Both the position numbers and the translations under genes were made by a program. From NCBI GenBank assembly GCA_003427395.1, contig BFEA01000002.1:9227093-9291092 (forward strand): 64,000 bases of DNA. The letters run 5' to 3'. Shown piece by piece: positions 1 to 64,000 of the stretch (position 1 is its first letter; the number at the start of each line of letters is the position of its first letter). Under the pieces are notes generated by a model. That model made no database searches, was not told the DNA's origin, and saw nothing but the letters and a program-made list of their open reading frames with translations. Source of the DNA: Chara braunii (Eukaryota > Plantae > Charophyceae).

Positions 1-2327
1 TATGATGGTGAGAATAGTTTTGGCAGAAAATTAATAGAAAAGGGGATTAGTAGAAAAACGGGTGCGCGGAGTGTCGCGAGAGAGGGTGAGTAAAAGGAGT
101 GAATCCGGACGCAAAAATGCACGAGGTACATTCGGATGAGGGGAAAGGCTATGATGGTGGTTTTTTGACGAGGCAATCGTGATTGTGGAGTTAGTTCTAG
201 GAGAAGATTAGTAGGTTGAAAACTAAACGAAGTATAGGTTTCTCGGTATATGGCGGGACTAAATTACAGGCGGAGGAACTGAATGTATCTCCCCATGTTT
301 TAGCGGGAGATTCACTCCATTCTTTTTTTTATCTGACGAATTGGGTGACGAGAGGGAGTGAATGCTACGCGCGCGAGGTCAAGGGGAAGAAAGATAGGGA
401 TAAGGACATACACGAATGATCGAACTGGTCATACTGGAAAAGTCGAAGGGAGGGGCTTCGAGTGCGGAGTCTGTGCGCTTTTTTTGAGGCAAGGTCGGCA
501 GTGTATTCGGCCATGACCCGACAGTAGATTCGCTTGGATTGGCTCGACCAGGTGATGGAAGTAGAATAGGAACAAGCTAAGAAGGTGGAGACTTACCTAT
601 GGTCCATGCGCCACTCGGCCATCGATTGTCGACAGAAGGAGTGGAAGTCGGTCAAGAGGGAGGCCAGCTGTGGGGAGGTAGTTTCAAATGTTGGCCGAGG
701 TGTTTTCACCTCGTGAGGAGAATTATTTAGCTACATGGTACGCGATTGTTGCTGAAGAGAACAGCCGAGTGGGCTGTATATCCAAGTATAGCTATGAAGA
801 TTAAGGTTGCAGCCATATGGGCCGCCCGCAGTTGCTGTTTGGTACTACGAAGCCAAGAGTGCCACGGGGTTTCGAGTTCGTCGTTGTAGGCATGAGTAAT
901 GGTCGTGATCAAGGGAGGGGGATCTGAGGGCAAACTACGGTGCCACGAGTATGGTGCCTAACTATTCTTAGTAGGAGGAGTGAGTTGGCTGTTGTAGTTC
1001 AGCCAAGCTCACGTACACTGCTGCCGCTCCGCCTTCGTTCACTACACTTTGTGCCAAACCGCCATAACCCGTTTTTGAGTACACCTGACCATTGCACAAT
1101 CAGCCGAGTCGCGCTGCTATCTCACTTCGAAGCGGAAGAAGGTTATATTTTGACCCATAGGCCGTATCTTCAACCATGGTCAGCGCATTTCAAAGCCACG
1201 AAGCTCTGAGGAAGGGCTGAGCTTGTTGAGGAGATGGTTGTTGCTGTGAGTGGAAGGTTCCTCAGGAAAAGTGAAGCTCGACAACTTGGCTTCAGGCACA
1301 GAACGCAGCTGCATACTGGGCGTAGGCTGCTGCTAATCTACATCGTTGTGTACTGCTGCTGCGCCTGTTGACTACGCACTAGCTACTGTCTACTATTGAG
1401 GCTGTTGCTACGGGATCTGCGCAGGCTATTGCTGTGGATGGCACACGAACTGCGGTTGTGCCTGAATATTGTGTAAAGAGGATTACGGTTCACTATAGGC
1501 TGCGCACAGACTACCGCTGAGAGTTGTTGTTGACTGTGTACTAGTTGTTGTTGCTGCTGCGGACTGGGTACGGGCTATTGCTGTTATTATTGACCATCGC
1601 TGCGTATTATGCTGTGTCTAAGGTCTGCTGCGGATTGTCGTGCGGCCACGATCGAGCAAGGCTTGAAGAAGTGGTCAGGCTGGGCAAAATAGGGGGTTGG
1701 TGTTGCGAATTCAGAGATCATCAGGGGACTAATCTTGGCAGTGAGTTCGACAGTTGACTCCGATGTGACCAAGCTGCTACGTTGGCCGCCATTGCGGGGC
1801 CCTCAGGCGTTGAAGGTACCAAGACCCTCTCCTGCGAGTCTGAGAGTACCCCCCTTGGATCCGAGAGTCTAAAACTTCCTTTTTTTATCCTTCTTACGCT
1901 AAGTCTAGTCTACTGGTTCTGAGAGGAAGGCGGCAAGCGGGATTGCAACCCGTAGGACCTCATCAAGACTCTGTGGGGAGTCCACCCACCGATTGCGGTA
2001 GCTCTGCCGAAACTCAGGAGGAGTTCTGGAGGCAGGGAACTGACAGGTAACCCTTCATTTCCCTCTATAAACCCAGTTATAACCCCTATCTCCGAGTCTA
2101 TCAACCATTGCATCTTTGACTGAATATATGATGTGCAGCTCTACTCTAATTTTCGTTTGATTTTCAGGACACTAAACCAGATTAAGTAAAAGAATGTTTT
2201 GTCCAATCTCAGTTTCAGCTTTATTGATTGTATGAAATCAAATTGCTAAAAGGAATTGCATCTGGGAAAGGCAGGATGGAGGGTTGTTTTGATTGAGGGT
2301 TTGACTGATCATTAAGGATGGGAGGTC

Positions 2328-3206
2328 CCCATAAGTTTGGGGAGACCCAGTGCTATGTTTATTTTGGCTTGAGTGGAGCGTCAGACCCTTCTATAAGTTT
2401 AGGGGGTCTGATTGCTCTAGAGGCTGGGAAGTCCTCATAAGTTTGGGGAGACCCAGTGCTATGGTTTTGCGTGGAGGGTCTGGCTGTTCTATAAGTTTAG
2501 GTGGTCTGACTGCTCTGATTTGGGAAGGTTGAATGTGATTGACTTTTCAGGGACCAAGCACATTCTGTAAGTTCATGTGCCTTGGTCGCCTTGTTTACTT
2601 TGGGTTTCCTTTTGTTTAGTTAAGTTATGAACGAGGAAGTCTAAGTTGTTCTATAAGTTTAGGTGGCTTAACCCCTTCCTGCTTTTATTCTAAGAGAATG
2701 AACTTGACAAAGGGCAAATTGTTCAATAAGTTCAGGTGATCTAGTGCAATGCTTCGCACATAATGGATCAGAGGGAAACAAATCAGGCAGAGAGTCAGAC
2801 TGCTCTGTAAGTTCAGGTGGTTTGACTCAAAGCCTCGCACATGTTGGAACCCAAAAGTTATAACTTGGCTATACTTTACTATTATTTTATTTAAGAACGT
2901 GCTAATCAGACTGTTCTATAAGTTTAGGTGGTCTGACTATAGCCTATCACAACTTGAAGAGAGTATAATTAAGAATAAAATTGATGGTAAGCTGGGGCAG
3001 ACTAAACTTGAGTTAGTTCAGTCATATGCATCCTTAGAAGACAAAAAAGGGGAACCTAGATATATATAACTTGGATACTTTAAACAATTCAAGGCGACTA
3101 GAATGGTCTAGTCATGTGCCCAAATAAGAGAAAAGTAGTTGTGCCCTCTGTTTGTGTATATTCACTGGCAAAGTCAGGTTAATTCCATAAGTTTAGGTGG
3201 TCTGAC
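2328..3206 (+). repeat. Array of ~10 copies of (C)TRTAAGTTYAGG(TGGTCTGA) with variable spacers
   Basis: Motif near 2330, 2391, 2437, 2489, 2566, 2651, 2726, 2805, 2916 and 3186; homologous array at ~47915-48790. Confidence 0.8.
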
Positions 3207-3494
3207 CTTGTGCCTTATGTAAGCGGGGTATAAGGGGTTAAGTTACTGAAAGATTATGAACTATTGTTTGCCCAGATGAACTTAAGATGACGAGAGTACT
3301 TACCTCTGTGGTTTGACCTGCATGTGGTTGAGTGAGATCACTACTTATCTGAGTTTCAGTTTGATAGGTAGTTGTTTTAGTTGCTCGCCACGTGCTAGAG
3401 CGATAGGAGTTAATTTCAATTCCTGCATTTTTTATGGTAACTTCTTTATTACTTAAATGAATTCTTGCATTTTCTGGGATCTTTTTTCATACTT

Positions 3495-4045
3495 GGCTTT
3501 GTATAAATCTTGGCAAGCTACTTTCTCTACGGGAAGCGGTGCCGAAATTTCTACAAATCCAAGGAGTTAGTCAATTTTTGACTTGTTGAAGTTCAACTTG
3601 TCTTTTCTTTATATCTGACCTAGTAAAAATCTGGAAAGCCTCCTTTTCTAAAGGGAGTGCTGCTCAAATTTTTACTAATTCAGGGAGTTGGACAAAATTG
3701 GACTTTGAGAAGTCAAAGTTATTCTCAAATTCTGACCTTAGCTTTGTATAAATTTTGGGAAAACACTTTTCTAGAGGGAGTGCTGCCGAAATTTCTGTAA
3801 AACTACGGAGTTAGTTAGATCTTGTCCAAGTTGAACCCAAGTCGTATCTTGAGTTCATATCTGACTTAGTATAAATATGAGAAGTCTTCTTTTCTAAAGG
3901 GAGTGTTGCCCAAATTTTTACTGATTCAGGGAGAGACAAAATTTGACTTTCCAGAGTTAAAGATTATTTCTGCTTTCATATTTGGACTTATATAAATTCT
4001 GGAAAAATACTTTTCCTACGGGGAGCGCTGCCGAAATTTTCTTAG
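3495..4045 (+). repeat. Diverged ~122-bp tandem repeat (5 units) with core GGGAGYGCTGCCGAAATTT
   Basis: Core at ~3531, 3653, 3776, 3899 and 4021 with regular spacing. Confidence 0.8.
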
Positions 4046-5920
4046 TTTAAAGAAGATGGATTATATTTTGACAGGTGACAATTCTGGTAGTCCACTCTGA
4101 ATAGGGGAGATTTTGCAACGAATCTACCTTTCTTTGGACACTTGCCTAGAGGTAGGCTTAGATATAGTTAACTAGAAAAATTAAGGTAAAATCATGATAT
4201 GAGGATTGTTCTCCATGGACTTATAGGTTTAGCCTGGGGCATTGACCTGTAATGTGTTACAAGTCCTCTTGACCGTTAAATTCAAGTTCAGGACTAGATT
4301 CAACTTGATCCTTTGAGGATCATCTTCTGTTATCATTGATAACAGGTCGGTTGCTGATTCGTGGGTCTACGACTCAATCCTAACTCACCCTCCATACTCA
4401 ACCTAAAAGGCTTTAGCCCTGGTGATATTATTGTTTCATTAAGGTTTCACCCGGACTTTTATTGAATGGTCATTTAACGAAGGTACTGAGTATTTAATTA
4501 AGGTTGGTTGAACAAGAGATTGGGGCTTGCATGGCTAAAGCGAGGGGTATGAGTATAGGTGTTGGTTGAGCTTGACTCCGTGTAGTGCGTGGACTATTGT
4601 CTGACCCTTTGATGTGATTGCAGGTGTGTTCTGTGACTCAGATTCTGGATTTGATTGTCCGCGATCACATATATACATATGGTTGTGAGAAACCCCACTG
4701 AGACTGTGAGAAGTGATCGTCACATACTTACCCCCTTATATATGCATACATGGGTGTACCTGGGATGAGTGTTTACGTGGCCTAAGGGGTCCCGCGCTAA
4801 AAACCTACTCAGAGGTTAAGACTGAGAGGCACAGGGAAGACCCTTTGTTTTACTTGTTTGCTTCTTGCGGGTTTTCTTAGTCGGACGTTGGTCCTGGGCC
4901 GGGATTCAAGGTCCTTGTCCAGGACATTCCAAGCCCTAGACTCTGCAGGGGAGGAACTTCCCCTAGCGCAGAGCCTATTTGCTATGCCCGTCGAGACACC
5001 CAGCCCTGAAGGCGGAAATGTCGCGAGGGCCGAACGGCATATCCTTCAGCCGTTCAATATCGTGAGGGGTAACCCCTCACGATATATTCCTTCAGCCATT
5101 CAATATTGCGAGGTTGGAACCGCGATTACCACGTATGACAGACATCGTTGGTTGGTATAGGACTGACCTGCAATCGCGCGGCTTTATATTAGAATCATGC
5201 GCGCGACGGTTCGCCGCCCTAGCATCTAAAGGTTATGGGATCAAGGGACTCGCACATACGCACGAACGCTTGGGATTATTATAGGTCGCTGACACCAACC
5301 GAAAAAGGGGGGGGGGTACCCCAGGGTTATGATTTCTTTTGGAATAAGGGGACCTTCGGCCTATTTTTTTTGTTTTTTAAGATTTTATATAGTTGGACGT
5401 TGTAGTCCGTGGCAGCCGTCAAAGTCAAACCCCTTGACTCTTGTCCAGGCCTGGAGCGGGGCTCACCTCCAGGGCAGTAAGAAAGGAATGTCGTCACAGG
5501 TACAGACATGTGTACCACCCACTCTGCACAGGGTGCGAAAGAGGGTGTGTGGTTTTCAACCGCGCATGGCGGTTGTCCAACGTCGAAAGATTAACCCTCA
5601 AAGCGCGTGTCAGCCGACACTTGAGTGTCTAACGCGGCCCTCAAGATCAACGAGGATCACATGAGTATGGATACTACATAGTACGCCATCATTGCGACCG
5701 CTTGCGTACGTTTGCATTGCGGATCGATAGGAGTAGGCCCTGCGTCCGCGCGGTTTTATACTAAGTCTCGCGCGGGACGACTATCCGATTCCGCATCGGA
5801 AAGCTATGGGACGACTATTGAAGGGACTAGGAGTGTTGTCGCGTTGTTTGATGTGAGTGTGTGTGTGTGGTTTATCTTAGTGTACGTAGTGTGGTGTATG
5901 CGTGGTGAGTGGGAGGCGTC

Positions 5921-6345
5921 CTAGTCGATTGACGACGAGTCGCGCTTGGGACCTCAGCCCCCCCAAGATGTCGGTTCACGTGCGGGCCCGATAGAGGCGT
6001 ACTACCGAGCGTACCCCCTATGCTACAGCGAGCGAGAAACGGCCTCGGCTGGTCCACCTCTGCGATTGCAACTGATTAGCTTTCGTACTGTGGACTGGTA
6101 GCTCGGCGGGGATACGCCCACCGAAGGGAGGTGACAGCTTCCGCAAGGTGGAGGTAAGTCGTGCCTCGCATAGGCCCTATCCTATCGTAGGGGTTCGCGA
6201 GAGGTATGGCTGGTGCACTCGGCCGGATCGGCTTGCTGAAGCTCCATGTATATATTCGCGATGAGGGATTTAAGCCAACTCCTGTGTGACGCGGCTGGGA
6301 GGGTCCCGCGCTGCCCTGTGCGGTGCCGGACCGATGTGCTCGACA
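5921..6345 (+). ncRNA. Putative structured RNA module at element right end (copy 1)
   Basis: Conserved blocks CTAGTCGA, AGGCGT, GCGTACCCC, TATGCTACAGCG, GGTAGCTC.GC.GGGATACGCC, a hairpin with G-GUGA-C loop (6131), CCTCGC...GCGAGAGGTA, a GGGA-loop hairpin, a terminal hairpin, then CGACA. Confidence 0.6.
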
Positions 6346-6866
6346 GCGCGACGCCTAACCGATTGCTCTGCTACAAGGTTATGGGTCGGACACTAAAGAG
6401 ACTAAGAGAGTTTTACTTTTCATGTGAGTATTTTAATTTTATTGTGGTGTAACGTGTGGTGAGTGGATTGCATCCTAGTCGACTGACGACGAGTCGTGTT
6501 TGGGACCTCAACCCCCCATGCGCTGATCCGCGTGTGGGTCCGATTGAGGGGCGTTGACCGCACGTACCCCCTATGCTACAGCGAACAAGAAACTCCCTCG
6601 GTTGGGCCACCTCTGCGATTGCATACGAAAAACTTTCGCATGTGGTTTGGTAGCTCAGCGGGGATACGCCCACCCAAGGGATGGTGACAGCTCCCATGGG
6701 TGGAGGTAAGACGTACCTCGCGTGACCCTATCCTGTCGTAGGGGTTCGTGAGAGGTACGACTAGCGCACTCGGTCGGAGCGGCAAACCACGCTCTACAAT
6801 GAAGTCCAGTAAAATCGTGCGTGATGCTGTCGGGAGATTCCCCCTGCAAGACCGATGCGCTCGACA
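6346..6866 (+). mobile_element. Right end of a related host element into which D1 inserted; contains RNA module copy 2 (6475-6866)
   Basis: 6356-6480 resembles 5770-5925. Second complete module ending GATGCGCTCGACA (6862-6866), flank CCGT. Confidence 0.65.
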
Positions 6867-6903
6867 CCGTTGTAAGCTCTACATGTAACCTCTCTCTTTA
6901 TCC

Positions 6904-7010
6904 GAAGAAGAAGAAGAAGAAGAAGAAGAAAAAAAAAAAAAAAAAGAAGAAGAAAAAGAAGAAGAAAAAGAGGGGAAGAAGGAAGAAGAAGGAGGAAGGA
7001 GGGAGATGAA
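6904..7010. repeat. (GAA)n/poly-A low-complexity tract
   Basis: Seen directly; it produces the poly-K ORF 6821-7009. Confidence 0.9.
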
Positions 7011-8094
7011 GGAGGAGAAACTCAAGGAAGGAGTTAAGGGTTGAAAGAGCCAAGAGATGAGAGGGAAAGAAGAAGTGGTAGGCTGGAGACTTCAGTGTGA
7101 GTCGTCCTATCGCTCACATGTATGTGTTTATACGTATAAAATTTTCCTCCTATTAGTACGTGTATGAATTGTTCGTAAAACTTTTTTACTTGATATCAAA
7201 CCAGTAGTAGGAGGATCCAGTGAGGGTCGTCCTATTACTTGATCGAACTTAGTCTAATATGTCCTGAAGGGTAGTAAGGCACTCCAGTGAAAGTCGTTCT
7301 AATTCTTGTTCGAGACTAGGACAACTAAGTGCTGAGAGGTGGTGGGGTGCTCCAGTGTGAGTTACCTTGCTGCCTGGTACAAAAAGAATGGCAGGATGGA
7401 GACTCCACTGCAAGTCGTCCTACCACTATAAGCATTTGTACGTACAATATTAAATACCGGTGTCGGAGCTGATAGCCGACACAACGTCGGCACCTACAGA
7501 CAGGCTGAAGTCGGAAAATGAGGCAAACCCCTCGACTACTTGGTCAAGAAAGTTTTGCAAGCACAAACGCCGGAACGCGGCGTTCTCAAACTAGAGTCGG
7601 TGGTTAAATTTTTTTCGAATGCTCACTTTCTTTGTCGTGACAAATGCAGAGACTGTAAAGGTTAGTGGGTTAAAAATTTGGATGACCACGTGAGCCACTT
7701 TGACTCGCGCAAAGACTGGAGAAGGGTTATTGAATAAAACCGCCGACCACAGAGGCCGGAAGGTTAGTCTAACGAAAGGAAGTTGCGTGGGTGTGACGAC
7801 AGCACGCCGAGTTAGTAGTTTCCGGCTAAAAACATCAAAACACGGTAGGGAGCGGGGAGAAGGGCAATGTATCCCCCCCCCCCTTTTTGCCTTATATGAG
7901 ACAGAAAGTTAATATACACCCCGGCCTTATGGCCAGGGCAGCCAAAGAGAGGCACGTTGCTTGCCATGCTAAGGCAGCGGCAGCCGGTACGAGCCTAAAC
8001 TAGCCCTAGGGAGGCAGGCCGTGAGCCTGTTTTACTTGAGAGACCAAGCCTATGCTCTACTTATGGCAGAATAGCTCTTATTCTAAGTGAACTA

Positions 8095-8179
8095 AGAGCT
8101 AGCCTAATAGGCACAGGCAGGGATTATCATGTGAATGATCTATGAACGAATCCCTCCGGCATTCGGGCTATCTCCTTTT
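8095..8179 (+). ncRNA. Putative Pol III (A-box/B-box) small RNA, copy in A1 (most degenerate)
   Basis: AGAGC-TAGCCTAATAGG (A-box-like) ... GAACGAATCC (B-box-like) ... GGGCTATCTCC-TTTT; the 5' and 3' ends can base-pair. Confidence 0.45.
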
Positions 8180-9579
8180 GACAAGGAGTTATACTTCAGT
8201 TTCACCCCGCGTTCGGACGACAGGGACTTGAACCCGTGACCTCTCTGGGGGTAAGTTAGAGGTTACTTGAGCCTACGCCCCGGATCCGACAGATGGCTCA
8301 CGGGAAAGTTAGTAGATAGATTCCGTTAGTAGTGAGATTCTGTTTTCATTGTCTTTCTTTTATTTATTTGATCTTTTTACTGCTTTTATTTTTATTTTTC
8401 TATTTCTTTGTCCTGCTTCATTTTATAAAAACGAAATTGACAAGTTAAACCAAGGAATCCATCCCGCTATCGAGGTAGATACGGTCAGAAAATTCCCTGT
8501 TGAACTTCTATCCGACTGAAAACTCGTCGGCCCCGCTAGAACATCGCGGATCGTTACCGCGAAGCCGAGCTGAGTTAGCTATTGCAGAGAGAAGAAGAAG
8601 GAGCGCAGCAGGGAGAGGAAGCGCAACGAGGAGCACAAAAGCAGAGGTAGAGCGCAACAACGAGCGGGAAGCACGGAGGAAACATAAGCACGCAAGAACG
8701 GGCGCAGTGATAGGAAGCAGGGCCGGGGGCAACGCAAAGGAGATGGAAGAAGGCCGCGCATAGGGACATGGTAACTAGCGTGGGGAGAGGTGCGATGCGA
8801 CGTAGGTGAGGGAAGAATAACACTAAGGAGGGAGAAGAGAAACATTGAAAAAATGGAGAAAGACGATCGCGCTGCAGAAAGCAGAGCGCAGCAAGAAGGC
8901 CACTTCGCGGGAAAGCTCGAAAGGGGGAGATGTGTGGAGGTAGTGCGAGTTGGCAGGAAATGCGCGCGGGAAGATAAGCGCGCGGAGGCAGGAGTAGAAC
9001 GCGCAAGAAGAAGAAGAAAAAGAAGAGGAAGAAGAAGAAGGAGAAGAAGGAGAAGAAGGAGAAGGAGAGGAAGGAGAAAGGGAGAGAGAAAGGTATCCTG
9101 GAAGCAGGAAAGATAGCGCACAGAGAAAAAGAAGGCGGTAGTACGAAAGAGGGAGACACAAGAAGAAGAAGAAGAAGAGGAAGAAGAAGAAGAAAAGGAA
9201 GGGGAGGAGAAGGAAGAGATGAAGAGAGCGGGCAACTTACCTAGTAATAGGTGCGCCCTCCCTTGTTGTCAATGATGACGCTGTGAGGTTGGGGCCGTCA
9301 TTATCGACTTGTTGGAGTGCGCATCATGCTCGTGGTGTGATCACAGTGTGCTGGCCTTCGTAACAGATCATGTCGTGGAGCGAGGGAGAGAGAGAACGTA
9401 AGTCCCCAATAACATGACCTACTCCATAGAATTTCATTCGATGGGGAGAACAAAAGCAAAAGAATCTACCGCTAGCTATGGAAAATGTATCTACCGCTAA
9501 AGAATGGGAATATACGCCGCCACACTCATTTGCTCGTGTGCGAGTATGAGTGTGAGTGTGTGAGTGTGAGCGTGCTTGC

Positions 9580-9582
<3 letters not shown>

Positions 9583-9673
<91 letters not shown>

Positions 9674-9674
9674 N

Positions 9675-9746
<72 letters not shown>
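9583..9746. repeat. (TG)n(AG)n compound microsatellite
   Basis: Seen directly. Confidence 0.95.
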
Positions 9747-9752
<6 letters not shown>

Positions 9753-10461
9753 CTTACCTGTTCCACGCTGGTCCTGATCGCAACGGTCGTGCAATCAGCC
9801 TGAACGCAATGCACCCCCACTCCGGCTGACAGTATCAGACCGAAAAGATAGTCTATATACTTTCATTTACATGTTTTTTTTTAATTAATTTATTATTATT
9901 ATTACTATTACTATTATTATTATCGTTGTTGTTACTATTATCATTATCGTTATTATTAACTATTATTATAGCGACCTTATTTTAGTCACGAGGAGAAGAA
10001 GAGTAGCGCAGAAAAGGGGAAGAAAATCACGGGAGGAGAAGAAGATTTCGAGGAGAAACGCGGATCATCGTAGAAAGCAGAAACTACCGCTCAGGGAAAA
10101 GAAGGGTAGAAGAAGAAGAAGAAGAAACCTGCCAGTTGTAGTCTGGGTGCCGAGCGCCAGATAGGATATCAACATTGGTTATTCGTTGATGATGATGATG
10201 AAACTATTCCAGCATTGTCAATTATGAGCGATTCGTGTGCTTTTATTTGGTGGGATTCGTGATGCATTTTTGTTCTTGGTTTGAGGTCACAAGAGTCTGG
10301 TCGCATGTATATGATACTGTTTGATGTCATTTTATTTAAAAATTGGTTATTTTCTTTTTTTTTTGTTGATTGATATATTATTATTATTATTATTATTTTA
10401 CAGACAGTTTTATTTTCTTTCACACTTCACATGCGTATAAACGAGTTGCACAGCAAACTGG

Positions 10462-10499
10462 CTGTCTCTTATACACATCTAGATGTGTATAAGAGACAG
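10462..10499. other. Nextera mate-pair junction adapter (two Tn5 mosaic ends) - assembly artefact
   Basis: CTGTCTCTTATACACATCT+AGATGTGTATAAGAGACAG between two identical 155-bp copies (10307-10461 = 10500-10654). Confidence 0.97.
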
Positions 10500-11779
10500 G
10501 TATATGATACTGTTTGATGTCATTTTATTTAAAAATTGGTTATTTTCTTTTTTTTTTGTTGATTGATATATTATTATTATTATTATTATTTTACAGACAG
10601 TTTTATTTTCTTTCACACTTCACATGCGTATAAACGAGTTGCACAGCAAACTGGTGACAGGCGCCCACTCAGACCTTAGAGATATGGTAACCGGGAACAC
10701 AGTTTAGATTCGGGTTCACTTCAATGGCCGTGGTGACTCGACGCCCACACAACTCTCCCTGTTTGCAGACACCGGATCACCTTGGATATCCCACACACGT
10801 GGCACTCTGTGTACGCATATAAACACACACACTTCACATTAAACTGCAGCTATCGCAGCTATGGCTGCCTCTACCCTATCGCTATGCTACCCTGTTCTCT
10901 CTCGCCCACTTCAGCTCCGGGCTCTCTGCAGACCTCCTTGCACAAGTCTTTGTGGAGGCGCTTCCGCATGGCTCACGCAGGAATGAATGAATGGCTGGGC
11001 ACGGCCTCTTGATTTATACTTCGAGGACTCGTTGGTCTGCCCATTGCCATCGGCCCATGGTGTTCACAGTCCCCCGTGCTATTTGCTGGACCGGACCGGG
11101 ACTAACTGGACCTTACCGTTGACTAACTGTGGGTTCACTGTTAACCCACCAGACTCGTACTGCAATCGCACTGCGGTTTTAGTCCACCACTGGGCTCGCC
11201 ACTTGACCACTTGCCAACCTTCTAAGAAAACTACAGCTAAGGCTCAGGGAACTTCGCTAAGACTTCTATCCTACAGATCTATAGATCGAACCCCTCTGCT
11301 ACCTACGGACCTATGACAACCTATCAACTGTTGCGAACACACACGTCACAGGTTCAACTCTCGGGCTCTACACAGATACTGTACACAGGTTGGGCAGGAT
11401 CTCGGGATCGAACCCTGGGATCTACGTCTACACAAAGGTGAAAACCATTTCAGATTGATTGGTATATTATTATAATTACTATTCTTATTATCATTATTAT
11501 TATTACTATTATTATTATTATTATTATTTTACTTGTAGGCAGACTTGTTGTCTTTTAGACTTCGCATACATGCAAACAGATGGGGATTCACATTGGCGCA
11601 TGACGCCCGCTCAAAGCTCAGAGATATGGAAGCCAGGAACACAGTTCGACCGAAAGTTCGCAACAACAGGCTGTGGCGCATCAGCGCCTGTAAACTCAAC
11701 TCTCGTCACTATGTCTAGCACCACTGTTCGAACAGACTCAACTCTGGATCACCCTGGTTATCCCACACACACTCACACT

Positions 11780-12295
11780 GTATCCTACACGCACACAATC
11801 ACACAGAGACAAAAAAACAGACAGAAACAGACGGATGCAGACAAACGGGCAGACAAACGCAGGCAACGAAAACAAGCCTGAATGACAGACAAACCCGCCA
11901 GACAAATAAGCACCGACAGGCAGCGACAAACAATTAGATACCAACGACAACGGACGGTCAGAGGAACAGATCGACAAAAGCAAGCAATCAAACAGACAGG
12001 CACACACAGAGGTAGAGCGAGATAACGAGAACATACAAACATAAACAGATAGCGACAAACAGTGAACAAACATAAAATACAAACAGAAACAGACAGAGAC
12101 AGACAGACAAGGACCGACACCCACAGGGAACCGACAGACACAGTCGGACGGACGACCCGACAGACACAGTCGGACGAACGATCCAACCAACACAGCCAGC
12201 TAATACGAACCATCAGACAAGGTAAAGGAATCAGGCATAGCCAAACGCACAGGCAATCAGACAAACCGAACAGACGGCTAGACACCGGCAACCAG
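11780..12295. repeat. Degenerate (CAGA/GACA)n-rich tract
   Basis: Seen directly; homologous tract at ~25640-26230 in A2. Confidence 0.85.
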
Positions 12296-13068
12296 AGGCT
12301 GTGATAGAGAAATCAGGATGGACGCAGTCCTGCGTGGTACTTACGGACTTGACGAAGGGGCGACCAGGACTGTGTACCGCGAACTGGACTGGGTGGGACT
12401 GACCACCTGCCTACGGACTGCATCCTTGGACTCACGGAGGGCCTGTTCCGGAGGTTTTGGAAGACTGCGTACTGGACCCTTCGGAACTATGGCAGCTACT
12501 ACTCTTGCCACGACTCAGACCTCTAATCTTCAGACTTACGGTTCAAGCTCGCACCCGCAACTGATATTGTACATGGGTGAGGGCGAGACCTAAGGATGGA
12601 GCAGGGGAACTGCATATGCTACCGTAAAGGTGAAAACCATTTCAATTGTATTGATATCAGGGAAATAGAGGAAGAGAGAATGAGAAAGAGAGAAGAGGGC
12701 TATGATGTACACGCACATTACTAACCCTACCGACAGTGTACGGGGGTCGACATCGTCATATACTCCGGTTCTACTGCTAATGTCAACTGAATGCGTTGTC
12801 AACTCGTAGGATGCTAGTAATCTGCATGATCTTCATCTAGACACTAAGTAGGAAGGAGGACCTGACACACATGTGTTGGTGACCGCGAGAGTATGCACCC
12901 ATTGACGCTCTGATGCGATGATCTGATTCTTCGTTGGTGTGGTAGCGATGCATTACTACTATTCCGGACAGTGTCAGGTTTTCTAGCTTTCAATGTGACG
13001 GCGTAATCTGCGATCTGTCATTTCGCCTTTGCATGCTTGCCTTCTGATACTATGAGTAGTAGTATTGA

Positions 13069-13115
<47 letters not shown>

Positions 13116-13739
13116 TACTATTATTATTATTATTATTATTAATTGATATTCCTTATTAAAGCATCAGGGGGTAAGCGGGGGTCAGGAAGGAGAAGAGTGT
13201 GGGGCGTTGGAGAGGAGGGAGACATTATCACTGTGTGGCGGTGCCTACCTCCTCGATCTTCCTCCATTTTTTTCTCTGTTTGATCATCTCGTGTACCAGT
13301 CTCTTTGAAACTATAACTTGTCTAATGATATATTCCTATAAAGGTCCAGACGTCCCATTGCATGTACGAGATCGATAACAGGGTGATTGTGGGAGCTCTG
13401 TCGGAGTTCAGGTGGAACTCTGGAGGCAGGGAACCATGAGGTACGCATCACCTATCCCTTTCCCATATACCCTTACAGGCTACGCCTTTCTATTGGACTG
13501 CCTGTAAGATTGTATGATATACTGCTTGTACTTTCTTCAGGATTAAGAGAATCAAAAAGAGGAAAGGATACGTGAGTGAAATAAGAATCGTGCCTGTTAA
13601 AAAGAAAGGAACCTAAGTTAAACGAGAAGGAACCTTGACAGCTTGGGTTTGAGGAACAAAGTGGTACGATGGAGGCTCATGTGTGAGCCGTCATGCTACT
13701 TGTGTATGCTCTGACTTGATTAAGGGTTAACAATAAGGT

Positions 13740-14765
13740 ACTCATTAGTGAGTCACCTTGCTCTCTGCCTGTCCGGCTGTCGTCGTGACGGGAAGGGGAT
13801 TCTAATAATAACTTAGGAACTAAACTAAGTACTCTCTCGGCTGCCGTCGTGATGGGACGAGGGTAGAAACAAAATACTTATAAACTAATTTAAGTACTCT
13901 CTACCTGAGCTGTTGTTGTCATGAGGGGACAAGGGTATGAACAATAACTTATGAACTAATCTAAGTACTCTCTACCTGAGCGGCTGTCGTCGTGAGGGGG
14001 CGAGGGTACAAACAACTACTTATGAACTAATCTAAGCGCTCTCTACCGGAACGACTGTCGTCGTGAAGGGACGAGGGTACAAACAAATACTTATGAACTA
14101 ATTCAAGTACTTCTAACCAGATCGGCTGTTGTCGTGATGGGAAAAGGGGTATTAACAATAGTTTATAAACTAAATCGGGTACCCTCCACCGTAACGGCTG
14201 TCGTCGTGACGGGAAGGGGGTATCTGACTATAACTTATGAACTAGATTTGGTACTCTCTACCGGATCGACTGTCGTCGTGATGGAAGGAGGGTACTAACA
14301 ATAACTTATAAACTAAAGTAGGTACTCTCTACCGTAACGACTGTCGTCATGTCGGGAAGGGGTTATCTAACTATAACTTATAAACTAAACATGGGCTCTC
14401 TACCGGATCGACTGTCGTCGTGATGGGACGAGGGTACAAACCCAAACTTACGAACTAATCTAAGTACTCTCTACCGGATCGGCTGTCGTCGTGATGAGAC
14501 GAGGGTACAAGCAAATATTTATGAACTAAAATAGGTACTCTCTACCAGATCGGCTGTCGTCGAGACGGGAGAGGGGTTCTGACACTGGCTATGAGCTAAC
14601 TTAGGAACTCATGTGTGAGTTACCTCACTACCTTACCGGATTGGTTGTCGTAATGGCGGGAAGGGATGTCTAACACTAACTTATGAAGTAAACTAGGTAC
14701 TCATGTGTGAGTTACCTTACCATCTACCGGAGCGACTGTCGTCGTGACGGGAAAAGGGGTCTGAC
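13740..14765 (+). repeat. 71-bp tandem array (~14 diverged units) in A1
   Basis: Unit approx. ACTCTCTACCGGATCGGCTGTCGTCGTGACGGGAAGGGGTAYWAACAATAACTTATGAACTAAWYTARGT; starts near 13761, 13832, 13897, 13968, 14039 and onward. Confidence 0.95.
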
Positions 14766-16620
14766 TCTTAGAAAATAATAAGGAAGGCTCTAGGGAGGGT
14801 CATCCTATTCACATACTTGAGTCTAAGGATGACTAACAATCTGCAAAGAGTAGGAAATCACATTTCTACTCTTCCTTTTCCTAGCTTACTCACCTTCTGA
14901 TCGTCCGTCCACCAAACCGGTAGAGGGGAGGCTTCTTTAGGAGTCACCCTATTACTTGTTTAACGGTTGGACTACTCATTACCCAAGGAAAGTAGTAGAG
15001 GGGCCTTTGTTGGGGTCTGTCTATTACTTACTTGATTCTGTACTAACTCGCTAAGAGGGTACTCTTGTAGGGATACCCTAAACACTCGTCTTCTGTCCGA
15101 ATTAACACGGTCTCAGGACGGTCAGCTTCGGAAAGGCAACAGGAAACCTTTGTTAGGATTATCCTAATGCTCTCATGAAGTGAACCTTCTCACGTGATAG
15201 TAGGGGGCTCTTGTGCGGGTCACCTATTATTCACGCAGACCGTTATTAACCTCTGAGAAAAAACTGACATCAAGATCCTTCAGAACGTTACCTAAAGCAA
15301 ATAGTAGGATGCTTCTGTAGGAGCCTCAACTATTTTTTGTAGGAGGGATGGTCATGTGTGAGCTATCCTGTTACTCTGAGCAGATCTTATGTATACATGG
15401 AGTGAAACAAAAGGGGGATCAAATACTCGTGTGCGACTTACCCACCTGTCTGTTTGACTAACTGATTGCTTGGTATTGATCAAGTAGCAAGAGATTCATG
15501 TCTGGATCAGTCTACTACTTGAGTATGTTAACACAAATAGAAGAGAAAGGAAAGAACAATGTTCATGTTCGAGCAAGGTCTTGACGTATCTGGAAAAGGA
15601 ACAAGGAAAGAAGATAGGACCGCGAGAGAAAGGAACTTAAGAACCACCGCGTAGTTCATGACCGTCCATAGCTTTCAGATGGAAGGCCACGATGATGAAT
15701 GAATTGTATCTCGTCTACATAAGCGTCAAACGGTGCGCTTATTTCCAAGAGAGAAAATGCAAGGACTGAGAGTAGGGTAAACATGAGTTTCCCTAAAAAC
15801 GACTTAGGACGCAGACATGAGACTCCTTGAGGGAAAGGAGAGAGTGATAGACGGCTTAGGGTAGGGTTGTGAGAGTAAAGCTAAGGATAGGCCTGGGGTG
15901 TCGATCCCAGAGCTCACTACCCATGTCTAAGGGCTCGACCCTTAGATATCAGTATGTGGGAAATCGAGTGGGGGTGTTGAATCTTTGTTGACTTGTGTGT
16001 GTGCAGGTCCCTGTTTATCTACTACATTTCAAGGAAGAGGTTCTACAGAAAGGACCCAAATTTTTGTTATCTCTCGATAACAGGCCGGTTGTTACCGATT
16101 CAACTTTTCCCCCTTTGACTTGATACCCACCTCTAAAGTCAAACCCTGTGGTCAGTAAAACTGTCACCTGTGGTCATTGCCTAAATGGTCTTAGTCACTC
16201 TCAAGGGTCCTTTGAAGAAATGTGAGGGGGTAAGGCTTACGTCGCAGGAAAGATAAAGTTGTCATACATGGTTTGGGAAGTGAGGGACAAGGTCAATGGT
16301 TGATGGTTGACTCGGTTAGTGCATGGCATGTGAACTGTCTTTACATTATTCTGTGCAGGTCTAATTTGTGCGTGACTTTGGATTGAACTGGACCTGGTCT
16401 GTTGAAGAGTCTCGGACATACAACACTTGTGAAAGTGGGAAGGGTTCTCGGCGGTAATACTTTCATATTCATCATATGTCCAACTTAACTATTATGATGT
16501 TCAGTTAAGTCCTAACCTGTTAAGAAAGCTAGGACGTTCTTTGGTAGAAAGAAGATTTGTTCGACATTGGTCGAAGGAATAATACAATACAAAGTAGCGG
16601 AAATAGACTGCCTTATTAAA

Positions 16621-16978
16621 AGTTCGACCTAAATATCGAACGGGTCAGTTCTAGGCGTCTTACCGCGCGTACCCCGTTTTATGCTACAACGATCGAGCAA
16701 ACGCCCTCGGCCGACCTACCTCTACAAGGACATGTAAAAGCCTTCGCATGTCGGCCGGTAGCTCAGCAGGGATACGCCTACCTGAGGGTGGTGACAGCCT
16801 CTCGGGTTGAGGTAAGTTGTACCTCGCGACTCCCCGACCTGTCGTGGGGTGTCGTGAGAGGTATAGCACGCGCGCACGGTCGGAGTGGTGACCGGTTCTT
16901 TTTCAAGAAATAAATCCTGCGTGTCACGACCGTGAGGTTCATCGCTCCCAGCGGAGTGCGGGATCGCCACGCGCGACA
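16621..16978 (+). ncRNA. Putative structured RNA module at element right end (copy 3, A1)
   Basis: ACCTGAGGG-TG[GTGA]CAG-CCTCTCGGGT hairpin, TACCTCGCGAC...GTCGTGAGAGGTA stem, GACC[GTGA]GGTTC, then CGACA. Confidence 0.65.
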
Positions 16979-17563
16979 CCGAACAGATAGTAGGATGCTC
17001 CATTGCGAGTTATCTTACTATTTGTCCACATGGGTGTTGGTCGTAAGAGTCACTCGCTTAGAGTCGAACCGGTAGTAAGAGGCTCTATTGAGGGTCGTCC
17101 TATTACTTGTTTGAATATATTCTTATCTGTCATGAATGGTACTATGACACTCCAGTGAGAGTCGCTCTACAACTTGTTCAAGACCAAAACGACTAAGTGT
17201 TGAGGGGTGGTGGGGTGCTCCTGTGTGCGTTACCGAACTCCTTGTTTGAACCTATGGTTTGCCTGATGTTGAAAGAGTGGTGGAATGCCTTAGAGTAGGC
17301 TATCCTACTACTTGTGTGACATAAAGTTACATGTACATTATGTAGTATTGAGAAAGAGGAAAGAGGAATCCAATGCGAGTCATTCTACTAATCGCCTACC
17401 TGTCAAACTAGTAACAGCAGACTCCAATGTGAGTCATCCTATTACTTTTTTAACCCTTGTTGATTAACGTTTAAAGAGGGTAGGAATCGTGGGAATTGAC
17501 AGACAGTAAGGTACTCCAGTGCGAGTTATCCTGCTGCTTGCTTATATATGTGTAACCTATATA

Positions 17564-17603
<40 letters not shown>

Positions 17604-19318
17604 AACTTCATGTAGGGTCATGTTGATAGCTAGGGGGTGTTGAGATCTTGTTGACCTATATGTGATTGAAAGTCATATATTCAAGAAGACTCATTATGAG
17701 TGTATACAAGACTATATCCCGTTGCCTTATGGTAACAGGTGAGTTCGTCAACTCAACCTTCACTCACGCTCGACACACAAGCGGTTAACGGGTAGCTGGA
17801 AATTCAGGAATGAAAATTTTGAAGTGAGAGTTTTGGGCAATCAGAAAATCCCGAATGGTTTTGAAGTGGTGAAACTCCGAAGACCCTGAAAACCACCTGT
17901 TTAGGCAGGCTGCATCCTGAAGTGGTGAAGTGAGAGTTTTTGACAGTCTGAAAATCCTTAATGGTGCTGAAGTGGTGAAAGATCCGGAGACGTTGAAAAC
18001 CACCTGTTTATGCAGGCTGCATTTAGAAGTGGGGAAGGGTGTTCTGAAGTGGTGAAAGGTCCGAAGACCCTGAAAACCATCTGTTTAGGCAGGCTGCATC
18101 ATGAAGTGGTGAAGGGTGTCATGCAGTGGTGATGAAATATACAACTGTTGTTAATCTTTTCTCCCTTGACACCACACTTTGCATTTATCTCTGCACAAAA
18201 AGACATTTGTTAATTTTTGGATCATTGTTGAAAGAGTCTATGTTTGGTAAAAAAAAAAAAAGTCATTGAATGATCAAAACCACATGAGACTGAATGATTA
18301 AGTCGAAAAGGGGATGTCTGGCTGAGAGGATTGAAAATGTGAGTGTAATGTGGGTGAAAATGAATGAATGGTTGACTATGTTAGGATTGTGTAATGCATT
18401 TGGTTTTGTTTGCATGTCAGTAAAATGATCAACCATGCGTTATTCATGCAACTCGCATTGACAAACTTATGTTTACCTAAGCCTTGACGCAGACACTTCA
18501 TCGACACGTAACCTTTGTACATTTGGTTTGGACTTTTCGACTTTACTCTTTCTTGATACTAAACAGATTAGCATAATTGGCAAGACCAGGAACCTTATTC
18601 GTGTCATATTTTTTAAAAGGTCACGAGTCTACCGTTTATTTTTAATGCATGCTTGAAAGGTCATGAGCCTATCTTCATTTCTTATGTATGATTGAAAGGT
18701 CAATAGCTTATTGCTTGTTTCACTTTCAAAAGTCAAAAACTTCATCCATGTTTGTTTTTGTTTATGTAAAAATGTAAAGAAATTTCATTGTTTTTTTGTC
18801 TCAATCTTTGAAATTTACTTATTATGCGTATATCGGTTTAAAATAATTTATATAACACACATAATTTATGTGTTAAGTACAAATAAAATAAAATATTGTA
18901 TGTAAGAAAGTTCGTTAGTCGAGTCGACCTGAATCGTAAGTTGGTCCGAGAGATCAGCACCCCGATGCCCGACACGTACATGGGTCAGTCTTAAGCGTTC
19001 TACCGCACGTATGTCTACGTTATAGCGACCGAGCAAACGCCCTCGACTAACTTACCTCTGCGATTGCAAGTAAAAACCTTCGTATGTGAGTTTAGAGCTC
19101 AGCAGGGATACCCCTACCTAAGGGCGGTGACAACCCCTCAGGTAGAGGTGAGTTGTACCTCGCGGAGCTCTGTCATGTCGCAAGGAGCCGTGAGAGGTAT
19201 AGCTACCACGCACGATCGGAGTGGTATCTTCGCTGACTCAATGCAATACCTTAATCCTGCATGACACGATCGTGAGGTCCTACGCTCACCGTAGGGTGTG
19301 GGATCGCAGTGTCCGACA
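16979..19318 (+). mobile_element. Right part of older family member E (host of A1), ending in RNA module copy 4 (18915-19318)
   Basis: 17070-17230 is similar to 7200-7370. Carries the GTTGCC/GGTAAC hairpin (17721-17736). Ends GTCCGACA|ACGC. Confidence 0.6.
17815..18132. repeat. Short tandem repeat (~107- and ~77-bp units) with TGAAAACCACCTGTTTAGGCAGGCTGCAT and GAAGTGGTGAA
   Basis: Unit cores at 17886, 17993 and 18070. Confidence 0.85.
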
Positions 19319-21970
19319 ACGCACTTGGACTCTTAAATACAGACCATGACTCGAATCTAGATGACACGAGGAGGCGCAAGCTAGTTTCCACGACGATGAG
19401 TTTTGCCCCTCTTTTTCAGACTTGCCTTGCATGAGTGAATCTTCTGCCAAAACATAGAAAGATGCACTGCCATAACTTTTTCCCGTTTGTCCATGTGGTG
19501 TGTAAAAGTGAAAAAAACACTCGTTACAATAATGATCACGAAAAGAGAAGATCAAAACCGAAAAGAATCTTAAAAAAAAAAAAAAAACCACCAAACGTGA
19601 CTGTCCATTAAAACGCACGTCTGTTGTCAAATAGAGGAGGTTCATCTTCCCATATGCACCACTTGGCGCTCAGTTTTAACTTGTAATTTTATTTCTTTTT
19701 ATATTTCATTTTTTCTTTTTTTCGTTTAGCTGTTCGCCACAACCAATGGTTGTCTTTAACCCTACTGCCTTGCCATGTAACAAACTGCAGTTTGATTCCC
19801 GAAGAAATCGAACTAAAAAAAAAAAAAAATTCGATCTATGTGTGTCATTTTTACGAAGGGTCGTGCAATATTCCCTCACCGTGGACAGTTTTGGTGGCGC
19901 GTTTTACAGATTGTGCGTTCGAAATTTTTTGCGTCGCAATCAAACGTAGGGTTGCTCCTTACTAAAAGGGAACTAACACAATATCTGCCCTTCATAGATT
20001 CGATCCTGGTATCTGTTGAATGCGAGTTGCGCGCTGAAAATTATTGGGCTAGCTCATGTTCTACACTGAATAGGAGTCGCTCTTCAATATGAAGAACTTT
20101 ACCACACAACGGGTCGTCAACCCACAGCCTAGCAGGCTCTGCTTGCTTTTGCCACTCAACCGGTTAGCCACCCATCCCTAGATCGAACGTGTACCCAACC
20201 TCACAGAGTAGCATGCTAGCCTTATATTGTTCCGACGTGGATTCAAGCCCGGACGAGGGCAATTCTCATAGCAAAAAAAAAAAGAACAAAACTTTGAACC
20301 CCCACGCTTTTTACGCCTCAGTCGCACACATGATGCGACTGCTCTTTTTTGTCACTTAAACCCTAAATCATGCAGCTTAGCAGCAACGTATCACAACTTT
20401 TAATATTTTTAACGGTTGCATGCCTTTGTGACCTCACCAAACAGGAGGGTCAGTTAGTCGCACCACCGATCCTCGTTGTTGCCCTTGCAGGCCGCAGACG
20501 TCCGCACTTTAGGTGAAACGCCTTAGCCTCTCGGTCGTCGGTCGGATCTCAATAAACTTTGCCAAAGATCTCAATCTCATCAAGTCAAATAATCCAAACT
20601 AATTCCTACTATCAGTCGGACAACGTCGACATTGAAAATCTAGAGCAGGCACCCTTGCGTTCTCAAACCCCATTGAACGACGTCCTCATCATTCACATAT
20701 AAATCAATGGCAAAGACAAAGATTCTTATGAAATTTTAATGTGAAAGAAACAACCACAACATATAACAATTCAAACAATCGTCCGGAACTAAGTCGAAAA
20801 TTTTCACCAACCAAACAAAATATTAACACAACAAGAAACCTGACATCAACATCAAAAACTGAGATTTTTTGCCAGATTCATTTCCTAAAAACGTACACGA
20901 GGATCTTTTTTTGAATGGTCCCAACATCATCCCACTGACAGCCACTCAAAAATATTTTGTCTCTCTGAATGGTACCGGAAGCCCTCCGGCTAGATCCAAA
21001 ACTAAATTTTTTCGGTTGATATTTGTGTATCACCTGAGCAGAACCCAAATGAGTCAGGAATAACCCCTGGCGAGTCTTCTAAACGTATCGACCTTTTGAA
21101 AGTTGTTCATACGAAGTCCAAACAAACCATTCATAGATAAACGATTCATCCAAAGTCTCCGTCTAAGCTTTGATCTCGTTCCAATAACTATCATATCTGA
21201 TGTTTCTAAACCTTTTGTGATATGTGTCAAGGAGTGATGTAATTCACTCAATGAGATAATATATCGTCATCAAGTCTCACTTCAAATTCAAGCCTTACCA
21301 CATTTCCTCCGATTTCAGCGATATGGCTGTATCAATCCTTTGCACATAGAGTAGAACATCCCCACCTCACGTGACCGAGGTTGACTAGACCCCGATCATG
21401 GAGGTAAGGTGACCACGCTCGACACGAGGGTAGGTAGCCACTTCTCCTCTCATGGCAAAAAATAGTCGTCGACCTCTACAGGCAGTGTTTTAACAAGGTC
21501 TTAACACTTTCCTCTTTTTTTGCAATAGTTTAGTTTTCCTTCCTTAAACCACACACGATTTGAAAGACAACATATCGTTATGGACCACCCCTCCGCAGAT
21601 TATTTTCCAGTCCGCCTCCAAGATCCTAAAAAAAAAAAAAAAAAGGAGGTTGGTAGCAAAACCTGCTCCCGCCCCAACCCTCGGGAAAACGACCTGCAGC
21701 GATACCAATACCTCCCATATACGCCAATTGTTGAATTTGAAGGTCGTCCGAAGCTGCAGTTTGTAAGTGCTCTTCTCCCGGACCTGCAACGTGAAGTTAT
21801 TTCCACGAATTCGAAAGTCTGCACCAGTCACACATATAGATGTCTCAACGTTTTTTCACCGTGGTGAGTGGGTTGTGGTGAACACTCACCATGGCATTGG
21901 CCTTCCCTGACTCCAATGGCGGAGTTGTGGTGGGACCACTTACGTTCTCACCAAAAGTGGTAACCTCAAC

Positions 21971-22028
21971 ATACTACAAGACAAGGTTGGGGCTAGTCTC
22001 GAAGTGCCCCGACCTTGTCTTGTAGTAT
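21971..22028. other. Isolated 23-bp near-perfect inverted repeat (hairpin)
   Basis: ATACTACAAGACAAGGTTGGGGC (21971-21993) / GCCCCGACCTTGTCTTGTAGTAT (22006-22028); one G-U pair on the + strand. Confidence 0.85.
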
Positions 22029-22754
22029 TGTGAGTGAAGAAATTTGGTAAATGAGAGAGTCATGTAGGAGATGATACCCTTACAAGAGTATCTGCTCATG
22101 ATTTTGTATTCGACACAACGTCGGCGCCAACAGACAAGCTGAAGACGGCTAAAAACGGAAAATGAGGCAAATCCCTCAACTGCTATGGTCGAGAAAGTTT
22201 TGCCAGCGCAAGCGCCGAAACACGGCGCGCACAGACTAGAGTCGATGGTTAATTTTTTTTCGAATGCTCGCCTGCCTTGTCGTGGCAAACGCCGAGACGG
22301 TAAAGATTAAGGGATTAAAATTTGAATGACCACGCCCGCCACTTTGACCTGCGCAAAGACTGAAAAAGGGTTACTAGTAAATTAAACTTCCGGCCACAAA
22401 GGTCGGAAGGTTAGTGTAGCAGAAAGGGTCACGCGGAAGGCGACAACGATTTTTCCTTAGTTTATCGACGGCTAAGAAGGTATGTTTGGTTCGGCTTAAA
22501 TCAGTAGACGTCGAAAGTATCAAGTAAACGGGGCGACAAAACTACTTGTTGCAGATTAAGACGTAGGGTGAAACTACTAAAGGCCTGGCCATGTGGCCAA
22601 GACAACTGGTAAGGTAGCCAGACTGACGTAGCGGGCTATGACAGTTAGCAGGAGTCTGAGTCTAACCCTAGGAAAGGTTGTAGGCAATACATCAGCCAGA
22701 AAGGGGAGGGTCGTGCTATACTTATACTGGGAGAGCTCTTATTATAATTAAGCT

Positions 22755-22840
22755 AGGAGTTAGCTCAGTAGGTATGGGTCTGAATTGTCATGTTATAGAT
22801 TCAGGGATAAAATCCACCCAATCTTGAGTTATTTCCTTTT
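22755..22840 (+). ncRNA. Putative Pol III small RNA, copy in A2
   Basis: AGGAGT-TAGCTCAGTAGG (canonical A box at +7), degenerate B box GGGATAAAATCC, 3' TGAGTTATTTCC pairing with the 5' end, then TTTT; TTATTATAATTA upstream. Confidence 0.55.
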
Positions 22841-24889
22841 GATAGGGAGCAGTAGTAGGGCCGCCCGTTTTTAGCCCGCACAACGTGTGGCGGGACTCGA
22901 ACCCGTGACCTTGGTATCAGAGCTAGTTACAGTTAGAACCCGTTGAGACAAATGACACAACAGGGGAGTTAGTAACTGAGTCTTTTTTTTTTCTTTTATT
23001 TATTTTCGTTATTTAGTTAGATCCGGTTTCTTTTATTTATTTATTTCGTTATTTTGTTAGATCCGTTTTTCTTCTGTTTTGTATTCTTTTTTTTCTTCTC
23101 GGTTATCCGCTCCCCTAGGTGATTTTTCATATATTTACATTACTGAATCTGTCTCCGAAAGCGGACAGATTCAGTGAAAAGTGAGTCAAGGGGTTCTGCA
23201 GCAGGAGCCCTTGCGATCTTGATCGCGCTGGAACCGTGTGACCGCGAGAGGCTCGAAAGAAGGGAAGTCGCCATCACGAGTCGGAGGAGCAATCGGAAGA
23301 GTACCTCACGGGATAGCGCAAGCCGGCCGAGAGTGCGTGCGGGGAAGAAAAGCATGCGAAGGCAGAATGGGAGCACGACGGGAAGCGGGAAGCAGAGGAG
23401 GAACGAAGCAAGGAAGAAGAAGTCACGCGGACGAAAGAGGCACACACGGGGGGGGGAAAGAACGCGGAGGAGAGCATGCAGACATCGCGCGGAGGGAGAA
23501 AAGGGTCGCACGAAGTAAAACAGGAAGAACGCTCGAATGGAGGAAGGGAAAAAGGGGCCGCAAGAAGGAGGAGGAGGACGAGAAGAAGAAGAAGAAGGAG
23601 AAGAGGAAGACGAAGAAGGAGAAGGAGAAAAAGAAGGGAAAGGAAGTAGACCAAAGAAGGAGAAGAAGAAGAAGAAGAAGAGGGGAGAGGGATGGTCACC
23701 GGGCCGTGCATACGCTGCTTACCTTATGAGAGGGTGGAGATTCGTGGGATGCGGGATGCTTTCGCCGAAAGCGCAGTGAGTTTGGCTTGCCATCTGTCTG
23801 GCTTGTTGGCATGCGAGCATGTGCCTGTCTTATCCCCTGCGTTGTTGTCTTCGAGTGTTGCGCATCGTGGCGGGCAGTGTTGCAACGACGACGACGAAGA
23901 ACAAGAACAGGTAAGTCTTCCAATCCCGCGGCTACCCCACTCTACCTCCATTGATTGGACAAGCAAAATCGAAAGAATCTACCGCTAGACTATGGAGATA
24001 TACATAACTACATGTGTGTATATGTGTGTGTGTGTGTGGGTGTGTGTGTATGTGTGTGAAGGAGGGAGAGGGAGTTTAGAGAGAGAGTGGCAGGGGTTTA
24101 CCTGTTTCGTTCACGGATGCCTTAGCAATGGTAAAGCAATCTCACCTAAAACAAGAGGGCTGCAGATTCGTAAGTGTATCCGGCTGGAAAGGTAGATAGT
24201 ATACGTTGACGACGTCATTATTATTATTATTATATTTATTATTATTATTATTATATTTATTATTATTATTATTATTATTATATTTATTATTATTATTATT
24301 TTTGGTAGTTGTTATTATTACTGTAGTTATTATTATTACGACTATTATGGCGATCCTACCGCGGCTACGAAGAGGATGAGGGAAATCGATCGAATATTTC
24401 ACATGAACGTCGAGATATTTACTGCTACAAGTATATGTGTGAGAGAGAGAGAGAGAGAAAGAGGGAAAAAAAGGGGGCGCATGGTGGTCCTTGAGTGCAA
24501 GTGGCATCTGTGTATTGGGGAACGAGGTTGTGAGTGAGGCGAGAGACATACCTGCTGCTGGAAGCGTGCCACATTGGTCGTTGTATGCTTGTACTTCGGG
24601 ACAATTGTTGACGTCATCATTTGGCACTGTAGTATAGGCTAGATAGGATCTGCCATCTGTAGTCTGGTCGCCGAGCGCCAGATAGGATATCAACATCGGT
24701 TCTTCATTGATGATGATGATGAGACTTCACCAGCATTGTCAATTTTTGAGCTCTTGGTATCTCCTTATTTGGTGAAACTTGTGCTGCAAATTTTGTTGTT
24801 GGTTCGGGGTCACAACTATCTGGTCTTGTGTATATAGTGCTGTTTGATTACTGAAGTTCGCTACTGATCATCATCCTTGCCAATTGTTA

Positions 24890-24928
<39 letters not shown>

Positions 24929-27924
24929 GTGGTAGAAGTAGTAAAATCAGACTTGCTTTCATTCACACTTTACATACATGCGAACAGTAGCGCAACAAAC
25001 TGGCGACATGCGCCCACTCAAAACTCAGAGATGTGGCAACCCAAATATGAGTTCACTTCCAATGGCTATGGCGATATAACGCCCATGCAACTCTCTGTTC
25101 ACATACAGTGGATCACCCTCAATATCCCACATGCGTCTTTCTGAACACTCGTACACACACACTGAGCTCTAACTACGACTATGGCAGATATGTCGCTGCT
25201 ATGGCCAAGCTGCTTCTTCTTGCCCACTTCGACTTCGAGCTCACTGCAGACCACCCCGCTCAAGTCGCTGTAGCAGCGCCTCCGCATGGCTCACGTGGGA
25301 ATGAACGAATGACTGGGCGCTGCCTTTTGAGTTATACTTTTGTAGCCCGATAGTTTGACCCTTTCACATGCCCGTAGTGCACACAGTCCCATGCGGTACT
25401 TGCTTGATTGAACTAGAACTGATTGAGACTAGGACTGTTGACTCAGCACGGGTAGACTCCACCACTTCCCCGCTTGCCTGAGGTCTGCCGTGAGCAATGG
25501 GTGAAGCGCCACTCCCGGATCTTCCGGAAGTCTGCAACTTGGGCCCATTGACACTATAGCAGCTACAGCCTTGACCTTCCAGGACTGTAGCAGCTACGAC
25601 CTTGACCCCTACGGGACAGACCTACGGTTCGAGACCCGACAACTACACTGGTCAACAACATACAGGCACAGAAACAGGTAAACACAGTGAGAGAAAAGGG
25701 ACAAAAAAAGATACATATGCAGACACGCAATCAGATAAGCACAGACAACAGACAGACAAAAGCCAGACCAAATCAAACCAGCAGCCTGATACAGGCAACC
25801 AGACAAACAAGCGACGGACATGCAGATCAGACACAGGTGACCCCGCAGACACAAAGACGGACAGGCAAGCAGACACAAGACCGCAAACTGACAGACAAAA
25901 CGGACAGACAGTCTGCTGAGTGGATCACTTGACTGGTGGATAAGGGCTCACCACCTTACCCATGGATGTGTGCTTGAGTGTGTATATGAGAAAGAGAGTA
26001 TGAGAGTAAGAAAACGAGACGCAGATAGGCAATACACAGCGAAGAGACAGATAGACAGATATACACAGACCGACACAGACAGACAGAACAGACAAAGACT
26101 GAGATAAACAGACCAAGACAGACAGAATCTGACAAACAAAACAGGGTTGGACAGACATAACGGACGAACACAGGCTAATAGGCAAACAGACGGACAAACA
26201 CAAACAGACTGACGTATACACAGAGAATAGTATATAGAGAGAGACTTACCTGCCTGCAACCCGCAAAGGTCGACGTTTGCATATACTTCAGTTTTGCTGC
26301 GGGCGTCAGCAACTACATTGTCAATTCATAGATTGGTAGTAGTTGTACGGTAGTAGTCTGGGCGCCGAGCACCAAATAGAAGCGAGACCTTGGATACTTA
26401 TGTTGATAATGGCAAGGGCAGGCACTCTTTATCGATCGGATTCAACTTTCTGGTTCTCCATTCGGTATAATGTTGGTGCGGTTCTGCTTTCTGGACAGTA
26501 ACGGACTTTCTGGTTTTCAGTATGATTCTGCAAATCTGTCATTTCGTCACAACCCAATTCCTTACATTATTGTTATTATCACTGTTATTATTTTTTATTA
26601 TTATTATTACTATTGTTATTATTATTATTGTTATTATTATTATTGTTATTATTATTATTGTTATTATTGTTGTTGTGGCTTCGGTAGTTTGTGATACCCA
26701 GCAAGCCTCGCACCCGCCCTGAGTGAATGCAAGCCTGAGTATCCGCGAGAGGGGCCTATCTCGACATCTTTCAATGCAGGTCTCAGACAATGCTGCAAGC
26801 CGGTTGGTTGAAATCCAGCCGGGGTCTCAACCCGGGGGTTCTTCCAAGGAAAAGCAGCTGCATCAGGCAGCTGAGCCCAGTACGCGGGATGTTGTGCCTT
26901 GGGCACATGCGGCATGAGGTCAGCATGGTAAGAAGGGTCGCGGGTCACGGGGAAAAGCGGCATTGTCACCATATCCACGCGCAGGCACGAGGACCAGCAA
27001 GAGTGCGCCCACATGGTCTTGCGAACAGGCAAGACATTGAACATGCGCGGTTCTAGAGGTACGCATGCGGAACAGCGACGGGGTGCTATGACTAGGGTTG
27101 TGTGGCGAAAGTAAAAAGGGTGCATGTGGACTAAAACGAAGGTGCTGTTAGGGAGGAAAGGAGTAGGAGGTGTGAAGAGGAAGAAAAAGAGGGAGAAAAT
27201 GAAAAAAGAAATAAAGAAAAGGAGAAGTGAAAGAGAAGGAAGTGACAAGATCCGACCCCTTTTGCTGTTATTGTTGCTATCATTTATTATTGTTATTTTT
27301 ATTATTATTATTTATCATTATTATTATTATTGTTATTTACTTTCGCCAATTGATATTATTGAATATCATGGGCCAGAGGCAAAGAGAATGTGAGGCATTG
27401 GAGGGGAGAAAGACATATTTATTTGAGATGATGCCTACCTCCTCTATCCACCCCCGTTTCTTCTCTTTGATTGACCCTCTCAGCCGCCTGTCTCCCCGAC
27501 TGTGAGAGTTTATTAAGGCCTTTCCACTGAATTGACCTAGGTTATTTCTAAAATTAAATCCTGGACGGACGAATGGAGTAACTAGACGAGGGCGATTGCG
27601 GAAGCTCTGTCAAAGTTCAGGAGAAACTCTGGAGGCAAGGAACCATGAGGTACGCGTCACCTAACCCTTTCCCATATACCCTTACAGACTACGCCCTTCT
27701 AGTGCACTGCCTGTATGGCTATGTGATATATTGTTTGTATATTCTTCATGACCAAGATAATAAAAATGAAAAAAAAATGTATGATTGGAATAAGAATCCT
27801 GCCTGGTGAAAGGAAAGGAACCTAGACTGTTTGGGCTTGAAGAACAAAGCAGGACGATGGAGGCTCATGTGTGAGCCGTCGTGCTACTTATGTATGCGCT
27901 AACTTGACTAAGGGTTGGCTATGA

Positions 27925-28775
27925 GGTACTCATGTGTGAGTTACCTTGCTCTCTACCGGATCGACTGTTGTCGTGACGGGAAGAGGGTTCTGACATTGAC
28001 TTATGAATTAACTTAGGTACTCATGTGTGAGATACCTTGTTATTTGCCTAATCGACTGTCCTCGTGATGGGCAGAGGTACCTGACAATAACTTATGAACT
28101 AAATTAGGTACTCTCTACCGTAACGATTGTCGTCGTGACGGAAAGAGGTATTTGACTATAGCTTATGGACTAAATTAGGTACTCTCTACCGTAACGATTG
28201 TCGTCGTGACGGGCGGAGGTACCTGACAGTAACTTATGAACTAAATTAGGTACTCTCTACTGGATCGGCTATCGTCGTGACGGGAAGAGGTATCTGACAA
28301 TAACTTATTAACTAAATTCGATACTCTCTATTGGATCGACTGTCGTCGTGACGGGAAGAGGTATCTGACAATAACTTATAAACTAAATTAGGTACTCTCT
28401 ACCGTAACGATTGTCGCCGTGACGGGAGGAGNNNNNNNNNNNNNNNNNNNNNNNNNNNNNNNNNNNNNNNNNNNNNNNNNNNNNNNNNNNNNNNNNNNNN
28501 NNNNNNNNNNNNNNNNNNNNNNNNNNNNNNNNNNNNNNNNNNNNNNNATAACCTATGAACTAAACTAGGTACTCTGTACCGTAACGACTGTCGTCGTGAC
28601 GGGAAGAGGTATCTGATAATAACCTATGATCTAAATTAGGTGCTCTCTACCGGCTGTCGTCATGACGGGCAGAGGTGTTTGACTCTAACTTATGAACTAA
28701 ATTAGGTACTAATGTGTGAGTTACCTTACTAACTACCAGATCGACTGTCGTCGTGATCGAAATAGGTGTCTGACA
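27925..28775 (+). repeat. 71-bp tandem array in A2 (interrupted by N gap 28432-28547)
   Basis: CTCTCTA starts at 28111, 28182, 28253, 28324 and 28395, an exact 71-bp period. Confidence 0.95.
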
Positions 28776-30913
28776 TTTAGAAATAATAAAGGGATGCGCT
28801 TGTGCGGGTCGCCTTGTTAGCCTACCGGACCAGTCTCCGAAGGTGGTAGAAAACCCATGTATGGGTTGGAAACTTTCTCTTTGAGGCTGGGACGATTGAC
28901 ATAAGCAGAAGGTGGCGGTATTCCTGTGTGTGCTACCTCACCACCTTCAAGTTGATTAACTAGGATCTGCTTGTTGTGAAAAGTGAACTCAGGGAATCTT
29001 CGTACTAACTTTTTTTCTTATTAACGTCTTAGGAAGTTTTGGTCGGTGCACTTACTCAAGGTTTAGTAGGGGGCTCCAGGAAGGGTCATCCTATTAACAC
29101 GCTTGAGTCTAAGGCTGGCTAACAACCTGCAAAGAGTAGGAAATCACATTGCTACTTTTTCTTTCTTATCTTATTCACCCTCAGGCAGTTCGACCACCAG
29201 ACCGGTAATAGGGAGGTTTCTGTAGGAGTCATCCTATTACTTGTTTGAAGGATGGACTACTCACTAACCAAGGAAGTAGTAGGGGAACCTCTGTTGGGGT
29301 CTGCCTATTACCTACTTGATTTTGATAATAGCTTACAAGGGGGAAGGGTGCTCCTGTAGGAATACCCTAAACACTCGTCTTCTGTCCAAACTAACCCGGT
29401 CTCAGGACGGTCGACTTCGGAAGGACAATAGGATACCCTTATCAGGATTATCCTAATGCTCTCATGAAGTGGACCTTGTCACGTGATAGTAGGGGGTCCT
29501 TGTGCGGGTCGCATATTATTCACTCGGCTCATTAATAACCTCTGGGAGGGGGTTGACATCCAGGTCTTTCAGAAGGATATCTAAAGCAAGTAGTAGGGTG
29601 CTTTTGTAGGAGCCTCAACTATTTGTTGAAGGAAGAATGCTCATGTGTGAGTTATCCTGCTACTCTGATTAGATCATGTGGGGCTAAAAAGGGGGATCAA
29701 ATACTCATGTGCGACTTACTCACCTGTCTGTTCGACTAACAGATTGCTTGGTATTGACCAAGTAGCAGAAAATTCATGTCTGAATTAATCTACTACTTGA
29801 GTATGTCAGGACAAATTGAAGAGAAAGGAAAAAACAATGTTTCTGTTGGAGCAAGGTCTTCACCTATCTAGGAAACGAAACAAGGAAAGAAGATAGGATC
29901 GCGGAAAAAAGAATACTAGTAAGATAAGAACTGCCGCGAGGGCCGTGTCCGTTTATGGCTTTCGAGTGGGAGGCCACAACGACAAAAGAGTTAAAACTCT
30001 ATTACATAAGCACCAAGGGGTGTGCTTGTTTCAAAAGAGAGAGAATGGAAAGACTGAGAGTAGAGTAAACATGAGATTCCCTAAAGACGACTTAGGATAC
30101 AGGCATGAGACTCCTTGAGAGAAAGGAGAGAGTGACAGACGACATAGGGTAGGGTTGTGAGAGTAAAACTAGGGATAGACCAGGGATGTCGATCCCAAAG
30201 CTCACTACCCATGTTTAAGGGCTTGACCCTTAGATATCAATATGTGGGAAATCGAGTGGGGGTGTTGAATCTTTGTTGACATGTGTGTGTGCAGGTCCCT
30301 GTTTATCTACCAGATTTCAAGGAAGAGGTTCTACAGAAAGTACCCAAATTTTTTGTTATCTCTCGATAATAGGTTGGTTGTTACCGATTCAACTTTTCCC
30401 CTTTAACTTGATACCCACCTCTAAAGTCAAACCCTGTGGTCAGTAAAACTGTCACCTGTGGTCATTACCTAAATGGTCCTGGTCACTCTCAAAGGTTCTT
30501 TGTAGAAATGTGAGGGGGTTGGGCTACATCTCAGGAAAGACAAGGTTGTAATACCTGGTTTGGGAAGTGAGGAACAAGGTCAATGGTTGATTGTTGACGC
30601 CGTTAGTGCATGGCATGTGAACTGTCTTTGCATTATTCTGTGGAGGTCTGTTTTGTGCGTGATCTTGGATTGAACTGGACCTGATCTGCTGAAGAGTTTC
30701 GGACACACAACACTTGTGAAAGTGAGAAGAGTTCCCGACGGTAATAACCCTATCCTCATTATTTGTCTTGTATAACTTCTATATTATCTGATATTCAGTT
30801 AAGTCATGGTCTGTTAAGAAAGATAGGATTCTCTTTGGTAAAAAGATGATTTGATTGATATTGGTCAAGAGAATAACACATTACGCAGTAGCGGAAATAG
30901 ACTGTCTGTTAAA

Positions 30914-31271
30914 AGTTCGACCTGAATATCTAACGGGTAAGTCATAGGCGTCTTATCGCTCGTACCTCATTTTATGCTACAGCGATTGAGCAAACGCCCT
31001 CGGCCGATCTACCTTTACAAAGGTATGTAAAAGCCTTCGCATGTGGGCCGGTAGCTCAGCAGGGATACGCCTACCTGAGGGTGGTGACAGCCCCTCGGGT
31101 AGAGGTAAGTTGTACCTCGCGGCTCCCCGACCTGTCGTGGGGCGTCGTGAGAGGTATAGCCGGCGCGTACGGTCGGAGTGGTGACTTGTTGTCTCTTCAA
31201 GAATAATTCCTGCGTGACACGACCGTGAGGTTCAGCGCTCCCAGCGGGATGCGAGACCGCTGCGCGCGACA
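30914..31271 (+). ncRNA. Putative structured RNA module at element right end (copy 5, A2)
   Basis: TACCTGAGGG-TG[GTGA]CAG-CCCCTCGGGTA and the same downstream stems as copy 3. Confidence 0.65.
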
Positions 31272-32536
31272 GTGAGCTGGCGTTTTGGTGGAAGAAGTCC
31301 ACCAATAGGAGATCGAGTTTGGTGAGTGGTGGAGCGACGCCGAAAATCGTGGTTGGCATATAAGAACTATCATGTTGGAGACTTATAAGAGTGTGACCGA
31401 TTGTTGATGAAATGCCCAGGAGAACTATCAGATGTTTTTATGCCCATAACGTGAAAAAATGTTATGGTCGCCCCCTCTCGTTTTTTTTTCTCTTCAAGTC
31501 TCGCTCGGGAAGTCTATTATGGGTGACAAGAATATCCCCGCTACCCTGCCTTAGAGAGCTCCATCCATGGGTGTGGAGCAGCATCTGCTGAGCACCTGCT
31601 GGAAATTGAGTCCTCCCTTTGAAATCACCGACCACGACTATAATTGTTCGTGTAATTCTGTTTCGAAAATGACGATGGTGAGTGAAAATATTAGTTTCTC
31701 CAAGTCCAGCACCCCTCACTCCAGCGAAGTTTTTAACGGAATGGAAACGAGTTTTCAACAACGTGGATACCAATGACGTGGAATGCATGCAAAAAACAAA
31801 GAAGTGGGGAGAATATTGAAGGAAACACATGTTATAGTCGTGATGCGAGAGACAAAGGCGAAGTTACGCAAATAGAAAGGCATGTGAACGATTATACACA
31901 GCGACATACAAGTACAGAAGATGGTCGGGCGTCGTCCATACATTGCGAAGTTCATGAGAAGCTAGAAAGGGAGGAAGATACGGACGAGGAGGAATGCGAG
32001 GACGAAAACAAGGGAGATGATTATGACCTTGTTTCAAGTGAATTAGATGAATATGACAATCATTGCAATAAAGGAAGTGTTGAAGACAATAAACATAACA
32101 CTCGGACCTTCACACACAAAAAAGTAATGAGTAAGAAATGCGACGAAGTGATTGTAACAACGTGCAAGGCTAGCATTGAAAAAGTGATGATTTGATCTCT
32201 TTCGATCGAGATAAAACTGTTATAACGAGTTAAAAAAATATATGAGAATGTCAGTATTGTATAATAAAAAAGAAGGAAAAAACGACGATTTGCATAAACA
32301 ATGATTATATATTTGTGGATATTTTTTGTGATAGCGAAGATGTCATTGCGGATGAAAGGTTGTAAGATGTGGTTCATACTCCTCTTTAGGCTTCCGATAC
32401 AAATAGGAAAGAAATGTGAGACATAAATATTATGAAAGTTCAAAGGTGTGTATATGCGCTTATAAAATATCGGGTTTAAATTTGTCGATCGATCGTTTGA
32501 AAGAGAGAGAGAGAGAGCAAGAAAGAGAGAGAGAGA

Positions 32537-32655
32537 TGTTGTAAAGGTGGTTATACTCTGGAGACTCATGCGGTATTGTATGGGAAGGAAGCGTAACCAC
32601 CTTTACGACAGATTGTTCCTTATACCCCCCCCTCCCCACACACACATCCAAGTAG

Positions 32656-32689
<34 letters not shown>

Positions 32690-33276
32690 ACACACACACA
32701 TGCACACGCACACACACGCACACACACACACACACACACCCACACATACAAAGAGAGATGTTGTGAGGGTGGTTAACACACACACACACACACACACACA
32801 CTATGACATTAAAAAAAAATGCTAAGGTGGTTATGCTATCGACACTTTTGTGGTATCGTATGGGAATGGAAGATAACCACTCTCACAACAGATTGTTCAA
32901 CTTACATACGCACACACAGGGAAATGTTGTAAGAGTGGTTATGTTTTCAGCACTTTTGTAATGGCTAACAGGAAGTGAGAATGATCACCTTTATGACGTT
33001 TATTCCTCTTCTAAACGACACACACACATTCACACACAGACATGTCGTAAAGGTCGTCATGTTTTCAACACTTTCGTGGTGGAGAACGGGAAGGGAGTAT
33101 GCCTACCTTTACGACATTTATTCCTCCTCTCAATGAGAGAGAGAGAGAGTCATTGTAAATGTGGTCATGTTCTCGATATATTTGCGATGGTAGACGAGAA
33201 GAGAGCATGACCATCTTTATGACGTTTATTCCTCCTCACAATGAAACATAAGTACAAATATACACACACACGTGTG

Positions 33277-33338
<62 letters not shown>

Positions 33339-34032
33339 GTCGTAAAGGTGGTTATGCTTTCGACACTTTTAAGGTAGCGAACGTGAAGGGAGAATGACCA
33401 TTTTTACAACGTGTATTCCTCCTTTCAATGAGAGAGAGAGAGAGATGTTGTAAAGGTGGTCATGCTCTCGACACATTTGTGGGGTGGAACATTAGGGGGG
33501 GCATAACCAGCTTTACAACCTTAACTCCTCCTCTCAATGACACAGGTACACACATATACAGAGACGTGGCGTAATGGCAGTGGCAAACGACAAGATATCA
33601 TGACCGCCTTTACGACGTTTATTCCTCCCCTCAATGTGTAAATACGTGTGTGTGTGCATACGTGTGTGTGCATATGTGTGTGTGTGTGAGAGAGAGAGAG
33701 AGACAGAGACAAAGAAACAAACACGTTGTAAAGGTGGTCATGCTCTCGAAACATTTACGGTGGCGACTGGGAAGGGAGCATGACCATCTATCTGAAATCT
33801 ATTACTCCTCTCAATGACACAAACATACACACACAACCACACGCACACGCACACACACACACACATACATACACATACGCACACACAAATATATACACAC
33901 ACACACTCACATACACACATACACACACAAACACAAAGATATCATAACGGTGGTCATGCTCTCTACATTTTTGCGGGGGTGAATATAAAGGGAGCATGAC
34001 CACCTTCAAGACGTGTATTACCCCTCTCAATT
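32537..34032 (+). repeat. Tandem cluster of ~74-nt hairpin units separated by (CA)n/(GA)n spacers (9 near-full + 2 partial)
   Basis: Arms GTYGTAAAGGTGGTYATGCTYT / RGAGCATGACCACCTTTACGAC, followed in most units by TTTATTCCTCCTCTCAATGA. Starts near 32537, 32759 (partial), 32819, 32925, 33043, 33151, 33338, 33446, 33564 (partial), 33724 and 33940. Confidence 0.85.
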
Positions 34033-34253
34033 ACACACACAACGATGGGGAGAGAGAGACAGAGAGAGGGGAAAAACAAAAACCGTAATTGTGGACATGA
34101 AATGAATGACGATGAGGATGATAAAAATGAAGGGAGTGGTGAAAACTATAAAGAGAATTTTGCACACTTCGCAAAAGAGAAAGTCATAGGTACAACAAAT
34201 TGTGAAATGCTTCGAGTTTGTTGCCAATATTATAAAAATATGAAAGAAAAAAA

Positions 34254-34666
34254 CAACTGCAACTTGAAAGTTGTCCTTCAATTTGCGTTTCCCCTACGAT
34301 TTGTACGTTATTTACAAATTATTTAAAATCGTCATCATTACAATTGTATATATTTTTATGCAATTTTGTCTGTTGTAATTTGTGAGTGTATAACCATACG
34401 AAGAGCGAAAAATGACATGCGAACGAGGATAACAACATCATTAATCGCATTAATCACGAAATTCACATGCTACATTCGCACGAAAAATTATGAAGCAATT
34501 CATCCTCTGCGTGTCAAAACTTTTTGCTTATCTCGAGTCAAAGATGAGGACATGTATCCGTTAGTCGATACCTGTGGATACCTTAAGCAACCGCAACTTG
34601 AAAGTAGTCCTCCAATTTGCGTTTCTCCTATGATTTGTACGTTATTTACAAATTATTTAAAATCGA
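34254..34666. repeat. 334-bp tandem duplication; the second unit is split by element B and resumes at 43633-~43886
   Basis: CAACYGCAACTTGAAAG at 34254 and 34588; the sequence after 43632 matches 34329 onward. Confidence 0.9.
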
Positions 34667-35219
34667 TGTCGAGACAGAAACCCTGACAAGGGTATCTGCC
34701 CTGTATTTTCGATGTCGGACGAAGTCTGAATCTTGATGTAAGTTTGTGGGAATTGGTCTTATGAAAACGAGACGTGCTTATGGAAAGTTTAGAATCGTCC
34801 GCAATCTCTGACGAGATCGGAGGGATGCGCAGTCATGGAAAGAATAAAACTAGACCTATTCTACCCAAAATAATATCACAGTCGCGCGATTCAAGACTTA
34901 AGAGGGCTAAAAAGAGGTTTGCGCGGGGTATAGGGCCGCAACGCAGGCCGCGGGGTTTGACGTCGAGCCTTGGGGCCGATAGGCCAATGCCAAGACTTAA
35001 CCGGTTCGATGGCCGACCCAGCCGCGGCCACACGGCTAACTGGTATGGGTAGGCCACGGGCAGGTAAGCCGGCAGGCCACAGGCAGGGCAGCTCTGCTAA
35101 GCCACAGCCGGGGCAGGCCTGCTAGGCCACATACAGGCGGAGCCTACAAAACCGCAGGCATGGATGTTACCTGCGCTAAGCTCTTCATATTGAAGAGCAA
35201 CTCCTATTTTGTGTGAAAC

Positions 35220-35314
35220 AGGAACTAGCCCAGTAGGATAACGCACTCAACTCTCACCCTACTGATATGGGGATCAAATCTCACTCGTGGTACTGCCGGG
35301 CTAGCTCCTTTTTT
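35220..35314 (+). ncRNA. Putative Pol III small RNA, copy in B
   Basis: AGGAAC-TAGCCCAGTAGG (A box), GGGATCAAATCT (B-box-like), GGGCTAGCTCC pairing with the 5' end, then T6. Confidence 0.6.
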
Positions 35315-35436
35315 AGCTGCCCGTTTCTTTTAGAGGCGCGGTTTACCTCGACTGCCCGATCTGGAAGATCGCGCGGTCCAGATCGGTCGCGCGCAGATCA
35401 GCATGGCCCCTGCGCAACAGTAACACGCATAAATCG

Positions 35437-35484
<48 letters not shown>

Positions 35485-36005
35485 NNNNNNNNNNNNNNNN
35501 NNNNNNNNNNNNNNNNNNNNNNNNNNNNNNNNNNNNNNNNNNNNNNNNNNNNNNNNNNNNNNNNNNNNNNNNNNNNNNNNNNNNNNNNNNNNNNNNNNNN
35601 NNNNNNNNNNNNNNNNNNNNNNNNNNNNNNNNNNNNNNNNNNNNNNNNNNNNNNAAAAAAAAAAAAAAAAAAAAAAAGTAACGCGCCAGTTGACGCTGTA
35701 GGAGGGAGTTGGGTACTTACAGTCCCCAGGAGAAATAGCAGGCGCCCGTTGAAAACGGGCAGCCGTTTTCTTTGAATTTTTTTTTTCTTTTCTTTAGTTA
35801 ATTAGATTTTTTGTTTTTTCTCTTTCTTTAAATTTTCTTGTTAGATTTTGTTAGATTCTTTTTTTCTTTTTTCTTTCTGTACGAATGCCCGTTCGTTTCG
35901 AACGAACGGGAGATCAGACTGTTTCGTCGGATTCCCACCGACTCATCAGGGGGTTGGACCCCGACAGTCTGTATGCGCCTGAACCTGGCGCTAAGGGCGT
36001 CTAAG

Positions 36006-36045
<40 letters not shown>

Positions 36046-36358
36046 GGGAGAAGGCCTTACCTAGCAGCGATGACGAGCGACGCGACAGCCAACAGGTAAG
36101 TCTCCAACCCTGTGGTTGGCCTTATGGTGCTTCCATCGATAGGATGAGCAAAGTCGAATGAATCTTCCGCTAGATCGCGGGAAAATACATCCGGCACAGA
36201 CAGTGGTTGTTGTTGCTACGGCCATAGAGGCAGGTAAGTTTGTTTTATTTATTTGTTGTTGTTTTCTCTCTTTTTGGTTTCTCCCCACTCCCCGTTCGTG
36301 AGCCGATATTGCTCGACCAAACAGAGAGAACGAGGGAGGCTGAAAAGAAGAAAAACTA

Positions 36359-38559
36359 TTTGACTGGGGGATGAGAAGAGTCCCAGACAACTCTTTGGAG
36401 CGCTTCCTGGGTATGCAAGTGTCAATGGTCGATTGTGCTGAGTTCCAAGATCACCTCTTGGAACAGAAAGTGGTAACTCGAATTGCTAGCTGGAACAGGC
36501 CTTACCTTCACTGTTTATTCGGTCGTGCTCTCTTGATCTCCGCCTCAGCCTTTTCTGTCCTTTGGTACGTTCTGTCTGTTCACCTTATGGGAGAGGCAAC
36601 TGTTGGTCGGGTCAGAGCAAGAGCTAGGAAATTAATCTGGAAGCCTGAGGCTAGGGAGGACCAGGGCTGTCTGAATAAGGTAGCGTGGGACATTATCACC
36701 TACCCGAGGAAGGAAGGAGGTCTGGGCGTATTAGATCCAAAATTGCAGAACCTGGCATCCTTAGCGAAATGGCCAATTAAGGCGGCCTTAGGTCCTCCTG
36801 ATAGGCTATGGGTACAACTAGCGGAATATATCCTGTCTCTTATACACATCTAGATGTGTATAAGAGACAGGGCTAGGGAGGACCAGGGCTGTCTGAATAA
36901 GGTAGCGTGGGACATTATCACCTACCCGAGGAAGGAAGGAGGTCTGGGCGTATTAGATCCAAAATTGCAGAACCTGGCATCCTTAGCGAAATGGCCAATT
37001 AAGGCGGCCTTAGGTCCTCCTGATAGGCTATGGGTACAACTAGCGGAATATATCTTGGGTAAAGAATGAAATTTGTCCAATAGTTCTGATGTGTGGTCCT
37101 GCTTTTTGAGTGAGGCATTTGTAAATAGACGCCCAAAATCAGCCTTTTGGAGATCAGTCTTACGGGCTTGGAAACACCTTAAACCACCGTACTACTCAGA
37201 ACCCCAGTCCCTCACAGAGATTTTGAACGAGTGCCTGTTTGACAATCCGTACATATTGGATCGGAACGGCCTACCCTTTTCCGCTGCGGAAGGGCAAGGT
37301 CTCTTTGGCAGACGGTGGATGGAGAGGGGTATTTTTAGAGTGAGGGATATTAGGAAAGCTGACAATTTGGGCTGGATCTCTGAGCAGGAATTAAGGAGTC
37401 AACATCTGTACTTACGAATGGTACAAGGTGAATTGCACGCTCTGATTGAGGCTATCCCGACGCATTGGAAGACCCAATTGGACCAGAACGAGTTTTTGCA
37501 TGAAGGATGTTGGTATCTCACAACGGATCCCCTGCATGAGAACAGGGTCTGTAGGTTCTTGAAAAAAGAAGAAACGGGCGATAGGATGTTTCAGCTTTGG
37601 CTGCAAGAACCCTCATGGGAAGATTCGATTCCGCTAAGATTTGAAACGGAGGGAATCTTATCGCCCATACCGGAGCTGGTTCAGTGTGTGGTAAACGAGA
37701 ACTTGGATCAATATAAGGTAGCTCACCCGAGACTGTACTTGGCAGGAAAACCTGCCTCAGAGGTCAAATTGCATCCGCTTCGTTTAAGTTGGACCATGAA
37801 GATGACACAGGGGACGACCAACCTACAGTTGTTCCAGTATTCCCCTAGGTGGGGGGTGAGGATTCTCAGACAATATGCAAACTGCAAACCCTTTGATGCA
37901 ATAAGGAAGGCCAGAGGTAATCAGGCCTTGAAAAGCTATGCGGAAGAAGACTATGTGGCCCTCTGGCAGCTTTTACAAAAGCTTCCTTCGCAGCGCCTAG
38001 CTAGCCTACTATGGACCCAATCTCATTTGGTGATTCCTTCTGTGGTCTTTCTGGCAGGCAGGGGTATGGAAGTCTTTCTAAGTTGCTCCCAGTGTAAGTG
38101 GGAATGGGAAACTACTCGTCATTTATGGCTGGATTGCCCCTTTTCCAAATGGATCTGGTCCTGGTGGCACAAGCATTGGGCGGATCTCAAGCTCTCGGAT
38201 ATACAATGGTCTGACGACTATATTCTGGATGGAATCCATGTCTGTTCTAATAAGACAGGGGCTGCCGACTCCTACTTGGCTCAAGTTTTCAGAGCAGTGT
38301 TACTGCAGACCATCTGGAGGAAAGAAATAGCCATGTCTTTCGGCAAGAGCGCATTCCTGACGAAGTCCTGAAAACTCGTATTAAGGCCCAGTTTAGGCAA
38401 TGCATATGGGCGGACTGGTACAGGAAAGCGAAGGCCAGCACATCTCGGGTCGGGTCGAGGTGGTTTTGGAACACATGGGGTCTTAAGGGTAGACTGGTTA
38501 CTTAGGATGAGAGAGGGTTCCCCATAATTTCTACTTGGTTAGCCTTAGGGCCGCTGTAG
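36359..38559 (+). pseudogene. LINE ORF2 C-terminal half (post-RT region and zf-RVT-type CCHC finger)
   Basis: ERFLG..., KVAWDIITYPRKEGGLGVLD..QNLASLAKW, CSQC-x8-H-x4-C, then IWR/ERN across a frameshift near 38320. Stop at 37067-37069 and a further in-frame stop near 38503; also broken by the adapter artefact. Confidence 0.85.
36833..36870. other. Nextera mate-pair junction adapter - assembly artefact
   Basis: Same 38-mer, lying between identical 184-bp copies (36649-36832 = 36871-37054). Confidence 0.97.
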
Positions 38560-38877
38560 GCCCGTGGCATTACTGATACTTAAGCTATCTGTGGTTTTAG
38601 AGGATCTCTGGACTTGTAACCGTGTGAGGGTATCCTTTCCCTAGAGGGATTTAATTGTCGGGAGCCCCGTTTGTCTTTTGGTAATTAGTCAGCATATCTG
38701 CCTGTTTTGAGGCGAACTTTAACTTTTTTGCTTCGGAAGGTACATGGAGAAGGGACACTGGACCCGGCTTCCAGAAGCCTATAGCTGGGTAATGGCCCAA
38801 GCATGTTTGTACTGGGTTGAGTTGTAGGGGTGTGTTCCCGGGCCCCTGCAGTCCTTTGCAATACAAGTTTATCTTCC

Positions 38878-38915
<38 letters not shown>

Positions 38916-40064
38916 GGAAAAAAAAAAAAACGAGAAGCAAAAAAAAAAAAAACGAGGCAACTGCCTCGTGAGACTAAAAAGAACAGTCTTTTGATTGTGT
39001 GGGAGCAAGAAGAGCTCCCACTTCAATTTTAGGAGGATGGTTGTGGCCGCGAGATCTTAGATCTCACGGCTCACAGCGTGCGCGTGTGGGAAAGGGGACT
39101 GAGGGAGTGAGAGGGAGAAACGGGGTAGTTGGGAGGAGGAGGTCCTACTCCCAACCTGCCAACTGCCCTCCCCGTTTTCAGGGGAGGGCAGAGAAAAGTA
39201 AGGGAGGGTTGTTGCATGCAACAGCATGCACCTGGCCAAGGAAGAAGCCAGGTGTAGCAAAAATTAGAAAGTTAGTTTTTTTTCTTTTCTTTTCTCTATT
39301 TTGAGTGAGGACACTTGTCCTCACGTCGTGCTACCTCTAGCACAAGCTGCCAGAGGTAACTGTCAGGCTCCCGTTTTTGCAGGGAGCCTGGAAATTAAAG
39401 GGTCACTAAGGAAAAGGCTAGATACAACCTTTTCCTCGATGTATCTGCCCTAGAAAAAGGGTCCAGATACATAAAACTGAAAAGGGTTGTATCTTTTCAA
39501 CCCCTTATCAGAAAAATAAAAGAAAAACCGATTTGGAAATGGCACGAGCCCAGCTATATCGCCAGATTCCGAGATAGCTGGGGAAAAAGAAAAGAAAAAG
39601 AAAATAGGGCAGTTAAAGAAACTGCCCCACACTAAGGTTGTAGCTGTGGTGCGGCCACAGTCAGCCCTGGATCTTGGCAGATCAAGGGCTCACAGTAAGC
39701 CCGCGATTTTGCCTGGGGGCTGGAGTGACGTCCAGCCTTCCTCAGCCAATATAAAAAAGGCAGCTGCCTCCCAGCTGCCACACAATTGCACTCATGCTGC
39801 CAGTGTGTGACGAGCACACTTGAGTGCTGGCTGCTGAAGCTGCTGCCCGAGGCAATGTGAGGAGGAGTTGGAGGACTGCAGAGGAGCACCAGGAGGAGGA
39901 CTGGGCAGCCTTAGCCAAGGCAGGGAGCACTCTGCTCCCTTCACCTCTGGCTGGTGCTGGTCCCACGGGACAGACCCAGTAGTACGGCGGGACTGCAGCA
40001 GTGCGGCGCTGTGGGATTTCGGCCTGGGGCCCAAATTTTACTAATTTTGGCTTGCAATTTTTTC

Positions 40065-40375
40065 ACTATAGTGGAGAAGTGCTGCCAAAATTTTACAGCG
40101 GCGGCCCCGGGTTTTACTGCGGTAGTGCGGAAGTGCTGCTGAAATTCTGTAGCGGCAGCACGAGTTTTTTTTGCAGTGGTGAGAAAGCGCTGCCGGATTT
40201 TCGCAGCGGTAGTTCTGTTTTTTTCAGAGGTGGTGCGGAAGCGCTGCCGGGTTTTCTCGGCGGCGGTTCTGTTTTTTTCAGCAGTGGTGCGGAAGCGCTG
40301 CCGGATTTTTTCGGCGGAAACCCCACTTTTTTACAGCGGTAGTGCGGGAGCGCTGCTGGAATTTTTTTTAGCGGC
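40065..40375 (+). repeat. Short-period repeat with core GGAAGCGCTGCCGGATTTT in element B
   Basis: About 6 cores (near 40075, 40129, 40183, 40237, 40291, 40347), 54-bp period. Confidence 0.8.
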
Positions 40376-41539
40376 GTCAGTATTATATTCTTGCAAGTGA
40401 TGGCGGTATTTTACGACAGTAACGACAGTATTTGTGCAGTAGGTGGTGGTGGAACATTGGCGCAGTGGAGGTACGTCAAAGCGGTAGTTTCATTTTGAAG
40501 TGGCGTGAGGGTGACGTCGGGGAGATGTCGTACTTTGGACGCAAGCGGCAGTAACAAGAAAACGCCACCAGGATTATTGGAAAGTGATTGAGTGCTGAAA
40601 GGGTGTCCTGGTAGGCGGTCGTCACAAGAGAGTAGTGTCGATCACTTTGGTAACGACTGGGTACAACAACCTTCGCGCCAGGAGAGCGTAAATTTTATAC
40701 GGTCTTCTTGGGTGTACCGTTAAAACTTCACTCAAGGTCAGTTAAATTGACTCAATTCCCTTCACACCGGAGTGAACCCACACTTGCTTTGACCTGTTTT
40801 TACTGAATGTTCATTAAAAAAGGGAAGAGAATGTGTGCGTTTGCGTGTATGACAGGGAGTCTGACAATGAAAAAGGATTGCATGGTGGTCTGTGTGTCGT
40901 TGGGTTTTGACTGCAGGTACGGCGTGTGGGCTGTAATGGATGATGGTGATGATGGTGAAAGGATGGTTGTCTTCTCATTTCTATGCTTATGGATGTGTGT
41001 AAACTAAAGTGAAAAGAAGACGATAAAAAAATAAGCGACCACAAGCATAGAATTTCCTCGTCCGCTGGGTAGGTAATTTTTTTTTTTTCTATGAGGCATC
41101 TGGGGCGGGGGTTCGTTGCCTTAGGGGCGAACCCTGTTATCGACTCAGAGTGGACCGCTTTGCGGGGGGGTACCATCTCGATTCGGTGGAGACGGCCCGA
41201 CTCATGAGATCCGAGTCTTGTGCTCGGGCGAGGAGGAGGCAGACCACCTCCTAGGGGGATGGACAAAAGTGTCTGCACGGGCGGACTTAAGGTTCTTGGT
41301 GCCTTACACAAGGAGGAACTGCCATAGCATTCCTTTGTTGACCATTTTAGGAGCCACTGACGTATGGGGAACTGGTGCCACAAGTAGCCTAGTTCGTGTG
41401 CTACTAGCCAAACGGGGTGTATTTAGACGCTCCAGACGTGGCTGGTCATGCCATAAGAAGCACGGGCCAGAAGGAAGACAAATGTTTTAAGTGATACTTA
41501 GTTTTAACTTTATCACATTCGTCTTCCTTTTTCTTTCAG

Positions 41540-42706
41540 ATGGCTATGGGATCCACAGGCTTATTCTTTTTCAACAATCGTGACGCGGCGGCGGAGAGAG
41601 TTGAACTCCAAAGGCGTGATGGAGTGAGGGTAGAAAGGGTAGGCCGACTTATTTATAATCCGTCAGAATTATATTCTGAGGAGGACGTTCCGCGATTTTG
41701 GGATGGTAGTGCGCAGAGACCCCCAAGGCGACTTGTTTTCAGAGGAGATAACGGCTTGGATATTCTTCATTACGAATTCGCACCGCCATCGCCCGAACGT
41801 CACTTCGTTAATATGAACTTGGTGATATTGCAGCCATACGAACTCAATACACGGGTGAGCGAGATCCCTTAAATAAGGTTGACATTTATTCGTTACGTGT
41901 TTTGGCTAAATGAGCGACAAGGGCCGTTCTTTGGCATATACTACACAGAGCGGATTCGTGTCAATAGGTTCGCTATTATAGGAGCCGAAGCATTATATGA
42001 TAATGACTTGAAAAATGAAGCTGAAAAACTCGAGGAGTTTTTACGCGACTAATTTGGATTCGTTCTGATATGCATATGCCTGGAGCACGATGAGACTTGA
42101 CAATCCCGAGGTATCTGCTGGTTCGCGATACACATGAGGTTGATCTTATCAGAGGAGCGGTGCAACTTTTACGGTTTCAAGACCATTCTCCTTCTGCATG
42201 GATTGACTTCATCAGGCTACTAGGCCACGGCGAGGGATTTTTTCCGACTACTCGCGTGGATTTCCGGGCAAATACGGCCCGGAATCAAGATGAGTTTTTT
42301 GGATATACCTTGTATTTCCATCACGCGAGTAATCTCCAATGTCTCTCACGAGTCATTGTGAGTATCACGATTACCTCGTCGGGCAGACGTTTCGGCGTCA
42401 TCCGAATCCGGGATACTGAGACCAGACACTTGTTTGGACTCAGTCGGCCTTTCAGAGTCATAGTGTGGAGACTAGCCTCACAGATGGTCTCCCTATATGG
42501 TACTCAGATTTTTAGAGTCATGCGAAGAGGGCGAGCGACAACCCTGGTACTTGACGACGACGAACGTGCGCGTTTGGATTTGTTGGAGACGCAGGTGTGT
42601 GGAGGACGACAGATATACCAGGGTTAGACGCCGCTTTCTAGAAATCTTACTCAGATTCCATAAAACCTCTTTGCATAGACCAAATCCCTTCGAGGAAGTC
42701 ATATGA
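41540..42706 (+). pseudogene. Decayed ~385-codon ORF of unknown family carried by element B
   Basis: The ATG follows a polypyrimidine+TTTCAG acceptor. The frame reads on through two isolated TAA stops (41870 and ~42050), shifts into ORF 42097-42627, and returns to the first frame for the C-terminus ending 42706. Composition is complex and protein-like. Confidence 0.55.
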
Positions 42707-43180
42707 TTATGACTTCACGATGTAATCTAAAAAAGAAACAAAAACAAAAACAAAACACTCTGTGTAGTTAGGACCGCCGGATGGATAGTATTCGGACTAC
42801 CCCGATGATTTCACTATCATGCTTTGGCATTGAGGAGTAAATACATAGGTAAGGAAAAAGTTAATAAAAGTAAGCCGAAAGGCGTCTGAAATATGATCTT
42901 GAAAGGCAAATAAATTTAAACGTCAACTTATAAAATAAGCTTGCTATATTAACAACGAGAAGAAAAATCATAAGCATGACCTCTTTTCATCAGACCAAAA
43001 CCTATCAAAAAGTTGTGCTATAATTGTCAAGTTGGATGATTGAAAAAATAACTTTATGTGTATTCTTTTGTGATTTTCGTTTGAATAAATTATAGATATA
43101 TCTATGTTTGTATGTAGAAACTGAAAGCAAGGGACGAAGGTGAAATTGTTGTTTGTCTTTATACTTTATTAAAAACCGCT

Positions 43181-43632
43181 CTAGTCGACCGGCGTACGCT
43201 TCATCCTTAGGAGATCAGCGCCCTAAGTGACGCACGACGTCCGGGTCCAACAGGCGTTTAATCACGTATACCTATACTATAGCGTACAAGCAAACGCCCT
43301 CGGCTGATCAACCTCTGTGATAGCATTTAAAAGCTTTCGTATGTGGATCGGTAGCTTGGTAGGGATACGCCCCTAAGGGTGGTGACAGCCCCTTAGGGAA
43401 GACAAGCTCATGCCCCTCGGAAACCTATCCTGCCGTAGGCGACCGCAGGAAGTACAGTTGGCGCACCCGGCTAGAGCGGCGAAGGATCTACGCGACCACG
43501 CACCCGTCTCGGCGGCTCGCGGGATTAATTATGCGAAGCTTCCGAGTTGTCTCTCTTTTTGTTTTCTGGTTTTTCTCCTGCGTGACATGGCTGGGAGGGC
43601 CCTCGTTCACACGAGGGCCGATGCGCTCGACA
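43181..43632 (+). ncRNA. Putative structured RNA module at element right end (copy 6, B)
   Basis: CCCTAAGGG-TG[GTGA]CAG-CCCCTTAGGG, GGCT[GGGA]GGGCC, perfect terminal hairpin GGCCCTCGT-TCAC-ACGAGGGCC, then GATGCGCTCGACA. Confidence 0.65.
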
Positions 43633-44146
43633 TCGCCATCATTACAATTGTATATTTTTTTATTCATTTTCGTCTGTTGTAATTTATAAGTGCATAACCA
43701 TGTGAAGAGCGAAAAATGGCATGCCAACGAGGATAACAACGTCAACAATCGCATTAATCACGAAATTCATATGCTACATCCACACGAAAAATGATGAAGC
43801 AATTCATACTCTGCGTATCAAAACTTTTTATTTATCTTGAGTCAATGATAAGGACATGTATCCGTTAGTCGATACATGTGGATACTTTCATGGGGCCTAA
43901 CCGCACCTTTGGAACCTGATACACGACAGATCGTGAATCAGTTGATGAAGAGCACAACGCCTACAGTACTTCGTTCCTAGGGATGAAGTGAATTGGCGAA
44001 TATCAGAAGAGAAATCACTTACGATATCGTCCGAAAATTTTGAAGCACAACAGGGTTGCCCTATCCATACATGACTGTAAGAGATCATTTCGATAGAGAG
44101 CGAGAGGAAATGAGAAAGAAAATCATAGAAGATTTATCATGGGCGC

Positions 44147-47100
44147 TGTCGGCGCGAATACCCTTACAAGGGTATCCTCCCTGACTTTTGCAAGTGCCAG
44201 AAAATAACTTTGGTTTAAAGTCCGCACTAGGCGCGGTTGTGTCTATGATTACGTTGACTGGGTGGTTGACTACAATAGAGAGTGCGTGAGCACGCAGGTT
44301 TAAGGCGCACGTGATTCTTTTCTGTTGTTGATCATAAAGCCGGCACGGACGCCGGTCGGCTCGTTTTTATTTTGTCTTTATTTTTATTTATTCTTGGTTA
44401 GACTAGGATTTAAATATATTTGTCCTTAGTCGGTATGTTTGACTGAATTACGCGTGCGTACGGAGGATGGCATTAACGACGACAGTTGCGGTTTTGTGCG
44501 GTAATCGGAGAGTGCGGGGGAGCGACGACCAGGCGCGGCCCCCAAGGCCTGGGCATGTGCAGCGTCAAGGTCTAATGCTGTCCTCACCGCCACTTGCGTT
44601 TTTTGCTGTAAGGACGTCTTTATGCCAGTCGCCATCGCGGGACCCCCTCCACAAGGCCCCGTTGAGTAACTGCTACCACCACCAGGATCCGCAGTAGGGC
44701 CGAATTATCTAGGCCCCACGCTTTAGGCATGAACAACAGGGCCGCACCTTGATCCCAAGGTCTGCTGCCAAGGGCATGGGTGTGAGTATGCCCGTTGGGG
44801 CCCTGAACAGTCAGAGCGGGCCAGCGGCCTGAGCTTTTCGGGGGGTCTGCTAAAAGTTGGGATGACACGGAGAAGATTTGCAGGATCGTGACGTAGGCAT
44901 GATGCAGGCAAAATCCGGGATTGAACCCAGACGTGAACCGAGCCACGTGGTGGCGAAAGACCTATCACACTACCTAGAAGCCGGTTCCTCTGAAGTTCCC
45001 CGTGGGGGAGCAGGAGAGGCCGCTGGTCGACGACGGTCCTTCGGGACATCCGTTAAAATTGGAACGGTAGTGAGAAGATTAGCATGGCCCGCGGGGTGAC
45101 ATGCCTAAATTATGGAAGGGGGGGGTGTACCTGCCCGAACCCGGCCTTATAAGAGGGTCGGATCCGTACACAATAGCGCGAGGCGAGGAGGCGGTTAGGT
45201 CGTTCGGGCCGCGAAGAGCCGTGGGGCGCTGCCGAGGCCGAGGTCCTTCGGGACATCCGCTACGACTGGAGCGATACAGAGAAGATCAGTACGGTCCGTG
45301 CGCAAGGGCGGCCCGTATAAGTGGAGGCCGGCCCGACGGCCGAACGCTTTGCTCAGCATTCAGTAGTCCGTCGGGCTGCGTAGTTCGGGACGTCAGCGGC
45401 GATCGGAGTAGATCAGCAGCGGGGACAAGGGAAGAATGGACCCGGACGGGGGAGTACGTAAGGTGCATGCAGAAGGCGAACGGGCTGTGCGGGCGCTGTC
45501 GGGCTGAGGGAGGCGAGTGCAGATCGGGAATGGAGGAGAAACGGACAGGGGGGGAAGAGGCGGATGAATCTGGCCGCAAAGTCGCACCAGATGCGTGCGG
45601 AGATGAGGGATGGCTATGGCAAGATTAGAATGCTGAATATGCCATATCCTTGACCGATTTAGGCGGGAGAAGAGCGGAGTCTAGGGTTTCTAGATAAGGT
45701 GAACCTGATTCCAAAGTCAGTTTTAGCATAGAGTTAGTGAGATAGGAGTTGGGAGAGAAACGTGTGCGCGGACAGATGGCGAAGGTAACTACAGTAGGAG
45801 CAAAAGTTATGTAACTCACCCGTTTCTTAATGAAAACGGGCGAGTAAAGATCCGTTTCGGGGGTTGTTGGGCACTGCGAATCGATTGGTAGAGGAAGTTT
45901 GATGGTGGGAGGAGTGTGAGTAGAGTTAGTAAGAAGAAGCACTGCGTGGAGCTATGGCGGAGGGGGGGGGAGAAAGTGAGAGAACCACTCGATTCTTGAT
46001 GGAATCGAGTGGGGAGAAACACGAAATAGGGGGGTTTTGGTATTTTGCACTTAGTAGTAGTGTTAGATTTGTGCCTGAGTGGTTAGTTCTGGCGGCCTAA
46101 CTAGCAGGTTGTGCGTCGAGGTATGGTGGAAGAGGCGAATGGCGGTAGAGAGGGAATCGAGAAACCACTCGACTCTTGATGGAATCGAGTGGGCTAATGG
46201 TCGAAGTAGAGGTTTGCGGATGGGGCGAGGTTAATGGCAGTGTTAGTTTTAGTGATAGGTTAATAAGTTGGAAGTTAGTTAGAGGATAGGCTGCGCTAGA
46301 GGCGAAAACAGAGAAATGTCGGATGTATTTGTCCACGTTTAGGCGAAAGGTTCATTCGTTCTTGCCCAGTCGATCGGTGGTAGTAGCGGGAGTGCGCCGC
46401 AGGGTCGGAGACTTACCATTTTGGCCGATATGTTGCTCATTCTATCAAGGGAGGCCAGAGGAGGCGGCTGCGATGTTAGAGATTTACCCGCCCACCAGCA
46501 CGTCACTTGTCCTAGAAGGTGCACCTGGCCACGATCTAGCGGCCGATCCATTCGAGTTTGTCCCCTGCCATGAGTGAGGGTAGCACGAGGCCCACTACAG
46601 GCTGAAGGATCACCAGTTGGTCAGGAAGCCGGCCGCTCGGTTAGCAGAGGCAGCTAAGTGGGGGATAAGAGGGAATTGCCTGCAGCTGGAGAAGAGAAAG
46701 CGAGATTGGGGGCACCAATATGACGATGTACCTTCCCGCCCTCAAGTGGAAGGTTCATTTTCAATCTGCACGCTGGGTTAGATGTCTGCGTGTCTGGCCT
46801 TAGTATAGGTCGGGTGTTGTTTCTGAAGTAATACCGACCTCGATATTGCTACCTCTTGGTCGACTCGACCGTGGCTACCTACTTTTGGAGCTCTGCCTAT
46901 GATGTATCACTCCGTGTTTCGGCGGTAGGTACATTCGATCCTTGCCAACCTCGTCCGTAAAAGAGGCTGCAGGTTGGCGGCGAAGCTAGAGACTTACCTG
47001 TCTGACTGGTATACTACAACTGCTAAGGGACCGGCCGGCTATTAGGCCTATCAAGGAGGGGCAACTGGGAGCGAGCTGCAAGGCAGTGCGCAGGCCTGCA

Positions 47101-49245
47101 GGCCTGATTGCTACTCAACCAGTATGCGGAGCGATCAAAAACAGTTGTGGGACTACGGGCTTATTTGCTGGCCGGTGCGCTGTTCGCCTTATAGGCGGAG
47201 TTAGTCGGAGGTGAGCCACGAGGTAGTAAGCTCACCCTTAGCCAATGTGCTTGGAGTCACGAGCCTGAGAGAGAAGCGGGGTCCTTGGAAGGGGGTTGTC
47301 GCTGCAAGCTGCGAACTTGGCAAAGGACTAGTTTCGACAGTTTGACTTCGACGCTGACCAAGCCGTTGTGTCGTTCGGACGCCATTGCGGGGCCCTCAAG
47401 CGCATCGAGATAGCAAGGCCCTCTCATGCGAGTCTGAGTGCACCCCTCCTGGATCTGAGAGTCTTAAACCTTCTCCTTCTACCCTCCTTACTGTAAGTCT
47501 AGTCTTGATCTGAGAGGAAGGAGGCAGGCGGGATTGCAACCCGTAGGACCGCATCAAGACTCTGTGGGGAGTCCACCCACCGATTACGGGAGCTCTGTCG
47601 GAACTCAAGAGGAGTTTTTGAGGCAGGGAATTGACAGGTAACCATTGCTTGTCCCTCTATACACCCAAAACTATAACCTCTATCTGTATCTTTCATTGCA
47701 TCGCTGACTGAATATATGATGTGCAACCCTACTTTATTTTTTCGTTTGACTTTCAGGACACTGAACAAGACTAAGTAAAGGAACGTCTGTTCAAGTTCCA
47801 ATTTCAACTTTATTGATTGTATAAAAGCAGACTGTTAAAAGGAATTGCATCTGGGAAAGGCAGAATGGTGGGTTGTTTTGTTTGAAGGTTGACTGGGTCC
47901 TCAAGGCTGGGAGGTCCCAATAAGTTTGGGGAGACCAAGTGCTTTGTTTATTCTGGTTTGCATGGAGCAACACACCCTTCTATAAGTTTAGGGGGTCTGA
48001 TTGCTTTGGAGGCTGGAATGTCCCCATAAGTTTGGGGAGACCCAGTGCTGTGGCTTGCATGGAGGGTCAGGCTGTTCTGTAAGTTCAGGTGGCCTGGGTG
48101 CTCTGACCTGTGAGGGTTTGACTGTGTTCGATTTTCAGGAGCTCAGGGCGCTCTATAAGTTTAGGTACCCTGAGTTGCCTTGCTTCTTGGGTTTTTTTTA
48201 AGTTTCTTTGTTTCTGAACGAGGGACCCGAGCTGTTATATAAGTTCAGGCGGCTAAGTCTCTTCCTGTTTTTATTCTGAAGAAGTAATCTTTGGCAAAGG
48301 GCAGACCCTTCTGTAAGTTCAGGGGGTCTGACTCAATATCACACAGATGGTGATTCAGATAGAAATGAAATTGGCAGAGAGTTGGATCCTTCTGTAAGTT
48401 CAGGGGGTCTGGATCAAAGTCTCGCACATGCTGGAACCCAATGGCTATAACTTGGCTATATTTTACTGCTATCCTATTTAAGAATGAGTTAATCAGACTG
48501 TTCTATAAGTTTAGGTGGTCTGACTATAACCTATCACAACGTGAAGAGAGTATAATTAAAAATAAAATGGATGGTAAATTGGGGCAGACTGAAATGAAGT
48601 TAATTCAGTCATATGCAGCCTTAGAAGACAGAGGGAATGTTTGTATATATAACTTGGATATCTTAAACAGTTCAGGGGGATTAGAGTGGTCTAGTCATAT
48701 GCCCAAAGAAGAGAAAAGTAGTTGTGTCCTCTTTTTGTGTATACTCTTTGGCTAGGTCAGGCACATTCCATAAGTTTGGGTGGCCTGACTTTATGCCTTA
48801 CGTAAGTTGGGTATAAGGGGTTAAATTACTGAAAGATTATGAACTATTTGTTTGTCCAGATGAACTTGGGATGGTGAAAGTACTTATCATGTGGTTTGGT
48901 CTGCATGTGGCCTAGTGAAATTACTACTTAGTCTCAGTTTTAGTTTGATAGGTAATTGCTTTAGTCGCTCGCCATGTGCTATAGCGATAGGAATTAGTTT
49001 CAATTCCTGCATTTTCTGAGCTAAGTTTTTTTACTTAGATCAATTTTTGCATTTTCTGAGATCTTTTCTTATACTTGGCTTTGTATAAACCTTGGCAAGT
49101 TACTTTCTCTAAAGGAAGCGCTGCCGAAATTTCTACAAATCCAAGGAGTTAGTCGGATTTTGACTTGTCAAAAGTTCAACTTTGTCTTTTCTTATATCTG
49201 ACTTAGTAAAAATCTCGAAAGTCTCCTTTTCTAAAAGGAGTGCTG
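44147..49245 (+). mobile_element. TGTCG...CGACA-family element, copy D2 (right part truncated)
   Basis: GCGC|TGTCG left end similar to B. 47327-49245 is colinear with D1 1735-3665; similarity stops abruptly at ~49245. Confidence 0.75.
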
Positions 49246-51618
49246 ATTATTACATAAGCAAGAAAAGTTAGTTTGCACTCACGACAACACTAAGAAAGGA
49301 AATGTGAAGATAAACGAAGCCGTTGTGACAACCGTCAAGAGTACATTGAAAATTTTCTATCAATATAATATCTCTCGATCGAGATAAGACCGTTGTGCAA
49401 AGTTATAGGAACGTATGAAAACGCTAATTTTGTTTCAGAAATCAAACGAAAGAGGAGGTTATTCAAAGGAAGAAAATTTGTAGGTTTTTATATATTTCTT
49501 GTGTCAATGAGGAATTGATTGTTAAGGCGAGGTCTTCGGCGTGAGTGACACTACTTATCTGTAGATTTTATCCAATACTTTGACTTTTTATAACACCATA
49601 TAAATATTGAAAGCTCGTCAAATTAACTATGATATCGTAAATCATTACAATGAAGAGTGAAAAAAAAATAAAAAGAGACACGAAATGACTTGTGGAGATA
49701 TTTTCAATATGATGTGTATTTTTGTGAATTCACATGATTTTGCAGAACATATGTGTTGCAAATGTATTATATATTGCTATGTTAGTTGGGATGAATTAAC
49801 ACTTGTAACACGAATCTTCAAGTAATGGAAACTCTTCATTGTTTGATGATGTTTTTTACGTTAGGAGCACAAAAGTCATTCATGACGATGAATAAAGCAA
49901 CTCATTGTTGTTGAATAAATATCATTGTTCCAATAACAAGTGTGCAGTGTTTCTCAATTATACTCTTTGCATCAGTTAAACCACCAGTACCTTTTAAAAA
50001 TTTGGTCATTGACGACATTGGAAGTGCAGAGATGAACATGTATGCTAAGTTGTTGTATATTCATTGGAAACAAAACGTCTTGGTATTGTAGCAATGACTG
50101 GAAGGCAGCGCTCCGATTTTTTGGGATTATTGGAGGTTTAAGGGTATTCACAACAAAAAAACATAACCCTATTTACACCCTCCGATTCTTTTTGTGACAT
50201 AATGACAAAGGCATACGGTGAAACACACACACATACACATGCGCACACACATATATAGACATAAACACACACAAAGTACAACAATGATAAATGTCGAGAC
50301 GAATATATATTCATTATTATGTTGCGAGTTTCAATTATTTCTACACGATTATTTTTTTCACTGCGATATTTCAATGTTGCTCAAATGTTACACTGAGTTA
50401 GACAACAAAGGTTTGCGAATATCAGGGATATGGTAAAATCACATATGAATGAACTCATAACCGCAAGTTGAGTCAACGTGGAAATGTATCAGTCAAGTTG
50501 ATTGAGAAGTGTACTCCGGAGTTATTAACATTTCTTGTGTGAAAACAAAATTCAAAAATATTTGTTTATTAGTCAAAGTTAGAAATCAGTATATTTTAGA
50601 CAAGTATTATTACTCGATATCATCAACTGTTTTTTTGATGCAAATGTGTTCAAAATATAAATATCAAATACGCAAAGGTATTCAAAAACATAATAAAACA
50701 TTTTACATTATATTCCATTGACAACATGTATGAATGTGAAACCTCTTATTAAAATTCAAATGTGATTCGTTGATGCATTTTAGACTCACAGAACCATAAA
50801 AGGCATAAAGAATGACATAGTTATGCGTTTATTGTGAATTTGTTGTGTGCAACAACAACAGGCAAGCACATGGGCATTTAACAAGAACGCAACATACACT
50901 AAATTATACTGTTCAAATTGGGAGCGAGGTGCAAAAGAACCCCTTTCACAACATCTCACGTTATGTCTCCTTTGGAGAGGGATTAACATTTCAAAACACA
51001 AGAGATACTAAACAAAATTGTTAAAAGAGCAAAACATTTTTTCATTGTACCTCCCTTTGCCATAACGTTTTTTTAACATTTGAATAAGTGGGTGTGCAAC
51101 TACTTCAATCATTTTCTGTCTCAACAATTTATGCGAACCGTTTTTCGCCTCACACTTCAGGTTATATCCCCTTTCCCTCCCTATTCATAAAAATATTGTT
51201 GTCTTGAGCAAAATTTGCAGCCTAAGGCTGCGATATAGTGGTTTAACTCGTTTGTGTTAAAATGATACAAATATTTAAGGTGGATGACTACTATAGCGAG
51301 GATGAAACTTTGATGATAACGAATCTTTCACATTTTTACAAAGAATCGATAACTAATTGTTTGCAATACATTTATTTTTAAAATAAGAACGATCGGTGAT
51401 ATATTTTTAATTGAAATACAAGAGGGTAATTGAGCCTTGGGATAACAAAAATTTCTCAAGTCGTGTTATATTTGAATAAATCTGACAATTATAAAAAAAT
51501 ATGCATCCTGGAGACGGAAAGTTTATTATAAATTGTGAGAAAAGTGTACCATATATTTTTCACACAACAAACCACGCATAGATATATTGATATTATTGTT
51601 AAGTTTTACTCGCGATCA

Positions 51619-51690
<72 letters not shown>

Positions 51691-51863
51691 TACACACATA
51701 CACACACATACACAAACACTCATACGTATCTGTTTCTCTTTCTCTTTGTTGAATACATCGCTCGTTCGCTAACGAATACAAAACTATTTTTCTTAGTCTT
51801 TCCTCATTTTCTCTCTCTCTCTCTAGATATATATATATATATATCCATTCATCCATCTATATA

Positions 51864-51901
<38 letters not shown>

Positions 51902-52074
51902 NNNNNNNNNNNNNNNNNNNNNNNNNNNNNNNNNNNNNNNNNNNNNNNNNNNNNNNNNNNNNNNNNNNNNNNNNNNNNNNNNNNNNNNNNNNNNNNNNNN
52001 NNNNNNNNNNNNNNNNNNNNNNNNNNNNNNNNNNNNNNNNNNNNNNNNNNNNNNNNNNNNNNNNNNNNNNNNNN

Positions 52075-52143
<69 letters not shown>

Positions 52144-53589
52144 AGATGTATATGTTTGTCTTTTTTTTTTTATTGCACCGCTGTCTCTCTTTGTTGGGTG
52201 CATATTTTTTCACGCGCCAAGTTATAACTAATTTGTTACTATGTTTCTGTTATATGCATTTTACTTCACTTGCAGAGATTTAAGTCATCCATTGCTTTGT
52301 TTCTGTTGAGGGCATGTTAGGTCATATATAGAGTTTGAATTCATTTATTAAAGACCGAAGGAATGGAAGCAAAAGATAAATGTCAAATTGGAGAGAAAAA
52401 GTAAAAACTCATATGTATAAGTTATAATTCGTTATAGATTAAAAAAAAAAAATTGTTTCTGGTCACAATATCATATAATTATACGTAGAATGTTTAAATA
52501 TAAGGGTTTTGAAAAACAAACGTAGTTTTTTTTTCATTGTTTTTACCTTTTTTTAAGAACAACCGCTCATTTTTTTTCTTATTTCATTTACATTATCCGT
52601 CTTATTCTTTTTTCCTTTATTAGTAGTCCTTGCATTGACGATCATACCCCTTCGGCCCAAAGTTCCTTTATGCCCGAATGTTGCCACATCAATCATTTAA
52701 AAAATAAAACTAATCATGTAACAACTTGTTATCAAGAAAATAACATCTGCACATTATTGTGATTCATATCGTTATTTTATACTATGAACAATCTAAATAA
52801 ATATCGTAAAAAATATGAGGAAGTTTAATATATTTATAAAATATGTTTCTTTCACTTCGCGTTTTGAACAACCTTGTTCTCTGATAGAGTTAAGAGATTT
52901 AATTGATGCCAAAAAAATGTCGTTATTCAACAGTGAACATGTATGGAGACCCTATGTTATAGAATGAATTTGCCTTAAATAATCTGCTAGACAAAATATA
53001 AATCGTAAATCAATTGACAACATTATAAAAATAAAGACACTACACTGTACAACTCCTCAATAACAAAAAAAAATAGTAAAAATTAAAATGAAGTGATGAA
53101 CATTAACAATTTAAACTGTCTTAAAATGCCTATAGGAAGTAAATGCGCAATCAAATATAAAAACATACGAACAAATGAATTGAACAAGTACGAATATTTA
53201 TCTTATTCTCTTAGTTATATCATTCTCTACCATTGCAACTAAGGTGATCTCGCTGAACCAATGTTGCCCGACTCATTAGATATATGATTCATCCCATATT
53301 CTAATAAACCAGATTTTTAATGGTAGATGTGTCATGCAAAAAACTTTTGCTTATATTGGTTGTAAATAGATCTTCATTAAAGAGGTAATTCAACATATAT
53401 ATAGTCAAAAATATTGACAGGTACATTATTTTTATTGCATATGTTATCCTAGTAACGTTAGAGCACTAAGGAAAGTTCCCATAATTTCTTAAAGATTATA
53501 GATATATTGTGGTACTCAAGTGTGTGGACACGGGGTTGTTGGGTTGACCACCGTTTATTCAAAACACTGCGAGACCGACACCACAAAAA

Positions 53590-53638
<49 letters not shown>

Positions 53639-53699
53639 CCCCCCCCTCAAAACATGTATGCGTACTTGATTGTATATATGTGAGACTGAGGAGTCAAAT

Positions 53700-53736
53700 G
53701 AAATTGCATCTGTATCCCGTCGAATGCCCCCTTATT

Positions 53737-53767
<31 letters not shown>

Positions 53768-53966
53768 GAAACAAAACGAAAAAAAAAAAAAAAATAACAA
53801 ATTGCATTCGTATTCCGTCAAATGCCCCCTTTTTTTTTTCTTTCTCTTTCTCCCTCTCTCTCTCTGAAACAAAACGAAAAAAAAAAAAAAAATAACAAAT
53901 TGCATTCGTATTCCGTCAAATGCTCCCTTTTTTTTTTTTTTTTTTTTTTCCTCTTCCTCTTTCTCT

Positions 53967-54046
<80 letters not shown>

Positions 54047-54100
54047 AAAACGAAGTGAAAAGAAAAAAACAAATTTGCATTCGTATCTCGTCGAGTCCCT
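53700..54100. repeat. ~98-bp microsatellite-containing tandem repeat (AAATTGCATTCGTATTCCGTCAAATG...)
   Basis: Cores near 53700, 53799, 53897 and 54072. Confidence 0.8.
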
Positions 54101-55109
54101 CCTGATGTTTTTTATTTTTTATTTTTCCCTCTCATTGAATAACAATCATGAAACCAGGAAAAAATCAACTGCACTACACTCAAAAGTACAATAATTTTCG
54201 TTGTATATGAACTCGAAGTTGCGCTATATACAGCCATAGTGGACGTACATTTCTACTGGGAGAGACACATTGTACATGTCAGACACCTTTCTCTCTTATG
54301 GTCATAATGATCGTATGTTTTATTAAGGGGGGAACGACACTACATTACATTTCGACTTCTCTCTCTCTCTCTCTCTTTATGGGCTACATTCAGTTAAACT
54401 GGATGTTGAGTGGAAATGTGGGCAGATTCACCCAATAGAGTTGCAACACTAAACTCGGAGACGTTGGTAGAGATGGGATGCCGACTTAGATGGCATGCAG
54501 ATATGAAGGGTGTGCGTCGAAGAACACGCATGTTGGGCATACCTATAAATTTTTCTTTGTTCGTTTTTTTGGCATGAGTTTTTTTTTTTTTTTTTTAAAT
54601 CATCTTTGTCGTCAACGACTCATCCTAAGAAGGTGATATGAGCATCCTCTCATTATGATGGCTTGATCTATTAGCATGAAGCTTCAGTTACTGCAAAATG
54701 GGTCTAGCCTCCTATTAATTTAAGTAAAGTGAGGAAACCGATTTTTTGACCTCATTGATTGCCTCGTTTCGATAGGATTAATATTTATTTGCCTCACATT
54801 ATCTGTTGGGATAGTAGGCTTGAGCGTTTGTATTCACAGTCTGTAAGGTTGCGTTTATATGCCTATCATGTTATAAGAGTTGCGGTATAGTAGGCTCTAG
54901 CGTTTGTATTCGCAGTCCGTAGGGTTGCGTTTATATACCTGAGTCATTTTCGTATTTATTCATTATATCAGTCGAACGTATGAGCCCAATGGTCATTGGA
55001 AGGGTGTTAAAATTGCAGGGAGGGGCTTGTAAGGAGACAGGTAGTCCTTGCACGCGTATGACCGGTATTGGACGTTATCCTAAAGAAGAAAAAACTGAGA
55101 ATGGCGTGA

Positions 55110-57691
55110 TGTCAGAGCGAAAACCCTTATAAGGCAATTTGTTGGCGTTTTCAAAGGTTGGGCGTTGTTCAACCTTTATGAAGGAAGTTTTAAAATAGAT
55201 GACTTCATGAGATTGATGCGTCTGTCAAAAAATTATTTAAATCAGGCCTGTGATTGAAAAACCTAACAAAAAATATTGAATTTGAGCCTAAACGCTTACC
55301 GACGACCGACACTGATGGGTGGTGACAGGGGTATGAGCGGTTGTATTCCGCTTTGGCGAGGCCGTAGTGACACGGGATCATTGGAATACAAAATTTAAGC
55401 TTCTCCTACTTAAAGTAAGGACGCACGACTGCTAAATCATGAGATTCATAGCCTAAGTGACTAAAAGAGGATGATCATACTGGTTCACGAACGAGGTGCG
55501 AAGGGTATAAACCGCCTAATTTATTTCTTAATTATTATGCCTAGTAGGTCTTAAGCGGAGGGTTTTCAGCACCAAGAGTCTGCATACCTTATATTCTGAT
55601 CTACGAGACTGACACACATTCAAGACGTAGACGGGTGACCAACCTTATGAAAGAGGGAGGCAGACAATGTCTGCCAACCACAAAAGGCCAGGTTACTAGG
55701 AATACGCTTTTCATACAGAAGAGTCTCTCCTACTTCACCAGAAGCAGAAACTAGCCCAGTAGGTAGCACAGAAGACTTGCATGCAGCCGATATGGGGATC
55801 GAACCGCACCTCCGCTTATTGGGCCTAGCTCTTTTGGGAGAGGCCCCAGGGGGGGGGGGAGAAGCACTAGGACGTGGTTAATTTCAACTGCACGATCACT
55901 AAGATCGCGCGACCGAGAGTTGTCACGCAGGGTTAGCATAAAACATGCGTAAGGATGACACGCACAAGTCACAAAAAACTGTTATATTTTTTTTTCAAGT
56001 CCAATTCACCAAGAATTGAACTCATGTCTGCATATTAGCAGTTTGTGGCAATGCCAAGAGGGAAGGGGAAAAATGTTGTTGGAATAAGTGAACGGTTAGA
56101 AAAAAAAAGGAAAAAAAGAAAAGAAAAACTAAAACTAAAATTAAGAGACAGCGCCAAGTGGCGCATTATTGAGAGTCTGGCAAATGTAACTCCCAGAAGG
56201 CCTGCTACGTGCCCATTTTCACGGGCGTCAGATATTATGTTATTTATTGTATATATATATATATATATATATATTTTATGGTGTATTCTCAGATTTGTGG
56301 CCCCCTTCCAATTCAGAATGATAGGTAGCTTCGTAAAACCACGATGTAGTGGACCTGGCCAAATTCTAACAGAAGAATCATTATCATTTTGCACACTCGA
56401 GAGGGTAATGGAACGTCATGTGTCTTTTTGCACATAGATTCAAACCTAGATTTGAATTTTAACGGTTCATGGGAGCTCACCGACCCCTTGGGAATGCCCC
56501 ATTCGCCTGGTTCTAGCAAGATTCGGACTTGCGTCTATATTTCAAAAGTTCGTTGGTGCCTTATGGCACCACGAGGTGCCCTACGGCGTTGGCAAAGCTT
56601 GGAAAGGGGGGAAAACGAACAACAGTTGTGAGGGAGGCATCCTCTCTCTCGTTCACCTGGTTGCATCTGGATTCGAACTTGGGTCTGTGCTTCAACAATT
56701 TGTGAGGCACCAACAACCCCACAATAAATGGGGTAGGTATTTTTTATTTATTTATTTTTTTCTTTCTTTTTTTTCTTTCTTTTTCTATTTTTATTTCTTA
56801 CGACTCTCACTTTATTTTTATCCAGGCTCGGCTGCCCCCTTCTGAATGTACAGAAGGAAGAAAGTGGTACACGGTGAAATGTGAACCTAGCCACGAGCTA
56901 GGGAAGGTGCATAAGCGAAAGAGGTGACTGTACTGAGGGTTGTTTCACAAGGAAAGGTATAATATAACATTTCCCTGATGCATGCAACCAGAAAAAGGTC
57001 GAGGTGCTTAAAGGGTTGAAGGTTCCTAGTTCCCTTAGGGGAAAATCAACACTAGTGACCCTTGATCTTCATTTCAGATAAAAGGTTTATGAGAATCTGA
57101 ATTTTTATCTGTTGGTCAAGGCGAGGCCCATCATCCTCGAAGTTAGTATAAAAAGGCAACAACAACACTAACAAAGTTTACATTCGAAGTGGTGTTGTTC
57201 ATGCACATACTCATTTGAGCAGTAGTTGTTGTATCATTTTGGGGGAGGAGCTGCTATAGGAGTTGCGGAGAGACGCTGGAGGAAGAAAGAGACATTTGTT
57301 GATGGGGTTGCAAGGGGACTATCCTAGTCGACTGATGTCATTTCGTACGTAGGAGATCAACGCCTAAGGGAATGAAAGACATTCGGGTTCATACGATATT
57401 TTAATTGTGCATGCCTATATTACAGCAAATGAGAAAACAACCTCGGTTGACCTACCTTTGCAATTGCATCAACCGTGATAAGTACAAGTGGTGCACTTGG
57501 CTAGAGCAACGAGGTGACAATACAACCTCGTTTGTCTTAGCAGTTCGCGGGACTACACAAGCGTTTATCCCTAAGTTATCTCCTATTCTATTTTCTTTAA
57601 CTCTTGCGCGACGCAGCCTGGAGGACTCTCATCTTTCGCGAAAAAGACAGGGGTTGATGCACTCGAGAGCGCAACCCCTAAGGCCTTGACA
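55110..57691 (+). mobile_element. Old, short family member C (TGTCA...TGACA)
   Basis: Left end TGTCAGAGCGAAAACCCTTATAAGG resembles B/D2. Carries the Pol III-type RNA and a degenerate terminal module (57324-57691). No matching TSD visible. Confidence 0.55.
55746..55835 (+). ncRNA. Putative Pol III small RNA, copy in C
   Basis: AGAAAC-TAGCCCAGTAGG (A box), GGGATCGAACC (B box), CTTATTGGGCCTAGCTC pairing with the 5' end, then TTTT. Confidence 0.55.
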
Positions 57692-59769
57692 CTTCAAAGT
57701 TAATCCACTTCGTATACAACGCACATGTGTTGTATTTGAATATTTAAATCTTTAAGATGAAAAACTCTTGTATATTAATAGTTTTTTTTTCATCCTCCCT
57801 CTTAGGATAAGTCAATCATGAATCTCTAAGATAAAAAACTTTTGAATCTCGAAGATAAAAAACTCTTGTATATCCGTGCTCTTATGGTAAGTCAATCACG
57901 ATGGCGCATTTTTATAGCAGAGAACCAGCGGATAGGAGGGTTCTTTAGAGGTTTAATATGTCGGAGTACTAATCCTTCGTGTTTTTGCGGAGGACTGACA
58001 ACTATTGCTCGTAGAACCGGTATCTACGTAAATTTGAAGTATCAGTCATTAGCTTCACCTGGACCCCAACAATTAGTTTTGAGGGGGTGAACAATTTATC
58101 AAGAGTATCAAACGCACAATTATGTTATCGTGAGTATTCAAAAGTTTTGCGTCCTTGTTGCTGCATGTAGAATGTGTTTGAACTTACGGTGGACATTACG
58201 GATAATATTATGAGTTTCAGTTTAGTGAGTCGTTGCGTCTGTGTCAAGGTGGCGTGAATCTTTGTAGCGGGTGACCACTCCAAATGGGGTACAACCAGAG
58301 TGCAAGTTATGTCGTGACGGGTCCTTTGCATTTTGTAGAGGACCAATAGTTATTTGGTTGCCTCATTGAAAACTTTGAAAAGCGTAGGACTAGTTTTGCC
58401 TCACGGCATGAGGCCCACAAACAGACTGAAAGTTTTTGAACAACAATTGTTTTAGCCCGCCAGATTTTATGGTGTGATAGTTCCTAACGGGTTTGGTCAT
58501 AGAGGATCGACAACATTTTACAAAATGTTGAGAGCATCTACTGTGACGATTTTGGTAATCAAAATAATTATTGAAAAAATATGAGAAAACAGAGGAACAT
58601 AGATTGAGCAACGATTTTTCAAAACAGGAAAAAAAAATAAAAAATTATTGGGGCAAAAAAATAAAATGATGGTGATTAACGAATTCATTTTTTTTATACC
58701 CACTGCTACCTATAGACCCGCATTGTTTTGTCTCATTGAGCCAAAATCTGGAATTTGTAGCCCTAAGGTTGCGATATAGTGGGTTCTCACATCTGTGTTT
58801 ACAACTCGAAGGTTGTAATGAAACATAACTCTCTTTCTTCTTTCTCTCTCTCTCTCTCTCACTCTTTCTTCAAAAAAAAAGGAACATAAACCCTTAGATT
58901 ACGTTCCCAACGCCTCTACTATAGACAATGCAACAGATAATCCGGTCTTATACTGAAATGCAAGTCAGACCCTGGAGGGGCCAGACCGTGACAACAAGCT
59001 TCATAAACTTGAAAATCCTTTGTTTGGCCTATTGTTGTAAAGGATGTCAATTGTGGTAGGTGTTTGTAACCCATAGGGTTGCATTATCGCACTTGAGTCA
59101 TTTAGTTCGTTCACTATACCATTCGTTTTTTTTACCTTAAATTATTTTTTTTAAGGGTGTTCGAATTGTAAGCAACTTTTTTTTTCCACCTTTCTCTTTG
59201 GATAGTTTCGATTTTCATTATTCTTGGCCGGTTTTTATTTGTCACATGTTTGGGAAAAAATAAAATAAAATGGGAAGGTGATTATCTAAAAAACGAGGGG
59301 CATTGATGTCATCAAGTAACTAATTAGTAGTAGGGTGTTATTTTCGTAATCCTTATCAAAATACCGATCATCTTCTGCGTGTTATGCATCGTTGTCATCA
59401 AAACACTTATCTGGGGTGTTCAAAATTCAAGCTTTCATCACGGCGCTTCTTGCCATTGTTAAGTTGATTGTTGTCATCTTCAGAGTGTGGTGAGTTTAGA
59501 GCATCATCACGTTGCATGTTCTTAGTTATATTTTTGTTATTTTCTTCATCCTAGGGTGTTTCTCGACGTCATTTTTTTCATTAAATCATCATCATGCTCT
59601 AATCATCATTATCCTCATTATTATCATCATCATTATGAATGTTTGTAATTATATTATATTATGGTTTCCCTAAATATCTTTCTTGGTATTCTTTCAATGT
59701 TAGTTTTCTTCTTCTCCTTTTAATGTGTTAGTTAATTATTCTTGTAAGGATTAAAGGTTAGGGTTGATA

Positions 59770-60500
59770 AGGCAAAGATTTTTTTACGGGGGCATCGTAA
59801 GGCGTGGTTGATCGCCTTATAGGAAAAAAAAACAAATTTATGAAAATGTTTGAGTGTGGGGTTGTGAAAGATGTAAGGGTCGTCATCATTTAGCAACGGA
59901 GGGATACAAGGGCAAGGGTTGGGTTGATATAGACTTTAGGCGAGACTGGATGCCGAAGTGAGAGAAGGGAGAGAGAGTAAATCTGTTATAATATGATGCC
60001 GATCAAGAATATAACCCTCCTTTTTGGAGAAGGCAACAATGCGACAGACGATAGGGAGGGGGAAGGGGGGGTAATTTATTATTTCATCGTATGTTTTATT
60101 TATTATCTTCCTCCCCTCGTTCGCTAATGCTTTAGTTTTGACGAAATGGCAAGTGGTAAGAAGGGGAAAGTTTTACTTTGTAGGGGCATCACAAAGGTGA
60201 AAGGTGAATGCCTTGTAAGGAGACTCGGTGTGAGCGGACCTTGAAGAATGTTATAGTATGAGGCTGGGAGTGATGAAAGGGGTGATATTGTATCTCAGCG
60301 GTGACATATCAGGGAAAAGGGATGATTGAGACATACTTTGGAGGGGCTGTATGCCCTGATGGGAGCAAGGGAGAAAGTGGGATTGTCCCTAGTTGGGGTT
60401 GAAGAGGACTGCTCGTGATCAGGTTTGTTCTGTTCGGTGGAGGCAGCAAATGGGCAAAAGAAAAATAAGAGGGAAGGGGTGGGGGAGGGGGTAGTTTTAG
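59770..60500. repeat. Old diverged tandem duplication (~395-bp unit)
   Basis: GGGGCATC...GCCTTRTARG...GAARAATGTT..AGTRTG.GG.TG recurs near 59787 and 60182; both units end in GGGAAGGGG...GGTA.TTT. Confidence 0.5.
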
Positions 60501-61144
60501 TTTCCCTAATTACATGTTATTAGTTTTAGTTCTCTGTATCTTTTATTATTTCATATTATTCTGGCACTGGGCTTACGAGGTAAAGGTCATTTGACTTCAA
60601 AGATAGTAGTGATGTTTAGGATTGTCGTTAGCTTGGGGATTTGTCAATGGTGGAAGACAATCAAATGACCAATTGCGATCTTCTGCAGGATTTGCGATGG
60701 TGGCATGAGCAAGGCATGCCGCCAAGTTAGGTCTGGAAGATTGAACAAAATAGCTACGCTTGCTGTTGGATTACCGATAGCATCACTGAGAATAAATGGT
60801 TTGGTAGAGGTAATGGTTTCTTATAGTACATATTTTTTTTATTAGTCTCATTAGACTCTTAATTGTAGTTGGATCATCATCATCATCATCATCAAAATAT
60901 TCTCATGTATTCCTATAAGGGACGTTGAACCCGGTTCCCAGGACGTGATGCTTCCTACGAATAAATCCGAGTTTGTATGAAAATATGAAATAAAAAATAA
61001 TAATTAAAAAAAAAATGCAAGCAGAGGTCCTAGGCGGGGAAGGCAATCCTTGCACCTACATGACTTGTATTGGTCGTAATCTTAGGAAAAAGCCAAAATG
61101 GGGCGTGACACCCAGAGCCTGAAACTGAAAAAAAATAGAAAGGA

Positions 61145-61991
61145 TCCACTTCGAATAAGACATACATGCATTGTATTCGAATACAAAGCGTATGTTTTAT
61201 GGTCGAAGTTCAAAAAGGAAAAAAACACTTGTATTTGAATAGAACATTCCTCCATATTCCCCCCCCCCAGGTTAGCATCTGCCCTCGTGCTCCTGACCAT
61301 TGACACGCTGCGTGCTGCAGGGCACTCCCTCTCTCTCTCTCACTCTCTCTCACAAACACACACACATACATACACACACTCTCTCACATACACACTGACA
61401 TACTGTCACATGCACACCCCCACACTCTCTCATACATACACTCACTCCCACATACACACACAGGTGGGCACATACACACACACACACACATACTCTTGGA
61501 GCTGTGCTAGGGAACATGACAATCACATCAACAGATAAACCACATCAACAACGCACACGTGCCCTCACGATCAATTGGGCAGGGTTTGGGTATACACCCA
61601 AGTTGGCCGCTGGGGTTGGGTATATGGTGGTTTAAATGGGGTACATATGAAGTTTTCCGAAACAAATAAAATGGGCCCTTAGGGTCTGGTTCCCCGACCG
61701 CCCTCGGTTATCAATTGACTTACCGTGAGGGCATGGGTGCATAGCCCGTAGTTCGTTTGTTTATGTGGTTTGGGAAGGGTAAGGTAGTGATTATGCTATA
61801 TGTATATTTTGTCATGTTCGCTATATATAACTCGAAGAGAGTGTTAGTGCGGTCTCGATTGGTGCTTTATTGACGATGTTAATGGGACGCTGGACCCAAT
61901 TTCCAATAGGTGACGCTCCTCATCAAAAGACAAGAGAATGTATATTCATGTGCGTGTGCGTGCGTGTATGTGGGTGTGGGTGTGCATGTGG

Positions 61992-62034
<43 letters not shown>

Positions 62035-62775
62035 NNNNNNNNNNNNNNNNNNNNNNNNNNNNNNNNNNNNNNNNNNNNNNNNNNNNNNNNNNNNNNNNNN
62101 NNNNNNNNNNNNNNNNNNNNNNNNNNNNNNNNNNNNNNNNNNNNNNNNNNNNNNNNNNNNNNNNNNNNNNNNNNNNNNNNNNNNNNNNNNNNNNNNNNNN
62201 NNNNNNNNNNNNNNNNNNNNNNNNNNNNNNNNNNNNNNNNNNNNNNNNNNNNNNNNNNNNNNNNNNNNNNNNNNNNNNNNNNNNNNNNNNNNNNNNNNNN
62301 NNNNNNNNNNNNNNNNNNNNNNNNNNNNNNNNNNNNNNNNNNNNNNNNNNNNNNNNNNNNNNNNNNNNNNNNNNNNNNNNNNNNNNNNNNNNNNNNNNNN
62401 NNNNNNNNNNNNNNNNNNNNNNNNNNNNNNNNNNNNNNNNNNNNNNNNNNNNNNNNNNNNNNNNNNNNNNNNNNNNNNNNNNNNNNNNNNNNNNNNNNNN
62501 NNNNNNNNNNNNNNNNNNNNNNNNNNNNNNNNNNNNNNNNNNNNNNNNNNNNNNNNNNNNNNNNNNNNNNNNNNNNNNNNNNNNNNNNNNNNNNNNNNNN
62601 NNNNNNNNNNNNNNNNNNNNNNNNNNNNNNNNGGGGAGCACGAGGGCAGGCACTGACCTCCAAAAAAAAAAACCAAGTAATGTTATTGGAATACACGAGT
62701 TTTCTCTTTTCAAAATCCAAATAGAAAGGGTACTTGTTATATTCGAATACAATGTGTACGTTTTCTATTCAAGGA
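61145..62775. repeat. Diverged ~150-bp inverted repeat pair (61145-61293 / 62633-62775) around microsatellites and an N gap
   Basis: CTGCCCTCGTGCTCC / GGAGCACGAGGGCAG and CATTGTATTCGAATA / TATTCGAATACAATG occur in mirrored order. Confidence 0.6.
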
Positions 62776-64000
62776 GCTTTGCTATTCGCGAAAAGTGCAC
62801 CTGCACCGTTTCAATGTTGAAAGTGGCTTAAGGACCTCGGCCTCCTACGGGCAGGTACCGGTCCTACGCGGTCCTGGCCCGTGCAAGGCCCCAAAACCTC
62901 AAAATGCCCTCCCTCCCGACGACCACCGACGTTGACTTATTACCGTGAGGCCACGGTGGCGCAACCCGTAGTTCGTTTGTTTATGTGGTTCGAGAAGGAT
63001 AAGGGCCCTTAGGGCCTGGTTCCCCGACCGCCCTCGGTTATCAATACCTAGGGCCAACTGGCACTGCCTTGATATCACCGGAGGTAATTCAGAATGAATT
63101 TCTTCTGTTCATCTCGATCTGTCTGGACTCGAACTTGGGCTGTATATCAACCGTTCATGGGTATCGGAACTGGAACCGAACTGAACGAGGGTTCAATCGC
63201 CTACAGTAGGAACTGTGCGGAGGGCGCGCTGTAAGTGAGAATAGTGCGTTCGATCAATGTGGGTTCAACCTATGTGCACGCCACATGGCGCGAAGCACAG
63301 CTCACTACATGCTCTTTTTTGCAACGCCCGCCAGGTGGCTCGCACGGGGTGGATGCCTGGGGCCTTGCCAATGAAAATTGCACGCCTGACGGAGGGAGTG
63401 TGGGTTGTAGGTAGCTTGGGAGGGGATCCAAGGATCGAAACCTGCAGAGCAAGGCATACTTCGGCGCTCCCTACTATCGCTACCGGTAGTAGTAGAGGCG
63501 GTTTTCCCGCGACAAGCTCAGCGGCTCGGCTCTCGTTGATAGCGCAGTTTGCGTCCCGAGTGTCGTTAGCGTCTTTTGCTGACCAAATGAGCTGCCTCAG
63601 CGCTCTGTACACAGAATATTCCCACCCACATACGATCTCGGCCTACACACGTGGCGCTGACTGTCGCAATGGCGACTTGATAAGTCATCATGAACTGGCG
63701 GTGTATAAGATCAACGTAATGTTTCGGGAAAAGGCGCCAGATCGGTGTCTTCTATAGCCGCGCCCACGGTCGACGTTGTGCGCAAGCTCGTATGTGTGGG
63801 CTGACGTTCGTGTTTCTGTGATTGGGAGAGCGGTAAAGAGTGTGCAAACGTGCGAGCGAGCGATCGAGCTCTCGCGCGAGGGAGAGAGGTTTGCAGACGT
63901 GCGGGATCACATCCTTGTTTTTTTTTTCTGTGTGCTTGGGGGCGTTTGTGGGTCTTTGCGCGCGCGCGCGTGTGTGTGCGCGCACGTTTTGTGTGTGCGT

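What the first reader, a model, noticed from the sequence alone, without database searches (positions are those of the whole stretch)
5921..6866. Conserved ~360-450 nt multi-stem RNA-like module with GNRA tetraloops ending at the element terminus (7 copies)
Seen: the module recurs at 5921, 6475, 16621, 18915, 30914, 43181 and 57324 in elements whose interiors are mostly unalignable. Stem sequence changes while pairing is kept. Around the invariant G-GUGA-C the arms are CCACCCAAGGGA/TCCCATGGGTGG (6669), ACCTGAGGG/CTCTCGGGT (16780), CTACCTAAGGG/CCCTCAGGTAG (19114) and CCCTAAGGG/CCCTTAGGG (43371). A second loop switches between GUGA (A1, A2, E) and GGGA (D1, host, B), which are both GNRA. The last hairpin has unrelated sequence in most copies (GGCCCTCGT/ACGAGGGCC; TCCTACGCTC/GGGTGTGGGA). 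A long-range pairing GCGTACCC...GCTAC / GTAGC...GGGATACGC is possible. G-U pairs point to the + strand. Established: GNRA loops plus covariation are typical of tertiary-folded RNAs. Inference: an unclassified cis-acting RNA (packaging/priming/IRES-like U5 domain or ribozyme). Because it abuts the element end, an OMEGA-like scaffold whose read-through picks up flank sequence is also conceivable. I do not recognise it as a group I/II intron, RNase P/MRP, 7SL or omegaRNA.
Basis: partly seen in the sequence, partly recalled or inferred. Interest (0 to 1): 0.85.

Follow-up and report, generated by a model that had tools for sequence, protein, structure and literature searches.

The report
Giant-LTR leader RNA gripping primer tRNA
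The repeated module is the last 350-450 bases of very long (9-13.5 kb) terminal repeats of a retrotransposon in what is likely a stonewort alga; it sits directly before the tRNA primer site in related copies, and it is predicted to fold into an RNA switch that would grip the primer tRNA at extra sites to start the element's copying.

Summary
The module is real: 7 copies, one decayed, with compensatory base changes on the + strand. It is not an orphan ribozyme or OMEGA scaffold. Four window copies end elements of 9.0-13.5 kb with TG...CA-type termini and 4-bp NCGN-type target duplications. In 3 of 3 outside copies the module's last base is followed, 2 nt later, by a tRNA-Asp primer binding site, and in one by a gag-like ORF and a new LTR start. 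So it is the 3' (R/U5) end of giant Gypsy LTRs, and the bounded window copies are solo LTRs. New: its most conserved motifs are antisense to the D-stem and anticodon arm of a proxy tRNA-Asp (88/99, 96/99 and 61/63 bases pair), pair with each other, and face an internal anticodon-loop look-alike. Best model: a primer-docking switch in the genomic RNA leader, like HIV-1 PAS/A-loop or the Ty1/Ty3 extended primer sites but larger. Identity about 0.93, mechanism about 0.55. The Chara tRNA was not seen, only 9 sequences were aligned, and no function was tested. No Rfam match; no description found in 10 literature searches.

The parts
5917..6345 (+). Module copy A1, first unit of a tandem duplication of the LTR's last ~550 bp; ends in CGACA
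6471..6866 (+). Module copy A2, true right end of an LTR whose left end was not located; followed by CCGT
6657..6667 (+). Segment i (A2): antisense to the tRNA-Asp D-stem 3' strand and anticodon-stem 5' strand; pairs internally with segment ii. Same segment at 6105-6115, 16765-16775, 19101-19111, 31058-31068, 43358-43368
   Evidence: internal helix 53/54 cells
6684..6690 (+). Segment iii (A2): GUGACAG loop, antisense to the tRNA-Asp anticodon loop. Same at 6131-6137, 16791-16797, 19127-19133, 31084-31090, 43382-43388
   Evidence: 61/63
6704..6711 (+). 5' splice-site-like AG|GUAAG between two stems; GT at 6154, 6706, 16812, 19148, 31105; lost in copy E
   Evidence: use as a donor not shown
6726..6743 (+). 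Hairpin whose loop resembles the tRNA-Asp anticodon loop (CCUGUC); can pair loop-to-loop with segment iii
   Evidence: (59/63 cells)
6816..6826 (+). Segment ii (A2): antisense to the tRNA-Asp anticodon loop and 3' stem strand, about 40-65 nt before the LTR end. Same at 6281-6291 and 16916-16926
   Evidence: 96/99
7461..16978 (+). Solo LTR B, 9518 bp, TGTCGG...CGACA, flanked by CCGG/CCGA inside one repeat array; module at 16618-16978
18905..19318 (+). Module copy C, ends in CGACA followed by ACGC; left end not located
22063..31271 (+). Solo LTR D, about 9.2 kb, collinear with B, flanked by GTCA/GTGA; module at 30911-31271
34667..43632 (+). Solo LTR E, 8966 bp including a nested LINE-like piece, flanked by TCGA/TCGC; an empty-site paralog lies at about 34320-34340; module at 43177-43632
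44147..57668 (+). Solo LTR F, 13.5 kb, flanked by GCGC/GCGC; left end 76% like the LTR start in L009; decayed module at 57321-57668 that keeps GGTGACA

Best explanation
The module is the 3' end of giant Gypsy-type LTRs, directly before a tRNA-Asp primer binding site in related copies, and it likely works as a folded leader of the element's genomic RNA that is predicted to dock the primer tRNA at extra sites and so would switch on reverse transcription. Shown: LTR ends, target duplications, primer site, gag-like ORF, covarying helices, and complementarity of three conserved segments to a proxy tRNA-Asp. Inferred: without primer, segment i pairs with segment ii, and the GUGACAG loop pairs with an internal anticodon-loop look-alike (closed state). 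When Gag/NC anneals tRNA-Asp to the primer site, segments i and ii (or iii) trade these partners for tRNA positions about 21-31 and 33-43, opening the anticodon arm and holding the primer at about 40 nt in total. The helices around them act as a scaffold. A donor site inside the module would give a spliced gag mRNA that lacks segment ii and the primer site. The window copies are solo LTRs, so they carry the fold without a primer site and decay; selection acts when a family replicates.
For: Primer site 2 nt after CGACA in L002, L004, L009; L004 and L009 match the 19-nt tRNA-Asp site printed for FIDEL (PMC2844528 passages), and L002 has one change in the first 16 nt. L009 runs LTR end, primer site, 4.9 kb with a gag-like frame and CCHC knuckle, then an LTR start like F's. 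Gag: homologs only in Chara braunii records plus the locus's own protein, Retrotrans_gag at E 0.002-0.003 in 2 of 6, gag/CCHC clusters in the Atlas. No primer site within 4 mismatches in the window. The two longest invariant runs of the alignment, GGGATAC and GGTGACA, match the antisense tRNA-Asp oligo of PMC5699543 at 7/7 and 6/7. Per-base pairing: i 88/99, ii 96/99, iii 61/63. Random 57-mers hold both i and ii motifs 11-16 times in 3 million (162-196 with wobble in i). Among 30 bacterial tRNAs, Asp alone gives a 6-nt match to GGTGACA. The segments are not in the order of an antisense tRNA, so they are not one captured piece.
Against: The tRNA compared is a proxy whose 3' end does not fit the primer site; the Chara tRNA-Asp was not obtained. 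Against it, segment i has an A-C mismatch in 5 of 9 copies. The segments were chosen partly after the match was seen. Among bacterial tRNAs the summed duplex energy of Asp (-40.1) is barely ahead of Ala (-38.6), and in a whole-module longest-complement test Asp is not in the top six of 30. The i-ii helix and the loop-loop pairing have no double changes, and segment ii has a second possible partner (59/63). G+C-rich, wobble-rich sequence gives many alternative helices. Gag scores are below Pfam's cut-off; no pol gene, no polypurine tract before the L009 LTR start, and no element with two whole LTRs were seen. Transcript ends are unknown (no pile-up of ends).
Confidence: 0.58

Rival explanations
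1. Same LTR position, but the fold is a packaging, dimerisation or splice/export control signal bound by Gag or host factors. The tRNA matches are chance or secondary.
For: Position next to the primer site; conserved donor-like site in 7 of 9 copies; a gag-only element keeps the module (L009); Ty1's 5' pseudoknot binds Gag (PMC4974528 passages); most of the module's helices have nothing to do with tRNA.
Against: Does not explain why the most invariant runs are antisense to the very tRNA that the primer site names. It is not exclusive of the best explanation.
Confidence: 0.2
2. The module lies in R, and the copy at the 3' end of the genomic RNA grips the free arm of the primer to circularise the RNA and aid minus-strand transfer, as in the 5'-3' bipartite site of Ty3.
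For: Same complementarity data; Ty3 and Drosophila Gypsy use tRNA sites at both ends (PMC5371799 passages; PMC1635307 abstract); one 2396-nt contig carries the module core at 1690-1808, so RNA (or DNA) runs through it from far upstream.
Against: The module touches the LTR end, which is normally U5 and absent from the RNA's 3' end; no poly(A) site was mapped.
Confidence: 0.12
3. An unknown self-cleaving or self-splicing ribozyme, or an IRES, that processes or translates the very long leader.
For: Size, several crossing helices in the model, long non-coding leader before gag in L009; a hammerhead lies elsewhere in LTR E.
Against: No Rfam match at E<=1 in the window or E<=5 in the three loci; the conserved loops are explained by pairing; cleavage here would cut U5 from the primer site region.
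Confidence: 0.07
4. OMEGA-like guide scaffold at a transposon right end.
For: It abuts the element end, and the size is in range (recalled, no call).
Against: Followed by a fixed primer site in 3 of 3 outside copies; TG...CA ends with 4-bp duplications; no nuclease family in 148 window frames or among L009's ORFs; no Rfam hit.
Confidence: 0.02

Closest known systems
Athila-type Ty3/Gypsy elements (non-chromovirus OTA; PMC6317226, FIDEL PMC2844528, ATHILAfinder preprint)
   Same: tRNA-Asp primer site of the same sequence; long LTRs and non-coding stretches with tandem repeats.
Phygy (moss Gypsy clade, PMC6317226)
   Same: 4-bp NCGN target duplication.
   Different: Phygy primes mostly with tRNA-Trp (81%) and is short and coding-filled.
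HIV-1 primer activation signal and A-rich loop (PMC13191261 passages)
   Same: Segments upstream of the primer site that pair with the primer outside its 3' 18 nt, including the anticodon loop.
   Different: Those contacts are short; here two 11-nt segments would take both strands of the anticodon arm, pair with each other in the primer's absence, and face an internal anticodon-loop look-alike.
Ty1 5' pseudoknot and Ty1/Ty3 bipartite primer sites (PMC4974528, PMC5371799 passages)
   Same: Folded retrotransposon leader needed for reverse transcription; extended primer-template pairing.
   Different: Yeast elements use tRNA-iMet and its acceptor, T and D arms; this fold lies wholly inside the LTR, is 350-450 nt, and no sequence likeness was tested or seen.
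Cassandra, Helenus and Ajax LTRs with small-RNA-gene pieces (PMC10886601 passages)
   Same: LTRs that carry tRNA- or 5S-like sequence; these LTRs carry U6-like copies further upstream.
   Different: There the captured part is the polymerase III promoter in sense; the module's segments are antisense, lie between the A and B boxes and are out of order.

Membership tests
Ty3/Gypsy LTR retrotransposon LTR | TG...CA termini | tested here: met
   Left ends TGTCG in B, E, F and TGTAG in D; right ends CGACA in 6 of 7, CGAGA in F
Ty3/Gypsy LTR retrotransposon LTR | 4-6 bp target-site duplication | tested here: met
   F 4/4; B, D, E 3/4; empty-site paralog for E; left ends of A and C not found
Ty3/Gypsy LTR retrotransposon LTR | tRNA primer binding site right after the 5' LTR | tested here: met
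   3 of 3 outside copies; none in the window, as expected of solo LTRs
Ty3/Gypsy LTR retrotransposon LTR | gag downstream of the primer site | tested here: met
   L009 frame with CCHC knuckle and two stops; homologs hit Retrotrans_gag below cut-off; Atlas gag clusters
Ty3/Gypsy LTR retrotransposon LTR | Polypurine tract before the 3' LTR | tested here: inconclusive
   No purine run before the LTR start in L009, the only junction seen
Ty3/Gypsy LTR retrotransposon LTR | Two LTRs in direct repeat around one internal region | tested here: inconclusive
   L009 holds one LTR end and one LTR start that do not overlap; both ends occur together in solo LTR F
Ty3/Gypsy LTR retrotransposon LTR | PR-RT-RH-INT order and RT phylogeny | not testable with these tools
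   No pol linked to the module was recovered; no whole genome is held
Athila clade | tRNA-Asp/Asn primer site | tested here: met
Athila clade | 5-bp duplication | tested here: not met
   4-bp NCGN type
Phygy clade | 4-bp NCGN duplication | tested here: met
   Right flanks NCGN in 6 of 7, NTGN in D
Phygy clade | tRNA-Trp primer, compact coding interior | tested here: not met
   tRNA-Asp site; mostly non-coding 4.9-kb interior in L009
Extended primer-template systems (PAS/A-loop, Ty1/Ty3 boxes) | Conserved complementarity to the primer tRNA outside the primer site | tested here: inconclusive
   Met against a proxy eukaryotic tRNA-Asp; the organism's own tRNA not seen; weak margin in the bacterial control
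Extended primer-template systems (PAS/A-loop, Ty1/Ty3 boxes) | Mutation lowers initiation and is rescued by a matching tRNA | not testable with these tools
   Bench test
OMEGA omegaRNA (IscB, TnpB, Fanzor) | Linked RuvC/HNH nuclease and flank-derived guide | tested here: not met
Rfam families (group I/II introns, RNase P/MRP, SRP, HEARO, known ribozymes) | Covariance-model match | tested here: not met
   No match over the module

The most novel reading that the evidence does not exclude
A streptophyte-alga Gypsy lineage with the longest LTRs on record (9 kb or more) carries a 350-450 nt tRNA-sensing RNA switch: it reads the primer's anticodon with a codon-bearing loop, pries open the anticodon arm with two distant antisense strands, and keeps itself shut with a built-in anticodon mimic until tRNA-Asp is loaded, coupling primer choice to the splice-or-package decision. 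That would be a T-box-like tRNA sensor in a eukaryotic mobile element.
Probability: 0.25. Interest if true: 0.85.

Novelty: new variant of a known kind. Interest (0 to 1): 0.6.

Why it matters
Leader structures that control priming are known from a few retroviruses and yeast Ty elements; my searches found none described for plant-lineage Gypsy elements, which make up much of plant genomes. This one has natural variants that show covariation, makes exact predictions (which tRNA, which bases, which compensating changes), and can be tested in vitro with two short RNAs. It also gives a conserved handle for finding LTRs that standard tools would miss, because they exceed the usual LTR size cap (6 kb in the search of PMC6317226).

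Tried and rejected
Rfam scans: no match over the module. Five pattern scans of viral contigs: 0 hits each. Metagenome scan: 9 loci, 3 real, 6 chance by profile and covariance model. Prokaryote genome scan: 11 loci, none with the module. Pfam on 148 of the 161 window frames of 75 aa or more (132 shorter ones not scanned): only a LINE-type zf-RVT below cut-off and weak noise. Sequencing runs: no RNA holder listed. Laying 4 runs on 14800-19500 gave low depth on both mate directions, highest within element B in the module core bin (27/16.7 in X4), mostly from other copies, with no pile-up of ends; it does not give strand, ends or level. Helitron, Ginger-like DNA transposon, group I/II intron, telomerase RNA and tRNA-SINE readings were considered and dropped once the primer site and gag were seen; ARAGORN finds no tRNA gene in the window or in L002, L004, L009. 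No plant or Chara tRNA-Asp sequence could be obtained. One search split tRNAs at line ends and was redone; three helices had wrong columns and were redone. Crossing helices P1 (35/40, no variation; an alternative partner scores 36/40) and P2 (32/40) remain weak. Earlier-findings look-ups returned nothing. A search for a recalled HIV-1 U3 motif antisense to the primer's anticodon stem returned 0 papers, so it is not cited as support.

Full report
Observation. Six are intact and 57-87% identical; the seventh (57321-57668) has lost its middle. Rfam has no match over any copy. Single-sequence folding is only mildly better than shuffles and does not choose a strand, so the case for structure rests on covariation. 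With three outside copies added (alignment, 9 rows), a 14-helix model pairs 90.1% of 714 cells, and 22 of 83 pairs change on both sides, against 11.6 in shuffles and 1-9 in slid controls. The model came from these sequences. In a blind helix scan two helices beat all 60 column shuffles; the next ones fall inside the null's tail. G-U cells outnumber A-C cells 87 to 19, so the + strand is the folded one.

Boundaries. Each intact copy ends in CGACA, the decayed one in CGAGA, followed by NCGN (NTGN in D). Matching left ends and 4-bp duplications define four elements: 7461-16978 (CCGG/CCGA), 22063-31271 (GTCA/GTGA), 34667-43632 (TCGA/TCGC, with an empty-site paralog near 34330) and 44147-57668 (GCGC/GCGC). 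B and D are collinear over 9 kb, so that size is not only nesting; E and F include other inserts. Left ends of A and C were not found. A1 and A2 are a tandem duplication of the last ~550 bp. Between B and D the module (318/360) is as conserved as adjacent DNA (81-93%). Across families it is nearly the only alignable part of the 3' region (1 of 21 upstream pairs align). That is what family-level selection followed by decay after insertion would give (inference).

Identity. A metagenome pattern scan gave 9 loci, of which L002, L004 and L009 carry the module. In all three, CGACA is followed by two bases and a primer binding site. In L004 and L009 it matches the 19-nt site that PMC2844528 calls complementary to Arabidopsis tRNA-Asp (passages); the ATHILAfinder preprint gives the same core for tRNA-Asp/Asn (passages; its supplements not seen). 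L009 continues with 4.9 kb holding an unknown ORF and a gag-like frame with two stops and a CCHC knuckle, then an LTR start 76% like F's left end. Homologs of that frame are Chara braunii proteins (4 of 4; 4 of 5, the fifth being the locus's own), which is my basis for naming the organism. Gag evidence is modest: below Pfam's cut-off in 2 of 6 proteins, gag/CCHC clusters in the Atlas. No pol and no polypurine tract were seen. The window has no primer site. So the module is the 3' end of a Gypsy-type LTR and the bounded window copies are solo LTRs. The lineage mixes an Athila-type primer with a Phygy-type NCGN duplication, and the LTRs exceed the ~5 kb upper size in PMC6317226 (passages, section 13 and supplement file 3 read). 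I do not file it under either clade.

Mechanism. The two longest invariant runs are GGGATAC and GGTGACA, and TCCTGCGTGAC is the second-longest near-invariant run. All three occur, with one or no change, in the antisense oligo of a eukaryotic tRNA-Asp printed in PMC5699543 (Table 2 passages; species not stated in what I read). Counted per base over 9 copies, segment i pairs with tRNA positions about 21-31 at 88/99, segment ii with 33-43 at 96/99, and segment iii with the anticodon loop at 61/63 (position numbers are my reading). Random 57-mers hold the ii motif 0.14-0.24% of the time and both i and ii motifs 11-16 times in 3 million. My own arithmetic: allowing a choice among 13 conserved runs for ii, and counting only the 5 bases of i that the internal helix does not fix, gives about 3e-5. 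The tRNA was named in advance by the primer site. Internally, i pairs with ii (53/54 cells), and iii can pair with a hairpin loop that reads like the Asp anticodon loop (59/63). This gives a closed state that the real primer could open. Against this: the tRNA is a proxy; segment i has an A-C mismatch against it in 5 of 9 copies; neither internal pairing shows a double change; ii has a second possible partner; and among 30 bacterial tRNAs Asp leads Ala only narrowly and is not in the top six for whole-module complementarity (the bacterial Asp arm differs). A donor-like site lies between two stems in 7 of 9 copies, and an acceptor-like site precedes the gag start in L009; splicing is not shown. 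RNA-seq reads from module relatives exist at low depth but give no ends.

Comparison. It works, by prediction, like the HIV-1 A-rich loop and primer activation signal (PMC13191261 passages), the Ty1 pseudoknot (PMC4974528 passages) and the Ty1/Ty3 bipartite sites (PMC5371799 passages; PMC1635307 abstract and outline). It is not a member of any Rfam family and fails the OMEGA tests. PMC10886601 (passages) covers LTRs with captured tRNA or 5S promoters, which is a different use of tRNA sequence. The T-box comparison is recalled and comes from no call. Ten full-text searches (listings only, except the papers named) found no description of this element or fold; the library lacks most subscription papers, and the Chara genome paper and Repbase were not seen, so the family may already be catalogued as a repeat.

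Verdict. Real feature; LTR 3'-end RNA of a giant-LTR Gypsy lineage (about 0.93); primer-docking switch as its main job (about 0.55-0.6). New variant of a known kind, interest 0.6.

Noticed in passing
window 45036-45132, 45243-45320, 35383-35455, 55929-55991; L009 225-340 (-): U6 snRNA-like copies inside these LTRs. In F and L009 they lie about 1 kb from the LTR start, in the LTR's sense; the L009 copy is above Rfam's gathering score. This looks like a Cassandra/Helenus-type capture, but of U6; PMC10886601 has no occurrence of 'snRNA'.
   Followed up: partly
window 35916-35970 (-): Type III hammerhead ribozyme above gathering score inside LTR E, next to a T-rich stretch shared with B and D.
   Followed up: no
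window 8200-8300 and 22880-22925: tRNA-like A/B-box sequence on the minus strand at the matching place of LTRs B and D (by eye; ARAGORN calls no gene).
   Followed up: no
window 1990-2074, 13385-13472, 27593-27652, 47582-47666: A second hairpin shared by four LTRs and followed by a donor-like site; acceptor-like GATAACAG motifs lie at 4338, 16076, 17731. May mark a spliced transcript inside the LTR.
   Followed up: partly
window 34667-34710, 44147-44190, 22063-22105; L009 1476-1440 (-): Conserved hairpin 13 nt inside the LTR left end.
   Followed up: partly
window 5772-6866: Two modules in tandem, 77% identical, both keeping the helices; the first unit is 90% like L009's.
   Followed up: partly
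window 41540-42700: Decayed reading frame just upstream of module E, preceded by an acceptor-like site; no Pfam match.
   Followed up: partly
window 36344-38900: 3' piece of a LINE-like element with zf-RVT and a poly(A) tail nested in LTR E.
   Followed up: no
window 10462-10500 and 36833-36871: Palindromic 38-bp junctions with flanking duplications that look like mate-pair adapter artefacts (label recalled); the assembly is locally unreliable there.
   Followed up: no
L009 4577-5317 (-): 246-aa open frame between the primer site and gag, without Pfam match; may be an extra ORF of the element.
   Followed up: partly
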